From sequence record DRR378314_367: a stretch of 36,204 nt of DNA; one strand, written 5' to 3'. Positions 1 to 36,204 of this stretch are shown here, in pieces. Below the pieces are notes generated by a model, which had not been told where the DNA came from, ran no database searches, and was given only the letters and a program-made list of their open reading frames with translations. Positions within the stretch are counted from its first letter, which is position 1. Each line of letters opens with the position of its first letter. A program made the translations under genes and the position numbers.

Positions 1-723
1 ATCCTTGCGCATCCAGTCAACGGCGAAGCCGTGTTCGAAATGGTCGTCCAGCATAGTCTCATACCGGTTTGCCATCTGCCAGCTGCCTGCTGCACCCTGG
101 CTGATTACTTCGACGACCGCGCGACCATCCAGCCCGGCTTTTTCGGCAAAGTGCAGCGCTTCGCTGAGGCCCTGCACCAGCCCGGCGATGGCAATCTGGT
201 TGCACATTTTGGTCATTTGACCCGCACCGCTTTCACCAATGCGTCGACAGATTTTTGAATAGACCTGCATCACCGGTTCGGTCGCATCATAAGCCGCTTG
301 GTCGCCGCCGCACATGATTGATAACACACCATTTTCCGCCCCGGCCTGACCGCCCGAGATCGGGGCATCCACAAAAGCGATACCCTGCGCCTTGCCGGCC
401 TCGTACAACTCGCGGGTTACCTTGGCAGATACGGTGGTGTGGTCCACAAAGACCGTGTTCTTGGCCATTCCTTGAAAGGCCCCATCCTCGCCCGTGCATA
501 CCATACGCAGATCGTCGTCATTGCCGACACAAGCCATCACGAAATCTGCCCCTTCCGCGGCTTCGCGCGGCGTGAGCGCCATAGCTCCGCCATGTTGGGC
601 AACCCATGCCTCGGCCTTGGATGCAGTGCGGTTGTAGACTGTGACGTCGTGGCCTGCAGCTTGAAGGTGCCCTGCCATCGGGTAACCCATGACGCCAAGG
701 CCAAGGAATGCAACTTTTGCCAT
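1..723 (-). CDS. NAD(P)-dependent oxidoreductase, 3-hydroxyisobutyrate dehydrogenase / tartronate semialdehyde reductase family (3' end runs off the window)
   Basis: Not in the ORF track; translated by hand from ATG at 723: MAKVAFLGLGVMGYPMAGHLQAAGHDVTVYNRT... with Rossmann GLGxMG, continuing to ...HGFAVDWMRKD at the window edge. GAGAGGA RBS upstream. Confidence 0.9.
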   Translation of the reverse strand, partial: MAKVAFLGLGVMGYPMAGHLQAAGHDVTVYNRTASKAEAWVAQHGGAMALTPREAAEGADFVMACVGNDDDLRMVCTGEDGAFQGMAKNTVFVDHTTVSAKVTRELYEAGKAQGIAFVDAPISGGQAGAENGVLSIMCGGDQAAYDATEPVMQVYSKICRRIGESGAGQMTKMCNQIAIAGLVQGLSEALHFAEKAGLDGRAVVEVISQGAAGSWQMANRYETMLDDHFEHGFAVDWMRKD

Positions 724-824
724 GTGATGATCCTCTCTGTTATCCGTCCTTGGCCTCAGCGGCGCAGCAGGTCGTGATGTTTAGCAGAGACAAAGCAAAG
801 CTTGGGCCAAAGGGCAACCCTGCG

Positions 825-1214
825 TTAGGGTTTGCCACCAAGGTCTTTGAGGATCGGACAATCCGGGCGGTCATCTCCGGCACAGGCCTCGACAAGATGG
901 CTGAGCGTGTCACGCATGCCTCTGAGGTCAGCGATCTTGGCGTCGATCTGCACCAAATGGTCCCGCGCGACGCGTTTTACATCAGAGCTGGCGCGCGTCT
1001 CATCCTCGTAGAGGGCCAGCAGTGTGCGGCAATCCTCGATGGTGAACCCCAATGCGCGGGCGCGCCCCAAAAATTTCAGCTTGTGAATGTCCTGATCCCG
1101 AAACCGGCGATATCCGTTATCATCACGCAGCGGTTTGATCAGGTCGATATCTTCGTAGTAGCGGATGGTTTTGACGGGCAGACCCGTATGGGTTGAGACC
1201 TCACCAATATTCAT
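825..1214 (-). CDS. cueR: Cu(I)-responsive MerR-family transcriptional regulator
   Basis: MerR HTH (MNIGEV...TIRYYE...NGYR) and C-terminal metal loop [12 protein letters not shown]. Start overlaps the copA stop (ATGA). Confidence 0.95.
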
Positions 1215-3685
1215 GCGATGGCCTCCTTATGGGGTAGTTTTCGACCAATCTCAGGCAAGTTGGTCCGGATGCGCCGAAGCCTCAGGGCGTTCGAGACGAC
1301 AAAGACACTGGACAGGGCCATGGCTCCGGCCGCCAGCGCGGGTGAAAGCAAATGACCGCCCAATGGGTACAACACTCCGGCCGCAACTGGGATTAGAAGC
1401 GTGTTGTACCCAAAGGCCCAGCCAAGATTCTGCCGGATGTTGCGCATTGTGCGTCGGCTGATTTCGACCGCATTCGCAGCCCCGCGCAGATCGCCCGACA
1501 TCAACACCACATCTGCCGTTTCGATGGCCACATCCGTACCGGTTCCAATCGCCAAACCGATATCTGCCGTCGCCAGCGCAGGCGCATCGTTGATACCATC
1601 ACCGACAAAGGCAAGCGTTCCAAACTGGTGCTGCAACTCTTCGATTGCATCAACCTTGCCATCTGGCAGCACCTCGGCAGTGACGTGATCAATGCCCAGC
1701 TTGTCAGCCAATGCTTGTGCTGTTTGTGCGTTGTCGCCCGTGATCATGGCCAGAGTCAGACCCATCTGGTGCAGACGTGCCAACGCTTCGGGCGTGCCCG
1801 GCTTGATTGGGTCCGAAACCGTCAAGGCCGCAGCGGCTTGCCCGTTAATCGCAACATAAATCGGCGTCGCGCCTTCTGCGGCACGTTTCTGAGCCTCAAG
1901 CCGCATGTCGCCGAGGTCAAGGTTGTGTTGCTCCATCAGCCGGTCAGCACCAATCAGTACCGAACAGCCTTCGATTTGCGCACGCAGGCCAAGCCCTGTC
2001 AGAGATTCAAATTCTTCCACATCGGGCAAATTATCGGGCCCTGCGCGTGTGATTGCTGTGGCGATCGGGTGTTCCGAGCGTGCCTCGGCAGCGGCAGCCA
2101 AGCGCAGAACTTCTGCGCGACCAAAGCCATTTGTTGTTATGACGTCTTCCAGTTCCGGGCGGCCAAGGGTCAGTGTGCCTGTCTTATCCAACGCGACCAC
2201 TTTTGCCTGCTGCAAAAGCTGCAGCGCATCCCCTTTACGGAACAACACGCCCAACTCGGCCGCGCGCCCCGTCCCCACTATGATCGAAGTTGGCGTGGCC
2301 AAACCCATCGCACAGGGGCAGGCGATGATCAGCACCGATACCCCGGCCACCAGTGCCAGCGGCAATGCCGGAGCCGGGCCAAAGATCAGCCACGCGGCGA
2401 CCGTCAGCAACGCCACTCCAATAACGGCGGGCACAAAATAGTAGGTGATCCGATCCACCAAACCCTGGATGGGTAGCTTTGCGCTCTGCGCCTGTTCGAC
2501 CATACCAATGACCTGCGCCAGCACAGTATCGGCACCCACATGGGTTGCGCGAATGCGCAGCGCTCCGGTGCCATTTACCGTTCCTCCAACAACCGGATCG
2601 CCCTTTGCTTTGCCAACCGGTACGGGCTCACCCGTGATCATGCTTTCGTCGATATACGAGGTTCCATCCAAAACCGCGCCGTCCACGGGCACACGTTCAC
2701 CCGGACGGATTTGTACGATATCCCCAGCCACGATCTCAGCGATGGGCCGGTCAAGAGTGGCCCCACCCCGCTCGACCCGCGCGGTTTTGGGCTGCAGCCC
2801 AACCAGTTTGCGGATCGCGGCCCCGGTTCGTCCCTTAGCACGGGATTCCATCAGGCGGCCCAGCAAGATCAGCACAACGATGACCGCTGCAGCCTCGAAA
2901 TAGACATTTGCAGTGCCTTGCGGCAGCACCTGCGGCGCAAAAGTTGCGAGGACCGAATACAGATACGCCGCGCCTGTTCCTAATGCGACCAGTGCATTCA
3001 TATCGGGCGCACCACGCAACAGCGATGGAATGCCCTTGGCATAGAACACGCGCCCCGGGCCGAGAAGCAACGCAGAGGTTAGGGCGAACTGGATCAGATG
3101 GCTTGTATGCAAGCCAATGGTCGCATGCACCCAATGGTGAAATGCTGGGATCATGTGCCCGCCCATTTCCAGTACGAAAACCGGCAAGGCCAATGCGACG
3201 GCGGTCATAGTTGTGCGGCGCAAACCAGCAAGTTCTTTGGCCTTGCCATCGCGATCCGCCGTGCCGGTATCCGTCGGGCGCGTCGGATACCCCGCTTCAG
3301 TTAGTGTTTTGGCCAACGTTGCCGGTTCGGTTGCGCTGTCGGCATAGGTTACAGTGGCGCTGTTGGTGGCAAGATTGACCGCTGCGTCAACCACACCCGG
3401 TGCGGCCCTCAGGGCGCGTTCAATCCGGGATACGCACGAGGCGCAGTTCATACCGTCGATGTCTAGACGGGTCTGTTGTGTTGCTGCCGGATATCCTGCT
3501 GTTTTGAGCGCATCCAGAACTTCGGAAATCGATTTGTCATAGGTGACATCTGCGGTTTCGGTCGCGAAGTTGACCACGGCAGCACGCACGCCCGGTGCGG
3601 CCCGCAATGCGCCTTCAACCCGGCCAACGCACGAGGCGCAGCTCATACCTGTTATCTTGATCTGTGAGTGCAGTGAATCGGCCAT
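1211..3685 (-). CDS. copA: Copper-translocating P1B-type ATPase
   Basis: Two HMA domains (GMSCASC, GMNCASC), [26 protein letters not shown] and MALSS motifs. Start moved to ATG 3685 because the longer ORF runs through the CueR promoter. Confidence 0.95.
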
Positions 3686-3716
3686 CCGAGGCGCCCTGAC
3701 AATGATGTTCGCCTTA

Positions 3717-3747
3717 GATATAAAGGTTCCAGTGACAGGAGGGTCAA
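3717..3747 (-). promoter_or_regulatory. CueR-type sigma70 promoter/operator of copA-cueR
   Basis: Minus strand reads TTGACC-CTCCTGTCACTGGAACCTT-TATATC: a -35 box, 19-bp spacer and ACCcTCC-N7-GGAAccT dyad matching the CueR consensus ACCTTCC-N7-GGAAGGT. The -10 box is imperfect. Confidence 0.8.
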
Positions 3748-3797
3748 GGTGCAGCTGACACCTGCGCGCGCCCGTCGCACCCAAACTTGCAGCTTTT

Positions 3798-4430
3798 CTA
3801 TCTGCCTGAAGCTTTGAGTTCGGTCAATTCACGTTGCAGCCGCTGGTTTTCTGCCTGTAGCACCGCCAGTTGCTGGCCCAGATCGTTCAGGTGCGGCCGA
3901 AGCTCGGCTTCGGTAAAGCGTGGTGTAATGTGGCGCGGGCAGTTCCAGTCGAGCGCTTCAACCTTGATGATCGCTGCGCGCTCGGCTTCGGTCTCGGCGC
4001 CTTCAACATAGAGATCAGCCGCCGCCTCGGGACCTTCCGAAAATTCCATACGCCCAAGGATCTTAAGGCGGCGCTGGTTCGCATAATCCATCAGGATCAA
4101 GGCCACGCGGTCATTCCCATCCAGATTCCCGCGCGAAATATACTGCTTGTTTCCCGATAAATCCGCATAACCGATTGTTTGCGAATCCAGCACTTTCAAA
4201 AATCCGATTGGCCCGCCACGGAACTGCACATAGGGCCAGCCCGTTTCAGACACCGTAGCTTGATAGAACCCGTCACGGGCCTGAATGAACGCCTCTTCTG
4301 TCGGGCCGATTTGGTGGCCTTGCTGTGGTCCGGAGTTGAGAAATTTCGCATAAGTAGCAGCAGATCCCATCCGTTCCTGATGGGCGCGAACTGTAGGCGT
4401 GAATGTCAGTTCAGAAAAGGCGCGGGGCAT
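3798..4430 (-). CDS. Pyridoxamine 5'-phosphate oxidase-like FMN-binding protein with C-terminal coiled coil
   Basis: [48 protein letters not shown] family motifs. Start MPRAF at 4430 preceded by AGGAG. Confidence 0.85.
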
Positions 4431-4536
4431 TGTGCTGTCTCCTGGGGCTGCCGGGGCTTGCCCAATATGGTCGACTAACGTGTGGTCTGTCAGGCGTGGG
4501 AACGCAGATGTGATCACGAGCGGCTTTTGCGCCAAA

Positions 4537-4570
4537 GACGTTGCGTAGCGTTCTTGCTGGACGCAACGTC
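4537..4570. repeat. Perfect 10-bp inverted repeat (GACGTTGCGT-N14-ACGCAACGTC) in a divergent promoter region
   Basis: Read directly from the sequence; lies about 70-100 bp upstream of the acyl-CoA dehydrogenase start. Confidence 0.7.
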
Positions 4571-4637
4571 ACACGGATTGGAAGGAATCACACTCCCGAG
4601 TAGCCTTAGGCAAACACTTGATCTGGAGAGCTAATTG

Positions 4638-5795
4638 ATGTCGCTTTTTACCAGCACTGCCACTTGGGTTACGGATGAACACCGGATGTTTGCCGAAATG
4701 GCGGGCCGGTTCATGGATGATGAACTGGTGCCCAACACCGAAAAATGGGCTGAGAACGGCGTGGTTGACCGCGGGTTCTGGTTGCAGGCGGGGCAGACGG
4801 GTCTGATGGCCGGTTCGATTGCCGAGGAGTATGGCGGCGTGGGCGGTGGGATGGGCTTCGATGCCGTCACCTTGTACGAGCAGACCGCGCGCGGTGATGC
4901 GGGATGGGGTTATGGCATCCAGTCCATCGTGATTCATTATATCTCCACATATGGCAGTGAAGATCAGAAACAGAAATGGCTGCCGAAACTGGCCTCGGGC
5001 GAAATGATCGGTGCGCTGGCTATGACCGAGCCGGGCACCGGATCGGATGTTCAGGCGGTGAAGACGACGGCTGAGAGGGATGGCAATTCGTACCGGTTCA
5101 ACGGATCCAAGATCTTTATCACCAACGGGCAATCTGCTGATCTGGTCATTGTGGCGGCCAAAACTGACAAGTCTCTGGGTGCGAAGGGTGTTTCGCTGAT
5201 TGCAATCGAAACCGATGGGGCCGAAGGGTTTCGGAAGGGGCGAAACCTCAAAAAGCTAGGGATGAAGGGTAATGATACGGCCGAGCTGTTCTTTGAGGAC
5301 GTCAAAGTACCGATGACCAACCTGCTTGGCCCGGAAGAGGGGCAGGGCTTCTATCAGTTGATGAAGCAGTTGCCCTGGGAACGGCTGACCATCGGGATCA
5401 TGGCGCTGGGTGCGATCGATTTCGCACTCTCCGAAACGGTGAAGTATGTGCAAGAGCGCAAGGCCTTTGGTCAGCGGGTGATGGATTTCCAGAACACGCG
5501 TTTCAAGTTGGCCGAGTGCAAGACCAAGGCCGAAGTGCTGCGCAGTTTCGTTAATGACTGCATCGGGAAGCTGGAAGCTGGTGAACTGGACGCGGCGACG
5601 GCTTCGATGGTGAAGTATTGGGGGTCGGAAGTGCAGAACGAAGTCATGCACGAATGTCTGCAACTGTTCGGGGGTTACGGGTTCATGATGGAATACCCGA
5701 TTGCGCGGCTCTATGCGGACGCACGGGTTCAGATGATCTATGGCGGGACCAATGAGGTTATGAAGGAACTCATCGCCCGCTCGTTGGACGTCTGA
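4638..5795 (+). CDS. Acyl-CoA dehydrogenase (long-chain-specific type)
   Basis: AMTEPGTGSD, NGSKIFITNG, QLPWERL, RKAFG, QLFGGYG, IYGGTNE. ATG 4638 follows GGAGAG. Confidence 0.93.
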   Translation: MSLFTSTATWVTDEHRMFAEMAGRFMDDELVPNTEKWAENGVVDRGFWLQAGQTGLMAGSIAEEYGGVGGGMGFDAVTLYEQTARGDAGWGYGIQSIVIHYISTYGSEDQKQKWLPKLASGEMIGALAMTEPGTGSDVQAVKTTAERDGNSYRFNGSKIFITNGQSADLVIVAAKTDKSLGAKGVSLIAIETDGAEGFRKGRNLKKLGMKGNDTAELFFEDVKVPMTNLLGPEEGQGFYQLMKQLPWERLTIGIMALGAIDFALSETVKYVQERKAFGQRVMDFQNTRFKLAECKTKAEVLRSFVNDCIGKLEAGELDAATASMVKYWGSEVQNEVMHECLQLFGGYGFMMEYPIARLYADARVQMIYGGTNEVMKELIARSLDV

Positions 5796-5957
5796 CACCA
5801 AGCACTCCCGCCCGTCGTCGACATTCCTGACCCTCCTCGCTGTCCGCAGGACGCAAGGCCGTAGGCCGCGCAGGATTCGTCACAGACCGGCATTGATGCG
5901 GTGCGTCTTGCCTGCCACTGTGATCAACAGGAATATCAGACCGGGAGGAAACCCAGC

Positions 5958-6710
5958 ATGGATACGTCCAACAAGGATCGCATATGTGCGTTGCTCAAAA
6001 GTATTGAGACTGGCGATCCGGGCCCGATATCGGTTGTGAACGAAGCTCGGTACATTCAACATAATCCGCAAACCCACGAAGGCAGTGAGGGGTTGGCGGC
6101 TTTGTTCAAGCGGCTGTCCGAGACCTCGCCGCGTGTAAACATCGTACGCGCGTTTGAGGATGGTGCATTCGTATTTGCCCACACGGAGTATGATTTCGCG
6201 CGCCGCAATATCGGCTTTGAAGTATTCCGGTTCGAAGACGGTCAGGCGGTCGAGCATTGGGACAATATTCAAAAACGTCTGGGGCCGAATGGCTCAGGGC
6301 ATAGCATGGTGGACGGCACTGCAGGGGTTCGGGATGTTGAGAAGACCGAAGAAAACCGGGTTTTCGTCCGTGCGTTCGTCGAAACAGCGTTGATTGCCGG
6401 GGACCAAAGTCAGATTGATGCCTGTATAGATCCAGCCGCCTTTGTAGAGCATAGCCCACGTTTCTCTGACGACCTCACAGAGTTGCGGGCCGCGATATCC
6501 GATGCAGGCGATGTGAATTATCAGCGTCTCCATCGTGTCTTGGCGGAAGGCGATTTTGTTTTGACGGTTTGCGAAGGCGAGCTTGAGGGGAACCACACCT
6601 CTTTCTATGACTTGTTCCGAGTGTCTGATGGCAAGATCGTCGAACATTGGGACACGATTGAGTCCATCGCGCCGCGCAGTGAATGGAAAAATGACAACGG
6701 AAAGTTCTGA
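5958..6710 (+). CDS. Tandem SnoaL-like (NTF2 superfamily) domain protein
   Basis: Two repeats each ending FR..DG..VEHWD and containing YIQHNP / FVEHSP. ATG 5958 follows GGGAGG. Confidence 0.85.
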   Translation: MDTSNKDRICALLKSIETGDPGPISVVNEARYIQHNPQTHEGSEGLAALFKRLSETSPRVNIVRAFEDGAFVFAHTEYDFARRNIGFEVFRFEDGQAVEHWDNIQKRLGPNGSGHSMVDGTAGVRDVEKTEENRVFVRAFVETALIAGDQSQIDACIDPAAFVEHSPRFSDDLTELRAAISDAGDVNYQRLHRVLAEGDFVLTVCEGELEGNHTSFYDLFRVSDGKIVEHWDTIESIAPRSEWKNDNGKF

Positions 6711-6717
6711 GGTGGCG

Positions 6718-7617
6718 CTAAAGGCTAGCTCCCGTCTTTAACTGGCTATCGATCCAACTCCGGAAGGATCGCAGCGGCTCGGGCGTGGTACGGTCATTCG
6801 GCCAGACTAGATAATAGCTGCCAAGACTCACGCCTGGCCCGTGCCATGCCTGAACAAGCCGCCCGGCGCGCAGATCGTCCTGCACCAGATATGACGGCAG
6901 CAAAGCCACACCCAACCCGTGAATCGTGGCCTGAATCATGGTCGAGAATTGGTCGAATAGCATCCCCTGCAGGCCCGTAACCCTTTGACCCTGCATCTCA
7001 AACCAGCGCTCCCAGGCATCTGGCCTGGAATCCAGATGCAAAAGCGGCGCGGAGTGCAGGGTATCCAAACTACCAAAATCGGCGGCGGTAGACATTGGGG
7101 CGCAGACGGGTAAGACCTCTTCCCGCATTATGGGCAAATAGTGAACGCCAGCCCATTCTTGCTGTCCGAAATGAATGGCGGCATCAAACGGCTCGGACGC
7201 GAAATCAAACGGTTTAAGTCGGGTGCCCAGATTGACCGTGACCTCTGGATGACGTCGGGCAAAATCTTGCAGTCGGGGTGCGAGCCAGTGCATTCCGAAT
7301 GCGGGTAGGATCGACAGGTTAAGCGATCCGCCCGCCGGGTTTGCTTTGAGTTTCAATGCGGCCTGTGCGAGCTCTTGCACTGCAGACCTTGCGGTTTGCA
7401 CATAGTCTTTAGCGGCAGGTGTCAGGTGCAACCGCATCTGGCTGCGTTCGATCAGTTGAACCCCCAGTTGGTCTTCCATCGTCTTCAACTGGCGACTGAT
7501 CGCGCTTTGCGTCAAGGATAGTTCAGCAGCCGCAGCCGATGCACTACCCAGCCGGTCCACAGCTTCAAGCGCAAGCAGAGAGGAGATGGAAGGTAAAAAT
7601 CGCCGGGGTGCAATCAT
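6718..7617 (-). CDS. LysR-family regulator, GcvA/GcdR-like
   Basis: LPSISSLLALEA...LTQSAISRQ HTH, HWLAPRL, GLGVALLP. Divergent from the E1 operon. Start taken at MIAPRRF (7617); 7632 is an alternative. Confidence 0.9.
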   Translation of the reverse strand: MIAPRRFLPSISSLLALEAVDRLGSASAAAAELSLTQSAISRQLKTMEDQLGVQLIERSQMRLHLTPAAKDYVQTARSAVQELAQAALKLKANPAGGSLNLSILPAFGMHWLAPRLQDFARRHPEVTVNLGTRLKPFDFASEPFDAAIHFGQQEWAGVHYLPIMREEVLPVCAPMSTAADFGSLDTLHSAPLLHLDSRPDAWERWFEMQGQRVTGLQGMLFDQFSTMIQATIHGLGVALLPSYLVQDDLRAGRLVQAWHGPGVSLGSYYLVWPNDRTTPEPLRSFRSWIDSQLKTGASL

Positions 7618-7633
7618 ATGATTTATCCTCATA
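7617..7633. promoter_or_regulatory. Candidate LysR recognition site TATGA-N7-TCATA (contains T-N11-A)
   Basis: Dyad TATGA TTTATCC TCATA abutting the LysR start codon, the usual position for divergent LysR boxes. Confidence 0.6.
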
Positions 7634-7813
7634 CCTTATCAACGCAATAGCACTGGTTTTTTCCTATCGCCAGAGCGATGACTGCAAGAACACACTAACA
7701 CTATCCGTGACCTTGAAATTCACACCGGAGCGCGGGACAAATCAAAAAAGCGGGCAGCGCCCGCGCCGCGGTCGACCAAGACCGATGACACAGACCAGAC
7801 AAAAGCGAGAGCC

Positions 7814-10006
7814 ATGGACCGCGCCCAGATCGTACATGAGAATTTTCTGACCCGTGTCGCAGATCGCGATTTTCCCGACGGCGCGCCGCCGTGTGAAGGG
7901 TTGAGTGATACGGATGCCGTTTCGCTATTTCGGTCGCAGATTCTCAGCCGTGCGCTGGATCGAACCAGTCGGGCGATGCAGAAGGCCGGGCAGGGGTTCT
8001 ACACCATCGGCTCGTCCGGGCATGAAGGGATGGCAGCCGTCGCACATGCGCTGCGGCCAACCGATATTGCGTTCCTCCATTATCGGGACGCGGCCTTTCA
8101 GATCTCGCGGTCTGAACAGGTGCCAGGGCAGCAGATCGCTTGGGACATGCTGCTTAGTTTCGCGTGTTCGCGTGAGGACCCCACTTCGGGCGGGCGGCAT
8201 AAGGTGTTGGGATCAAAGGCGCTGATGATCCCACCTCAAACCTCAACCATTGCAAGCCATTTGCCGAAAGCGGTCGGTGCAGCCTATGCGCTTGGGGCTG
8301 CGCGTCGACATGCGCCCGAGCATTGTGTGTTACCGGAAGACGGGATTGCGATGTGTTCGTTTGGGGATGCGTCGGCCAATCACTCCACGGCTCAGGGTGC
8401 GATCAACACGGCTGGCTGGACCAGTGTGCAGTCGACGCCGTTGCCGCTGTTGTTCGTGTGTGAAGACAATGGAATTGGTATTTCGGTCAAAACACCCAAG
8501 GGCTGGATCCAGGCGTCGATGGAGCATCGTCCGGGGATCAAGTATTTTCAGGCCAATGGGCTGGACGTTTATGAGACTTATGCGGTTGCTAGTGAGGCTG
8601 CCGACTATGTCCGCAGGCGTCGGAAACCGGCCTTCCTGCACCTAAAAACCGTTCGTCTTTATGGCCATGCCGGAGCGGATGTGCCGACTACCTATCTGCC
8701 GAAATCCGAAGTCGAGGAAGATGAGGCCAACGATCCGTTGCTGCATACTGTGCGCTTGCTTGACCAGGCCGGTGCGCTGTTGCCGGATCAGGCGCTGGAT
8801 ATCTATCGCGACACCTGCGCCAGAACGGATCGCGTAGCCACAAAGGCCGCCAGCCGTCCGCATTTGGTCAATGCGTCCGAGGTTATGGCGAGCCTGATCC
8901 CACCAAAGCGCCCCTGCAAGCCGACCAACGGCCCAAGCGCCGAGGTGCGCGCGAAAGCCTTTGGCGGGGATATGCGCGCGATGGTTGAACGACAACCCAT
9001 GAGCCGCCTGATCAACTGGGCGCTGACCGATCTGATGCTGGAGCATAGCGAAATCATCTGCATGGGTGAGGACGTGGGCCGCAAGGGCGGTGTATATGGC
9101 GTGACGCAGAAGCTGCAGCAGCGCTTTGGCCCGGACAGGGTGATCGACACCTTGCTGGATGAGCAATCCATTCTGGGTCTTGCCATCGGCATGGGCCATA
9201 ACGGGTTCGTCCCGATCCCCGAAATCCAGTTTCTGGCCTATCTGCACAATGCCGAGGACCAGATAAGGGGCGAGGCTGCCACGTTGCCGTTCTTTTCAAA
9301 CGGGCAGTTCACCAACCCAATGGTGCTGCGGATCGCTGGTTTGGGATATCAGAAAGGGTTTGGTGGACATTTCCACAATGACAACTCTTTAGCTGTTTTG
9401 CGGGATATTCCGGGTGTGATCATCGCGTGCCCCTCGACCGGGGCGGACGCGGCGCAGATGCTACGTGAATGCGTGCGACTGGCGCGAGAGGAGCAGCGCG
9501 TGGTTGTATTTCTCGAACCGATCGCGCTCTACCCGATGCGTGATTTGCATGGGGCGCAGGATGGGGAATGGATGACCAATTATCCGTCTCCCGATCAGAA
9601 GATCGCGCTGGGCGAAATTGGCATACATGGTGCCGGCACAGATCTGGCAATTGTGACCTATGGCAACGGGCACTACCTATCGAAACAGGCCTTGCCGGAA
9701 CTTGAAGCGGCGGGTCTGAAAACCCGGATCATTGACATGCGTTGGCTGGCGCCGTTACCGACCGATGCCCTGCGCGAGGCCACCAAAATGTGTAAACACA
9801 TTTTGATCGTTGATGAATGTCGCCGTACCGGCAGTCAATCCGAGGCGCTGATGACTTTCTTCGTCGAAGAAAGTCCCTCCACCCCGACCGCTCGTGTTGT
9901 GGCCGAGGATTGCTTTATTGCAACCGGCCCGGCCTATGCGGCCTCTCTTCCCACCAAGGACGGAACTGTCTCTGCCGCTTTGGCTTTGACCGGAGGTAAA
10001 TCATGA
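7814..10006 (+). CDS. ThDP-dependent 2-oxoacid dehydrogenase E1, fused alpha+beta subunits
   Basis: Alpha part: GHEG, HYRD, ThDP motif variant GDAS...EDNGIGIS, RLYGHAGAD. Beta part: GEDVGRKGGV, DEQ, EIQF, GGHFHN and a transketolase C-terminal region. No lipoyl domain. Confidence 0.9.
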   Translation: MDRAQIVHENFLTRVADRDFPDGAPPCEGLSDTDAVSLFRSQILSRALDRTSRAMQKAGQGFYTIGSSGHEGMAAVAHALRPTDIAFLHYRDAAFQISRSEQVPGQQIAWDMLLSFACSREDPTSGGRHKVLGSKALMIPPQTSTIASHLPKAVGAAYALGAARRHAPEHCVLPEDGIAMCSFGDASANHSTAQGAINTAGWTSVQSTPLPLLFVCEDNGIGISVKTPKGWIQASMEHRPGIKYFQANGLDVYETYAVASEAADYVRRRRKPAFLHLKTVRLYGHAGADVPTTYLPKSEVEEDEANDPLLHTVRLLDQAGALLPDQALDIYRDTCARTDRVATKAASRPHLVNASEVMASLIPPKRPCKPTNGPSAEVRAKAFGGDMRAMVERQPMSRLINWALTDLMLEHSEIICMGEDVGRKGGVYGVTQKLQQRFGPDRVIDTLLDEQSILGLAIGMGHNGFVPIPEIQFLAYLHNAEDQIRGEAATLPFFSNGQFTNPMVLRIAGLGYQKGFGGHFHNDNSLAVLRDIPGVIIACPSTGADAAQMLRECVRLAREEQRVVVFLEPIALYPMRDLHGAQDGEWMTNYPSPDQKIALGEIGIHGAGTDLAIVTYGNGHYLSKQALPELEAAGLKTRIIDMRWLAPLPTDALREATKMCKHILIVDECRRTGSQSEALMTFFVEESPSTPTARVVAEDCFIATGPAYAASLPTKDGTVSAALALTGGKS

Positions 10007-11037
10007 CCCGCACGGCTGTTGTCATCTGTCCAGGCAGGGGCACCTACAACAAGCCTGAGTTGGGCTTTCTGCATCGGCACCACCCTGATCGAATGGATCT
10101 GTTCCACCGCTTTGACGCTATCCGAGCTGAAACGGGACAAGAGACGCTTACAGCGTTGGATGGGGCCGATCGCTATAGCGTTGGGAAATATTCGCGCGGC
10201 GACGTGGCTTCACCCCTCATTTATGCGGCGTCATTGGCAGATGCGCAGGCGCTGGCCGGGGATATCGAGGTGGTCGCCGTAACCGGTAACTCGATGGGGT
10301 GGTATATCGCATTGGCGGTTGCCGGGGCGTTGACCCCTGAGAACGGCTTTCGCGTGGTCAACACGATGGGCACCCTGATGCAAGAGCATCTGATCGGAGG
10401 GCAACTGGTATATCCTTTCGTTGACGAAGATTGGGCGAACGATCCGGCGCGCAAGTCTGTGTTGCTGAACGATGTGACGCGGATCAACGCAATGAAAGGA
10501 CATACTCTTTCACTGTCGATCGATCTGGGCGGGATGCTGGTGCTCGCAGGCAATGAGGCCGGGTTAAAGGCGTTTGAATCCAACCACCCCGCTCTGCAGG
10601 ACCGGTTCCCTTTGCGGCTTGCCAATCACGCTGCGTTTCACACCGCGTTACAAGCCCCAGTAGCGGCAGAGGGCCGGACGCAACTCGGCCCTGATCTCTT
10701 TGACCAGCCTAAACAGCCGATGATTGACGGGCGTGGCAAGATCTGGTGGCCCGGGGCCACGGATACGAGGGCGCTGTGGGCGTATACACTTGGGCATCAG
10801 GTGACCGAGACCTATGATTTTACGCACGCCATCCAGACAGCTGCACGTGAATTTGCACCCGACTTGTTCATCGTTACCGGCCCCGGCGCTACGCTGGGCG
10901 GTGCGGTGGCGCAATCGCTGACATTGGGGAACTGGCGGGGCATGGCACACAAGGCTTCGTTCCAGACGTTGCAAGACACAGATGCGTTCTTGATCGCAAT
11001 GGGGCGGGCCGACCAGCGCGCTCTTGCAACCGGCTAG
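10003..11037 (+). CDS. FabD-like (ACP S-malonyltransferase fold) acyltransferase with atypical active site
   Basis: ICPGRG (cf. FPGQG), GNSMG nucleophile elbow (cf. GHSLG), AAFHT His, GPG. ATGA overlap with the E1 gene and GGAGG RBS. Confidence 0.82.
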   Translation: MTRTAVVICPGRGTYNKPELGFLHRHHPDRMDLFHRFDAIRAETGQETLTALDGADRYSVGKYSRGDVASPLIYAASLADAQALAGDIEVVAVTGNSMGWYIALAVAGALTPENGFRVVNTMGTLMQEHLIGGQLVYPFVDEDWANDPARKSVLLNDVTRINAMKGHTLSLSIDLGGMLVLAGNEAGLKAFESNHPALQDRFPLRLANHAAFHTALQAPVAAEGRTQLGPDLFDQPKQPMIDGRGKIWWPGATDTRALWAYTLGHQVTETYDFTHAIQTAAREFAPDLFIVTGPGATLGGAVAQSLTLGNWRGMAHKASFQTLQDTDAFLIAMGRADQRALATG

Positions 11038-11078
11038 GTCCGGCCCGATGATCGGCAATATTCTGACGAGGGTTGGGC

Positions 11079-12350
11079 ATGCGCGACTTTGATCAATCGT
11101 TATGGCGGCAGACCTGTCGCGAACGGATCGACATGCAAAAGCTTTCCGGTGACATAACCGTTGATCTTGCGGTGATCGGTGGCGGATATACCGGGTGTTC
11201 CGCTGCCTTGATGGCCGCAAATTCAGGCGCTTCGGTCTGCTTGCTCGAAGCGCATCAGATCGGCCACGGCGGATCGGGGCGGAATGTCGGGCTGGTCAAT
11301 GCAGGGCTTTGGTTGCCACCCGATCAAATCCGGGCGCATCTTGGGCAAGCGGCAGGTGATCGGTTGATCGATCTGCTGGCCAACGCCCCTTCAGAGGTCT
11401 TTGACCTGATCGATACGCTTGAAATTGCCTGCGAGCCTGTGAGGCATGGCACCTTGCATTGTGCCCATTCGGCCAAGGGCTTTGGTGACCTGCGTACACG
11501 TCATACACAGCTCAGCACCTCCGGCGCGCCGGTCAAACTGCTTGACGCTGATACGTCGCGCCAGCGCACCGGCAGTCCCGCTGTCCATGGCGCTTTGTTT
11601 GATCCCCGCGCGGGCACGATCCAGCCACAGGCCTATGCGGTGGGCCTGGCTCGCGCGGCCCAAGATGCAGGTGCGCAGATATACACTCAGAGCCCGATTG
11701 AATCCCTGCAGCAAGAAGCGGAGATGTGGGTTTTGCGTGGAAATGGTGCAACCGTGCGCGCGAAATCGGTCATTCAGGCAACCAACGCCTATCATCAGGG
11801 CATGGCAAACACTGTGCCCGACTACGTTCCAGTCTACTATTTTCAATACGCTACTGCGCCGTTGTCGCATAACCTGCGGGCCAGCATATTACCTAAAGGC
11901 GAGGGGTGCTGGGATACGGGCCTGATCATGACGTCCTTCAGGTTGGATGAGGCCGGGCGGTTCATTATCGGCGGAATGGGCGATCTGAGTAGTGCTGGAA
12001 GCTTCGCCCACAAAGCTTGGGTCAGACGGAAACTGGCAGCGCTTTATCCGCAACTGGCAGATCAGCCTTTGACCCAGGGTTGGCACGGGCGGATAGCCAT
12101 GACCTCGGACCACATTCCCAAGATCACTCAGATTGGCCCGAATGCGCTGGCCGCGCACGGGTTCTCGGGGCGTGGGATCGGGCCGGGTACCGTATTCGGA
12201 CGCTTGATGGCCGAAAGCCTGCTGAATGACGATCCGTCCCTGCTGCCGGTACCGCCAGTGTCGGAGTATAGTGAAAACTGGACCGGCCTGCGCCGCGCAT
12301 TCTTTGAAACCGGCGCGGCGCTGACGCATTTTGTTAAGGCACGCTTTTGA
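11079..12350 (+). CDS. FAD-dependent oxidoreductase (DAO family), L-pipecolate oxidase-like
   Basis: VIGGGYTG, IGHGGSGRNVGLVNAG.W, GTLHCAH, AGTIQP, G.WDT, GFSGRG.GPGTV.G, LR.AFFE.G. From memory these resemble Pseudomonas AmaA; substrate not proven. Confidence 0.85.
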   Translation: MRDFDQSLWRQTCRERIDMQKLSGDITVDLAVIGGGYTGCSAALMAANSGASVCLLEAHQIGHGGSGRNVGLVNAGLWLPPDQIRAHLGQAAGDRLIDLLANAPSEVFDLIDTLEIACEPVRHGTLHCAHSAKGFGDLRTRHTQLSTSGAPVKLLDADTSRQRTGSPAVHGALFDPRAGTIQPQAYAVGLARAAQDAGAQIYTQSPIESLQQEAEMWVLRGNGATVRAKSVIQATNAYHQGMANTVPDYVPVYYFQYATAPLSHNLRASILPKGEGCWDTGLIMTSFRLDEAGRFIIGGMGDLSSAGSFAHKAWVRRKLAALYPQLADQPLTQGWHGRIAMTSDHIPKITQIGPNALAAHGFSGRGIGPGTVFGRLMAESLLNDDPSLLPVPPVSEYSENWTGLRRAFFETGAALTHFVKARF

Positions 12351-12352
12351 CC

Positions 12353-13054
12353 CTAGACCGAACGTGTGATGCCACCATCGACACGGATGTTCTGCCCGGT
12401 GATATATCCGCCACCCTCTGAGGCGAGCATTGCCACGACCGAGGCGATTTCATCATAGCTGCGCCCATAACGGCCTAGCGGGATGCGCGCGCGAAACTCT
12501 TCCTTTTCAGGCAGGCTGTCGATGAAGCCGGGCAAGACGTTGTTCATGCGAATGTTCTCGGCGGCGTATTTGTCCGAGTAAAGCTTGGTGAACGCCGCAA
12601 GCCCGGCGCGGAATACGCCCGAAGTCGGAAAAACCGGATCAGGCTCGAACGCCGCAAAGGTCGAGATATTGATGATCGACCCGCCGCCTTGTTCCTGCAT
12701 GATCGGCGTCACCAGTCGGGTGGGGCGTACGGCATTCATGAAATAAACATCCATGCCGGTGTGCCAATCCTCATCGCTCAGATCCAGCACGTCAGCGCGG
12801 GGGCCATGGCCTGCCGAATTGACCAGCACGTCAACGCGCCCCCAATGGTTCATGGCCGCATCGATCAGCTTATGCAGATCGTCGGTGGACTGGTTTGATC
12901 CGGTCACGCCCACACCACCCAGTTCTTTCGCCAGTGCCTCACCCTTGCCGGACGAGGACAGGATGCCAACCTTGAACCCATCCGCTGCCAGCCTGCGGGC
13001 CGAATCCGCGCCCATACCGCTGCCGCCGGCGGTGATCAAAGCTACTTTTTCCAT
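12353..13054 (-). CDS. Short-chain dehydrogenase/reductase (SDR), atypical catalytic motif
   Basis: TAGGSGMG, VDVLVNSAG, NNVLPG, ITGQNIRVDGG; YxxxK position reads SGVFR. ATG 13054 is 7 nt after AGGAG. Confidence 0.9.
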   Translation of the reverse strand: MEKVALITAGGSGMGADSARRLAADGFKVGILSSSGKGEALAKELGGVGVTGSNQSTDDLHKLIDAAMNHWGRVDVLVNSAGHGPRADVLDLSDEDWHTGMDVYFMNAVRPTRLVTPIMQEQGGGSIINISTFAAFEPDPVFPTSGVFRAGLAAFTKLYSDKYAAENIRMNNVLPGFIDSLPEKEEFRARIPLGRYGRSYDEIASVVAMLASEGGGYITGQNIRVDGGITRSV

Positions 13055-13135
13055 CTTCACGCTCCTTTGCGTTGTACTGCTTGAAGATGGAGGAACGATG
13101 CCAGTTTGACTAATCAGTTCTGTTGCGCAATGGCA

Positions 13136-13149
13136 GTAGAAAATCTACA
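13136..13149. promoter_or_regulatory. Candidate LysR site GTAGA-AAA-TCTAC (T-N11-A)
   Basis: Dyad just upstream of the LysR start in the divergent SDR/LysR intergenic region. Confidence 0.5.
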
Positions 13150-13157
13150 GTCAGGGG

Positions 13158-14009
13158 ATGTCTGCTCTTCCACCTCTCAACGCGATGCGCGCCTTCGAGG
13201 CCTCGGCACGTCACTTGAACTTTCGTCTGGCAGCCGAAGAAATTGGCGTCACGCAGGGGGCGGTTGCACAACAGGTGCGCGGGCTTGAGGCGCGACTGGG
13301 GATTGCACTGTTCGAACGGCTTCCGCGTGGGTTGCGCTTGACCGAAGCCGGACGCCGGTTCCACGCGCCTCTGCGCCGGGCGTTTCATTTGATCGAGGAA
13401 GCCGTCGATGAACTGTCCGATCAGCGGCAGATCACGATCTCGGTCACGCCCAGCTTTGCCTCAAAATGGCTAGTGCCCCGCCTGAACGATTTTGTGTCCC
13501 GCTTTCCCGATATCTCGGTTCAGGTCGACGCACGTGAACGACTGGCTGATTTCCAGTCGGACGGGATCGACATCGCAGTGCGTCAAACCCGGTCACCAGT
13601 TGCACGGGGATTAAAAGCCACACCACTTTTCTCGACCGAGTTCGTTGTTGTTGGCAGCCCGGAACTGGCATCGCAAATCTCTGGTCCTGACGATTTGATG
13701 CAGCACGTTCTGCTCAGCGATTCACACGGGCTGTGGCCTCTGTTTCTGGAACGCGTCGGGGTCGAGGGGCGGCCACGGATGATGAGTTTCAGTCAGACCA
13801 GTCTGGCGATTGACGCCGCTATCTCGGGGCAGGGTTTTGCGCTGGCCAATGCGCCGCTTGTGTCGGCTGAACTGGCCTCGGGCCGGTTGATGCAGCCGCT
13901 ATCTGAGGTGCTGGTTGATGATCTCAGTTTTTTCATCGTCACCCCACAGAAGCCGCGCCAACCCGAGCTGGTGCAACAGATGCGCGATTGGCTGCTGTCT
14001 CAGGTCTGA
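13158..14009 (+). CDS. LysR-family regulator, GcvA-like
   Basis: LPPLNAMRAFEASARHLNF..AAEE..VTQGAV, SFASKWLVPRL. Divergent from the SDR gene. Confidence 0.93.
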   Translation: MSALPPLNAMRAFEASARHLNFRLAAEEIGVTQGAVAQQVRGLEARLGIALFERLPRGLRLTEAGRRFHAPLRRAFHLIEEAVDELSDQRQITISVTPSFASKWLVPRLNDFVSRFPDISVQVDARERLADFQSDGIDIAVRQTRSPVARGLKATPLFSTEFVVVGSPELASQISGPDDLMQHVLLSDSHGLWPLFLERVGVEGRPRMMSFSQTSLAIDAAISGQGFALANAPLVSAELASGRLMQPLSEVLVDDLSFFIVTPQKPRQPELVQQMRDWLLSQV

Positions 14010-14902
14010 AGCGTTGCGGCAATGGCCTCGATCCGATCTCGCAACCAACGATGTGCCGGATCGTTGGCTGATCGTTGATGCCAGACCATGTAGATCGACA
14101 CCGGCTCGCATTTGAACGGCAGCGGCGCGCAGTCCAGCGCGGCCAGCGGTCCGCGTTTCATCAATTCCGTATCGGTCGAGATCAAGTTGCTGCCTTTCAC
14201 AAAGGGCGGGATGGCGTTGAAATGGGGCAGGGTAACGACGGGCGGTCTGATCTGGCTTTGGTCCACGCCCCGCATCACGGCACGCGCATTGCGCCCATCA
14301 GCAAAGCGCACCTCGACATGGTCGCTGTTGCAATAGGCGTGCCAATCCTTGGGCGGATCGCGACGTGCGGCATCGTAGAACACCATCAGAGGGCTGGTGA
14401 TCAGGCGTTTCTGAAAGATATCGGGTCCATCCGGAGGCAACGGGGTCAGCATCAACTGACACCGGTCGCTGCGCAGCAGGTCCGGGTCGGGAACGCCCGA
14501 AGGGATGAATTCAAGCCGTAATCGAACACCTTCATTGCGCATCGTCCGCAGAAGAACGGGAAAGATCAGCTCTCGCGGCATGTCGTTGGTGGCGATTTGG
14601 ATGTCCATCTGTTCGGACAGTGGATCGAACGGGCGGCCCTCGGTCAGGGCGCGCATGTTGTCCAACACCTGTTGTACAGGCTCTTTTAGCGACAGCGCGC
14701 GCTCGGTCGGGGTCAGGCCCTGACCGGATCGGACAAACAGCGGATCACCCAGCACCTGCCGCAACTTGCCCAGCGTATGGCTGATGGCCGATTGCGTTAC
14801 CCCCAGACGGTCGGCGGCTTTCGAGACCGAGCTTTCCTCGAGTATCGTCAAGAATACCCGCAGAACCTTGCCGTCCAGGTCAGTGAAATCAATTTTACTC
14901 AT
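14000..14902 (-). CDS. LysR-family regulator (NodD/LeuO-like), probable regulator of the dehalogenase
   Basis: SVSKAADRLGVTQSAISHTL..LR..LGDPLFVR, WHQRSANDPAHRWLR. Divergent from rdhA across 76 bp. Confidence 0.92.
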   Translation of the reverse strand: MSKIDFTDLDGKVLRVFLTILEESSVSKAADRLGVTQSAISHTLGKLRQVLGDPLFVRSGQGLTPTERALSLKEPVQQVLDNMRALTEGRPFDPLSEQMDIQIATNDMPRELIFPVLLRTMRNEGVRLRLEFIPSGVPDPDLLRSDRCQLMLTPLPPDGPDIFQKRLITSPLMVFYDAARRDPPKDWHAYCNSDHVEVRFADGRNARAVMRGVDQSQIRPPVVTLPHFNAIPPFVKGSNLISTDTELMKRGPLAALDCAPLPFKCEPVSIYMVWHQRSANDPAHRWLRDRIEAIAATLQT

Positions 14903-14925
14903 ACTATCTATGATTATTCATGAAT
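14899..14925. promoter_or_regulatory. Candidate LysR operator: TCATA-N5-TATGA plus adjacent ATTCATGAAT palindrome
   Basis: Two dyads at 14899-14913 and 14916-14925; the first overlaps the LysR start codon. Confidence 0.55.
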
Positions 14926-14978
14926 GGTTTTGGTGTCCATGCCAGAGTAGGGGGAATACAGCAAGCAAGAGGTGCGCG

Positions 14979-17900
14979 ATGGGGATCCGCTTTTTCTCGG
15001 ACAAGAACCGACCCGTTCACTTGGGGTCGTATCCGCTGGAGCGGTTGGCGCGGCAGGATCAGATGCCCGATCTGGCGCAGGTCACGCCGATGCGTGCCCT
15101 CAGCTTCCACCGGCCCGAGCATCCTGAAAGCATCGTGAATGCGATGGGTGAGTTTCAAGCGATGTTGGATGCGATCCGGGATGGGTTCGTGAATCCGGTC
15201 CCCTCAGAGATTCCTTTCGACCCTACGGATCGCGCCAACCATCTGAAAGCGTTCGGCTATTTCAACGACGCATCAATGATGGGCTGCGGGCCGCTGCCAT
15301 CGGATGCGATGCTGGCGGAGCCTCGGCGGAACCCGGATATCGACCGGCTCGCACATGCGCTCAGGACGCGGCAAACCAAGACGCTGGCCTCGGGTATCGA
15401 CGTAATCATGGCGGACCTGAAAGAAAGCATGGAGGCCGCGCCCAGGCCTATCGGCAGCCATAGCCATGCGATCGTGTTTCTCTATGAGTTCAACCGCGAT
15501 CCGGACCCGTCAGAGCCGGGAGCGGATTGGATCATGGATGCGCAGGATCACCGGGCCTGCCTGCTTGCCACCGAGAATGCGGTGGTGATCGCAAACTATA
15601 TCCGCCTTTTGGGCTTCGACGCGCGTGCACACACGGCGATGTCGTCCGAGGTTGATCTGGGCAAGCTCGCGGTCGCGGCGGGTCTGGCCTCAGTCGAGGA
15701 CGGTGCAGTTGTGGTGCCTTGGCTGGGTAAGCGGTTTGGCCTGGCTGCGGTAACCACCGAGATGGAAATCGCGCATGACAGACCCTTGCGGCCCATCGCC
15801 GAACAGCCGTGGTTACGCACCCAAGGCCCCGCATGGTGGCTGGGGGCTGGCTTTGCCAAGAACGCGCTGAACCGGGATGCCTATGCCAAGCGACGCTATG
15901 TCGACGGGGCGCATTCGTTCGAGAAGCTTAAACGGGTCGACAGCCCGACCACCTATATCGACGAGGATAATGTCGCCCGCGTGCCCAAACGTGCGGACAT
16001 GTTTGCGCGGGCCCAGTTCGGCGACATGGGAAAATCGCTGCAGGATGCGACCAAAGGCGGGCACTACGTACGCAAATCCGCCCCAAGCTTTGCCCAACGC
16101 CGCGCGCTGGGTGCCTTCGTTTTGCTACAGGACGGCGATAGCGCCGAGGTCGAGCAGCCCTCGGATGCCGAGCGGAATGCCGCGAACATTAAGGCCGCCA
16201 CCTATTTCCTAGGTGCCGACGCCGTTGGCCTTAGTCGATGCCCGGAATGGAGTTGGTATTCTCACGATGCCACCGGGGAAGAGATTGTGCCGCCTCATGA
16301 TCAGGCCATCAGTATGATCATCGATCAGGGCTATGAAACGATGGAAGGGTCCAGTGGCGATGACTGGATCGCGGTTAGCCAATCCATGCGCGCCTACCTG
16401 AGGTTCTCGCTACTGGGTGGCGTGATCGCACAGCAAATCCGCAATCTCGGCTACAAGGCCAAAGCGCATACGGTGATGGACGGCGAGGTGCTGCAACCAC
16501 CGCTTCTGCTGCTTTCTGGATTAGGAGAGGTCAGCCGGATCGGAGAGGTCATCCTGAACCCCTATCTCGGCCCGCGCCTGAAATCGGGCGCGGTGACCAC
16601 CGATATGCCTATGGCGCATGACAAACCCATTGATTTCGGCCTGCAGACCTTCTGCGGGTCGTGCAACAAATGTGCCCGCGAATGTCCCTCAGGCGCGATC
16701 ACCGCCGGACCGAAGCTGATGTTCAACGGCTATGAGATATGGAAATCCGACAGCCAGAAATGCGCCACCTACCGTATCACCACGCCCGGTGGCGCGATGT
16801 GTGGACGTTGCATGAAGACCTGCCCCTGGAATCTGGAAGGTCTTTTCAAGGAACGCCCCTTCCGCTGGGCTGCGATGAATATTCCCCAAGCCGCGCCGGC
16901 CTTGGCGAAGCTGGATGATGTCGTGGGTAATGGCGGTCTGAATGACACCAAGAAATGGTGGTGGGATATCGAGCTGGAGCCCGACGGGGCCTATCGCCCG
17001 TCGCAGCATCCATTGAACCGGCGGGATCTGCAAAAAGACCTCGATCTAAAATACGAGGATCAGACGCTCGCCGTTTATCCCGCCCCGCTTGCCCCGCATC
17101 CGTGGCCTTATCCGTTCATTATGGACCGCGAAGCTGGAATTGCCGCCTACGAGGCGATGGTCACAGCCGAAGATTACAAGGCGCGCAAGGCGGCGGGCGA
17201 CATGTCGGTCATCCACCAATACCAGGTTGCCGGGGACGCCCCGGTGATGCGGGTGGAACTGACCAAGGTCGACCAGATGACCACGGATGTCACCAAGTAT
17301 GAATTCTCGACCCTCGACGGCGCACCGCTGCCCGAATGGACGGCCGGGGCGCATCTGGACGTTTTGGTTTCGCCCGAATTCCTGCGGCAATACTCGATGT
17401 CAGGTGATCCGTCTGACCGGGGCACTTATCAGATCGGTGTTTTGCGCGAGGATGAGGGGCGCGGTGGTTCAGCCTTGTTGCATCGCATCTTCAACGAAGG
17501 GCGCAAGGTTTTTATCTCGAAGCCGATCAACCATTTCGAACTGGATGAGACCGCGACTAAAACCTTCCTGATGGGCGGCGGTATCGGCATCACGCCGATG
17601 ATCGCCTTTGCCCACCGGCTGCATGGCTTGGGCAAGCCGTTCGAACTGCATTATTCTGCCAGCACGCGTGCCGGGGCCGGATACTTGGACGATCTCGCCG
17701 CCATGCCTTGGGCCGATCACGTGCATTATCATTTCTCCGATGAAGGCACGCGGGCCGATCTAGCAGTGGTTCTGGGCGGATATCAGGATGGTTGGCACGT
17801 CTACACCTGCGGCCCCGACCGTTTTATGGATGGCGTCATACAGGCGGCTGAGCAGCAGGGTTTCCCGGAAGAGGCGCGGCATCTGGAATATTTCTCGGTC

Positions 17901-18191
17901 CCCGAGCAACCCGAATACGAAAACCACCCATTCACTTTGAAGTTGATGAAATCGGGTCGGGACCTGACCGTTCCGGCTGACAAACACGCAGCGCAGGTGT
18001 TGAACGAAGCTGGCTATCACGTGGATATAAAATGTTCGGACGGAATTTGCGGGGTCTGCAAGTGCGGGGTGATGTCCGGTGAGATCGAGCATCGCGATTT
18101 CGTGCTGTCCAACAAACAACGCGAAGGTGCGATCATCCTGTGTCAAAGCCGCGCGGCAGAGCCAGACGGGGTGATCGAGATCGATCTGTGA
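14979..18191 (+). CDS. rdhA: Self-sufficient catabolic reductive dehalogenase (cobalamin + 2x[4Fe-4S]) fused to an FNR-like flavin/NAD(P)H domain and a [2Fe-2S] ferredoxin
   Basis: SGLGEVSRIG, GPRLKSGAVTTDMP..DKPIDFG, CGSCNKCARECP and C...CGRCMKTCPW clusters. C-terminal RQYSM, GRGGS, GGGIGITP, YTCGP and CSDGICGVC..C. No TAT leader. ATG 14979 follows GAGGT; 1070 aa. Confidence 0.9.
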   Translation: MGIRFFSDKNRPVHLGSYPLERLARQDQMPDLAQVTPMRALSFHRPEHPESIVNAMGEFQAMLDAIRDGFVNPVPSEIPFDPTDRANHLKAFGYFNDASMMGCGPLPSDAMLAEPRRNPDIDRLAHALRTRQTKTLASGIDVIMADLKESMEAAPRPIGSHSHAIVFLYEFNRDPDPSEPGADWIMDAQDHRACLLATENAVVIANYIRLLGFDARAHTAMSSEVDLGKLAVAAGLASVEDGAVVVPWLGKRFGLAAVTTEMEIAHDRPLRPIAEQPWLRTQGPAWWLGAGFAKNALNRDAYAKRRYVDGAHSFEKLKRVDSPTTYIDEDNVARVPKRADMFARAQFGDMGKSLQDATKGGHYVRKSAPSFAQRRALGAFVLLQDGDSAEVEQPSDAERNAANIKAATYFLGADAVGLSRCPEWSWYSHDATGEEIVPPHDQAISMIIDQGYETMEGSSGDDWIAVSQSMRAYLRFSLLGGVIAQQIRNLGYKAKAHTVMDGEVLQPPLLLLSGLGEVSRIGEVILNPYLGPRLKSGAVTTDMPMAHDKPIDFGLQTFCGSCNKCARECPSGAITAGPKLMFNGYEIWKSDSQKCATYRITTPGGAMCGRCMKTCPWNLEGLFKERPFRWAAMNIPQAAPALAKLDDVVGNGGLNDTKKWWWDIELEPDGAYRPSQHPLNRRDLQKDLDLKYEDQTLAVYPAPLAPHPWPYPFIMDREAGIAAYEAMVTAEDYKARKAAGDMSVIHQYQVAGDAPVMRVELTKVDQMTTDVTKYEFSTLDGAPLPEWTAGAHLDVLVSPEFLRQYSMSGDPSDRGTYQIGVLREDEGRGGSALLHRIFNEGRKVFISKPINHFELDETATKTFLMGGGIGITPMIAFAHRLHGLGKPFELHYSASTRAGAGYLDDLAAMPWADHVHYHFSDEGTRADLAVVLGGYQDGWHVYTCGPDRFMDGVIQAAEQQGFPEEARHLEYFSVPEQPEYENHPFTLKLMKSGRDLTVPADKHAAQVLNEAGYHVDIKCSDGICGVCKCGVMSGEIEHRDFVLSNKQREGAIILCQSRAAEPDGVIEIDL

Positions 18192-18320
18192 TCCATCACG
18201 AAAAAACGACATTTTGAATCACAAAAATTGGTCGTTCCAGCCATGGACGCCACCGATTTGCTGCACTAACGTCCCCGGCGAACCCCAGTCTACCCTGATC
18301 AACAGGTGCGAGGTATTTTC

Positions 18321-19187
18321 ATGGACTATCACAGCCCCGCCAGCTTTGCCGAGGCGTCGGCTCTGGCCGCAAATGCGACGGGCATCACCCGGTTTCTGGC
18401 AGGCGGCACCGATGTGCTGGTGCAACTGCGCTCAGACTTGGTGACGCCTGATACTCTGATCGACGTCAAAAAGATCAATGGCGTCGGTGACATCAAGCGC
18501 AATGCCGATGGCAGCTGGACGCTGGGCGTCGCTGCCACCGGTGCCGAGATGAGCGAACATCCCGAACTGGGCCGTGACTGGCCCGGCGTGGTCGAAGCGA
18601 TGGACCTGATCGGATCGACTCAGGTGCAGGGACGCGCGACGCTGACCGGCAATCTGTGCAACGGCTCTCCTGCGGCGGATTCGGTGCCTGCGATGGTTGC
18701 GGCGGGGGTCACGGTCACCGTGACCGGGCCGGATGGCGACCGTGAGGTTGCGGTTGAAGACATCCCGACTGGCCCCGGTAGAACTTCGCTGGCCAAAGGT
18801 GATCTTATCTCGGCCGTCAATATCCCTGCGCGCGGAGACAACGGCGGTGACGCTTACCTGCGTTTTATTCCACGGACCGAGATGGATATCGCTGTTGTCG
18901 GTGTCGGAGTGAACCTGCAGCTGGATGGCGATACCATCGCCGAGGCTCGCGTCTCGCTGGGTGCCGTAGCCCCAACCGTCCTGCTGGTTGAAGACTGTGC
19001 CGACGCGATTATCGGCACCACGCTGGATGACGCCGCGCTTGACGCACTTGCCGCTGCTGCCTCTGCTGCCTGCAACCCGATCGATGACAAACGCGGCACC
19101 ATCGCGTTCCGCACCGAGGTCGCTGGCGTATTAGCCAAGCGCGCCGCGAAAATCGCCTATGCCCGCGCGAAGGGAGAAGATCTATGA
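18321..19187 (+). CDS. Xanthine dehydrogenase-family molybdenum hydroxylase, FAD-binding (medium) subunit
   Basis: LAGGTD, ATLTGNLCNGSPAADS, SLGAVAPT, PIDDKRGT..FR. Start MDYHSP follows GAGGT. Confidence 0.92.
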   Translation: MDYHSPASFAEASALAANATGITRFLAGGTDVLVQLRSDLVTPDTLIDVKKINGVGDIKRNADGSWTLGVAATGAEMSEHPELGRDWPGVVEAMDLIGSTQVQGRATLTGNLCNGSPAADSVPAMVAAGVTVTVTGPDGDREVAVEDIPTGPGRTSLAKGDLISAVNIPARGDNGGDAYLRFIPRTEMDIAVVGVGVNLQLDGDTIAEARVSLGAVAPTVLLVEDCADAIIGTTLDDAALDALAAAASAACNPIDDKRGTIAFRTEVAGVLAKRAAKIAYARAKGEDL

Positions 19188-19663
19188 GTAAGCTCCACGT
19201 ATCTACCACCGTGAACGGAGACGCGGTTGAATACCTTTGTGACCCACGCGAAACCCTGTTGGATTGTCTGCGCGACAAGTTGAATCTGACCGGTTCGAAA
19301 GAGGGCTGCGGCACCGGCGATTGCGGTGCGTGCTCGGTCAGCGTCGACGGTCGCCTGGTGTGTTCGTGCCTCATGCTGGGTGTCGAGGCCGAGGGAAAGC
19401 AGATCGAAACTGTCGAAGGCATCGCGGATGGCGACGTTTTGCACCCGCTGCAGAAGAAGATGATCGAATATGCCGCCCTGCAATGCGGTATCTGCACTCC
19501 GGGCATTCTGGTTGCGGCCAAATCATTGCTGGAAAAGAACCCCGATCCCACGGAAGAAGAGACCCGGTATTGGCTGGCAGGCAACCTTTGCCGCTGCACC
19601 GGTTATGACAAGATCATTCGCGCCGTATTGGATACTGCGGCTGAAATGCGGGAGGCTTCGTAA
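19184..19663 (+). CDS. Xanthine dehydrogenase-family [2Fe-2S] (small) subunit
   Basis: GCGTGDCGAC..SC, QCGICTPG, GNLCRCTGY. ATGA overlap with the upstream gene. Confidence 0.95.
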   Translation: MSKLHVSTTVNGDAVEYLCDPRETLLDCLRDKLNLTGSKEGCGTGDCGACSVSVDGRLVCSCLMLGVEAEGKQIETVEGIADGDVLHPLQKKMIEYAALQCGICTPGILVAAKSLLEKNPDPTEEETRYWLAGNLCRCTGYDKIIRAVLDTAAEMREAS

Positions 19664-21915
19664 TGGCTCTGGACGATCGCAAATCTGACTTCACATTCGT
19701 CGGCACACGCCCTGATCGCCCCGACGGTCTGGACAAGGTCACAGGTCGCGCCAAGTTCGGCGCAGATGTTTCGGCCCCCGGTATGTTGTACGGCGCGATT
19801 CTGCGCTCGCCCCACGCGCATGCGCGGATCGTCAGCATCGATGCGTCCAAGGCTGAGGCGCACAAGGACGTCAAAGCCGTCGTCACCCGTGCCGACTTCG
19901 CCGATGTCCCGTTCAAGCCGGGGCTTGGAGGCGAATTCTGGAACGTTCTGGAAAACGTCATGGCGGGCGAAAAGGCGCTCTATGACGGGCATGCGGTTGC
20001 TGCTGTGGCGGCCACATCGGCTTTGGCGGCACGCGATGCGCTCAAGCTGATCGAAATCGAATACGAGGTGCTGCCCCACGTCACCGATGTGGACAAAGCG
20101 ATGGCCTCCGACGCACCGGTCATTCGCGAAGGTGCTGCGGATTATTCTGTGCCCGAAGGGATGCACCCCAACGTGGTGCGCTATCACGAAAGTGGCCACG
20201 GAGATGTCGAGGCCGGTTTCGCCGAGGCCGATCTGGTCATCGAAGACAGCTTTGTGACTGAGGCGACCCATCAGGGCTATATCGAACCTCATGCCTGTCT
20301 TGCTTCGCTTGGCATGGATGGCAAGGGAGAGTTGTGGTGCACGACTCAGGGTCATTGGTACGCACAGAAATACTGTGCCACATTGCTGGGTATCGAAACT
20401 GCGCAATTGCGCGTGACCGCTTCTGAAATAGGTGGAGGTTTTGGCGGCAAGACCACTGTGTTCATTGAACCGGTGGCGCTGGCGCTCAGCCGCAAGGCCA
20501 ACCGCCCGGTTAAGTTGGTGATGGCCCGGTCCGAGGTATTCCGGTCAACCGGGCCAACCTCTTCCGCGTCGATGGACATCAAGATCGGGATGAAGAAAGA
20601 CGGCACCATTACCGCTGCCGAAGGGATCTTTCGGCTGCAAGGTGGCGCGTTCCCCGGCGCGCCCGGCGATCTGACGGCCATGTGCGCCTTTGCGCCCTAT
20701 GATCTGACCAATGTGCGGCAGGTGGGGTACGACGTGATGGCCAATCGTCCCAAGCAAGCCGCCTATCGCGCGCCCGGCGCTCCGATGGGGGCATTTGCAG
20801 TTGAATCTGTTTTGGACGAGCTGTGCAACCAACTGGGTCTTGATCCTGTTGATGTGCGCCTGAAAAACGCAGCGGCTGAGGGCTCCAAAGCGAGCTATGG
20901 CCCGACTTATGAGCGTATCGGCCTTGTCGAAACCCTTGAAGCTGCCAAGGCGCATCCGCATTATTCGACCCCGCTGAAGCCGGGGCAGGGGCGCGGTATT
21001 TCATGCGGTTTCTGGTTCAACCATGGGGGCGAGACGTCTGTATCGCTGGCCTTGTCCGAAGACGGCTCGGCACAGGTTATGGTCGGCACGCCCGATATCG
21101 GTGGCTCACGCGCGTCAATGGCGCTGATGGCCGCCGAAGTGCTGGGTATTCCCTATGAGAACATCCGGGTCACCGTCGCCGACACGGCAACGCTGGGGTA
21201 CAACGACGTAAGCCATGGTAGCCGTGTCACGTATGCCTCGGGTCTTGCGACGATCAAGGCGGCAAATCATGCGGTTGAGCGCCTGTGCGAACGTGCGGCG
21301 GCCAAGTGGGGTATTCCGGTCGATGCGGTGAAATGGGAAAACGGCTGTGCTGTGCCTTCGGGCCCCAATGCGGGCGATTTCGATCCGCTGGCTCTGGCCG
21401 ATATCACTGCCGATATGGGTGCAACCGGTGGTCCGATCTCGGGCCATTTCGAAGCGACACCCGAGGGTGCGGGCGTGTCATTTGGTACCCATATCGTCGA
21501 TGCCGAGGTTGATCCGGAAACCGGCAAAACCAGCATCATACGCTATACCGTCATTCAGGACGCGGGGAAGGCCATCCATCCGGCCTATGTGGAAGGCCAG
21601 TTTCAAGGTGGTGCTGCACAAGGCATCGGCTGGGCACTGAACGAGGAATATATCTATGGCGAAGATGGTCGTTTGCAGAATTCGATCTTCCTCGATTACC
21701 GCATCCCGGTCGCCAGCGACTTGCCGATGATCGATACCGTGATCGTCGAAGTGCCGAACCCCGGCCACCCGTTTGGAGTACGCGGTGTCGGTGAAACAGG
21801 CATCGTGCCGCCCCTTGCAGCCATTGCAAACGCGGTGTCCAACGCCGCGGGTGTACGCTTGCGGCAACTGCCGATGTCACCACCCCGTATTCTGGCAGCG
21901 CTGAAGGACAAATGA
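19663..21915 (+). CDS. Xanthine dehydrogenase-family molybdopterin-binding (large) subunit
   Basis: KVTGRAKF, LRSPHAHA, GGGFGGK, AYRAPG, EGQFQGGAAQGIGWAL.E, RGVGETG with catalytic Glu. TAATG overlap. Confidence 0.95.
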   Translation: MALDDRKSDFTFVGTRPDRPDGLDKVTGRAKFGADVSAPGMLYGAILRSPHAHARIVSIDASKAEAHKDVKAVVTRADFADVPFKPGLGGEFWNVLENVMAGEKALYDGHAVAAVAATSALAARDALKLIEIEYEVLPHVTDVDKAMASDAPVIREGAADYSVPEGMHPNVVRYHESGHGDVEAGFAEADLVIEDSFVTEATHQGYIEPHACLASLGMDGKGELWCTTQGHWYAQKYCATLLGIETAQLRVTASEIGGGFGGKTTVFIEPVALALSRKANRPVKLVMARSEVFRSTGPTSSASMDIKIGMKKDGTITAAEGIFRLQGGAFPGAPGDLTAMCAFAPYDLTNVRQVGYDVMANRPKQAAYRAPGAPMGAFAVESVLDELCNQLGLDPVDVRLKNAAAEGSKASYGPTYERIGLVETLEAAKAHPHYSTPLKPGQGRGISCGFWFNHGGETSVSLALSEDGSAQVMVGTPDIGGSRASMALMAAEVLGIPYENIRVTVADTATLGYNDVSHGSRVTYASGLATIKAANHAVERLCERAAAKWGIPVDAVKWENGCAVPSGPNAGDFDPLALADITADMGATGGPISGHFEATPEGAGVSFGTHIVDAEVDPETGKTSIIRYTVIQDAGKAIHPAYVEGQFQGGAAQGIGWALNEEYIYGEDGRLQNSIFLDYRIPVASDLPMIDTVIVEVPNPGHPFGVRGVGETGIVPPLAAIANAVSNAAGVRLRQLPMSPPRILAALKDK

Positions 21916-22157
21916 TCGAGGTTCACCTTTGGTCCAGCCTCCGGTCGCTGACCGGAGGCCTACAGGTGATCGAAGTCGACGCCGCGACAACCGGGGAGCT
22001 GTTGAAAGAGCTGGTGCGCCTTCATCCCCGGTTGCAGGCTCCAATTGACGCTGGCGTGTCGGTCGCCGTAGACGGGCGCATCATTGCGACCGGGTTATCC
22101 GAGCCGATCCCGGAAGGCGCCGAGGTCTATTTGATGCAACGTCTCAGGGGCGGCTGA
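21912..22157 (+). CDS. MoaD/ThiS-family ubiquitin-like sulfur carrier protein
   Basis: 81 aa, beta-grasp-like pattern (VHLWSSLR..., VAVDG), C-terminal Gly-Gly. ATGA overlap with the large subunit. Confidence 0.85.
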   Translation: MIEVHLWSSLRSLTGGLQVIEVDAATTGELLKELVRLHPRLQAPIDAGVSVAVDGRIIATGLSEPIPEGAEVYLMQRLRGG

Positions 22158-22175
22158 GTTTAGAAAGCCGTAATG

Positions 22176-23048
22176 CTAGCTGAAATCGCATGACAGAATA
22201 AAGTCGCTGCATTGTTCGGTCAGATCCTGAAACTGTGAACGGTCACGGACGTACAAATAGACCTGCCTTTTGTCATGCAAGTCCGCGATTGGGCGGAATG
22301 AGACTGCTTCCGGCAAGAACTCAGCCACTGTTTGCGGCAGTACGGTGATCCAATCGCCAGTGCGTACCAAATTGATCAGTGAATGCGTGTTGTGAATTGT
22401 GATCTCAGCACTTTTGACCGCAGTCAGGAAAGCCGCTGTCCGGATCAGGTCGCAAAGCGTATTTCGAACAAAAGGCGCCGTCGGCACGTCAGCGATGGTC
22501 AGAGGTTCTGTTCGGGTTATCAGGGGATGATCCGATGCAGCGACCAGACCAAACGAATCCTCAAGCAGAGGAATGGCGCGGACACCATTTAACGGATGAT
22601 ACACTGATGCGATGCCGATATCAGCCTGGTCCTGGGCCAGGGCATCGAGCACCTGTTGCGTATCGGTGTCGCGCAGTTCGATCTTCAATCCCGGGAACTC
22701 ACGCGTCATGTGAGCCAGCAGCGGGGGAAAGAGCAACGCACCAACCGAAGGGACCGAGACGATTCGGATCAGCCCCTGTTCTGCCTGTGCCGCAGCTTCA
22801 ATGTTCAGAACTGTCTGATCGTATTGCCGCACTTGCCTTAGGCCGATGTCGAACACCTGCTCGCCCAATGGCGAAAGCCGGTTCTTGCGCTCGCCTTCGA
22901 ACAACTTCTTGCCCAAATGGTCTTCGAGTTGTTTCAGCGTCATCGAGACGGCGGATTGCGTACGACCCAGTCGGTCGGCGGCTTCGATCAGATTGCCGGT
23001 CTGCGCCACCGTGCAAAAGCAGCGCAGCATTTCGATCTTGATAGCCAA
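22176..23048 (-). CDS. LysR-family regulator (probable regulator of the divergent ALDH-BCCT cluster)
   Basis: AADRLGRTQSAVSMTLKQLE HTH and substrate-binding domain; TTG start. Confidence 0.92.
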   Translation of the reverse strand: MAIKIEMLRCFCTVAQTGNLIEAADRLGRTQSAVSMTLKQLEDHLGKKLFEGERKNRLSPLGEQVFDIGLRQVRQYDQTVLNIEAAAQAEQGLIRIVSVPSVGALLFPPLLAHMTREFPGLKIELRDTDTQQVLDALAQDQADIGIASVYHPLNGVRAIPLLEDSFGLVAASDHPLITRTEPLTIADVPTAPFVRNTLCDLIRTAAFLTAVKSAEITIHNTHSLINLVRTGDWITVLPQTVAEFLPEAVSFRPIADLHDKRQVYLYVRDRSQFQDLTEQCSDFILSCDFS

Positions 23049-23050
23049 AC

Positions 23051-23065
23051 TTCAATATCCTTGAA
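23051..23065. promoter_or_regulatory. Candidate LysR recognition site TTCAA-N5-TTGAA (T-N11-A)
   Basis: Perfect dyad TTCAA TATCC TTGAA 2 bp upstream of the LysR start, in an AT-rich divergent intergenic region. Confidence 0.65.
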
Positions 23066-23148
23066 ATTTATTTAAGCTATTTGAGTTTGACTGATGCGAT
23101 CCAAAAAATCCATCCTGTGACAAACGAATTCTGACTCTGGGGCGCATT

Positions 23149-24591
23149 GTGACCAAACTGAACCTGATCGCTGGCGAATGGCTGGCAGGCGAAAGCGAAA
23201 CTGAAAACAGCAATCCTTCGGACCTGAGCGATCTGGTTGGCATGTTCGCGCAAGCCAGCACTGATCAGCTTGAGGCGACGCTGGATCAGGCGCGTGTGGC
23301 GCAATCGGAGTGGGCCGCCTACGGGTTAGAGCGCAAGCAGAACGTGCTGAACGCCATCGGCAATGAGTTGATGGCCCGCGCAGAAGAGTTGGGCACACTT
23401 CTCAGCCGTGAAGAGGGCAAACCACTGGCCGAAGGCAAGGGTGAAGTTTTTCGCGCCGGTCAGTTCTTTACCTACTACGCGGCTGAATGCCTGCGCCAGA
23501 TCGGCGAGAATGCCGATTCCGTGCGCCCCGATGTCGAGGTGGACGTCCGTCGTGAGGCGGTTGGAGTTGTTGCTATCATCAGCCCGTGGAACTTCCCGAC
23601 TGCGACAGCGTCGTGGAAGATCGCGCCTGCGCTGTGCTATGGCAACGCCGTAGTTTGGAAACCCGCCAACATCACTCCGGCCTCGGCTGTGGCTCTGACA
23701 GAAATTATCGAACGTCAGGACATTCCCAAGGGTCTGTTCAGCCTTGTCATGGGTTCGGGCCGGTCCATCGGTCAACGTCTGGTCGAAAGCCCCAAAGTCA
23801 ACGCGATCTCTTTCACCGGCTCGGTACCTGTGGGCAAGGGCATCGCCGCAGCGGCCATCCAAAACCTGACCAAAGTGCAGATGGAAATGGGATCGAAAAA
23901 CGCGTTGGCCGTGATGGACGATGCCGATCTCGATCTTGCGGTCTCACTTGCTTTGGGCGGCGCGTTTGGCGGAACTGGCCAGAAATGTACCGCCTCGTCT
24001 CGGCTCGTGGTTCATGCGGGCATCCACGATGCATTTGTCGAGAAACTGGTGGCAGGCGCACAGGCAATGAAGGTCGGCCATGCGCTGGAAGCAGGCGTTC
24101 AAATGGGCCCTGTGGTCAGCCAACAGCAGCTGAGCGAGAACCTCGCCTATGTCGATCTGGGTAAATCCGAAGGCGCAGAACTGGCCTGTGGTGGCCAGCG
24201 TCTCGATATGCCGCATGATGGCTTCTACATGTCGCCGGGTGTGTTCCTGAACACTAACAATGACATGGCGATCAACCGCGAGGAAATGTTTGCCCCTCTG
24301 ACCAGCGTCATCAAAGTTGGCAGCTATGACGAGGCGCTGAGCGTCGTCAATGACACCAATTTTGGCCTGACTTCGGGGATTGTCACCAAATCGCTGGCTC
24401 GAGCCACGCATTTCCGCCGCAATGCACGTACGGGTGTTGTGACAGTCAACCTGCCCACCGCTGGCACGGATTACCATGTGCCCTTCGGCGGGCGGGGTGA
24501 TAGTTCCTACGGGCCACGAGAACAGGGTAAGGCGGCAGCCGAATTCTATACCACCGTCAAGACGGCCTATATCAGCGCAGGCCCGGTCTGA
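23149..24591 (+). CDS. Aldehyde dehydrogenase (2-oxoglutarate semialdehyde dehydrogenase-like clade)
   Basis: SPWNFP, WKPA, FTGS..VG, EMGSKN (catalytic Glu), GQKCTA (catalytic Cys), EEMFAP, PFGG. Confidence 0.93.
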   Translation: MTKLNLIAGEWLAGESETENSNPSDLSDLVGMFAQASTDQLEATLDQARVAQSEWAAYGLERKQNVLNAIGNELMARAEELGTLLSREEGKPLAEGKGEVFRAGQFFTYYAAECLRQIGENADSVRPDVEVDVRREAVGVVAIISPWNFPTATASWKIAPALCYGNAVVWKPANITPASAVALTEIIERQDIPKGLFSLVMGSGRSIGQRLVESPKVNAISFTGSVPVGKGIAAAAIQNLTKVQMEMGSKNALAVMDDADLDLAVSLALGGAFGGTGQKCTASSRLVVHAGIHDAFVEKLVAGAQAMKVGHALEAGVQMGPVVSQQQLSENLAYVDLGKSEGAELACGGQRLDMPHDGFYMSPGVFLNTNNDMAINREEMFAPLTSVIKVGSYDEALSVVNDTNFGLTSGIVTKSLARATHFRRNARTGVVTVNLPTAGTDYHVPFGGRGDSSYGPREQGKAAAEFYTTVKTAYISAGPV

Positions 24592-25568
24592 TGCTGATTG
24601 ATGGCCTGCAATATGCCAACTGGTCAGAAAAGATTTTCCGACAACTGCGCGAGGGCGGCGTGGACGCGATCCACGTCACCATCGCCTATCATGAGACTTT
24701 CCGCGAAACTGTTCTGAACTTCGAGAAATGGAACTGCTGGTTCGAGCAGTACCCGGACCTCATCATGAAAGGCCGATGGGCCAGCGATATCGACATTGCT
24801 CGTGATACCGGGCGGACGGCTGTGTTCTTTGGGTTTCAGAACCCATCCCCCATCGAAGATGATATCGGGTTGGTTGAAATCCTACACGATCTGGGCGCGC
24901 GGTTTATGCAGCTGACCTATAACAACCAGTCGCTGCTTGCGACGGGGTGTTACGAGGCTGAAGACACTGGCATCACCCGCATGGGCAAGCAAGTCATCAA
25001 GGAAATGAACCGTGTAGGGCTTGTCGTCGACATGAGCCATTCGGCCGACCGCTCGACCATCGAGGCCGCTGAATTGTCCGAGCGTCCCATCGCCATCACT
25101 CATGCCAACCCGCATGAATGGTCGCCTGCGTTGCGCAACAAGCGGGATGAGGTGATCAAAGCGGTGACCGAGAAAGGTGGAATGCTGGGCTTTTCAGTCT
25201 ATCCTCATCACTTGAAGGACAAGTCCGAATGCACCCTGGACAGCTTCTGCGAGATGATCGCGCGCACTGCCGACAAATATGGGGTGCAGAACCTGGGGAT
25301 TGGCACTGATCTGTGCCAGGACCAACCCGACAACGTGGTTGAATGGATGCGTGTTGGGCGCTGGACGAAAGAAATAGACTATGGCGAAGGTTCAGCCTCG
25401 GCTGCAGGATTTCCGCCAATGCCGCACTGGTTCCGCGACAATCGGGATTTTGGCAATATCGAGCATGGATTGCGCGCGGTTGGTATGAATGCTGAGGAAG
25501 TCGCAGGAATCATGGGGCGCAACTGGTATCGTTTCTTTGCCGACAACTTTGGACCTCAACAGCCATGA
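24591..25568 (+). CDS. Membrane dipeptidase (M19)-family amidohydrolase with altered metal ligands
   Basis: QLTYN, EMNRVGLVVDMSH, ITHAN, RNK.DE, GIGTD, IMG.NW.R. TGATG overlap with ALDH. Confidence 0.88.
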   Translation: MLIDGLQYANWSEKIFRQLREGGVDAIHVTIAYHETFRETVLNFEKWNCWFEQYPDLIMKGRWASDIDIARDTGRTAVFFGFQNPSPIEDDIGLVEILHDLGARFMQLTYNNQSLLATGCYEAEDTGITRMGKQVIKEMNRVGLVVDMSHSADRSTIEAAELSERPIAITHANPHEWSPALRNKRDEVIKAVTEKGGMLGFSVYPHHLKDKSECTLDSFCEMIARTADKYGVQNLGIGTDLCQDQPDNVVEWMRVGRWTKEIDYGEGSASAAGFPPMPHWFRDNRDFGNIEHGLRAVGMNAEEVAGIMGRNWYRFFADNFGPQQP

Positions 25569-27250
25569 ACAGCGCGCATCCAGTCATCGAACGCCGCGAT
25601 CCCGCGACAGTGATGCGCCTGTCGCGATTGGGATCGCTGCACCAATGTCGCCTAAGCTTTATGCGCCAGCTCACGCGCCGAATGGCCTCGGAGCAATGGG
25701 TCTTTTCCCGTCCGGTTTTCGACATTGATGAAAAGGGTGTGGGTTACGCGGTCTATTCTGCGCAAGGACCCGACCGCACTTATTCGCTGATTGCATTTGC
25801 CCATGATCTGCCACCCGAGCAGCGCTCGGACCGGGTGATTGCAGAGGCCTGGGATGCCACGTTCACATTGTTCGATGGTGTTCCGACCGCAGACGACATC
25901 CAACGCTTGTCACAGAACGTACCGCTGCAAGAGGCTGGGCGGATTAGCGAAAGCGAATTGTCACTGTCGCGTGCCAATCGATCGGTCCGGTTGTGGGATC
26001 ATGTCGTCGCCCGGCTGGCCGCTGGTCAGCAGCCCGATCTCGAACAGATTTATCAGGTTGGGTATTTGATGCGGACGACCGCAGTCTACGGATCGGGCAA
26101 GTTCGGTGCGGCGGATCGCGAGAAGATTGCTGACCGACCCGAGGTGAGTGGCCCGTTTCAGGCCGAGATGTTGTCGGTTTATCTGACCCGGATATTCGTA
26201 CGCGATCTCGTTCAACACATGGCAACATCCAAAGGCAGAGAACAGACCGCGCGGTTGGATCCGCAGATTGCGCGCTGGCTAGGGATTGGTAATTCGACCG
26301 GGTTGGGAATGGCGCCGTTCATCGTCAATCATCCCGTTCTGTTCAACAACTGGATCATGGTGCGTGAAGAAGCGATCGCGCGGGTCCGATCGATTGAAAC
26401 TGCTACTGAGGCGGAAATCGCGCATTTCCATTCGGTGTTTGAACGCAGCAGATTGTCGATCTCTTGGTGGCAATCTGCGCATCCGATCCAGATTGAAAAG
26501 CTTGCAGCGCTGAACGCCGACCTGAATGCGATCTCAGAACATCTTGATCATGCCGATTTGGGGGGAAATCAGCCTTGGAACCAATTGGTCCTTTGGTCTC
26601 AGACCGCGCTTAGCGAAGAGGGACAGGAACTATTGGCATCGCTGATCCTGGAACCCTATGGCGCACTGGTGGATGGGCTGGTCAGTTGTATGGCTGATGG
26701 CAATAGCCAAGCCTTCACGATCGATGGTGCAATGTCGGTCGAAAATGTGCGTGACTTGATCCGCACAGGCTTTGACTGGGCGTTCGATCTTGAGTGGGCC
26801 TCGCCCGAGCATTGCGCGCGCGTTTGGTATGTATCGGAAGAAAAGCTTGAACCCCGGCTGGGCGAACGATTTGACGAGCCGGTCGCGGACTATGAGCAGC
26901 CGCTTGCCCCAGCGCGTGATGCAGCGCTGGCTTTCAAGGCGCTTTCGGATTGGCCGGATGATACGTCCGTCGCCGAATTCCTGCAGCGTTATCCGGAACA
27001 TCGCCATACAGTGCGCCGCGCACAGATGAGCCGTCACGCACCTTATGGCGAAATCCGTGACAATACGATTGGAGCGGACGTCCTGCCCATCGATATGCTG
27101 CGAGCCAAGCTTTCGTTCTTTGGGGCGACGCATTTTGATCCCCGCTCGGACCGCTGGGTGCGTATTTGTATGTATGCAGGTGCCCCCTATCCGGAAGAGC
27201 TGAGTTCAGAAAACGCTGATCTGTGGGTGTACCCGGAGATGGAGCAATGA
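25565..27250 (+). CDS. Protein of unknown function (561 aa)
   Basis: Long ORF coupled at both ends by ATGA overlaps inside the operon; no family motif recognised. Confidence 0.85.
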   Translation: MNSAHPVIERRDPATVMRLSRLGSLHQCRLSFMRQLTRRMASEQWVFSRPVFDIDEKGVGYAVYSAQGPDRTYSLIAFAHDLPPEQRSDRVIAEAWDATFTLFDGVPTADDIQRLSQNVPLQEAGRISESELSLSRANRSVRLWDHVVARLAAGQQPDLEQIYQVGYLMRTTAVYGSGKFGAADREKIADRPEVSGPFQAEMLSVYLTRIFVRDLVQHMATSKGREQTARLDPQIARWLGIGNSTGLGMAPFIVNHPVLFNNWIMVREEAIARVRSIETATEAEIAHFHSVFERSRLSISWWQSAHPIQIEKLAALNADLNAISEHLDHADLGGNQPWNQLVLWSQTALSEEGQELLASLILEPYGALVDGLVSCMADGNSQAFTIDGAMSVENVRDLIRTGFDWAFDLEWASPEHCARVWYVSEEKLEPRLGERFDEPVADYEQPLAPARDAALAFKALSDWPDDTSVAEFLQRYPEHRHTVRRAQMSRHAPYGEIRDNTIGADVLPIDMLRAKLSFFGATHFDPRSDRWVRICMYAGAPYPEELSSENADLWVYPEMEQ

Positions 27251-27876
27251 GTTTCTCTCTCAACGAGGTCGAAGCCACCGCCAAACGCGCAGCGCGTGGT
27301 GCAGGCTATACTTGGGGAGTTGCAGAAGACACCGCGAAGGCTACGCGCTGGCTTTGTGCCCAGGGTCTAGATGGCCCGGTGGTCCTGTCACGTGCGCTGG
27401 AGCATGGGTTCGCAGCTTCATTGGAAGATCACGTACCAGCGGGATCGCAAAGCGATTGGGCCGGCAACAAAGACCTGTGCCCGTTGATGGCCGGGGCGAT
27501 GCTTTCGGATTGTTCCGACTTTCTGCGATCCGGTCCAATTCGCATCAGAGAGGTTGCCGTGCCAATGCTGCTGCTGCCATTCGCCGCCAACGCCGCGCGC
27601 AGTCTGCAAGCGGTCATCACCGTCACATCCGGAGATTTTTCCGCTGCGACTGATGGGGTGCGGCTGGCACTGAGAAATGAATGTCCGGCTTTTGCGGACC
27701 ATGTCGAGGTCGCGTTGGGCGATGGCCTGACTGATCCGTGTTCGCTGCAAACCCGTGCAACGCCTGATCCGGCTGCGTGGAAGATACTCAACCAATTTGC
27801 CCATCGTACCTACGCCCCCGCGACAGAAGCATCCCGCTTGCTTGGCGCAGGGGCTGGGCTTTCCGACAATGACTGA
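27247..27876 (+). CDS. DUF3726-like protein
   Basis: Start MSFSLNEVEATAKRAARGAG.. overlaps the upstream stop and follows GGAG; ends ..RTYAPATEASRLLGAGAGLSDND. Family name recalled, not searched. Confidence 0.75.
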   Translation: MSFSLNEVEATAKRAARGAGYTWGVAEDTAKATRWLCAQGLDGPVVLSRALEHGFAASLEDHVPAGSQSDWAGNKDLCPLMAGAMLSDCSDFLRSGPIRIREVAVPMLLLPFAANAARSLQAVITVTSGDFSAATDGVRLALRNECPAFADHVEVALGDGLTDPCSLQTRATPDPAAWKILNQFAHRTYAPATEASRLLGAGAGLSDND

Positions 27877-27888
27877 AAGAAGACCTAA

Positions 27889-28899
27889 ATGATCGAAACC
27901 CGTACCCTCTCGCTTGCTGAAATCGAAGACCTGTCCTTTCGGGCGCTGGTGGCCGCAGGCACACGCGAAGAAAACGCGCGTCCCTTGGCGATCGCGACAG
28001 CGGCGACCGAGGCCGATGGAGTTGCCAGCCATGGCCTGGCCTATATCCCGATCTATTGCGAGCATGTCCAATGCGGCAAAGTGGACGGGCAAGCAAAGCC
28101 GGTTCTGGCGCAACCGCGCCCCGGTGTCGTGACTGTCGATGCGGCCACAGGATTTGCGCATGCGGCGATAGATGCCGGGTTCGAAGCTTTGATCCCTGCC
28201 GCTCGCGCGCAGGGGATCGCCGCACTGGCGATCCGGAACAGCTATAACTGTGGCGTTCTTGGTTACCATACTTATCGGCTGGCGCAGGCCGGGCTGGTTG
28301 GTCTGGGCTTTACCAATGCTCCGGCCTCGATTGCGCCATCTGGTGGTTCGAAGCCGGTTGTGGGAACCAATCCGTTCTCAATCGCCGCTCCGGGCACGGA
28401 TGGGCAGCCCGCCCTTCTGATTGATCAAAGCGCCAGCACCATCGCAAAAAGCGAGGTCATGAAACACGCGCGCGAGGGCAAGCCGGTTCCGGTTGGCTGG
28501 GCGCTGGACGCGGAAGGAAATCCAACAACTGATCCGAATGTCGGGCTGAAGGGCTCGATGGCACCATCAGGTGGCTACAAGGGCGTAGGTGTGGCTTTGC
28601 TTACCGAAGTTCTGGCCGCCGCGCTGACCGGCGCGACGCTGGGAATTCACGCGTCACCTTTTTCCGGCACGGCTGGCGGCCCTCCGAAAACAGGCCAATT
28701 TTTTATCGCGATCGATGCTTCGGCAACCTCTGATGACGCGTTTTCGACGGGAATCGTCGATCTCGTCGAAGCGATCCGGGTTCAGGAAGGGGCACACTTA
28801 CCCGGTGACGGTCGCCGGGCAAAGCGATTGGCTGCAAAATCTGAAGGCGTCGCCGTGAACGTGGCGACGTTGACCAAGATCGAGGCCCTGATGACTTAG
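27889..28899 (+). CDS. Ldh_2-family (type 2 malate/L-lactate dehydrogenase; DpkA/ComC-like) NAD(P)H oxidoreductase
   Basis: EADGVASHG, VDAATGF, GTNPFSIAAP, GWALDAEG.PTTDP, GGYKG, LPG. Confidence 0.9.
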   Translation: MIETRTLSLAEIEDLSFRALVAAGTREENARPLAIATAATEADGVASHGLAYIPIYCEHVQCGKVDGQAKPVLAQPRPGVVTVDAATGFAHAAIDAGFEALIPAARAQGIAALAIRNSYNCGVLGYHTYRLAQAGLVGLGFTNAPASIAPSGGSKPVVGTNPFSIAAPGTDGQPALLIDQSASTIAKSEVMKHAREGKPVPVGWALDAEGNPTTDPNVGLKGSMAPSGGYKGVGVALLTEVLAAALTGATLGIHASPFSGTAGGPPKTGQFFIAIDASATSDDAFSTGIVDLVEAIRVQEGAHLPGDGRRAKRLAAKSEGVAVNVATLTKIEALMT

Positions 28900-28975
28900 G
28901 GCCTTGTAGCGCAAATCCGGGGCGCATGAAAATAATGCCTGGAAATCGGGACACGTGCGAACAGGGAGGAAACAC

Positions 28976-30790
28976 ATGTCTATGAAGGATCCTTTTACCG
29001 ATCTGGAGATCAAGCGATCTACGGGTGGGTTCTATGAAGGTCACAGCGTCGAGATTGCCTTGCTCAGCAAGTCAATCATGGTTGCACTTGTGATATGGGC
29101 ACTGGTCTGGCCAGCAAACGCTAACGGTGTTTTGGGAAGCCTGAACTCGCGTCTGCTGGAAGACTTCAACGCCTTCTACATCATCATCGTCGGCTTCTTT
29201 GCTTTCTTCCTGTTTGTTGTGGCCGCGCTGCCGCAAACTGGTAAACGTCTTATGGGCACAGAAGGGGAAAAGCCCGAGTTCTCAGACTTTTCATGGTTTT
29301 CGATGATGTTCGGCGCCGGTTTGGGCGTTGGGTTGATGGTATTTGCCACCGCCGAGCCCCTGGGTTTGTGGGGGTCAAATCCGGTCGTGATTGCGGGTGA
29401 GGTCATTGGCAATACCGAAGACGCGTTGCAATCAGGGTATCGCTATACCTTCCTGCACTATGGTTTCCATGCCTGGGCGATCTATGTGGTGACCGGTTTG
29501 TCGCTGGCTTACTATGCCTACACCCGTAACATGCCGCTGACGATCCGCACAGCGCTGACCCCGTTGTTTGGCAAGCTGATGAATGGCTTTCTTGGTCATG
29601 TCGTCGACGTTCTGGGTGTTGTTGCGACAATTCTGGGCGTATCGGTGACAATCGGCTTTGGTATATCGCAGTTCATAGACGGTCTTTATGCCATCACCGG
29701 CATGCAGTGGATCATGGACCTAAGCGGTGATGTCCCAACGCCCAGCACCGTTGGATTGCTGGCAGGTTTGATTGTCATCATGGGTCTGTCGATCGTTTCG
29801 GCTGTCTCGGGTGTTGGTCGTGGTGTTAAGTATCTGTCGAACTTGAACCTGGTGCTATCGCTGGTCCTGTTGCTGGTCTTCGTCGTCTTTGGGTCATTCC
29901 TGTTTGCGATGACCACCTATGCAACGGCGTTTGTTGACTACATCTTGCACTTCGTCTCGCTCAGCTTTGGTGCATTCAACCCGCAATCAGCAGCAGCGTT
30001 CGACGCGGCCCTGCCAAGTGAAGCCGCGCCGTTCGCCGACGCTCTTTACGCCGGTGCGACCAACCCATGGGGTTCGTTCGACGGGTTCAGATCAGGGCTG
30101 GAAGGCGAGGCAGCAGCGTTGCCGGAAAGCGTTCTTGCTTCGGTTTACGCAGCAGGTGACCCGGGTCGCCAGTTTGGCTGGCAGGCAGGGTGGACCACGT
30201 TCTACTGGGCCTGGTGGATCGCGTTCTCTCCCTTCGTGGGCCTGTTTCTGGCGCGCATCTCAAAGGGGCGCTCGGTCCGTGAGTTCATCATCGGTTGCGT
30301 ATTCGCACCGGCGTTGGTCTGCTTTGCCTGGATGACCATTCTGGGTGGCACCGCGATTGACCTTGAACTGAACGGAACTGCAGAAGGTGCAATCGTTGGT
30401 GCATCGAACACCGCCAAGCTGTTCGTTACCCTGCAAGAGATGATCTCGGGCGGTCTGCTGTCTGGCATCACCGTGATGTGTGTGGTGCTGATCATGACAT
30501 TTCTGGTCACATCGGCAGACTCGGGCATTCTGGTGATGAATACCATCATGTCGGGCGGTGATCAGAACATCGGCAACAAGCACAAGATCATCTGGGGTAT
30601 GATCCTTACAGCTGTAATCGGGGCCTTGATCCTCGCGGCAGGTGAGAACAACCCGATGGATGCGTTGCGAAACGCGATGATCATCGGTGCGTTGCCCTTT
30701 ACGGTGGTCATGGGCCTGATGTGCGTGGCGCTTGCCAAAGCACTGTATCGCGACGGTTTGCGGCAAAAGCACGCTGCACCGGCCGAGTAA
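28976..30790 (+). CDS. BCCT-family (betaine/carnitine/choline) transporter
   Basis: PEFS.FSWFSMMFGAGLGVG, WTTFYWAWWIAFSPFVGLFLARISKGRSVREF signature, FLVTSADS. ATG 28976 follows GGGAGG. Confidence 0.95.
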   Translation: MSMKDPFTDLEIKRSTGGFYEGHSVEIALLSKSIMVALVIWALVWPANANGVLGSLNSRLLEDFNAFYIIIVGFFAFFLFVVAALPQTGKRLMGTEGEKPEFSDFSWFSMMFGAGLGVGLMVFATAEPLGLWGSNPVVIAGEVIGNTEDALQSGYRYTFLHYGFHAWAIYVVTGLSLAYYAYTRNMPLTIRTALTPLFGKLMNGFLGHVVDVLGVVATILGVSVTIGFGISQFIDGLYAITGMQWIMDLSGDVPTPSTVGLLAGLIVIMGLSIVSAVSGVGRGVKYLSNLNLVLSLVLLLVFVVFGSFLFAMTTYATAFVDYILHFVSLSFGAFNPQSAAAFDAALPSEAAPFADALYAGATNPWGSFDGFRSGLEGEAAALPESVLASVYAAGDPGRQFGWQAGWTTFYWAWWIAFSPFVGLFLARISKGRSVREFIIGCVFAPALVCFAWMTILGGTAIDLELNGTAEGAIVGASNTAKLFVTLQEMISGGLLSGITVMCVVLIMTFLVTSADSGILVMNTIMSGGDQNIGNKHKIIWGMILTAVIGALILAAGENNPMDALRNAMIIGALPFTVVMGLMCVALAKALYRDGLRQKHAAPAE

Positions 30791-30801
30791 ACAAGCATTT
30801 T

Positions 30802-30837
30802 CCGGGCGGTTGCAATGCGGCCGCCCGGCATCCTTTC
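30802..30837 (+). terminator. Probable intrinsic terminator after the BCCT gene
   Basis: GC-rich hairpin CCGGGCGGT..GCCGCCCGG (30802-30828) 11 bp after the stop; only a weak T-tract (CATCCTTT). Confidence 0.55.
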
Positions 30838-31008
30838 AAGCCGCGATACCGGTCTAGTGAAGCACGGTGAAGGTATCGGACGAGCACGAATATCAAGCAT
30901 AATCAATCTTGTACATGGCACTCTGCCAATGGGGTAAGGAATCCCCACCTTGCCGTCAGCTGACAACACACTTATCTCCGAGTGCACATTTTGGATCGGA
31001 GTAAGCAC

Positions 31009-32010
31009 TTGAGCAATACCATCCAGGTCTCAATACGCGGTACGGGTCATTATCTACCGGGTGCACCGGTGGCCTCAGAATCCCTTGATGCCAGAGAGGG
31101 TCTGGAGCGCGGGTATCTTGCACATGAGACCGGCGTTGAATTTCGCCACTTTGCTCGGGGCATAGATCAGATCGAAATGGCGGTCGGTGCTGCGAGGCGT
31201 GCACTGGATCAGGCCGGATTGACAGGGGATGATATCGACCTTGTTATTTCCGCCAGCGGGGTTCCTTTCCAAACGCTGCCTTCTACTGCACCGCTTGTGA
31301 TGCGGGAACTTGGGATGGCTGATGGCAAGGCTGCGGCGTTTGATGTCAACAGCACCTGCACCAGTTTTATCAGCGCATTCGAGGTTGCCAGCAGGCAGGT
31401 CGCCGCGGGCGTTTGCCGCCATGCTTTGATCGTATCGTCCGAGATAGCATCCCGTGGCCTGCCTTGGGAAAAACGGCCCGAAGTCGCCGCGCTGTTTGGA
31501 GACGGAGCCGCCGCTGCAGTTATCGGAGGCGCAAGCGGACACGAGGAAGGTATCCAAGCGTGCCTGATGCGCAGTTATCCATCGAAATACGAAGCATGCC
31601 AGATCGCAGCTGGAGGGACGCGGTTTGACTATCATGAAAATCCTGATGAGTTCGCCCGCAACACCTTGTTTCAGATGAATGGTGCTGATCTGTTCAAGCT
31701 GACAATAAAGCATTTCCCTGATTTCGTGGATGAGTTGCTGGAGAGGGCGGGTTGGAGAAAGGATGATGTTGATCTTGTCGTCCCCCATCAGGCCAGCCCG
31801 CATGCTCTGAAACATATGGTGCGTCAAACCGGGTTTGGTGCCGGAAAGATCGTTAATCTGGTGGCAAATATTGGCAATCAGATCGCAGCTTCGATTCCGA
31901 CAGCGCTGGACCACGCGCGTCGAGAGGGGCGGGCGGAACCGGGAACCCGCTTGCTGATGCTGGGGACCTCAGCGGGTGTTTCATTCTCGGGTCTGGCCAT
32001 ACGGATGTGA
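31009..32010 (+). CDS. 3-oxoacyl-ACP synthase III (FabH)-like condensing enzyme
   Basis: Cys-His-Asn triad in STCTSF, VPHQAS and IGNQIAAS; ALFGDGAAA. TTG 31009 is 7 nt after GGAG. Confidence 0.9.
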   Translation: MSNTIQVSIRGTGHYLPGAPVASESLDAREGLERGYLAHETGVEFRHFARGIDQIEMAVGAARRALDQAGLTGDDIDLVISASGVPFQTLPSTAPLVMRELGMADGKAAAFDVNSTCTSFISAFEVASRQVAAGVCRHALIVSSEIASRGLPWEKRPEVAALFGDGAAAAVIGGASGHEEGIQACLMRSYPSKYEACQIAAGGTRFDYHENPDEFARNTLFQMNGADLFKLTIKHFPDFVDELLERAGWRKDDVDLVVPHQASPHALKHMVRQTGFGAGKIVNLVANIGNQIAASIPTALDHARREGRAEPGTRLLMLGTSAGVSFSGLAIRM

Positions 32011-32996
32011 ACGCCGTGCGGGTGCTGGTAACTGGGGCAACTGGATTTCTGGGTGGCAAGGTGTGCTGCGTCCTGCGGGATCGGGGTTTTGCTGTTGTTG
32101 CCACCGGTCGCTCGGTGCATCGTTGTGCGGAATTGGCTGAGCAGGGGTTCGAGGTTCGGCCTGCCGATCTGTCTACACCTTTGGAACCCTCGCTGTTTGG
32201 CGCGCTAGACGCTGTTGTTCATGCCGCGGCTCTCTCTGCACCTTCGGGTCCGCTGCCGGCGTTCCGCTCAGCGAATGTAGACGCCACTCGCAACATTGTG
32301 GCACTTGCCCGACGGGTGGGGGTGCGTCGTTTCGTGAATATCTCCTCGCCCTCGGTCTATTTCGCACCACAAGATCAGTTGGATGTCAGGGAAAGTTGCA
32401 AATTGCCTTTGCCGTTCAACAACTATGCGCGTACCAAGGCAGAGGCCGAGCGTATCGTGCTGGATGAGCCATCGATTGGTCCCATCAGCCTGCGCCCTCG
32501 CGGGATCTACGGCCCCGGCGATACGGCTTTGTTGCCCAGACTTTTGAAAGCGGCGCAGGCGCATCCTCTGCCTTTGTTTCGGGGTGGGCGGGCCAAAATC
32601 GACCTGACGCATGTGTCTGATGTCTGTGAGGCTGTGGTTGCGGCCTTGATTGCGGGTCCTGAGACGGAAGGTGAGGTGTTTAACATTTCCGGTGGTGAAG
32701 TTCTGCCCATCAGACAGATCATCGAAAAGGCGTGCACGCGTGCGGGCATTCAGCCGAGATGGCGGCCAATGCCGATCAAACCCGCGCTTGCATCTGCGCG
32801 ACTACTTGAACGACTAAACACCCTGCTTCCTGGTACAGGTGAACCAAAGATCACGGCCTATGCGCTTGCGCTTTTGGCATTTGAGCAAAGCCTCAATATC
32901 GAAAAAGCCGCCAGAGTTTTGCAATGGCGGCCGAAAATTCGTTTTGATGAAGGGCTTGAGGACGTGTTTAGAACTAGCGCTGAGGGCATGATGTGA
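32007..32996 (+). CDS. Extended SDR (NAD-dependent epimerase/dehydratase; 3-beta-HSD/OleD-like)
   Basis: TGATGFLG, VVHAAA, ISSPSVY, YARTK (YxxxK), LRPRGIYGPGD. GTGA overlap. Confidence 0.9.
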   Translation: MNAVRVLVTGATGFLGGKVCCVLRDRGFAVVATGRSVHRCAELAEQGFEVRPADLSTPLEPSLFGALDAVVHAAALSAPSGPLPAFRSANVDATRNIVALARRVGVRRFVNISSPSVYFAPQDQLDVRESCKLPLPFNNYARTKAEAERIVLDEPSIGPISLRPRGIYGPGDTALLPRLLKAAQAHPLPLFRGGRAKIDLTHVSDVCEAVVAALIAGPETEGEVFNISGGEVLPIRQIIEKACTRAGIQPRWRPMPIKPALASARLLERLNTLLPGTGEPKITAYALALLAFEQSLNIEKAARVLQWRPKIRFDEGLEDVFRTSAEGMM

Positions 32997-33820
32997 AACT
33001 GCACTTTGCCAACAGCGCGTTTATCTCAGCGCCCGAATGCGTCGTGCAGCCTGGCGGGCGCTGGCGCACTACGCTTGGGCTGCGGGTGCGATATGGCATA
33101 TTGGTGCACCCCCGGCATGGCCCGGTTCTGATTGATACGGGCTATAGCAAGGATATCTTCGAAGGGACGCGCAGCTTTGGTTTGCGCGCTTATGCTGCCG
33201 CCTTCGGTCCCGTGCTTGCGCAGGATGGTCAGACTGAGGTTGCCTTGAACCAGCTCGGTTTTGCGACCTCGGATGTAAGCAAGATTATTATCACCCACTT
33301 CCATGCTGATCATGTTTCGGCTTTGCGCCGCTTTCCGCAGGCAGAGATTATCACGGACCTTTCTACTCTGACGACCATCCTTAACAGGGGCGGATTTACA
33401 AACCTGCGTCACGGCATCTTTCCCGAACTTCTGCCACATGATCTGTTGCATCGAGTAGTTGATATCGCTGGGTCGCCCATTGCGCGGGCACCTTTGACGT
33501 TGGGCATCGGGCGCGATCTGTTTGAGGACGGATCGGTTATCGCAGTCGATCTGGCTGGCCATGCCGAAGGGCATTTTGGGCTTTGTTTCCCGCAGCTTGA
33601 TCCTGTTCTGCTTTACGCCTGCGATGTCCAGTGGGTACAGGCGGCTTTGGCAATGCCTCGACAGCTCCCACTATTGGGGCGGATCGTCTCACAGAATAAG
33701 CACGATGCTTTGCGCTCTAGCCGCAAGGTGGCAGAATTCCAGCGCGCTGGCGGTACGGCTTTGCTTTGCCACGATCCCGCGCTGACACCCTTTGATCTTG
33801 AGCAACTGTCCAATGACTGA
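32993..33820 (+). CDS. Metallo-beta-lactamase-fold hydrolase
   Basis: LIDTG, THFHADH (HxHxDH), GHAEGH, ACD, CHD. GTGA overlap. Confidence 0.9.
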   Translation: MKLHFANSAFISAPECVVQPGGRWRTTLGLRVRYGILVHPRHGPVLIDTGYSKDIFEGTRSFGLRAYAAAFGPVLAQDGQTEVALNQLGFATSDVSKIIITHFHADHVSALRRFPQAEIITDLSTLTTILNRGGFTNLRHGIFPELLPHDLLHRVVDIAGSPIARAPLTLGIGRDLFEDGSVIAVDLAGHAEGHFGLCFPQLDPVLLYACDVQWVQAALAMPRQLPLLGRIVSQNKHDALRSSRKVAEFQRAGGTALLCHDPALTPFDLEQLSND

Positions 33821-35075
33821 CCTGTGGCATATTGCGCGGTCATTTGCTGCCACGCGGTACCACACACGCAAAGGCCTTTCGCGTGCGGCTTTCATGCGCT
33901 GGCAGGACAAAGCCGTTCAACGCTGGCTGGAACATGACGTGCCAAAGGTAAGTTACTATGCCTCTACCGAAGCAAGGCTTGAAGCCCTGCCAATCATCGA
34001 CAAGACAATTCAGATGGCTGATTTTGGCGCGTTCAATCTGGGCGATGTATCCGCTTCAACCGGCTGGCGGTGTTTTGAAACGACCCAAGCCCACGGCGAG
34101 ATCAGTGTTGGCGCCAGCACAGGCACCAGCGGCAACCGCGCGCTATATATGATCACCCCGCAGGAAAGGCTGCGCTGGCTGGGAACCATACTGGCCAAGG
34201 CGCTGCCCCGGTTTCCGTTTCAGGCCGAGCGCGTGGCGGTGATCCTTCCGCAGTCATCTGCGCTCTATGATACGGCGGCGCGCGCCAATCGATTGAAATT
34301 GGCCTTTTTTGATCTGACTGAGGGAATGGAATACTGGTCCAAGCAGCTCGCCGCGTTTGATCCGACCTGTCTGGTTGGTCCACCACGTGTTCTGCGTGCC
34401 TTGGCCGAGGCGGATATCGGGATTAAACCCCGGATCGTATACGCGGGTGCAGAAACGCTTGATCCGGTGGACCGTCAAGTGATTGAGGCAAAACTTGCGG
34501 TTCAACTTGGACAGATTTACATGGCCACCGAGGGGCTGTTTGGTGTCAGCTGCGCACATGGGAACATTCATCTGGCTGAAGACGCTGTAAAATTTGAATT
34601 CGAACCCGCCGGAGATGGGTTGGTGAACCCAATCGTGTCCTGCTTTCAGCGTCGATATCAGATCATGGCACGTTATCGGATGAATGATCTGTTGCGCCTT
34701 ACGCCTGGGCCTTGCCCATGTGGTTCTCCCTTGCAGGCGGTCACTGAAATCGTAGGTCGGATTGATGATGTTTTTATTTTCAATACGGGCGGAGCGCAGA
34801 TCTATTTCACCCCTGATGTCCTGCGGAATGCAGTTTTGGATGCTGATCGGAGTATCGATGATTTCCGAATTCTGCGTGTTGCAGAAAACCGAATCGAACT
34901 TATCCTGCCCGACCTTTTTGAGCCTGAGATAGTGCAAAAACCTAAAGTCGCATTGGAGCGATTGCTCCACGCACGATGCGAAGACATTGCGGTTTCGGTG
35001 AGAGTTGCCCAGCTAAGCCCCGACCCACATCGCAAGCTTCGGCGGGTAGAAAACAAATGGCGGCCAGAACCCTGA
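33813..35075 (+). CDS. Adenylate-forming enzyme related to coenzyme F390 synthetase / PaaK
   Basis: LPIIDK, STGTSGNR P-loop, YMATEG, RYRMND, GRIDD. ATG 33813 overlaps the MBL gene end by 8 bp. Confidence 0.85.
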   Translation: MTDLWHIARSFAATRYHTRKGLSRAAFMRWQDKAVQRWLEHDVPKVSYYASTEARLEALPIIDKTIQMADFGAFNLGDVSASTGWRCFETTQAHGEISVGASTGTSGNRALYMITPQERLRWLGTILAKALPRFPFQAERVAVILPQSSALYDTAARANRLKLAFFDLTEGMEYWSKQLAAFDPTCLVGPPRVLRALAEADIGIKPRIVYAGAETLDPVDRQVIEAKLAVQLGQIYMATEGLFGVSCAHGNIHLAEDAVKFEFEPAGDGLVNPIVSCFQRRYQIMARYRMNDLLRLTPGPCPCGSPLQAVTEIVGRIDDVFIFNTGGAQIYFTPDVLRNAVLDADRSIDDFRILRVAENRIELILPDLFEPEIVQKPKVALERLLHARCEDIAVSVRVAQLSPDPHRKLRRVENKWRPEP

Positions 35076-36094
35076 TGAACGGAGCGTTCCTAATCAATGC
35101 CTCGCGCAGCGGTTCGACCATGATGTCCACCATATTGCGCCAGCATCCGGATGTGCTCAGCCTGTCCGAACTTATTGCGACTCAAGGCGCGCGCGCGTTG
35201 CTGCCGGGCGGGATCAGCGGGCAGGCCTTTTGGAAGCAGCTTTCCGAACCCACGGCACTTATGCGTCAATTGGCCAACCCGAAGACGGCCCCGGGTGAGT
35301 TTCTTTATCATACGGTAGATGAGCGCCGATTTGACCCGTTCAACTGCCCACCTATCCTTGCAGTCACACTGCCACATCTCTTTGAGGATCCGGATGCGGT
35401 TTTTGATGATCTGGCCGACATAGTTCCTGATTTGCCAAGGCAGAATCGGGCTGATCACATGAGGGCCGTAATCAACAATCTTGGCGAAAAAACGGGTCGA
35501 AAATTCTGGGTTGAACGGTCCGGAGGCACATTGCTTGCAACTTCTGCGCTCGCCCATGCGTTTCCTGAGGCAAGATTTGTCGTCCTCTTGCGTGACGGGC
35601 GCGATGTCAGCCTGTCGATGCAGAACTACAAACCGGCCCGGTTTGTGATCTGGTTCTGGAAACTCGCATCCCGCTTTGGCATCGATGTATTCAAACCCGG
35701 CACACAAATCGGCAGCGCCGGGTGGATCGCCATGGCGGAAAAACTCTCGGGGAGGGCATTGCCGATGGCACGCATCCTCAACACCAAGCCCTCTATCGCA
35801 GACGCCGCCGCCTGCTGGTCAGCCCTGACCAAAAGTGGCCTTGAACAGTTCAGGGATATCCCGAACGAACGCAGGTTGGTCATGCGCTATGAAGCGGTCG
35901 TGGCCGACCCAAAGACTGAACTGTCCCGCCTGTCGCGCTTTCTTGCGTTGCCGAAGAACTCAAATTGGCTCGAATTTGGCGCGGGTGTCCCTCGGGCATT
36001 CCCACCGCGCCATACCGCATTACCCATGTCGGAACAGCGTGCCCTTGCCAATTTGACCGAGGCTGCGCGGGCAGAGTCCGATCAGCTTGTGTGA
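35075..36094 (+). CDS. PAPS-dependent sulfotransferase
   Basis: 5'-PSB loop SRSGSTM, LRQHPDV..LSE, 3'-PB motif RDGRDVSLS, RYEAVVADP. TGATG overlap with the upstream gene. Confidence 0.85.
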   Translation: MNGAFLINASRSGSTMMSTILRQHPDVLSLSELIATQGARALLPGGISGQAFWKQLSEPTALMRQLANPKTAPGEFLYHTVDERRFDPFNCPPILAVTLPHLFEDPDAVFDDLADIVPDLPRQNRADHMRAVINNLGEKTGRKFWVERSGGTLLATSALAHAFPEARFVVLLRDGRDVSLSMQNYKPARFVIWFWKLASRFGIDVFKPGTQIGSAGWIAMAEKLSGRALPMARILNTKPSIADAAACWSALTKSGLEQFRDIPNERRLVMRYEAVVADPKTELSRLSRFLALPKNSNWLEFGAGVPRAFPPRHTALPMSEQRALANLTEAARAESDQLV

Positions 36095-36154
36095 TCCTAA
36101 AGCATCCGGCATACAGCACCGATTAGCTTTAAGTAGGAATTACATATGTTTGGA

Positions 36155-36204
36155 TGGTGCTGCTGGAGAGAATTGAACTCTCGACCTCTCCCTTACCAAG
36201 GGAG
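36155..36204 (-). tRNA. trnT: tRNA-Thr(GGT), 3' half (5' end lies beyond the window)
   Basis: Reverse complement CTCCC-TTGGTAA-GGGAG (anticodon arm, GGT), AGGTC, GAGAG-TTCAATT-CTCTC (T arm), CAGCAGC-A-CCA. Confidence 0.95.

Follow-up and report, generated by a model that had tools for sequence, protein, structure and literature searches.

A fused 2-oxoacid dehydrogenase E1 paired with a FabD-fold acyltransferase: a candidate module for the 2-oxoadipate step of bacterial lysine and pipecolate catabolism

The sequence analysed here (hereafter, the window) is a stretch of Ruegeria DNA of 36,204 nucleotides from record DRR378314_367, in which a divergently oriented regulator gene precedes three co-directional open reading frames (Table 1). 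The letters at 10003–10006 bear out the predicted ATGA overlap between the gene for a fused 2-oxoacid dehydrogenase E1 and that for a FabD-fold protein, and a GGAGG motif lies upstream of it. The third open reading frame can be read from TTG 11073, although its start is likely to be the in-frame ATG at 11079, which leaves the gap of 41 bp described in the original prediction. Within positions 6600–13200, matches to the promoter consensus were not in excess (three, versus a mean of 2.9 in shuffled sequences), and the sites returned by a terminator scan of the same region were no commoner than in shuffles. Domain scans of the 29 long open reading frames of the window returned no E2, E3, ACP, GcvH or lipoyl domain and no PP-binding open reading frame; eight intergenic open reading frames of 55–149 amino acids, scanned together with three others, likewise contained no E2, E3, ACP or lipoyl protein. 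The earlier statement that the window encodes no E2, E3 or ACP is thus upheld by both scans.

Table 1. Features of the E1/acyltransferase locus and the basis of each assignment
Feature	Position	Strand	Basis or remark
LysR-family regulator, 304 aa	6718..7632	-	divergent; HTH_1 and LysR_substrate domains
Divergent intergenic region, 181 bp; presumed promoter and operator	7633..7813	.	position only
Fused ThDP-dependent 2-oxoacid dehydrogenase E1 alpha/beta, 730 aa	7814..10006	+	Pfam domains
FabD-fold Ser-His acyltransferase, 344 aa, uncharacterised subfamily	10003..11037	+	predicted model, fold match, conserved residues
AmaA-like FAD oxidase, probably L-pipecolate oxidase	11079..12350 (ORF from TTG 11073)	+	DAO family

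The E1 chain contains Pfam domains E1_dh (residues 40–329; E = 7.1e-29), Transket_pyr (397–571; 3.9e-23) and Transketolase_C (602–711; 2e-16), which is the domain order of a ThDP-dependent alpha/beta-type 2-oxoacid dehydrogenase E1. An alpha half (approximately residues 1–345) is joined to a beta half (approximately 396–730) by a linker (approximately 346–395). The Pfam scan agrees with the original description of an alpha/beta fusion devoid of a lipoyl domain, and it found no flavin or iron-sulfur domain either. Among solved structures, the E1 proteins of BCKDH and PDH of the alpha/beta type are nearest (1um9, 1ik6, 1qs0 and 1w85), and the beta half of the predicted model (pLDDT 74.5) matches 1um9_B with a TM score of 0.89. 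Curated PDH and BCKDH models do not claim the protein, the best of them (NF006667) giving 125.8 bits, far short of the 321 required. The N-terminal sequence MDRAxIVH is kept across loci.

Residues His285, His521, Glu450, Asp185 and Asn219 are invariant in all 25 E1 sequences compared. We take Asp185 and Asn219 to belong to the ThDP/Mg motif, Glu450 to be the cofactor-activating glutamate, and His285 and His521 to be the catalytic histidines of the alpha and beta halves. His285 aligns with His291 of human BCKDH alpha and His521 with His128 of Geobacillus E1-beta (index 129 in 3duf_B); both positions are presumably needed for the reductive acylation of lipoamide, the latter as proton donor to the dithiolane. 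With its catalytic residues all conserved, the E1 chemistry is, as read from the sequence, intact. The original prediction had entertained a lipoate-independent reaction; this part finds no support, because both reductive-acylation histidines are invariant, and its fallback of a borrowed lipoyl carrier fits better. The conserved histidines also serve decarboxylation, and therefore do not prove the use of a lipoyl group.

The FabD-fold protein matches no Pfam family at E ≤ 0.001, and its matches to curated models are weak (37–43 bits for FabD/MdcH models against cut-offs of 261–298; for TIGR00128, 37.3 bits against 260.9). Its predicted model has a pLDDT of 97.4, and the first seven structures ranked by Foldseek are all FabD (TM 0.71–0.84, E 1e-18, 16–22% identity). 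Ser97, within a GNSMG motif, and His213 form a Ser-His dyad that is invariant in 40 of 40 sequences, while Arg12, Asn96 and Gln266 are at least 90% conserved. In a profile alignment with Escherichia coli FabD (1mla), Arg12 falls at Gln11 and Met122, the family consensus, at Arg117, the residue which in FabD presumably binds the malonyl carboxylate. The family, for which 145 representatives were collected at E ≤ 1e-30, is annotated everywhere as 'ACP S-malonyltransferase', a label that is almost certainly wrong.

As predicted, the flavoprotein downstream belongs to the DAO family (2.1e-61). Its proposed resemblance to the pipecolate oxidase AmaA holds over its full length (aligned at 7–420 of 425 with NF050086; 425.3 bits, E 2.1e-127), but the score stays below the curated cut-off of 600 bits. 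The highest-scoring NCBIfam match of the regulator is to the GcvA subfamily, whose cut-off of 288 bits it misses with 256.

Eighty related loci were surveyed, of which 73 have at least 2300 nt of upstream sequence. These loci are GC-rich; their genes were called by a codon-position GC score and neighbours were counted by tblastn. The E1 gene lies no more than 150 nt upstream of the acyltransferase gene in 72 of the 73, and a four-base overlap, ATGA or GTGA, is preserved in 76 of the 80. No acyltransferase lacking its E1 was found among loci with enough upstream sequence, and one Shewanella plasmid (48% identity) and one Ruegeria plasmid carry the pair as well. The two genes form a fixed module, paired far beyond chance. 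Two apparent E1-acyltransferase fusions were discarded: P0392 (1082 amino acids) is a frameshift artefact in which E1 homology stops near residue 575 and an Arg-rich out-of-frame stretch leads to a normal acyltransferase start, and P0384 (595 amino acids), in which the acyltransferase continues the reading frame of Transketolase_C, is only a fragment. LysR homologues of at least 40% identity are present in 43 of the 80 loci, in most cases immediately upstream of the operon and divergent from it.

Among the 82 neighbour clusters that recur in at least two of the 80 loci there is no E2, ACP or lipoyl-carrier gene, and the sole Biotin_lipoyl match is to an HlyD-type protein. Dedicated E2/E3 genes beside the orthologues would have spoken against the original prediction; no E2 cluster emerged, and an E3-like gene, encoding a VTT/Pyr_redox_2/Pyr_redox_dim fusion, is confined to two of the 80 loci, approximately 5.5 kb downstream of the pair. 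The arrangement is accordingly not that of a canonical E1-E2-E3 operon, with its co-encoded lipoyl E2 and co-encoded E3.

In loci mostly from Paracoccaceae, the pair is flanked on one side by genes for a glutaryl-CoA dehydrogenase and an aminotransferase, and on the other by those for L-piperideine-6-carboxylate dehydrogenase (AmaB) and a lysine-dehydrogenase-like protein. Across the 80 loci, AmaB is a neighbour in 36, the lysine-dehydrogenase-like gene in 25, the aminotransferase in 22, the acyl-CoA dehydrogenase (ACAD) of GcdH type in 20 and the AmaA-like oxidase, following the pair, in 17; at least one of the five is found in 53. The neighbouring AmaB scores above its curated cut-off (820 versus 730 bits), and the ACAD aligns with glutaryl-CoA dehydrogenases of Burkholderia and human with 612 and 561 bits, respectively. 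The step which this setting leaves to the pair would be the conversion of 2-oxoadipate to glutaryl-CoA, and in the complete lysine operons of these relatives the conserved pair sits exactly there. Judged from gene neighbourhood, the pair probably acts at the 2-oxoadipate step. Of the original idea of a two-component 2-oxoadipate system, the two-gene unit and, in relatives, the lysine neighbours have stood, while lipoate independence has not. The expected co-occurrence with gcdH, amaB and lysine genes is seen in the sister clade and not in the window's own.

Direct observation covers the layout of the locus, the fold of the acyltransferase, the conservation of catalytic residues, the strict coupling of the two genes and, in relatives, the surrounding pathway genes; around these a route can be drawn. 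The AmaA-like oxidase would convert L-pipecolate to piperideine-6-carboxylate, which enzymes encoded elsewhere would take through 2-aminoadipate to 2-oxoadipate. E1, with ThDP and Mg, would decarboxylate 2-oxoadipate and reductively glutarylate a lipoyl group; with no lipoyl protein encoded nearby, a housekeeping one would have to supply it. Ser97 of the FabD-fold enzyme, assisted by His213 as base, would then accept the glutaryl group for transfer to CoA, so that this enzyme would fill the role of an E2 catalytic core; Arg12 may hold the distal carboxylate, a methionine standing in place of the malonyl-binding arginine of FabD. A housekeeping E3 would reoxidize the lipoyl group, and the divergent LysR regulator may control the operon. 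In this scheme we infer which substrate is used, that acyl groups pass via the acyltransferase, that the lipoyl carrier is borrowed and what Arg12 does.

Taken as a whole, the explanation of an E1/acyltransferase module that converts 2-oxoadipate to glutaryl-CoA via a borrowed lipoyl carrier seems to us evenly balanced between right and wrong, and the assignment of the acyltransferase as the CoA-acylating component falls just short of that. More tentative is the proposal of a 2-oxoacid dehydrogenase that dispenses with an E2 core, the acyltransferase moving the glutaryl group made by E1 to CoA, as the missing bacterial enzyme for this step. The glutaryl donor would then be the lipoyl carrier of another complex or GcvH or, less likely, the ThDP adduct directly.

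The physiology of Roseobacter fits the proposed route: in Phaeobacter inhibens, labelled lysine reaches glutaryl-CoA by way of pipecolate and 2-aminoadipate; the available part of that report names no gene for the 2-oxoadipate step (PMC5653290). A point against it comes from Agrobacterium, in which, according to the portion available of one study, biotin synthesis requires glutarate and the CoA-transferase CaiB (PMC7645780); some alphaproteobacteria therefore have a route from 2-oxoadipate to free glutarate.

It is conceivable, if rather unlikely, that E1 is a DHTKD1-like enzyme working on a housekeeping E2 (E2o, E2p or E2b) and E3, with the FabD-fold protein as an accessory. Such a protein might shuttle glutaryl groups between CoA and another thiol carrier, for example ACP, or might be an editing acyl-hydrolase; the FabD fold does include trans-acting acyl hydrolases, and PksD is among the fold matches. 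The overlap kept in 76 of the 80 loci is hard to reconcile with an accessory role, as is an acyltransferase never found apart from E1. Neither the window nor the set of recurrent neighbour clusters has an ACP near the pair. E2 genes usually follow those of E1, and it is this slot that the acyltransferase gene occupies, a further point against a merely accessory function. The housekeeping-E2 reading draws on the retention of every canonical E1 catalytic residue, on the absence of a lipoyl-carrier gene nearby and on the precedent of DHTKD1 itself, whose partners are given as DLST and DLD in the accessible part of the source (10.1101/2020.01.20.912931).

The window's own clade raises a different question. 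In a quick tree, the window falls within a clade of 34 rows (SH-aLRT 99) in which AmaB is beside the pair in none, the oxidase is present in 15, and neither is found in 19. No LysDH-like or GcdH-type gene adjoins any Ruegeria-type or Phaeobacter/Leisingera-type locus, and a different ACAD type, 28–30% identical to the GcdH type, is a conserved neighbour in 16 Ruegeria-type loci. Moreover, the copy on the Ruegeria plasmid is of the other clade's type, and the clades could therefore be paralogues with different substrates. The window's Roseobacteraceae type would then act on another 2-oxo acid, downstream of a DAO-family oxidase that supplies it from another amine or amino acid, as the sub-threshold AmaA score of the oxidase would allow. 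We consider this unlikely. Identity between the clades is high (67–77% for E1, 64–71% for the acyltransferase), a homologous LysR occupies the same divergent position, and six Ruegeria-type loci (L008–L010, L014, L015 and L030) carry an aminotransferase 57–60% identical to that of the lysine operons. Homologues of the oxidase directly follow AmaB in three loci (L054, L060 and L064), and the split largely separates Roseobacteraceae from Paracoccaceae, as expected of orthologues.

True lipoate independence, in which a non-lipoyl acceptor oxidizes the enamine-ThDP and the acyltransferase captures the glutaryl group from 2-glutaryl-ThDP, is very improbable: the locus has no lipoyl protein gene and the window has a flavoprotein downstream of the pair, but that flavoprotein accompanies just 17 of the 80 loci, neither a flavin nor an iron-sulfur domain is present in E1, the histidine matching Geobacillus His128 is invariant, and a protein-disulfide acceptor formed through linker Cys368 was rejected, this residue being cysteine in 23 of 25 E1 sequences, valine in Shewanella and asparagine in L058.

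In the literature searched we found no description of an E1/FabD-like pair or of a bacterial alpha/beta-type 2-oxoadipate dehydrogenase, and no gene assigned to the bacterial conversion of 2-oxoadipate to glutaryl-CoA. If the proposed module is real, it would provide a compact two-protein route to glutaryl-CoA, useful for the engineering of glutarate and of pimelate and biotin, and replacement of the E2 core by a FabD-fold protein would change the textbook account of 2-oxoacid dehydrogenase architecture. Either way, the pair is a candidate with which pathway-annotation tools could fill this gap.

An alternative fate of 2-oxoadipate is provided by HglS (DUF1338) of Pseudomonas putida, as described in the parts available of two reports (10.1101/450254; PMC7286885). 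Its product is 2-hydroxyglutarate, formed free of CoA, whereas a glutaryl-CoA dehydrogenase lies beside the pair in 20 of the 80 loci; neither the window nor the set of annotated recurrent neighbours contains a DUF1338 protein. Mammalian DHTKD1, as far as the accessible description goes, resembles the window E1 in the reaction proposed, 2-oxoadipate to glutaryl-CoA in lysine catabolism, and in being a dedicated E1 that lacks an E2 and an E3 of its own. DHTKD1 is, however, a single-chain OGDH-type E1 and has no FabD-like partner, whereas the window protein is a fused E1 of the PDH/BCKDH alpha/beta type; comparison with the DHTKD1 structure (6sy1) gives a match of fold only (TM 0.51), which does not place the window E1 among OGDH-like enzymes. 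The likeness would thus be one of function and not of family membership. With the heterotetrameric (alpha2beta2) E1 of BCKDH and PDH the window E1 shares its domain order, the ThDP/Mg motif, the activating glutamate and both catalytic histidines, but its alpha and beta parts are fused in one chain, and its gene is followed by that of a FabD-fold protein where those systems have a lipoyl-bearing E2. The acyltransferase shares with FabD and the trans-AT enzymes of polyketide synthases the fold, the G-x-S-x-G elbow and equivalents of His201 and Gln250. It departs from FabD in having methionine for Arg117, a near-invariant arginine for Gln11, GNSMG in place of GHSLG and approximately 35 additional C-terminal residues, as well as in being always coupled to an E1 and having no ACP nearby. 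AcoC of the acetoin dehydrogenase system offers a precedent: in this E1-dependent system, a protein of serine-hydrolase fold takes the place of the usual CAT-like E2 core. The fold of AcoC is that of the alpha/beta hydrolases, and in several species the protein bears a lipoyl domain of its own. In comparison to AcoC, the acyltransferase described here has a FabD fold and no lipoyl domain, and would, if the proposed module holds, represent a third solution to acyl transfer, in addition to those of the CAT-like E2 core and of AcoC with its hydrolase fold.

The open reading frames originally predicted at this locus, including the ATGA coupling and the 41-bp gap, were read with the same junctions in the window, and they are listed in the table together with the other features of the stretch. 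The coupling consists of the ATG of the FabD-fold acyltransferase overlapping the TGA of the fused 2-oxoacid dehydrogenase E1, with GGAGG located nine bases upstream; the 41 bp separate the acyltransferase stop from the ATG of the DAO-family reading frame. The closest relatives of both the E1 fusion and the acyltransferase are from Ruegeria, an uncultured isolate of this genus being 98% identical. The flavoprotein had been likened to the L-pipecolate oxidase AmaA, and it does match the AmaA model over its full length (2.1e-127), with a score of 425 bits that falls short of the cut-off of 600. The acyl-CoA dehydrogenase upstream of the LysR gene, kept in 16 Ruegeria-type loci among the best 80 of at least 598, is only 28–30% identical to the glutaryl-CoA dehydrogenase (GcdH) type found at related loci, and it is at most a possible member of the pathway of the pair.

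Features of the 36,204-nt window
Feature	Position	Strand	Remarks
MerR-family regulator and heavy-metal P-type ATPase with two HMA domains	825-3784	-	adjoining; ordinary metal-efflux pair
Short-chain-type acyl-CoA dehydrogenase	within 4635-6710		upstream of LysR gene
Double SnoaL-like protein, 269 aa	within 4635-6710		upstream of LysR gene
LysR-family gene	6718-7632	-	ORF
Intergenic, 181 bp			between LysR gene and 730-aa ORF
E1 fusion, 730 aa	7814-10006	+	ORF
Acyltransferase, 344 aa	10003-11037	+	ORF
DAO-family protein, 425 aa	TTG 11073 to 12350	+	ORF; in-frame ATG at 11079
1141-aa fusion	14766-18191	+	reductive-dehalogenase region
Three-gene molybdopterin dehydrogenase set (FAD_binding_5, Fer2_2, MoCoBD)	18306-21915	+	after 1141-aa fusion
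ThiS-family ORF, 81 aa	21912-22157	+	directly after molybdopterin dehydrogenase large subunit
LysR gene, then operon-like run	22176-30790	- (LysR gene)	aldehyde dehydrogenase first, then M19 dipeptidase-like, 561-aa no-family protein, DUF3726, Ldh_2 family dehydrogenase, BCCT transporter
FabH-like KAS III, then NAD epimerase/dehydratase, MBL-fold protein, 427-aa protein, sulfotransferase	30982-36094		427-aa protein: weak AMP-binding match

The 1141-aa fusion scores 196.8 bits against TIGR02486 (cut-off 160.35) and also carries 4Fe-4S, DmmA-like N and 2Fe-2S domains; it has the appearance of a self-sufficient RdhA of the aerobic type, and 14 Ruegeria-type loci (best 80 of at least 598) keep it as a neighbour. 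The leading aldehyde dehydrogenase of the operon-like run resembles alpha-ketoglutaric semialdehyde dehydrogenase (477 bits, cut-off 770), and the run may serve the catabolism of a betaine-like or cyclic amino compound. The segment that begins with the FabH-like gene showed no ACP gene.

The E1 fusion and the acyltransferase form a fixed unit. When 1.84 billion cluster representatives were scanned in full, 145 acyltransferase relatives came up at E ≤ 1e-30, and a pattern scan with one genome per species gave at least 598 relative-encoding stretches among the 600 matches listed, of which the best 80 were kept as the locus set. Within these best 80 of at least 598, an E1 fusion ends no more than 150 nt from the acyltransferase start in 72 of the 73 loci whose upstream sequence is 2300 nt or longer, the sole exception being L047, where it ends 291 nt away; at six of the seven loci with shorter upstream sequence the E1 C-terminus runs up to the contig edge. 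The exact four-base overlap, as ATGA or GTGA, recurs in 76 of the same 80. The other four comprise L035, which has no upstream sequence, L047 and L068, where 273 and 22 nt separate the genes, and L060, whose implausible value was taken as a mis-assigned start. A Shewanella aestuarii plasmid (48% identity) is annotated with an acyl-CoA dehydrogenase, ThDP enzyme and acyltransferase in a like arrangement, and a plasmid of Ruegeria sp. AD91A is likewise annotated with the pair. A 1082-aa metagenomic protein (P0392), considered as a natural fusion of the two enzymes, was rejected as a frameshifted read-through: Arg-rich out-of-frame sequence stands in place of the E1 C-terminal domain and is followed by a normal acyltransferase start.

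The domain search of the E1 fusion gives E1_dh (residues 40–329), Transket_pyr (397–571), Transketolase_C (602–711) and nothing else, in agreement with the predicted alpha/beta fusion lacking a lipoyl domain. The nearest solved relatives are the heterotetrameric BCKDH and PDH E1 enzymes with their alpha and beta chains, and the curated PDH and BCKDH models are all far from reached (best 125.8 bits, cut-off 321). In alignments, His285 corresponds to His291 of human BCKDH E1-alpha and His521 to His128 of Geobacillus PDH E1-beta, which we take to be the two histidines that the enzyme needs to acylate lipoamide reductively. All 25 E1 sequences, including that of Shewanella, have both of them, and also Glu450, Asp185 and Asn219. 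Since both histidines are invariant and the domain search found no flavin or iron-sulfur domain in the E1 fusion, the suggestion of a lipoate-independent step is unsupported; judged by these residues, the E1 looks made for passing its product to a dithiolane acceptor.

As had been noted, there is no E2, E3 or ACP in the window, nor is there a GcvH or lipoyl domain. All 82 neighbour clusters present in at least two loci were annotated, directly or via window homologues, and no E2, ACP or lipoyl carrier is among them (best 80 of at least 598 loci). The operon genes are packed tightly, with no room for a hidden small carrier gene. At two of the 80 loci (L031, 14551-16704, and L037), a gene about 5.5 kb downstream from the pair encodes a 717-aa protein that joins a VTT (DedA-like) membrane domain to a pyridine-nucleotide-disulfide oxidoreductase (Pyr_redox_2 and dimerisation domains) and is E3-like in domain content.

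No Pfam family matches the acyltransferase at E ≤ 0.001, and among curated models the matches are to FabD/MdcH and weak. The best PDB matches to a structure model built from a 40-sequence alignment (pLDDT 97.4) are FabD enzymes (E about 1e-18; TM 0.71–0.84 for ranks 1–7; 16–22% identity), by which the predicted FabD fold is confirmed and the usual database name 'ACP S-malonyltransferase' is seen to reflect the fold alone. Every sequence of the 40-sequence family alignment has Ser97 (GNSMG) and His213, and Arg12, Asn96 and Gln266 are conserved at 90% or more. In the profile alignment, Ser97, His213 and Gln266 fall on Ser92, His201 and Gln250 of E. coli FabD (1mla), Met122 on Arg117, and Arg12 on Gln11. 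FabD Arg117 is presumably the binder of the malonyl carboxylate, and thus the dyad is intact and the malonyl selector lost. An arginine is gained at a neighbouring position, and together the two replacements may be an adaptation to a longer dicarboxylic acyl group, for example glutaryl.

Neighbours counted by tblastn at the 80 loci (best 80 of at least 598) point to lysine catabolism. The L-piperideine-6-carboxylate dehydrogenase AmaB is present at 36 (820 bits, cut-off 730), a saccharopine-dehydrogenase-fold protein at 25, a class-I aminotransferase at 22, a GcdH-type acyl-CoA dehydrogenase at 20 (612 bits to the Burkholderia and 561 bits to the human glutaryl-CoA dehydrogenase) and an AmaA-like oxidase at 17. 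The best solved relative of the saccharopine-dehydrogenase-fold protein is PH1688 (3abi), which we take to be an L-lysine dehydrogenase (LysDH). At least one of the five adjoins the pair at 53 loci; several of the remaining 27 are short contigs, and ten are of the Phaeobacter/Leisingera type (L017–L026). At three Phaeobacter/Roseobacter-type loci lacking lysine genes (L018, L019, L050), a TetR regulator and an alpha/beta-hydrolase gene lie just upstream of the pair. The typical order is a divergent LysR gene, aminotransferase, GcdH, E1 fusion, acyltransferase, AmaB and the LysDH-like gene. Such an operon encodes the route from lysine through aminoadipate semialdehyde and 2-aminoadipate to 2-oxoadipate, as well as that from glutaryl-CoA to crotonyl-CoA. 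With all other steps taken, 2-oxoadipate to glutaryl-CoA is the sole step left for the pair.

The most likely scheme is that the E1 would decarboxylate 2-oxoadipate and glutarylate a borrowed lipoyl group carried by a housekeeping protein, that the coupled FabD-fold enzyme would transfer the glutaryl group via Ser97 to CoA in place of an E2 core, and that housekeeping E3 would close the cycle. The main rival follows DHTKD1, the mammalian 2-oxoadipate dehydrogenase E1, with housekeeping E2 and E3 doing all of this and the acyltransferase being accessory; it accounts less well for the invariant four-base coupling.

In a quick maximum-likelihood tree built from 82 acyltransferases, the window belongs to a 34-row clade (SH-aLRT 99), mostly of Roseobacteraceae. 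AmaB is beside the pair in none of the 34 members, and tblastn detected no LysDH-like or GcdH-type gene beside Ruegeria-type or Phaeobacter/Leisingera-type loci. The oxidase is present in 15 members, and six Ruegeria-type loci have an aminotransferase 57–60% identical to the lysine-operon one. The predicted co-occurrence with gcdH, amaB and lysine genes is seen at part of the locus set but not beside window-type loci; a two-component system for 2-oxoadipate is favoured by the fixed pair and the step left in lysine operons, whereas the clade of the window has no AmaB or GcdH neighbours. The window-type and lysine-operon-type pairs could be paralogues, since the acyltransferase of the AD91A plasmid (L082, NZ_CP031947.1, 4419-11023), 65% identical to that of the window, groups with the lysine-operon clade. 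There the order is a divergent LysR gene, aminotransferase, acyl-CoA dehydrogenase, E1 fusion and acyltransferase, and this second type of pair in Ruegeria may reflect paralogy or plasmid-borne transfer. Against paralogy, the two clades are close in sequence (E1 67–77% and acyltransferase 64–71% identical), a LysR homologue holds the same divergent position in both types, and the split runs largely along family lines. We consider it probable that the pair in the window acts on 2-oxoadipate.

A full-text literature search found no description of the E1/acyltransferase pair. Excerpts of a study of Phaeobacter inhibens trace the label of lysine via pipecolate and then 2-aminoadipate into glutaryl-CoA, and the gene assigned to the route there is the plasmid-borne pipecolate oxidase only (PMC5653290). 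For Ruegeria pomeroyi, lysDH is given as SPO0234 and AASADH as SPO0235 in a partial text (PMC4334477). In Agrobacterium, according to an extract, 2-oxoadipate, lysine or glutarate yields glutaryl-CoA and from it a biotin precursor; the CoA-transferase CaiB is essential for this, which means that Agrobacterium has a route by way of free glutarate (PMC7645780).

In comparison to the known enzymes, the E1 unites in one chain the alpha and beta parts that are separate chains in the BCKDH and PDH heterotetramers, and the acyltransferase extends the FabD core by about 35 residues at its C-terminus, with conserved Phe320 and Gln324.

Follow-up and report, generated by a model that had tools for sequence, protein, structure and literature searches.

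The five genes considered here occupy positions 31009–36094 of the window, by which we mean the whole 36,204-nucleotide stretch of DNA analysed (record DRR378314_367), and all are read from the + strand (Table 1). Both the coordinates and the family assignments of the preliminary description were upheld, the latter by Pfam and NCBIfam profiles. All four junctions were read directly from the sequence and, as had been described, all overlap. The FabH-like/SDR and SDR/MBL (metallo-beta-lactamase) junctions are GTGA (GTG from 32007 with TGA at 32008–32010, and GTG from 32993 with TGA at 32994–32996), the MBL/adenylating-enzyme junction is an 8-bp overlap (ATG from 33813, TGA at 33818–33820), and the adenylating-enzyme/sulfotransferase junction is TGATG with a one-base overlap (TGA at 35073–35075, ATG from 35075). 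Translational coupling is found at four of four junctions.

The operon starts with a TTG, which is preceded at 7 nt by GGAG; the family profiles favour this start over a GTG further upstream, at 30982. A consensus scan of the 218-nt intergenic region revealed no promoter; the region falls within a 5.5-kb match, at 73% identity, to the Ruegeria haliotis locus (L001) and aligns with its equivalent there. Upstream of it lies a BCCT transporter gene (28955–30790), which appears to belong to a preceding catabolic operon. This gene is outside the cassette, and the statement that no ACP, transporter or regulator gene lies within 31009–36094 was confirmed.

Table 1. Features of the five-gene operon and its upstream region
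Feature	Coordinates	Strand	Length	Profile match or boundary
Intergenic region, presumed to hold the operon's promoter and leader	30791..31008	+	218 nt	BCCT stop to TTG start
FabH-like (KAS III) condensing enzyme	31009..32010	+	333 aa	Pfam ACP_syn_III_C 87.6 bits, ACP_syn_III 63.4 bits
Extended SDR, OleD-like ketoreductase candidate	32007..32996	+	329 aa	Pfam Epimerase 109 bits
Metallo-beta-lactamase-fold hydrolase, lactonase type	32993..33820	+	275 aa	Pfam Lactamase_B 41.5 bits
F390 synthetase-related/PaaK-type adenylate-forming enzyme	33813..35075	+	420 aa	TIGR02304 239.8 bits (cut-off 251.9)
PAPS-type sulfotransferase, lineage-specific tailoring enzyme	35075..36094	+	339 aa	Pfam Sulfotransfer_3 68.5 bits

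The encoded proteins

The catalytic motifs had been noted as intact, and comparison among orthologues bears this out, the residues concerned being invariant. In the FabH-like protein these are C117, H260 and N290 (30 orthologues). Its best PDB matches are MxnB (4v2p, 174 bits), FabH (4ryb, 171 bits) and CorB (4yuc, 160 bits), true FabH and the chain-joining MxnB being nearly equal in score, and it reaches 298.6 bits with the NCBIfam model PRK07204, under the cut-off of 402. PqsD is a detectable but more distant relative (98.7 bits). An OleA-like identity was considered and rejected, as OleA scores just 72 bits in the same PDB comparison. None of 16 cassette FabH-like proteins conserves the residue that corresponds to R249 of E. 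coli FabH, presumably involved in ACP docking, and the cassette comes without an ACP gene.

The SDR carries a GxxGxxG motif (GATGFLG) and YARTK, with S113, Y140 and K144 invariant among orthologues. Its best NCBIfam family is OleD, the 2-alkyl-3-oxoalkanoate reductase (172.9 bits, matched along the whole protein, against a cut-off of 580), followed at a distance by HpnA (85.8 bits) and GalE (57.5 bits).

The seven metal ligands of the MBL protein (H102, H104, D106, H107, H190, D211 and H260) are likewise invariant in 30 orthologues. Nearly all top Foldseek PDB matches of its AlphaFold model (pLDDT 95.7) are lactonases or hydrolase descendants of lactonases, ranked AhlX (TM 0.73–0.82), then 4-pyridoxolactonase, AiiA, GcL and AiiB, while PqsE and glyoxalase II are absent among the 48 fold matches listed. 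The modelled fold suggests a lactone or ester as the substrate rather than a CoA thioester. With the MBL-fold lactonases (AhlX, AiiA, AiiB/AttM, GcL and 4-pyridoxolactonase) the protein shares the fold (TM up to 0.82) and a complete dinuclear metal site; it differs from them in sequence (about 20% identity), in NCBIfam scores far under the cut-offs (57 versus 390 for AttM, for example), and in a genetic setting that looks biosynthetic rather than quorum-quenching or catabolic.

The adenylating enzyme belongs to a family of 369 representative clusters (E ≤ 1e-30) and conserves the motifs STGTSG, YMATEG and GRIDD as well as K408. It falls just under the TIGR02304 cut-off and, with a score of 17.2 bits, also under that of Pfam AMP-binding; its PDB matches are phenylacetate-CoA ligase (4r1l, E 1e-8), the nearest solved relative, and AjiA1. 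The sulfotransferase has the motifs SRSGST and RDGRD and was modelled with a pLDDT of 91.9. Its nearest folds are TPST1/2, the CurM ST domain (4gbm, TM 0.47/0.55), the OLS ST domain (4gox) and Stf9/Stf1, all of them weak matches (TM 0.4–0.55).

A conserved four-gene core with exchangeable tailoring genes

We collected 80 loci from other genomes through the adenylating enzyme as query. The FabH-like gene lies nearby in 73 of them, the SDR gene in 76 and the MBL gene in 77, most missing cases falling at contig ends. The four-gene order is colinear in 60 loci, a recurrence that puts the arrangement far beyond chance, and 10 more have the same genes on two strands. The core occurs in Alpha- and Betaproteobacteria, Acidobacteriota, Bacillota, Lentisphaerota and one Bacteroidota MAG. 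It is not indivisible: the SDR is missing from three loci, and one Pseudomonas plasmid carries no more than the MBL and F390-like genes. The earlier description of the first four genes as a recurring cassette with no known product is supported on both counts: full-text literature searches found no described product for it, and no published function for the TIGR02304 family or for the seven-gene operon of E. coli and Ralstonia.

What had to be corrected was the idea of a fixed five-gene operon, which we replace by that of a core of four genes to which one exchangeable tailoring gene is added, the sulfotransferase being present in one of the 80 loci. Ruegeria haliotis has the same five genes, sulfotransferase included. 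Elsewhere, the tailoring module is a BtaA-like DUF3419 gene, or an ATP-grasp gene with a GNAT-like one, with or without a Rieske gene; the GNAT-like assignment is a weak one (an Acetyltransf_6 match in 6 of 23 members), and a PDB search with this family returned no match. A further type, in E. coli and Ralstonia, comprises PAP2 and two membrane desaturase/hydroxylase-type genes. The F390-like tree contains at least 19 changes of tailoring label, and the five-row clade that holds the protein of this operon includes three different modules. The tailoring modules are interchangeable on a conserved core.

In E. coli, the cassette is found in 674 of 5426 complete genomes. The seven-gene operon of E. 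coli and Ralstonia has an orthologous core in the same order as here, followed, in place of the sulfotransferase, by a PAP2 phosphatase, a sterol-desaturase-family protein and an acyl-CoA desaturase. In NCBIfam, the sterol-desaturase-family protein matches OlsE, an ornithine-lipid hydroxylase, best (66.6 bits). OleD is the nearest family for the E. coli SDR also. The adenylating enzyme of E. coli scores 755.5 bits with TIGR02304 and is 30.5% identical to the one here.

Sulfotransferase genes are again found next to distant cassettes in Paracoccus and Ketogulonicigenium, where homologues of the one here (40–43% identity) adjoin the cassette in seven of eight plasmid records and the adenylating enzyme is only about 32% identical to that of the operon. 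Nine protein clusters of each of the two families have an identical longest-contig size. In one plasmid record with both sulfotransferase and cassette, sulfate ABC transporter genes lie alongside.

Proposed pathway and alternatives

From the sequence, we give roughly even chances to a biosynthetic pathway in which a four-enzyme core would supply a hydroxylated acyl or lipid scaffold and a dedicated sulfotransferase would O-sulfate it in this organism. The most likely product of the operon in this Ruegeria-like marine bacterium would be an undescribed sulfated lipid-like compound. Judging from the enzyme families, the KAS III-type enzyme would catalyse a Claisen condensation of an acyl thioester with an acyl or malonyl thioester, giving a beta-keto-acyl product whose keto group the OleD-like SDR would reduce to a beta-hydroxyl. 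The lactonase-fold MBL protein would cut an ester, thioester or lactone, so that a hydroxy acid is released or reshaped, and the TIGR02304 enzyme would convert a carboxylate into an acyl-adenylate, from which an ester, lactone, amide or thioester could form. Finally, the Ruegeria-lineage sulfotransferase would transfer sulfate from PAPS to a hydroxyl, leaving an anionic, probably lipid-like amphiphile. The modules of other bacteria are read as alternative decorations of the same hydroxylated scaffold. A lipid is favoured by analogy with the desaturase/hydroxylase/PAP2 module that E. coli and Ralstonia carry joined to the cassette, a hint that stems from that distant branch and not from this window.

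The operon belongs to none of the Ole, Pqs and CurM systems, although each offers a parallel. OleABCD carries out condensation, ketoreduction, carboxylate activation and a hydrolase-type step in an olefin/beta-lactone pathway, and chemistry of all four kinds is available here too, from a thiolase-fold condensing enzyme, an OleD-like SDR, an enzyme for ATP-dependent carboxylate activation and a hydrolase-type enzyme, again tightly linked and ACP-free. CurM and olefin synthase end in a KR-ST-TE module, in which, as in our proposal, ketoreduction is followed by hydroxyl sulfation with a hydrolase at hand. A comparable route to a beta-lactone or alkene is doubtful for this operon. After head-to-head joining of two acyl chains by the ketosynthase, the SDR would yield a 2-alkyl-3-hydroxy acid; then either the adenylating enzyme would close a beta-lactone (as OleC) that the lactonase-fold enzyme opens or decarboxylates (as OleB), or the beta-hydroxyl, once sulfated, would act as leaving group in a decarboxylative elimination, as in CurM and olefin synthase. 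The analogy with Ole had been drawn in the preliminary description, and it finds some support in the SDR, whose best family is OleD, and in the MBL lactonase fold, but not in the ketosynthase, which is closer to FabH, MxnB and CorB than to OleA, even if the chain-joining MxnB is its best PDB match and CorB its third. Every Ole equivalog cut-off is missed; neither an alpha/beta-hydrolase OleB nor a class-I OleC is present, the adenylating enzyme being of PaaK/F390 type and the fourth enzyme an MBL lactonase-fold protein; moreover, the gene order differs and the sulfotransferase is extra. Ester-forming chemistry is known for AjiA1 and BagE/FevW, PaaK-type relatives among the adenylating enzyme's weak matches, and the CurM and OLS domains have the best TM-scores among the sulfotransferase's nearest folds, but that similarity is weak (TM 0.41–0.55, 16% identity), the enzymes here are free-standing without ACP or thioesterase domain, and the sulfotransferase is dispensable in most cassettes. 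The BtaA-like, ATP-grasp/GNAT-like and PAP2 modules also make more sense for a product that keeps its hydroxyl or carboxyl than for one that ends as a hydrocarbon.

PqsA, PqsD and PqsE provide the activating, FabH-like condensing and MBL-fold hydrolase steps of alkylquinolone synthesis, and the ACP-free combination of a CoA-ligase-type enzyme with FabH-like and MBL-fold proteins recurs here. By this parallel, which we regard as improbable, the operon would make a small diffusible metabolite or signal: the PaaK-type enzyme would activate a short or aryl acid as its CoA ester, the FabH-like enzyme would extend it with malonyl-CoA, the SDR would reduce it, the MBL protein would release the product or cycle it via a lactone, the sulfotransferase would modify it and the TetR regulators found next to some cassettes would sense it. 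Cassettes with a divergent TetR gene beside them do occur in Rhizobium BT03, Ketogulonicigenium and two Paracoccus plasmids, with TetR-like matches beside FabH in loci L056 and L066, but no regulator adjoins the operon in the window. The relationship to PqsD is detectable, a phenylacetate-CoA ligase is the adenylating enzyme's nearest solved relative, and the MBL protein resembles signal lactonases; PqsE, however, is missing from the listed fold matches, the operon includes an SDR and a sulfotransferase and lacks counterparts of PqsBC and PqsH. The membrane desaturase/hydroxylase module found in E. coli and Ralstonia suggests instead that the acyl chains are long.

The suggestion of an acyl decoration of a surface glycan, here widened to acyl or sulfate groups with the SDR as a sugar-nucleotide epimerase or dehydratase, now seems extremely unlikely. 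The SDR's Pfam family is indeed that of NAD-dependent epimerases/dehydratases, and Rhizobium sp. BT03 has a glycosyltransferase and an HlyD gene close to its cassette; the SDR nonetheless scores far higher against OleD than against sugar epimerases such as GalE, the window contains no glycosyltransferase, flippase or polysaccharide gene, and no glycan gene family occurs in five or more of the 80 loci. Very unlikely, too, is a catabolic cassette in which the lactonase would open a lactone or ester, the adenylating enzyme would form a CoA ester, the SDR would oxidise a hydroxyl and the thiolase-fold enzyme would cleave the beta-keto-acyl-CoA. The operon's surroundings in the window are catabolic, and so are the enzymes AttM and 4-pyridoxolactonase among the MBL matches. 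Against this, the triad of the condensing enzyme is Cys-His-Asn, as in KAS III enzymes, and not the Cys-His-Cys of thiolases, and the modules that accompany the core (sulfotransferase, BtaA-like, ATP-grasp, desaturases) are of an anabolic kind. The operon is also set apart from the upstream one by the 218-nt gap, and in R. haliotis it keeps just a broken remnant of that upstream neighbour.

Recurrence of the four-gene core and its sulfotransferase

The operon is a real, conserved, orphan biosynthetic operon. The preliminary description, which gave five same-strand genes with overlapping junctions, proved accurate when the junctions were re-read from the sequence; the five open reading frames are on the plus strand. 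It also held that the first four genes, encoding a FabH-like ketosynthase, an SDR, an MBL hydrolase and an adenylating enzyme, form a recurring cassette, and this is borne out by the relatives of the adenylating enzyme. A one-genome-per-species scan built on 43 aligned family members yielded at least 600 matching stretches, of which at least 594 encode a relative. Among the best 80 of these at least 594 relatives, the adenylating gene is accompanied by an MBL gene at 77 loci, by an SDR gene at 76 and by a ketosynthase gene at 73. The core is colinear on one strand at 51 of these 80 loci, and at nine (Bacillota and a Victivallaceae MAG) it is colinear apart from an extra ATP-grasp gene that follows the ketosynthase gene; at ten, the three partner genes lie on the opposite strand, a few kb downstream. 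Four loci are cut at the contig start, with the ketosynthase gene out of view, three show the adenylating gene only, each adjoining a contig end, and three have a cassette without the SDR. No stand-alone adenylating gene occurs among the fully flanked loci of the best 80. The hosts include Rhodobacterales, Hyphomicrobiales, Caulobacterales, Sphingomonadales, Ramlibacter, an acidobacterial MAG, Bacillus, Lysinibacillus and Paenibacillus, among others. The three reduced cassettes (L067, L068 and L070) are from Paracoccaceae and lack an SDR gene among their ketosynthase, MBL and adenylating genes.

The earlier interpretation was largely sound and needed correction in one respect, namely that the unit consists of four core genes to which an exchangeable sulfotransferase is added. 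Among the best 80 loci, only that of Ruegeria haliotis carries the sulfotransferase, in the same five-gene order. A tblastn search of a plasmid collection returned homologues in eight records, seven of which (five Ketogulonicigenium vulgare plasmids, Paracoccus alcaliphilus and Paracoccus sp. MA) have a divergent TetR-sulfotransferase pair beside the four-gene cassette; the eighth is a Gemmobacter protein, 29% identical and in another context. The cassette-linked plasmid sulfotransferases are 40–43% identical to that of the window, and the adenylating enzymes of the same cassettes are only about 32% identical to their counterpart and fall in a distant clade that also holds E. coli. Because homologues adjoin cassettes on seven of the eight plasmid records, the link is no accident of a single lineage; the sulfotransferase belongs to the cassette. 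In public assemblies, nine adenylating-enzyme and nine sulfotransferase clusters have longest contigs of equal size, a circumstantial match which suggests more five-gene copies in roseobacters. The P. alcaliphilus plasmid has sulfate ABC transporter genes on one side of its cassette and an AMP-binding, carrier-protein and NRPS set on the other.

No functional description of the cassette, the E. coli variant included, was found in the open full text that was searched. In excerpts of PMC5467263 and PMC9823363, a COG1541 or F390 synthetase gene is merely tabulated, and an excerpt of PMC2649909 mentions a Desulfotalea F390 synthetase adjoining fatty-acid genes.

Enzyme families and comparison with known pathways

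The ketosynthase matches Pfam ACP_syn_III and ACP_syn_III_C, as well as NCBIfam PRK07204 at 298.6 bits, under the cut-off. It carries the Cys-His-Asn triad of KAS III enzymes: C117, H260 and N290, invariant in 30 orthologues, line up with C112, H244 and N274 in FabH from E. coli K-12. By NCBIfam it is not a housekeeping FabH (PRK09352, 227.2 bits against a cut-off of 249; TIGR00747, 200.1 against 292.1). When 16 cassette proteins were compared with E. coli K-12 FabH (alignment A7), all 16 showed an insertion of 8–9 residues, marked by a GGT motif, that precedes the conserved M-x-G, and a Ser in place of N247. None of the 16 has Arg at the position of E. coli R249, which we take to be the ACP-docking arginine; H, F, I, G or A is found there. 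The best solved relatives are the chain-joining MxnB (174 bits), the FabH 4ryb (171) and CorB (160), against 125 bits for E. coli FabH, 98.7 for PqsD and 67–72 for Xanthomonas OleA chains. The enzyme does not score as an OleA-type head-to-head condensing thiolase, and no OleA model is among the 25 NCBIfam matches listed. Judging from sequence, the condensation could be either decarboxylative, as in FabH, or chain-joining, as in MxnB, CorB and OleA.

The SDR is of the extended type, with GxxGxxG and a Ser-Tyr-Lys triad. Among NCBIfam families it scores highest by far against OleD (172.9 bits; HpnA 85.8, GalE 57.5), for which the values of the E. coli orthologue are 154.3 and 146.1 bits. Since 172.9 bits is far under the equivalog cut-off of 580 for OleD (2-alkyl-3-oxoalkanoate reductase), the SDR is an OleD homologue and not an equivalog.

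The MBL hydrolase has the HxHxDH motif and, further along, another His, Asp and His; none of these seven metal ligands varies among 30 orthologues. Its confident model (pLDDT 95.7) predicts a lactonase-like fold, the nearest solved structures being almost all lactonases or derived enzymes, namely AhlX (TM 0.73–0.82), 4-pyridoxolactonase, AiiA, GcL and AiiB. It falls in no named lactonase equivalog (AttM, 57 bits against 390; AiiA, 40.9 against 375; 4-pyridoxolactonase, 36.1 against 325), and neither PqsE nor glyoxalase II is among the 48 fold matches listed.

The adenylating enzyme is of the PaaK/F390 type, with phenylacetate-CoA ligase as the nearest solved relative. It scores 17.2 bits against Pfam AMP-binding (cut-off 29.9) and, over its full length, 239.8 bits against TIGR02304, 12 bits short of the cut-off of 251.9. 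The core motifs of adenylate-forming enzymes (STGTSG, YMATEG, GRIDD and K408) all occur in the protein and are conserved across 43 sequences. The E. coli member of TIGR02304 scores 755.5 bits and shares conserved neighbours with the enzyme of the window, and the operon belongs, or nearly belongs, to an uncharacterised TIGR02304-centred cassette. The family is large, a threshold of E ≤ 1e-30 giving 369 representative clusters out of 1.84 billion representatives, and the ESM Atlas returned only unnamed "F390 synthetase-related" clusters for this enzyme.

The sulfotransferase domain, with its PAPS-binding loops, is present (Sulfotransfer_3, 68.5 bits, cut-off 27), and SRSGST (residue 10), RDGRD (173) and S181 are conserved. 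The model (pLDDT 91.9) matches sulfotransferases with bound PAP, and the enzyme would accordingly be expected to use PAPS. The nearest folds are tyrosylprotein sulfotransferases, the ST domains of CurM and olefin synthase, and mycobacterial Stf, with modest TM values of 0.4–0.55 (0.47/0.55 for 4gbm; 0.41/0.50 for 4gox).

In the way it works the operon resembles Ole, and in part Pqs and CurM, yet it belongs to none of the three. Their defining proteins, OleA, OleB, OleC, PqsE and an ACP-linked ST-TE, were all tested for and not found. In OleABCD, OleC is a class-I AMP-binding beta-lactone synthetase and OleB an alpha/beta hydrolase, whereas the operon encodes a TIGR02304/PaaK-type enzyme and an MBL-fold hydrolase; the preliminary description had already called this pair unlike OleB and OleC, and both family assignments hold. 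As for Pqs, neither a PqsD-type condensing enzyme nor a PqsE-type MBL thioesterase was recognised: the PqsD match of the ketosynthase ranks under many FabH chains, and PqsE is absent from the 48 fold matches listed. In CurM and OLS, the ST acts on an ACP-bound beta-hydroxyacyl group and has an adjoining thioesterase domain, whereas Pfam finds neither an ACP nor a thioesterase domain in the operon, and the likeness of the ST fold to that of the operon's sulfotransferase is only moderate.

Tailoring modules and the proposed product

Clustering all open reading frames of the 80 loci (the best 80 of at least 594 relatives) tied four further families to the cassette: an ATP-grasp protein and a GNAT-like protein (54 loci each), a VanA-like Rieske oxygenase (44) and a DUF3419 protein (13). 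DUF3419 is the family of the betaine-lipid enzyme BtaA, and its name is in use in the betaine-lipid literature. In the GNAT-like family, only 6 of 23 members match Acetyltransf_6, and weakly, and no PDB match is meaningful; a FemAB-like reading was left as weak, with FemAB_like matched in only one of the 23. In annotated records a fifth module, consisting of a PAP2 phosphatase, a sterol-desaturase-family protein (best NCBIfam match, the ornithine-lipid hydroxylase OlsE) and an acyl-CoA desaturase, lies 3' of the core in E. coli and Ralstonia wenshanensis. The 6.9-kb E. coli seven-gene unit occurs in 674 of 5426 complete genomes (~12%), ST131 and urinary isolates among them. On a tree of 85 adenylating enzymes (quick IQ-TREE, SH-aLRT support only), the module label switches 19 times or more, and the window's own five-row clade contains three different modules plus a single locus where none was seen.

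Several alternative modules have known relatives that act on a lipid hydroxyl or add polar groups. Taken with the membrane desaturase/hydroxylase module, these roles are read most economically as variable polar decoration of a hydroxylated lipid-like scaffold, and the interchangeable head-group modules suggest one scaffold decorated in several ways. From the enzyme families identified here we infer the chemistry: condensation would be followed by ketoreduction, hydrolysis of an ester-type bond, carboxylate adenylation and, in this operon, O-sulfation. No two genes are linked more tightly than the MBL and adenylating genes, which overlap by 8 bp here and stand alone together in Pseudomonas sp. 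Leaf58; therefore, these two steps probably hand over directly. A lactone is possibly an intermediate of the pathway, and for the product, a sulfated compound of hydroxy-acyl or lipid type is most likely.

A broader reading, which we regard as possible but on the whole doubtful, is that the core represents an unrecognised multi-phylum pathway to a hydroxylated, branched or extended acyl scaffold with lineage-specific polar heads, and hence a new family of bacterial lipids or surfactants. The pathway would converge with Ole and mycolate logic, possibly via a lactone intermediate. Ruegeria, Paracoccus and Ketogulonicigenium would add sulfate as the head, BtaA-like enzymes a homoserine-type group, and ATP-grasp and GNAT-like enzymes amino-acyl groups; E. 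coli and Ralstonia would have a version that is either phospho-type or desaturated. If this were true, extra-intestinal E. coli lineages, ST131 for instance, would be among the producers of such a lipid or surfactant.

An enzyme set with no known product is conserved in marine roseobacters, rhizobia, caulobacters, sphingomonads, Bacillus, Paenibacillus and ~12% of complete E. coli genomes, and swappable head-group modules on one scaffold would offer a direct handle on finding that product. For enzymology, PaaK/F390-type and lactonase-fold enzymes as a fixed working pair are undescribed. If the roseobacter product is sulfated and lipid-like, it would constitute a new organic sulfate ester pool in marine sulfur cycling.

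Genomic setting

The window is Ruegeria-like, its adenylating enzyme and sulfotransferase being 94% and 100% identical, respectively, to uncultured Ruegeria sp. proteins. Outside the operon it holds catabolic and regulatory genes, with an aldehyde dehydrogenase, an M19 dipeptidase, two unknowns, Ldh_2 and a BCCT transporter directly 5'. A scan for promoters and terminators at the operon ends gave nothing exceeding shuffled background.

Coordinates of the operon, its gene junctions, related loci and neighbouring features
Feature	Detail	Position	Strand
Operon	five ORFs	31009-36094	+
Ketosynthase start, most plausible	TTG, GGAG 7 nt before	31009	
Ketosynthase start, longest-ORF alternative	GTG	30982	
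Ketosynthase/SDR junction	GTGA	32007-32010	+
SDR/MBL junction	GTGA	32993-32996	+
MBL/adenylating-enzyme junction	8-bp overlap	33813-33820	+
Adenylating-enzyme/sulfotransferase junction	TGATG	35073-35077	+
Alignment A7, ketosynthase	window	31009-32010	
Alignment A7, fabH	E. coli K-12 (L091)	1760-2713	
Seven-gene variant	E. coli KE48 record (L082), between narI and purU	4170-11051	
Seven-gene variant	Ralstonia wenshanensis (L086)	5140-12049	
MBL and adenylating gene pair only	Pseudomonas sp. Leaf58 plasmid pBASL58 (L084)	6109-8233	
Sulfate ABC transporter genes and AMP-binding, carrier-protein and NRPS set, on either side of cassette	P. alcaliphilus plasmid (L088)	1-2582 and 9812-15541	
BCCT gene	window, intact	28955-30790	
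BCCT gene	Paracoccus sp. MA (L089)	9256-10989	
BCCT remnant	R. haliotis (L001)	5639-5990	
344-aa ORF	no Pfam match at E ≤ 1e-5	10003-11037	
561-aa ORF	no Pfam match at E ≤ 1e-5	25565-27250	
DUF3726 gene	start overlapped by 561-aa ORF	27223-27876	
1141-aa protein and molybdenum hydroxylase subunits	window	14766-21915	
tRNA gene, 3' part	Rfam tRNA, 34.4 bits, model positions 26-71	36158-36204	-

The BCCT transporter was considered as a component of the system and rejected: the BCCT of Paracoccus sp. MA, encoded 3' of the sulfotransferase by a different BCCT gene, is only 32% identical to that of the window, and R. haliotis has only a frameshifted remnant, in pieces of the C-terminal 118 residues. 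The adjacency to the operon is judged coincidental.

On the other side, 63 nt separate the operon end from an opposite-strand tRNA gene that is cut by the window end. ARAGORN reported no tRNA in the window, and the truncated gene was detected only with Rfam; read by eye, its anticodon loop has GGT, which would make it a Thr tRNA. The R. haliotis copy of the operon has no tRNA nearby.

The two open reading frames of 344 and 561 residues lie in an operon with the aldehyde dehydrogenase, M19 dipeptidase, Ldh_2 and BCCT genes, and a LysR gene adjoins. Elsewhere in the window, a 1141-residue protein with 4Fe-4S, DmmA-like and 2Fe-2S domains is followed by three molybdenum hydroxylase subunits of the xanthine/CO dehydrogenase type.
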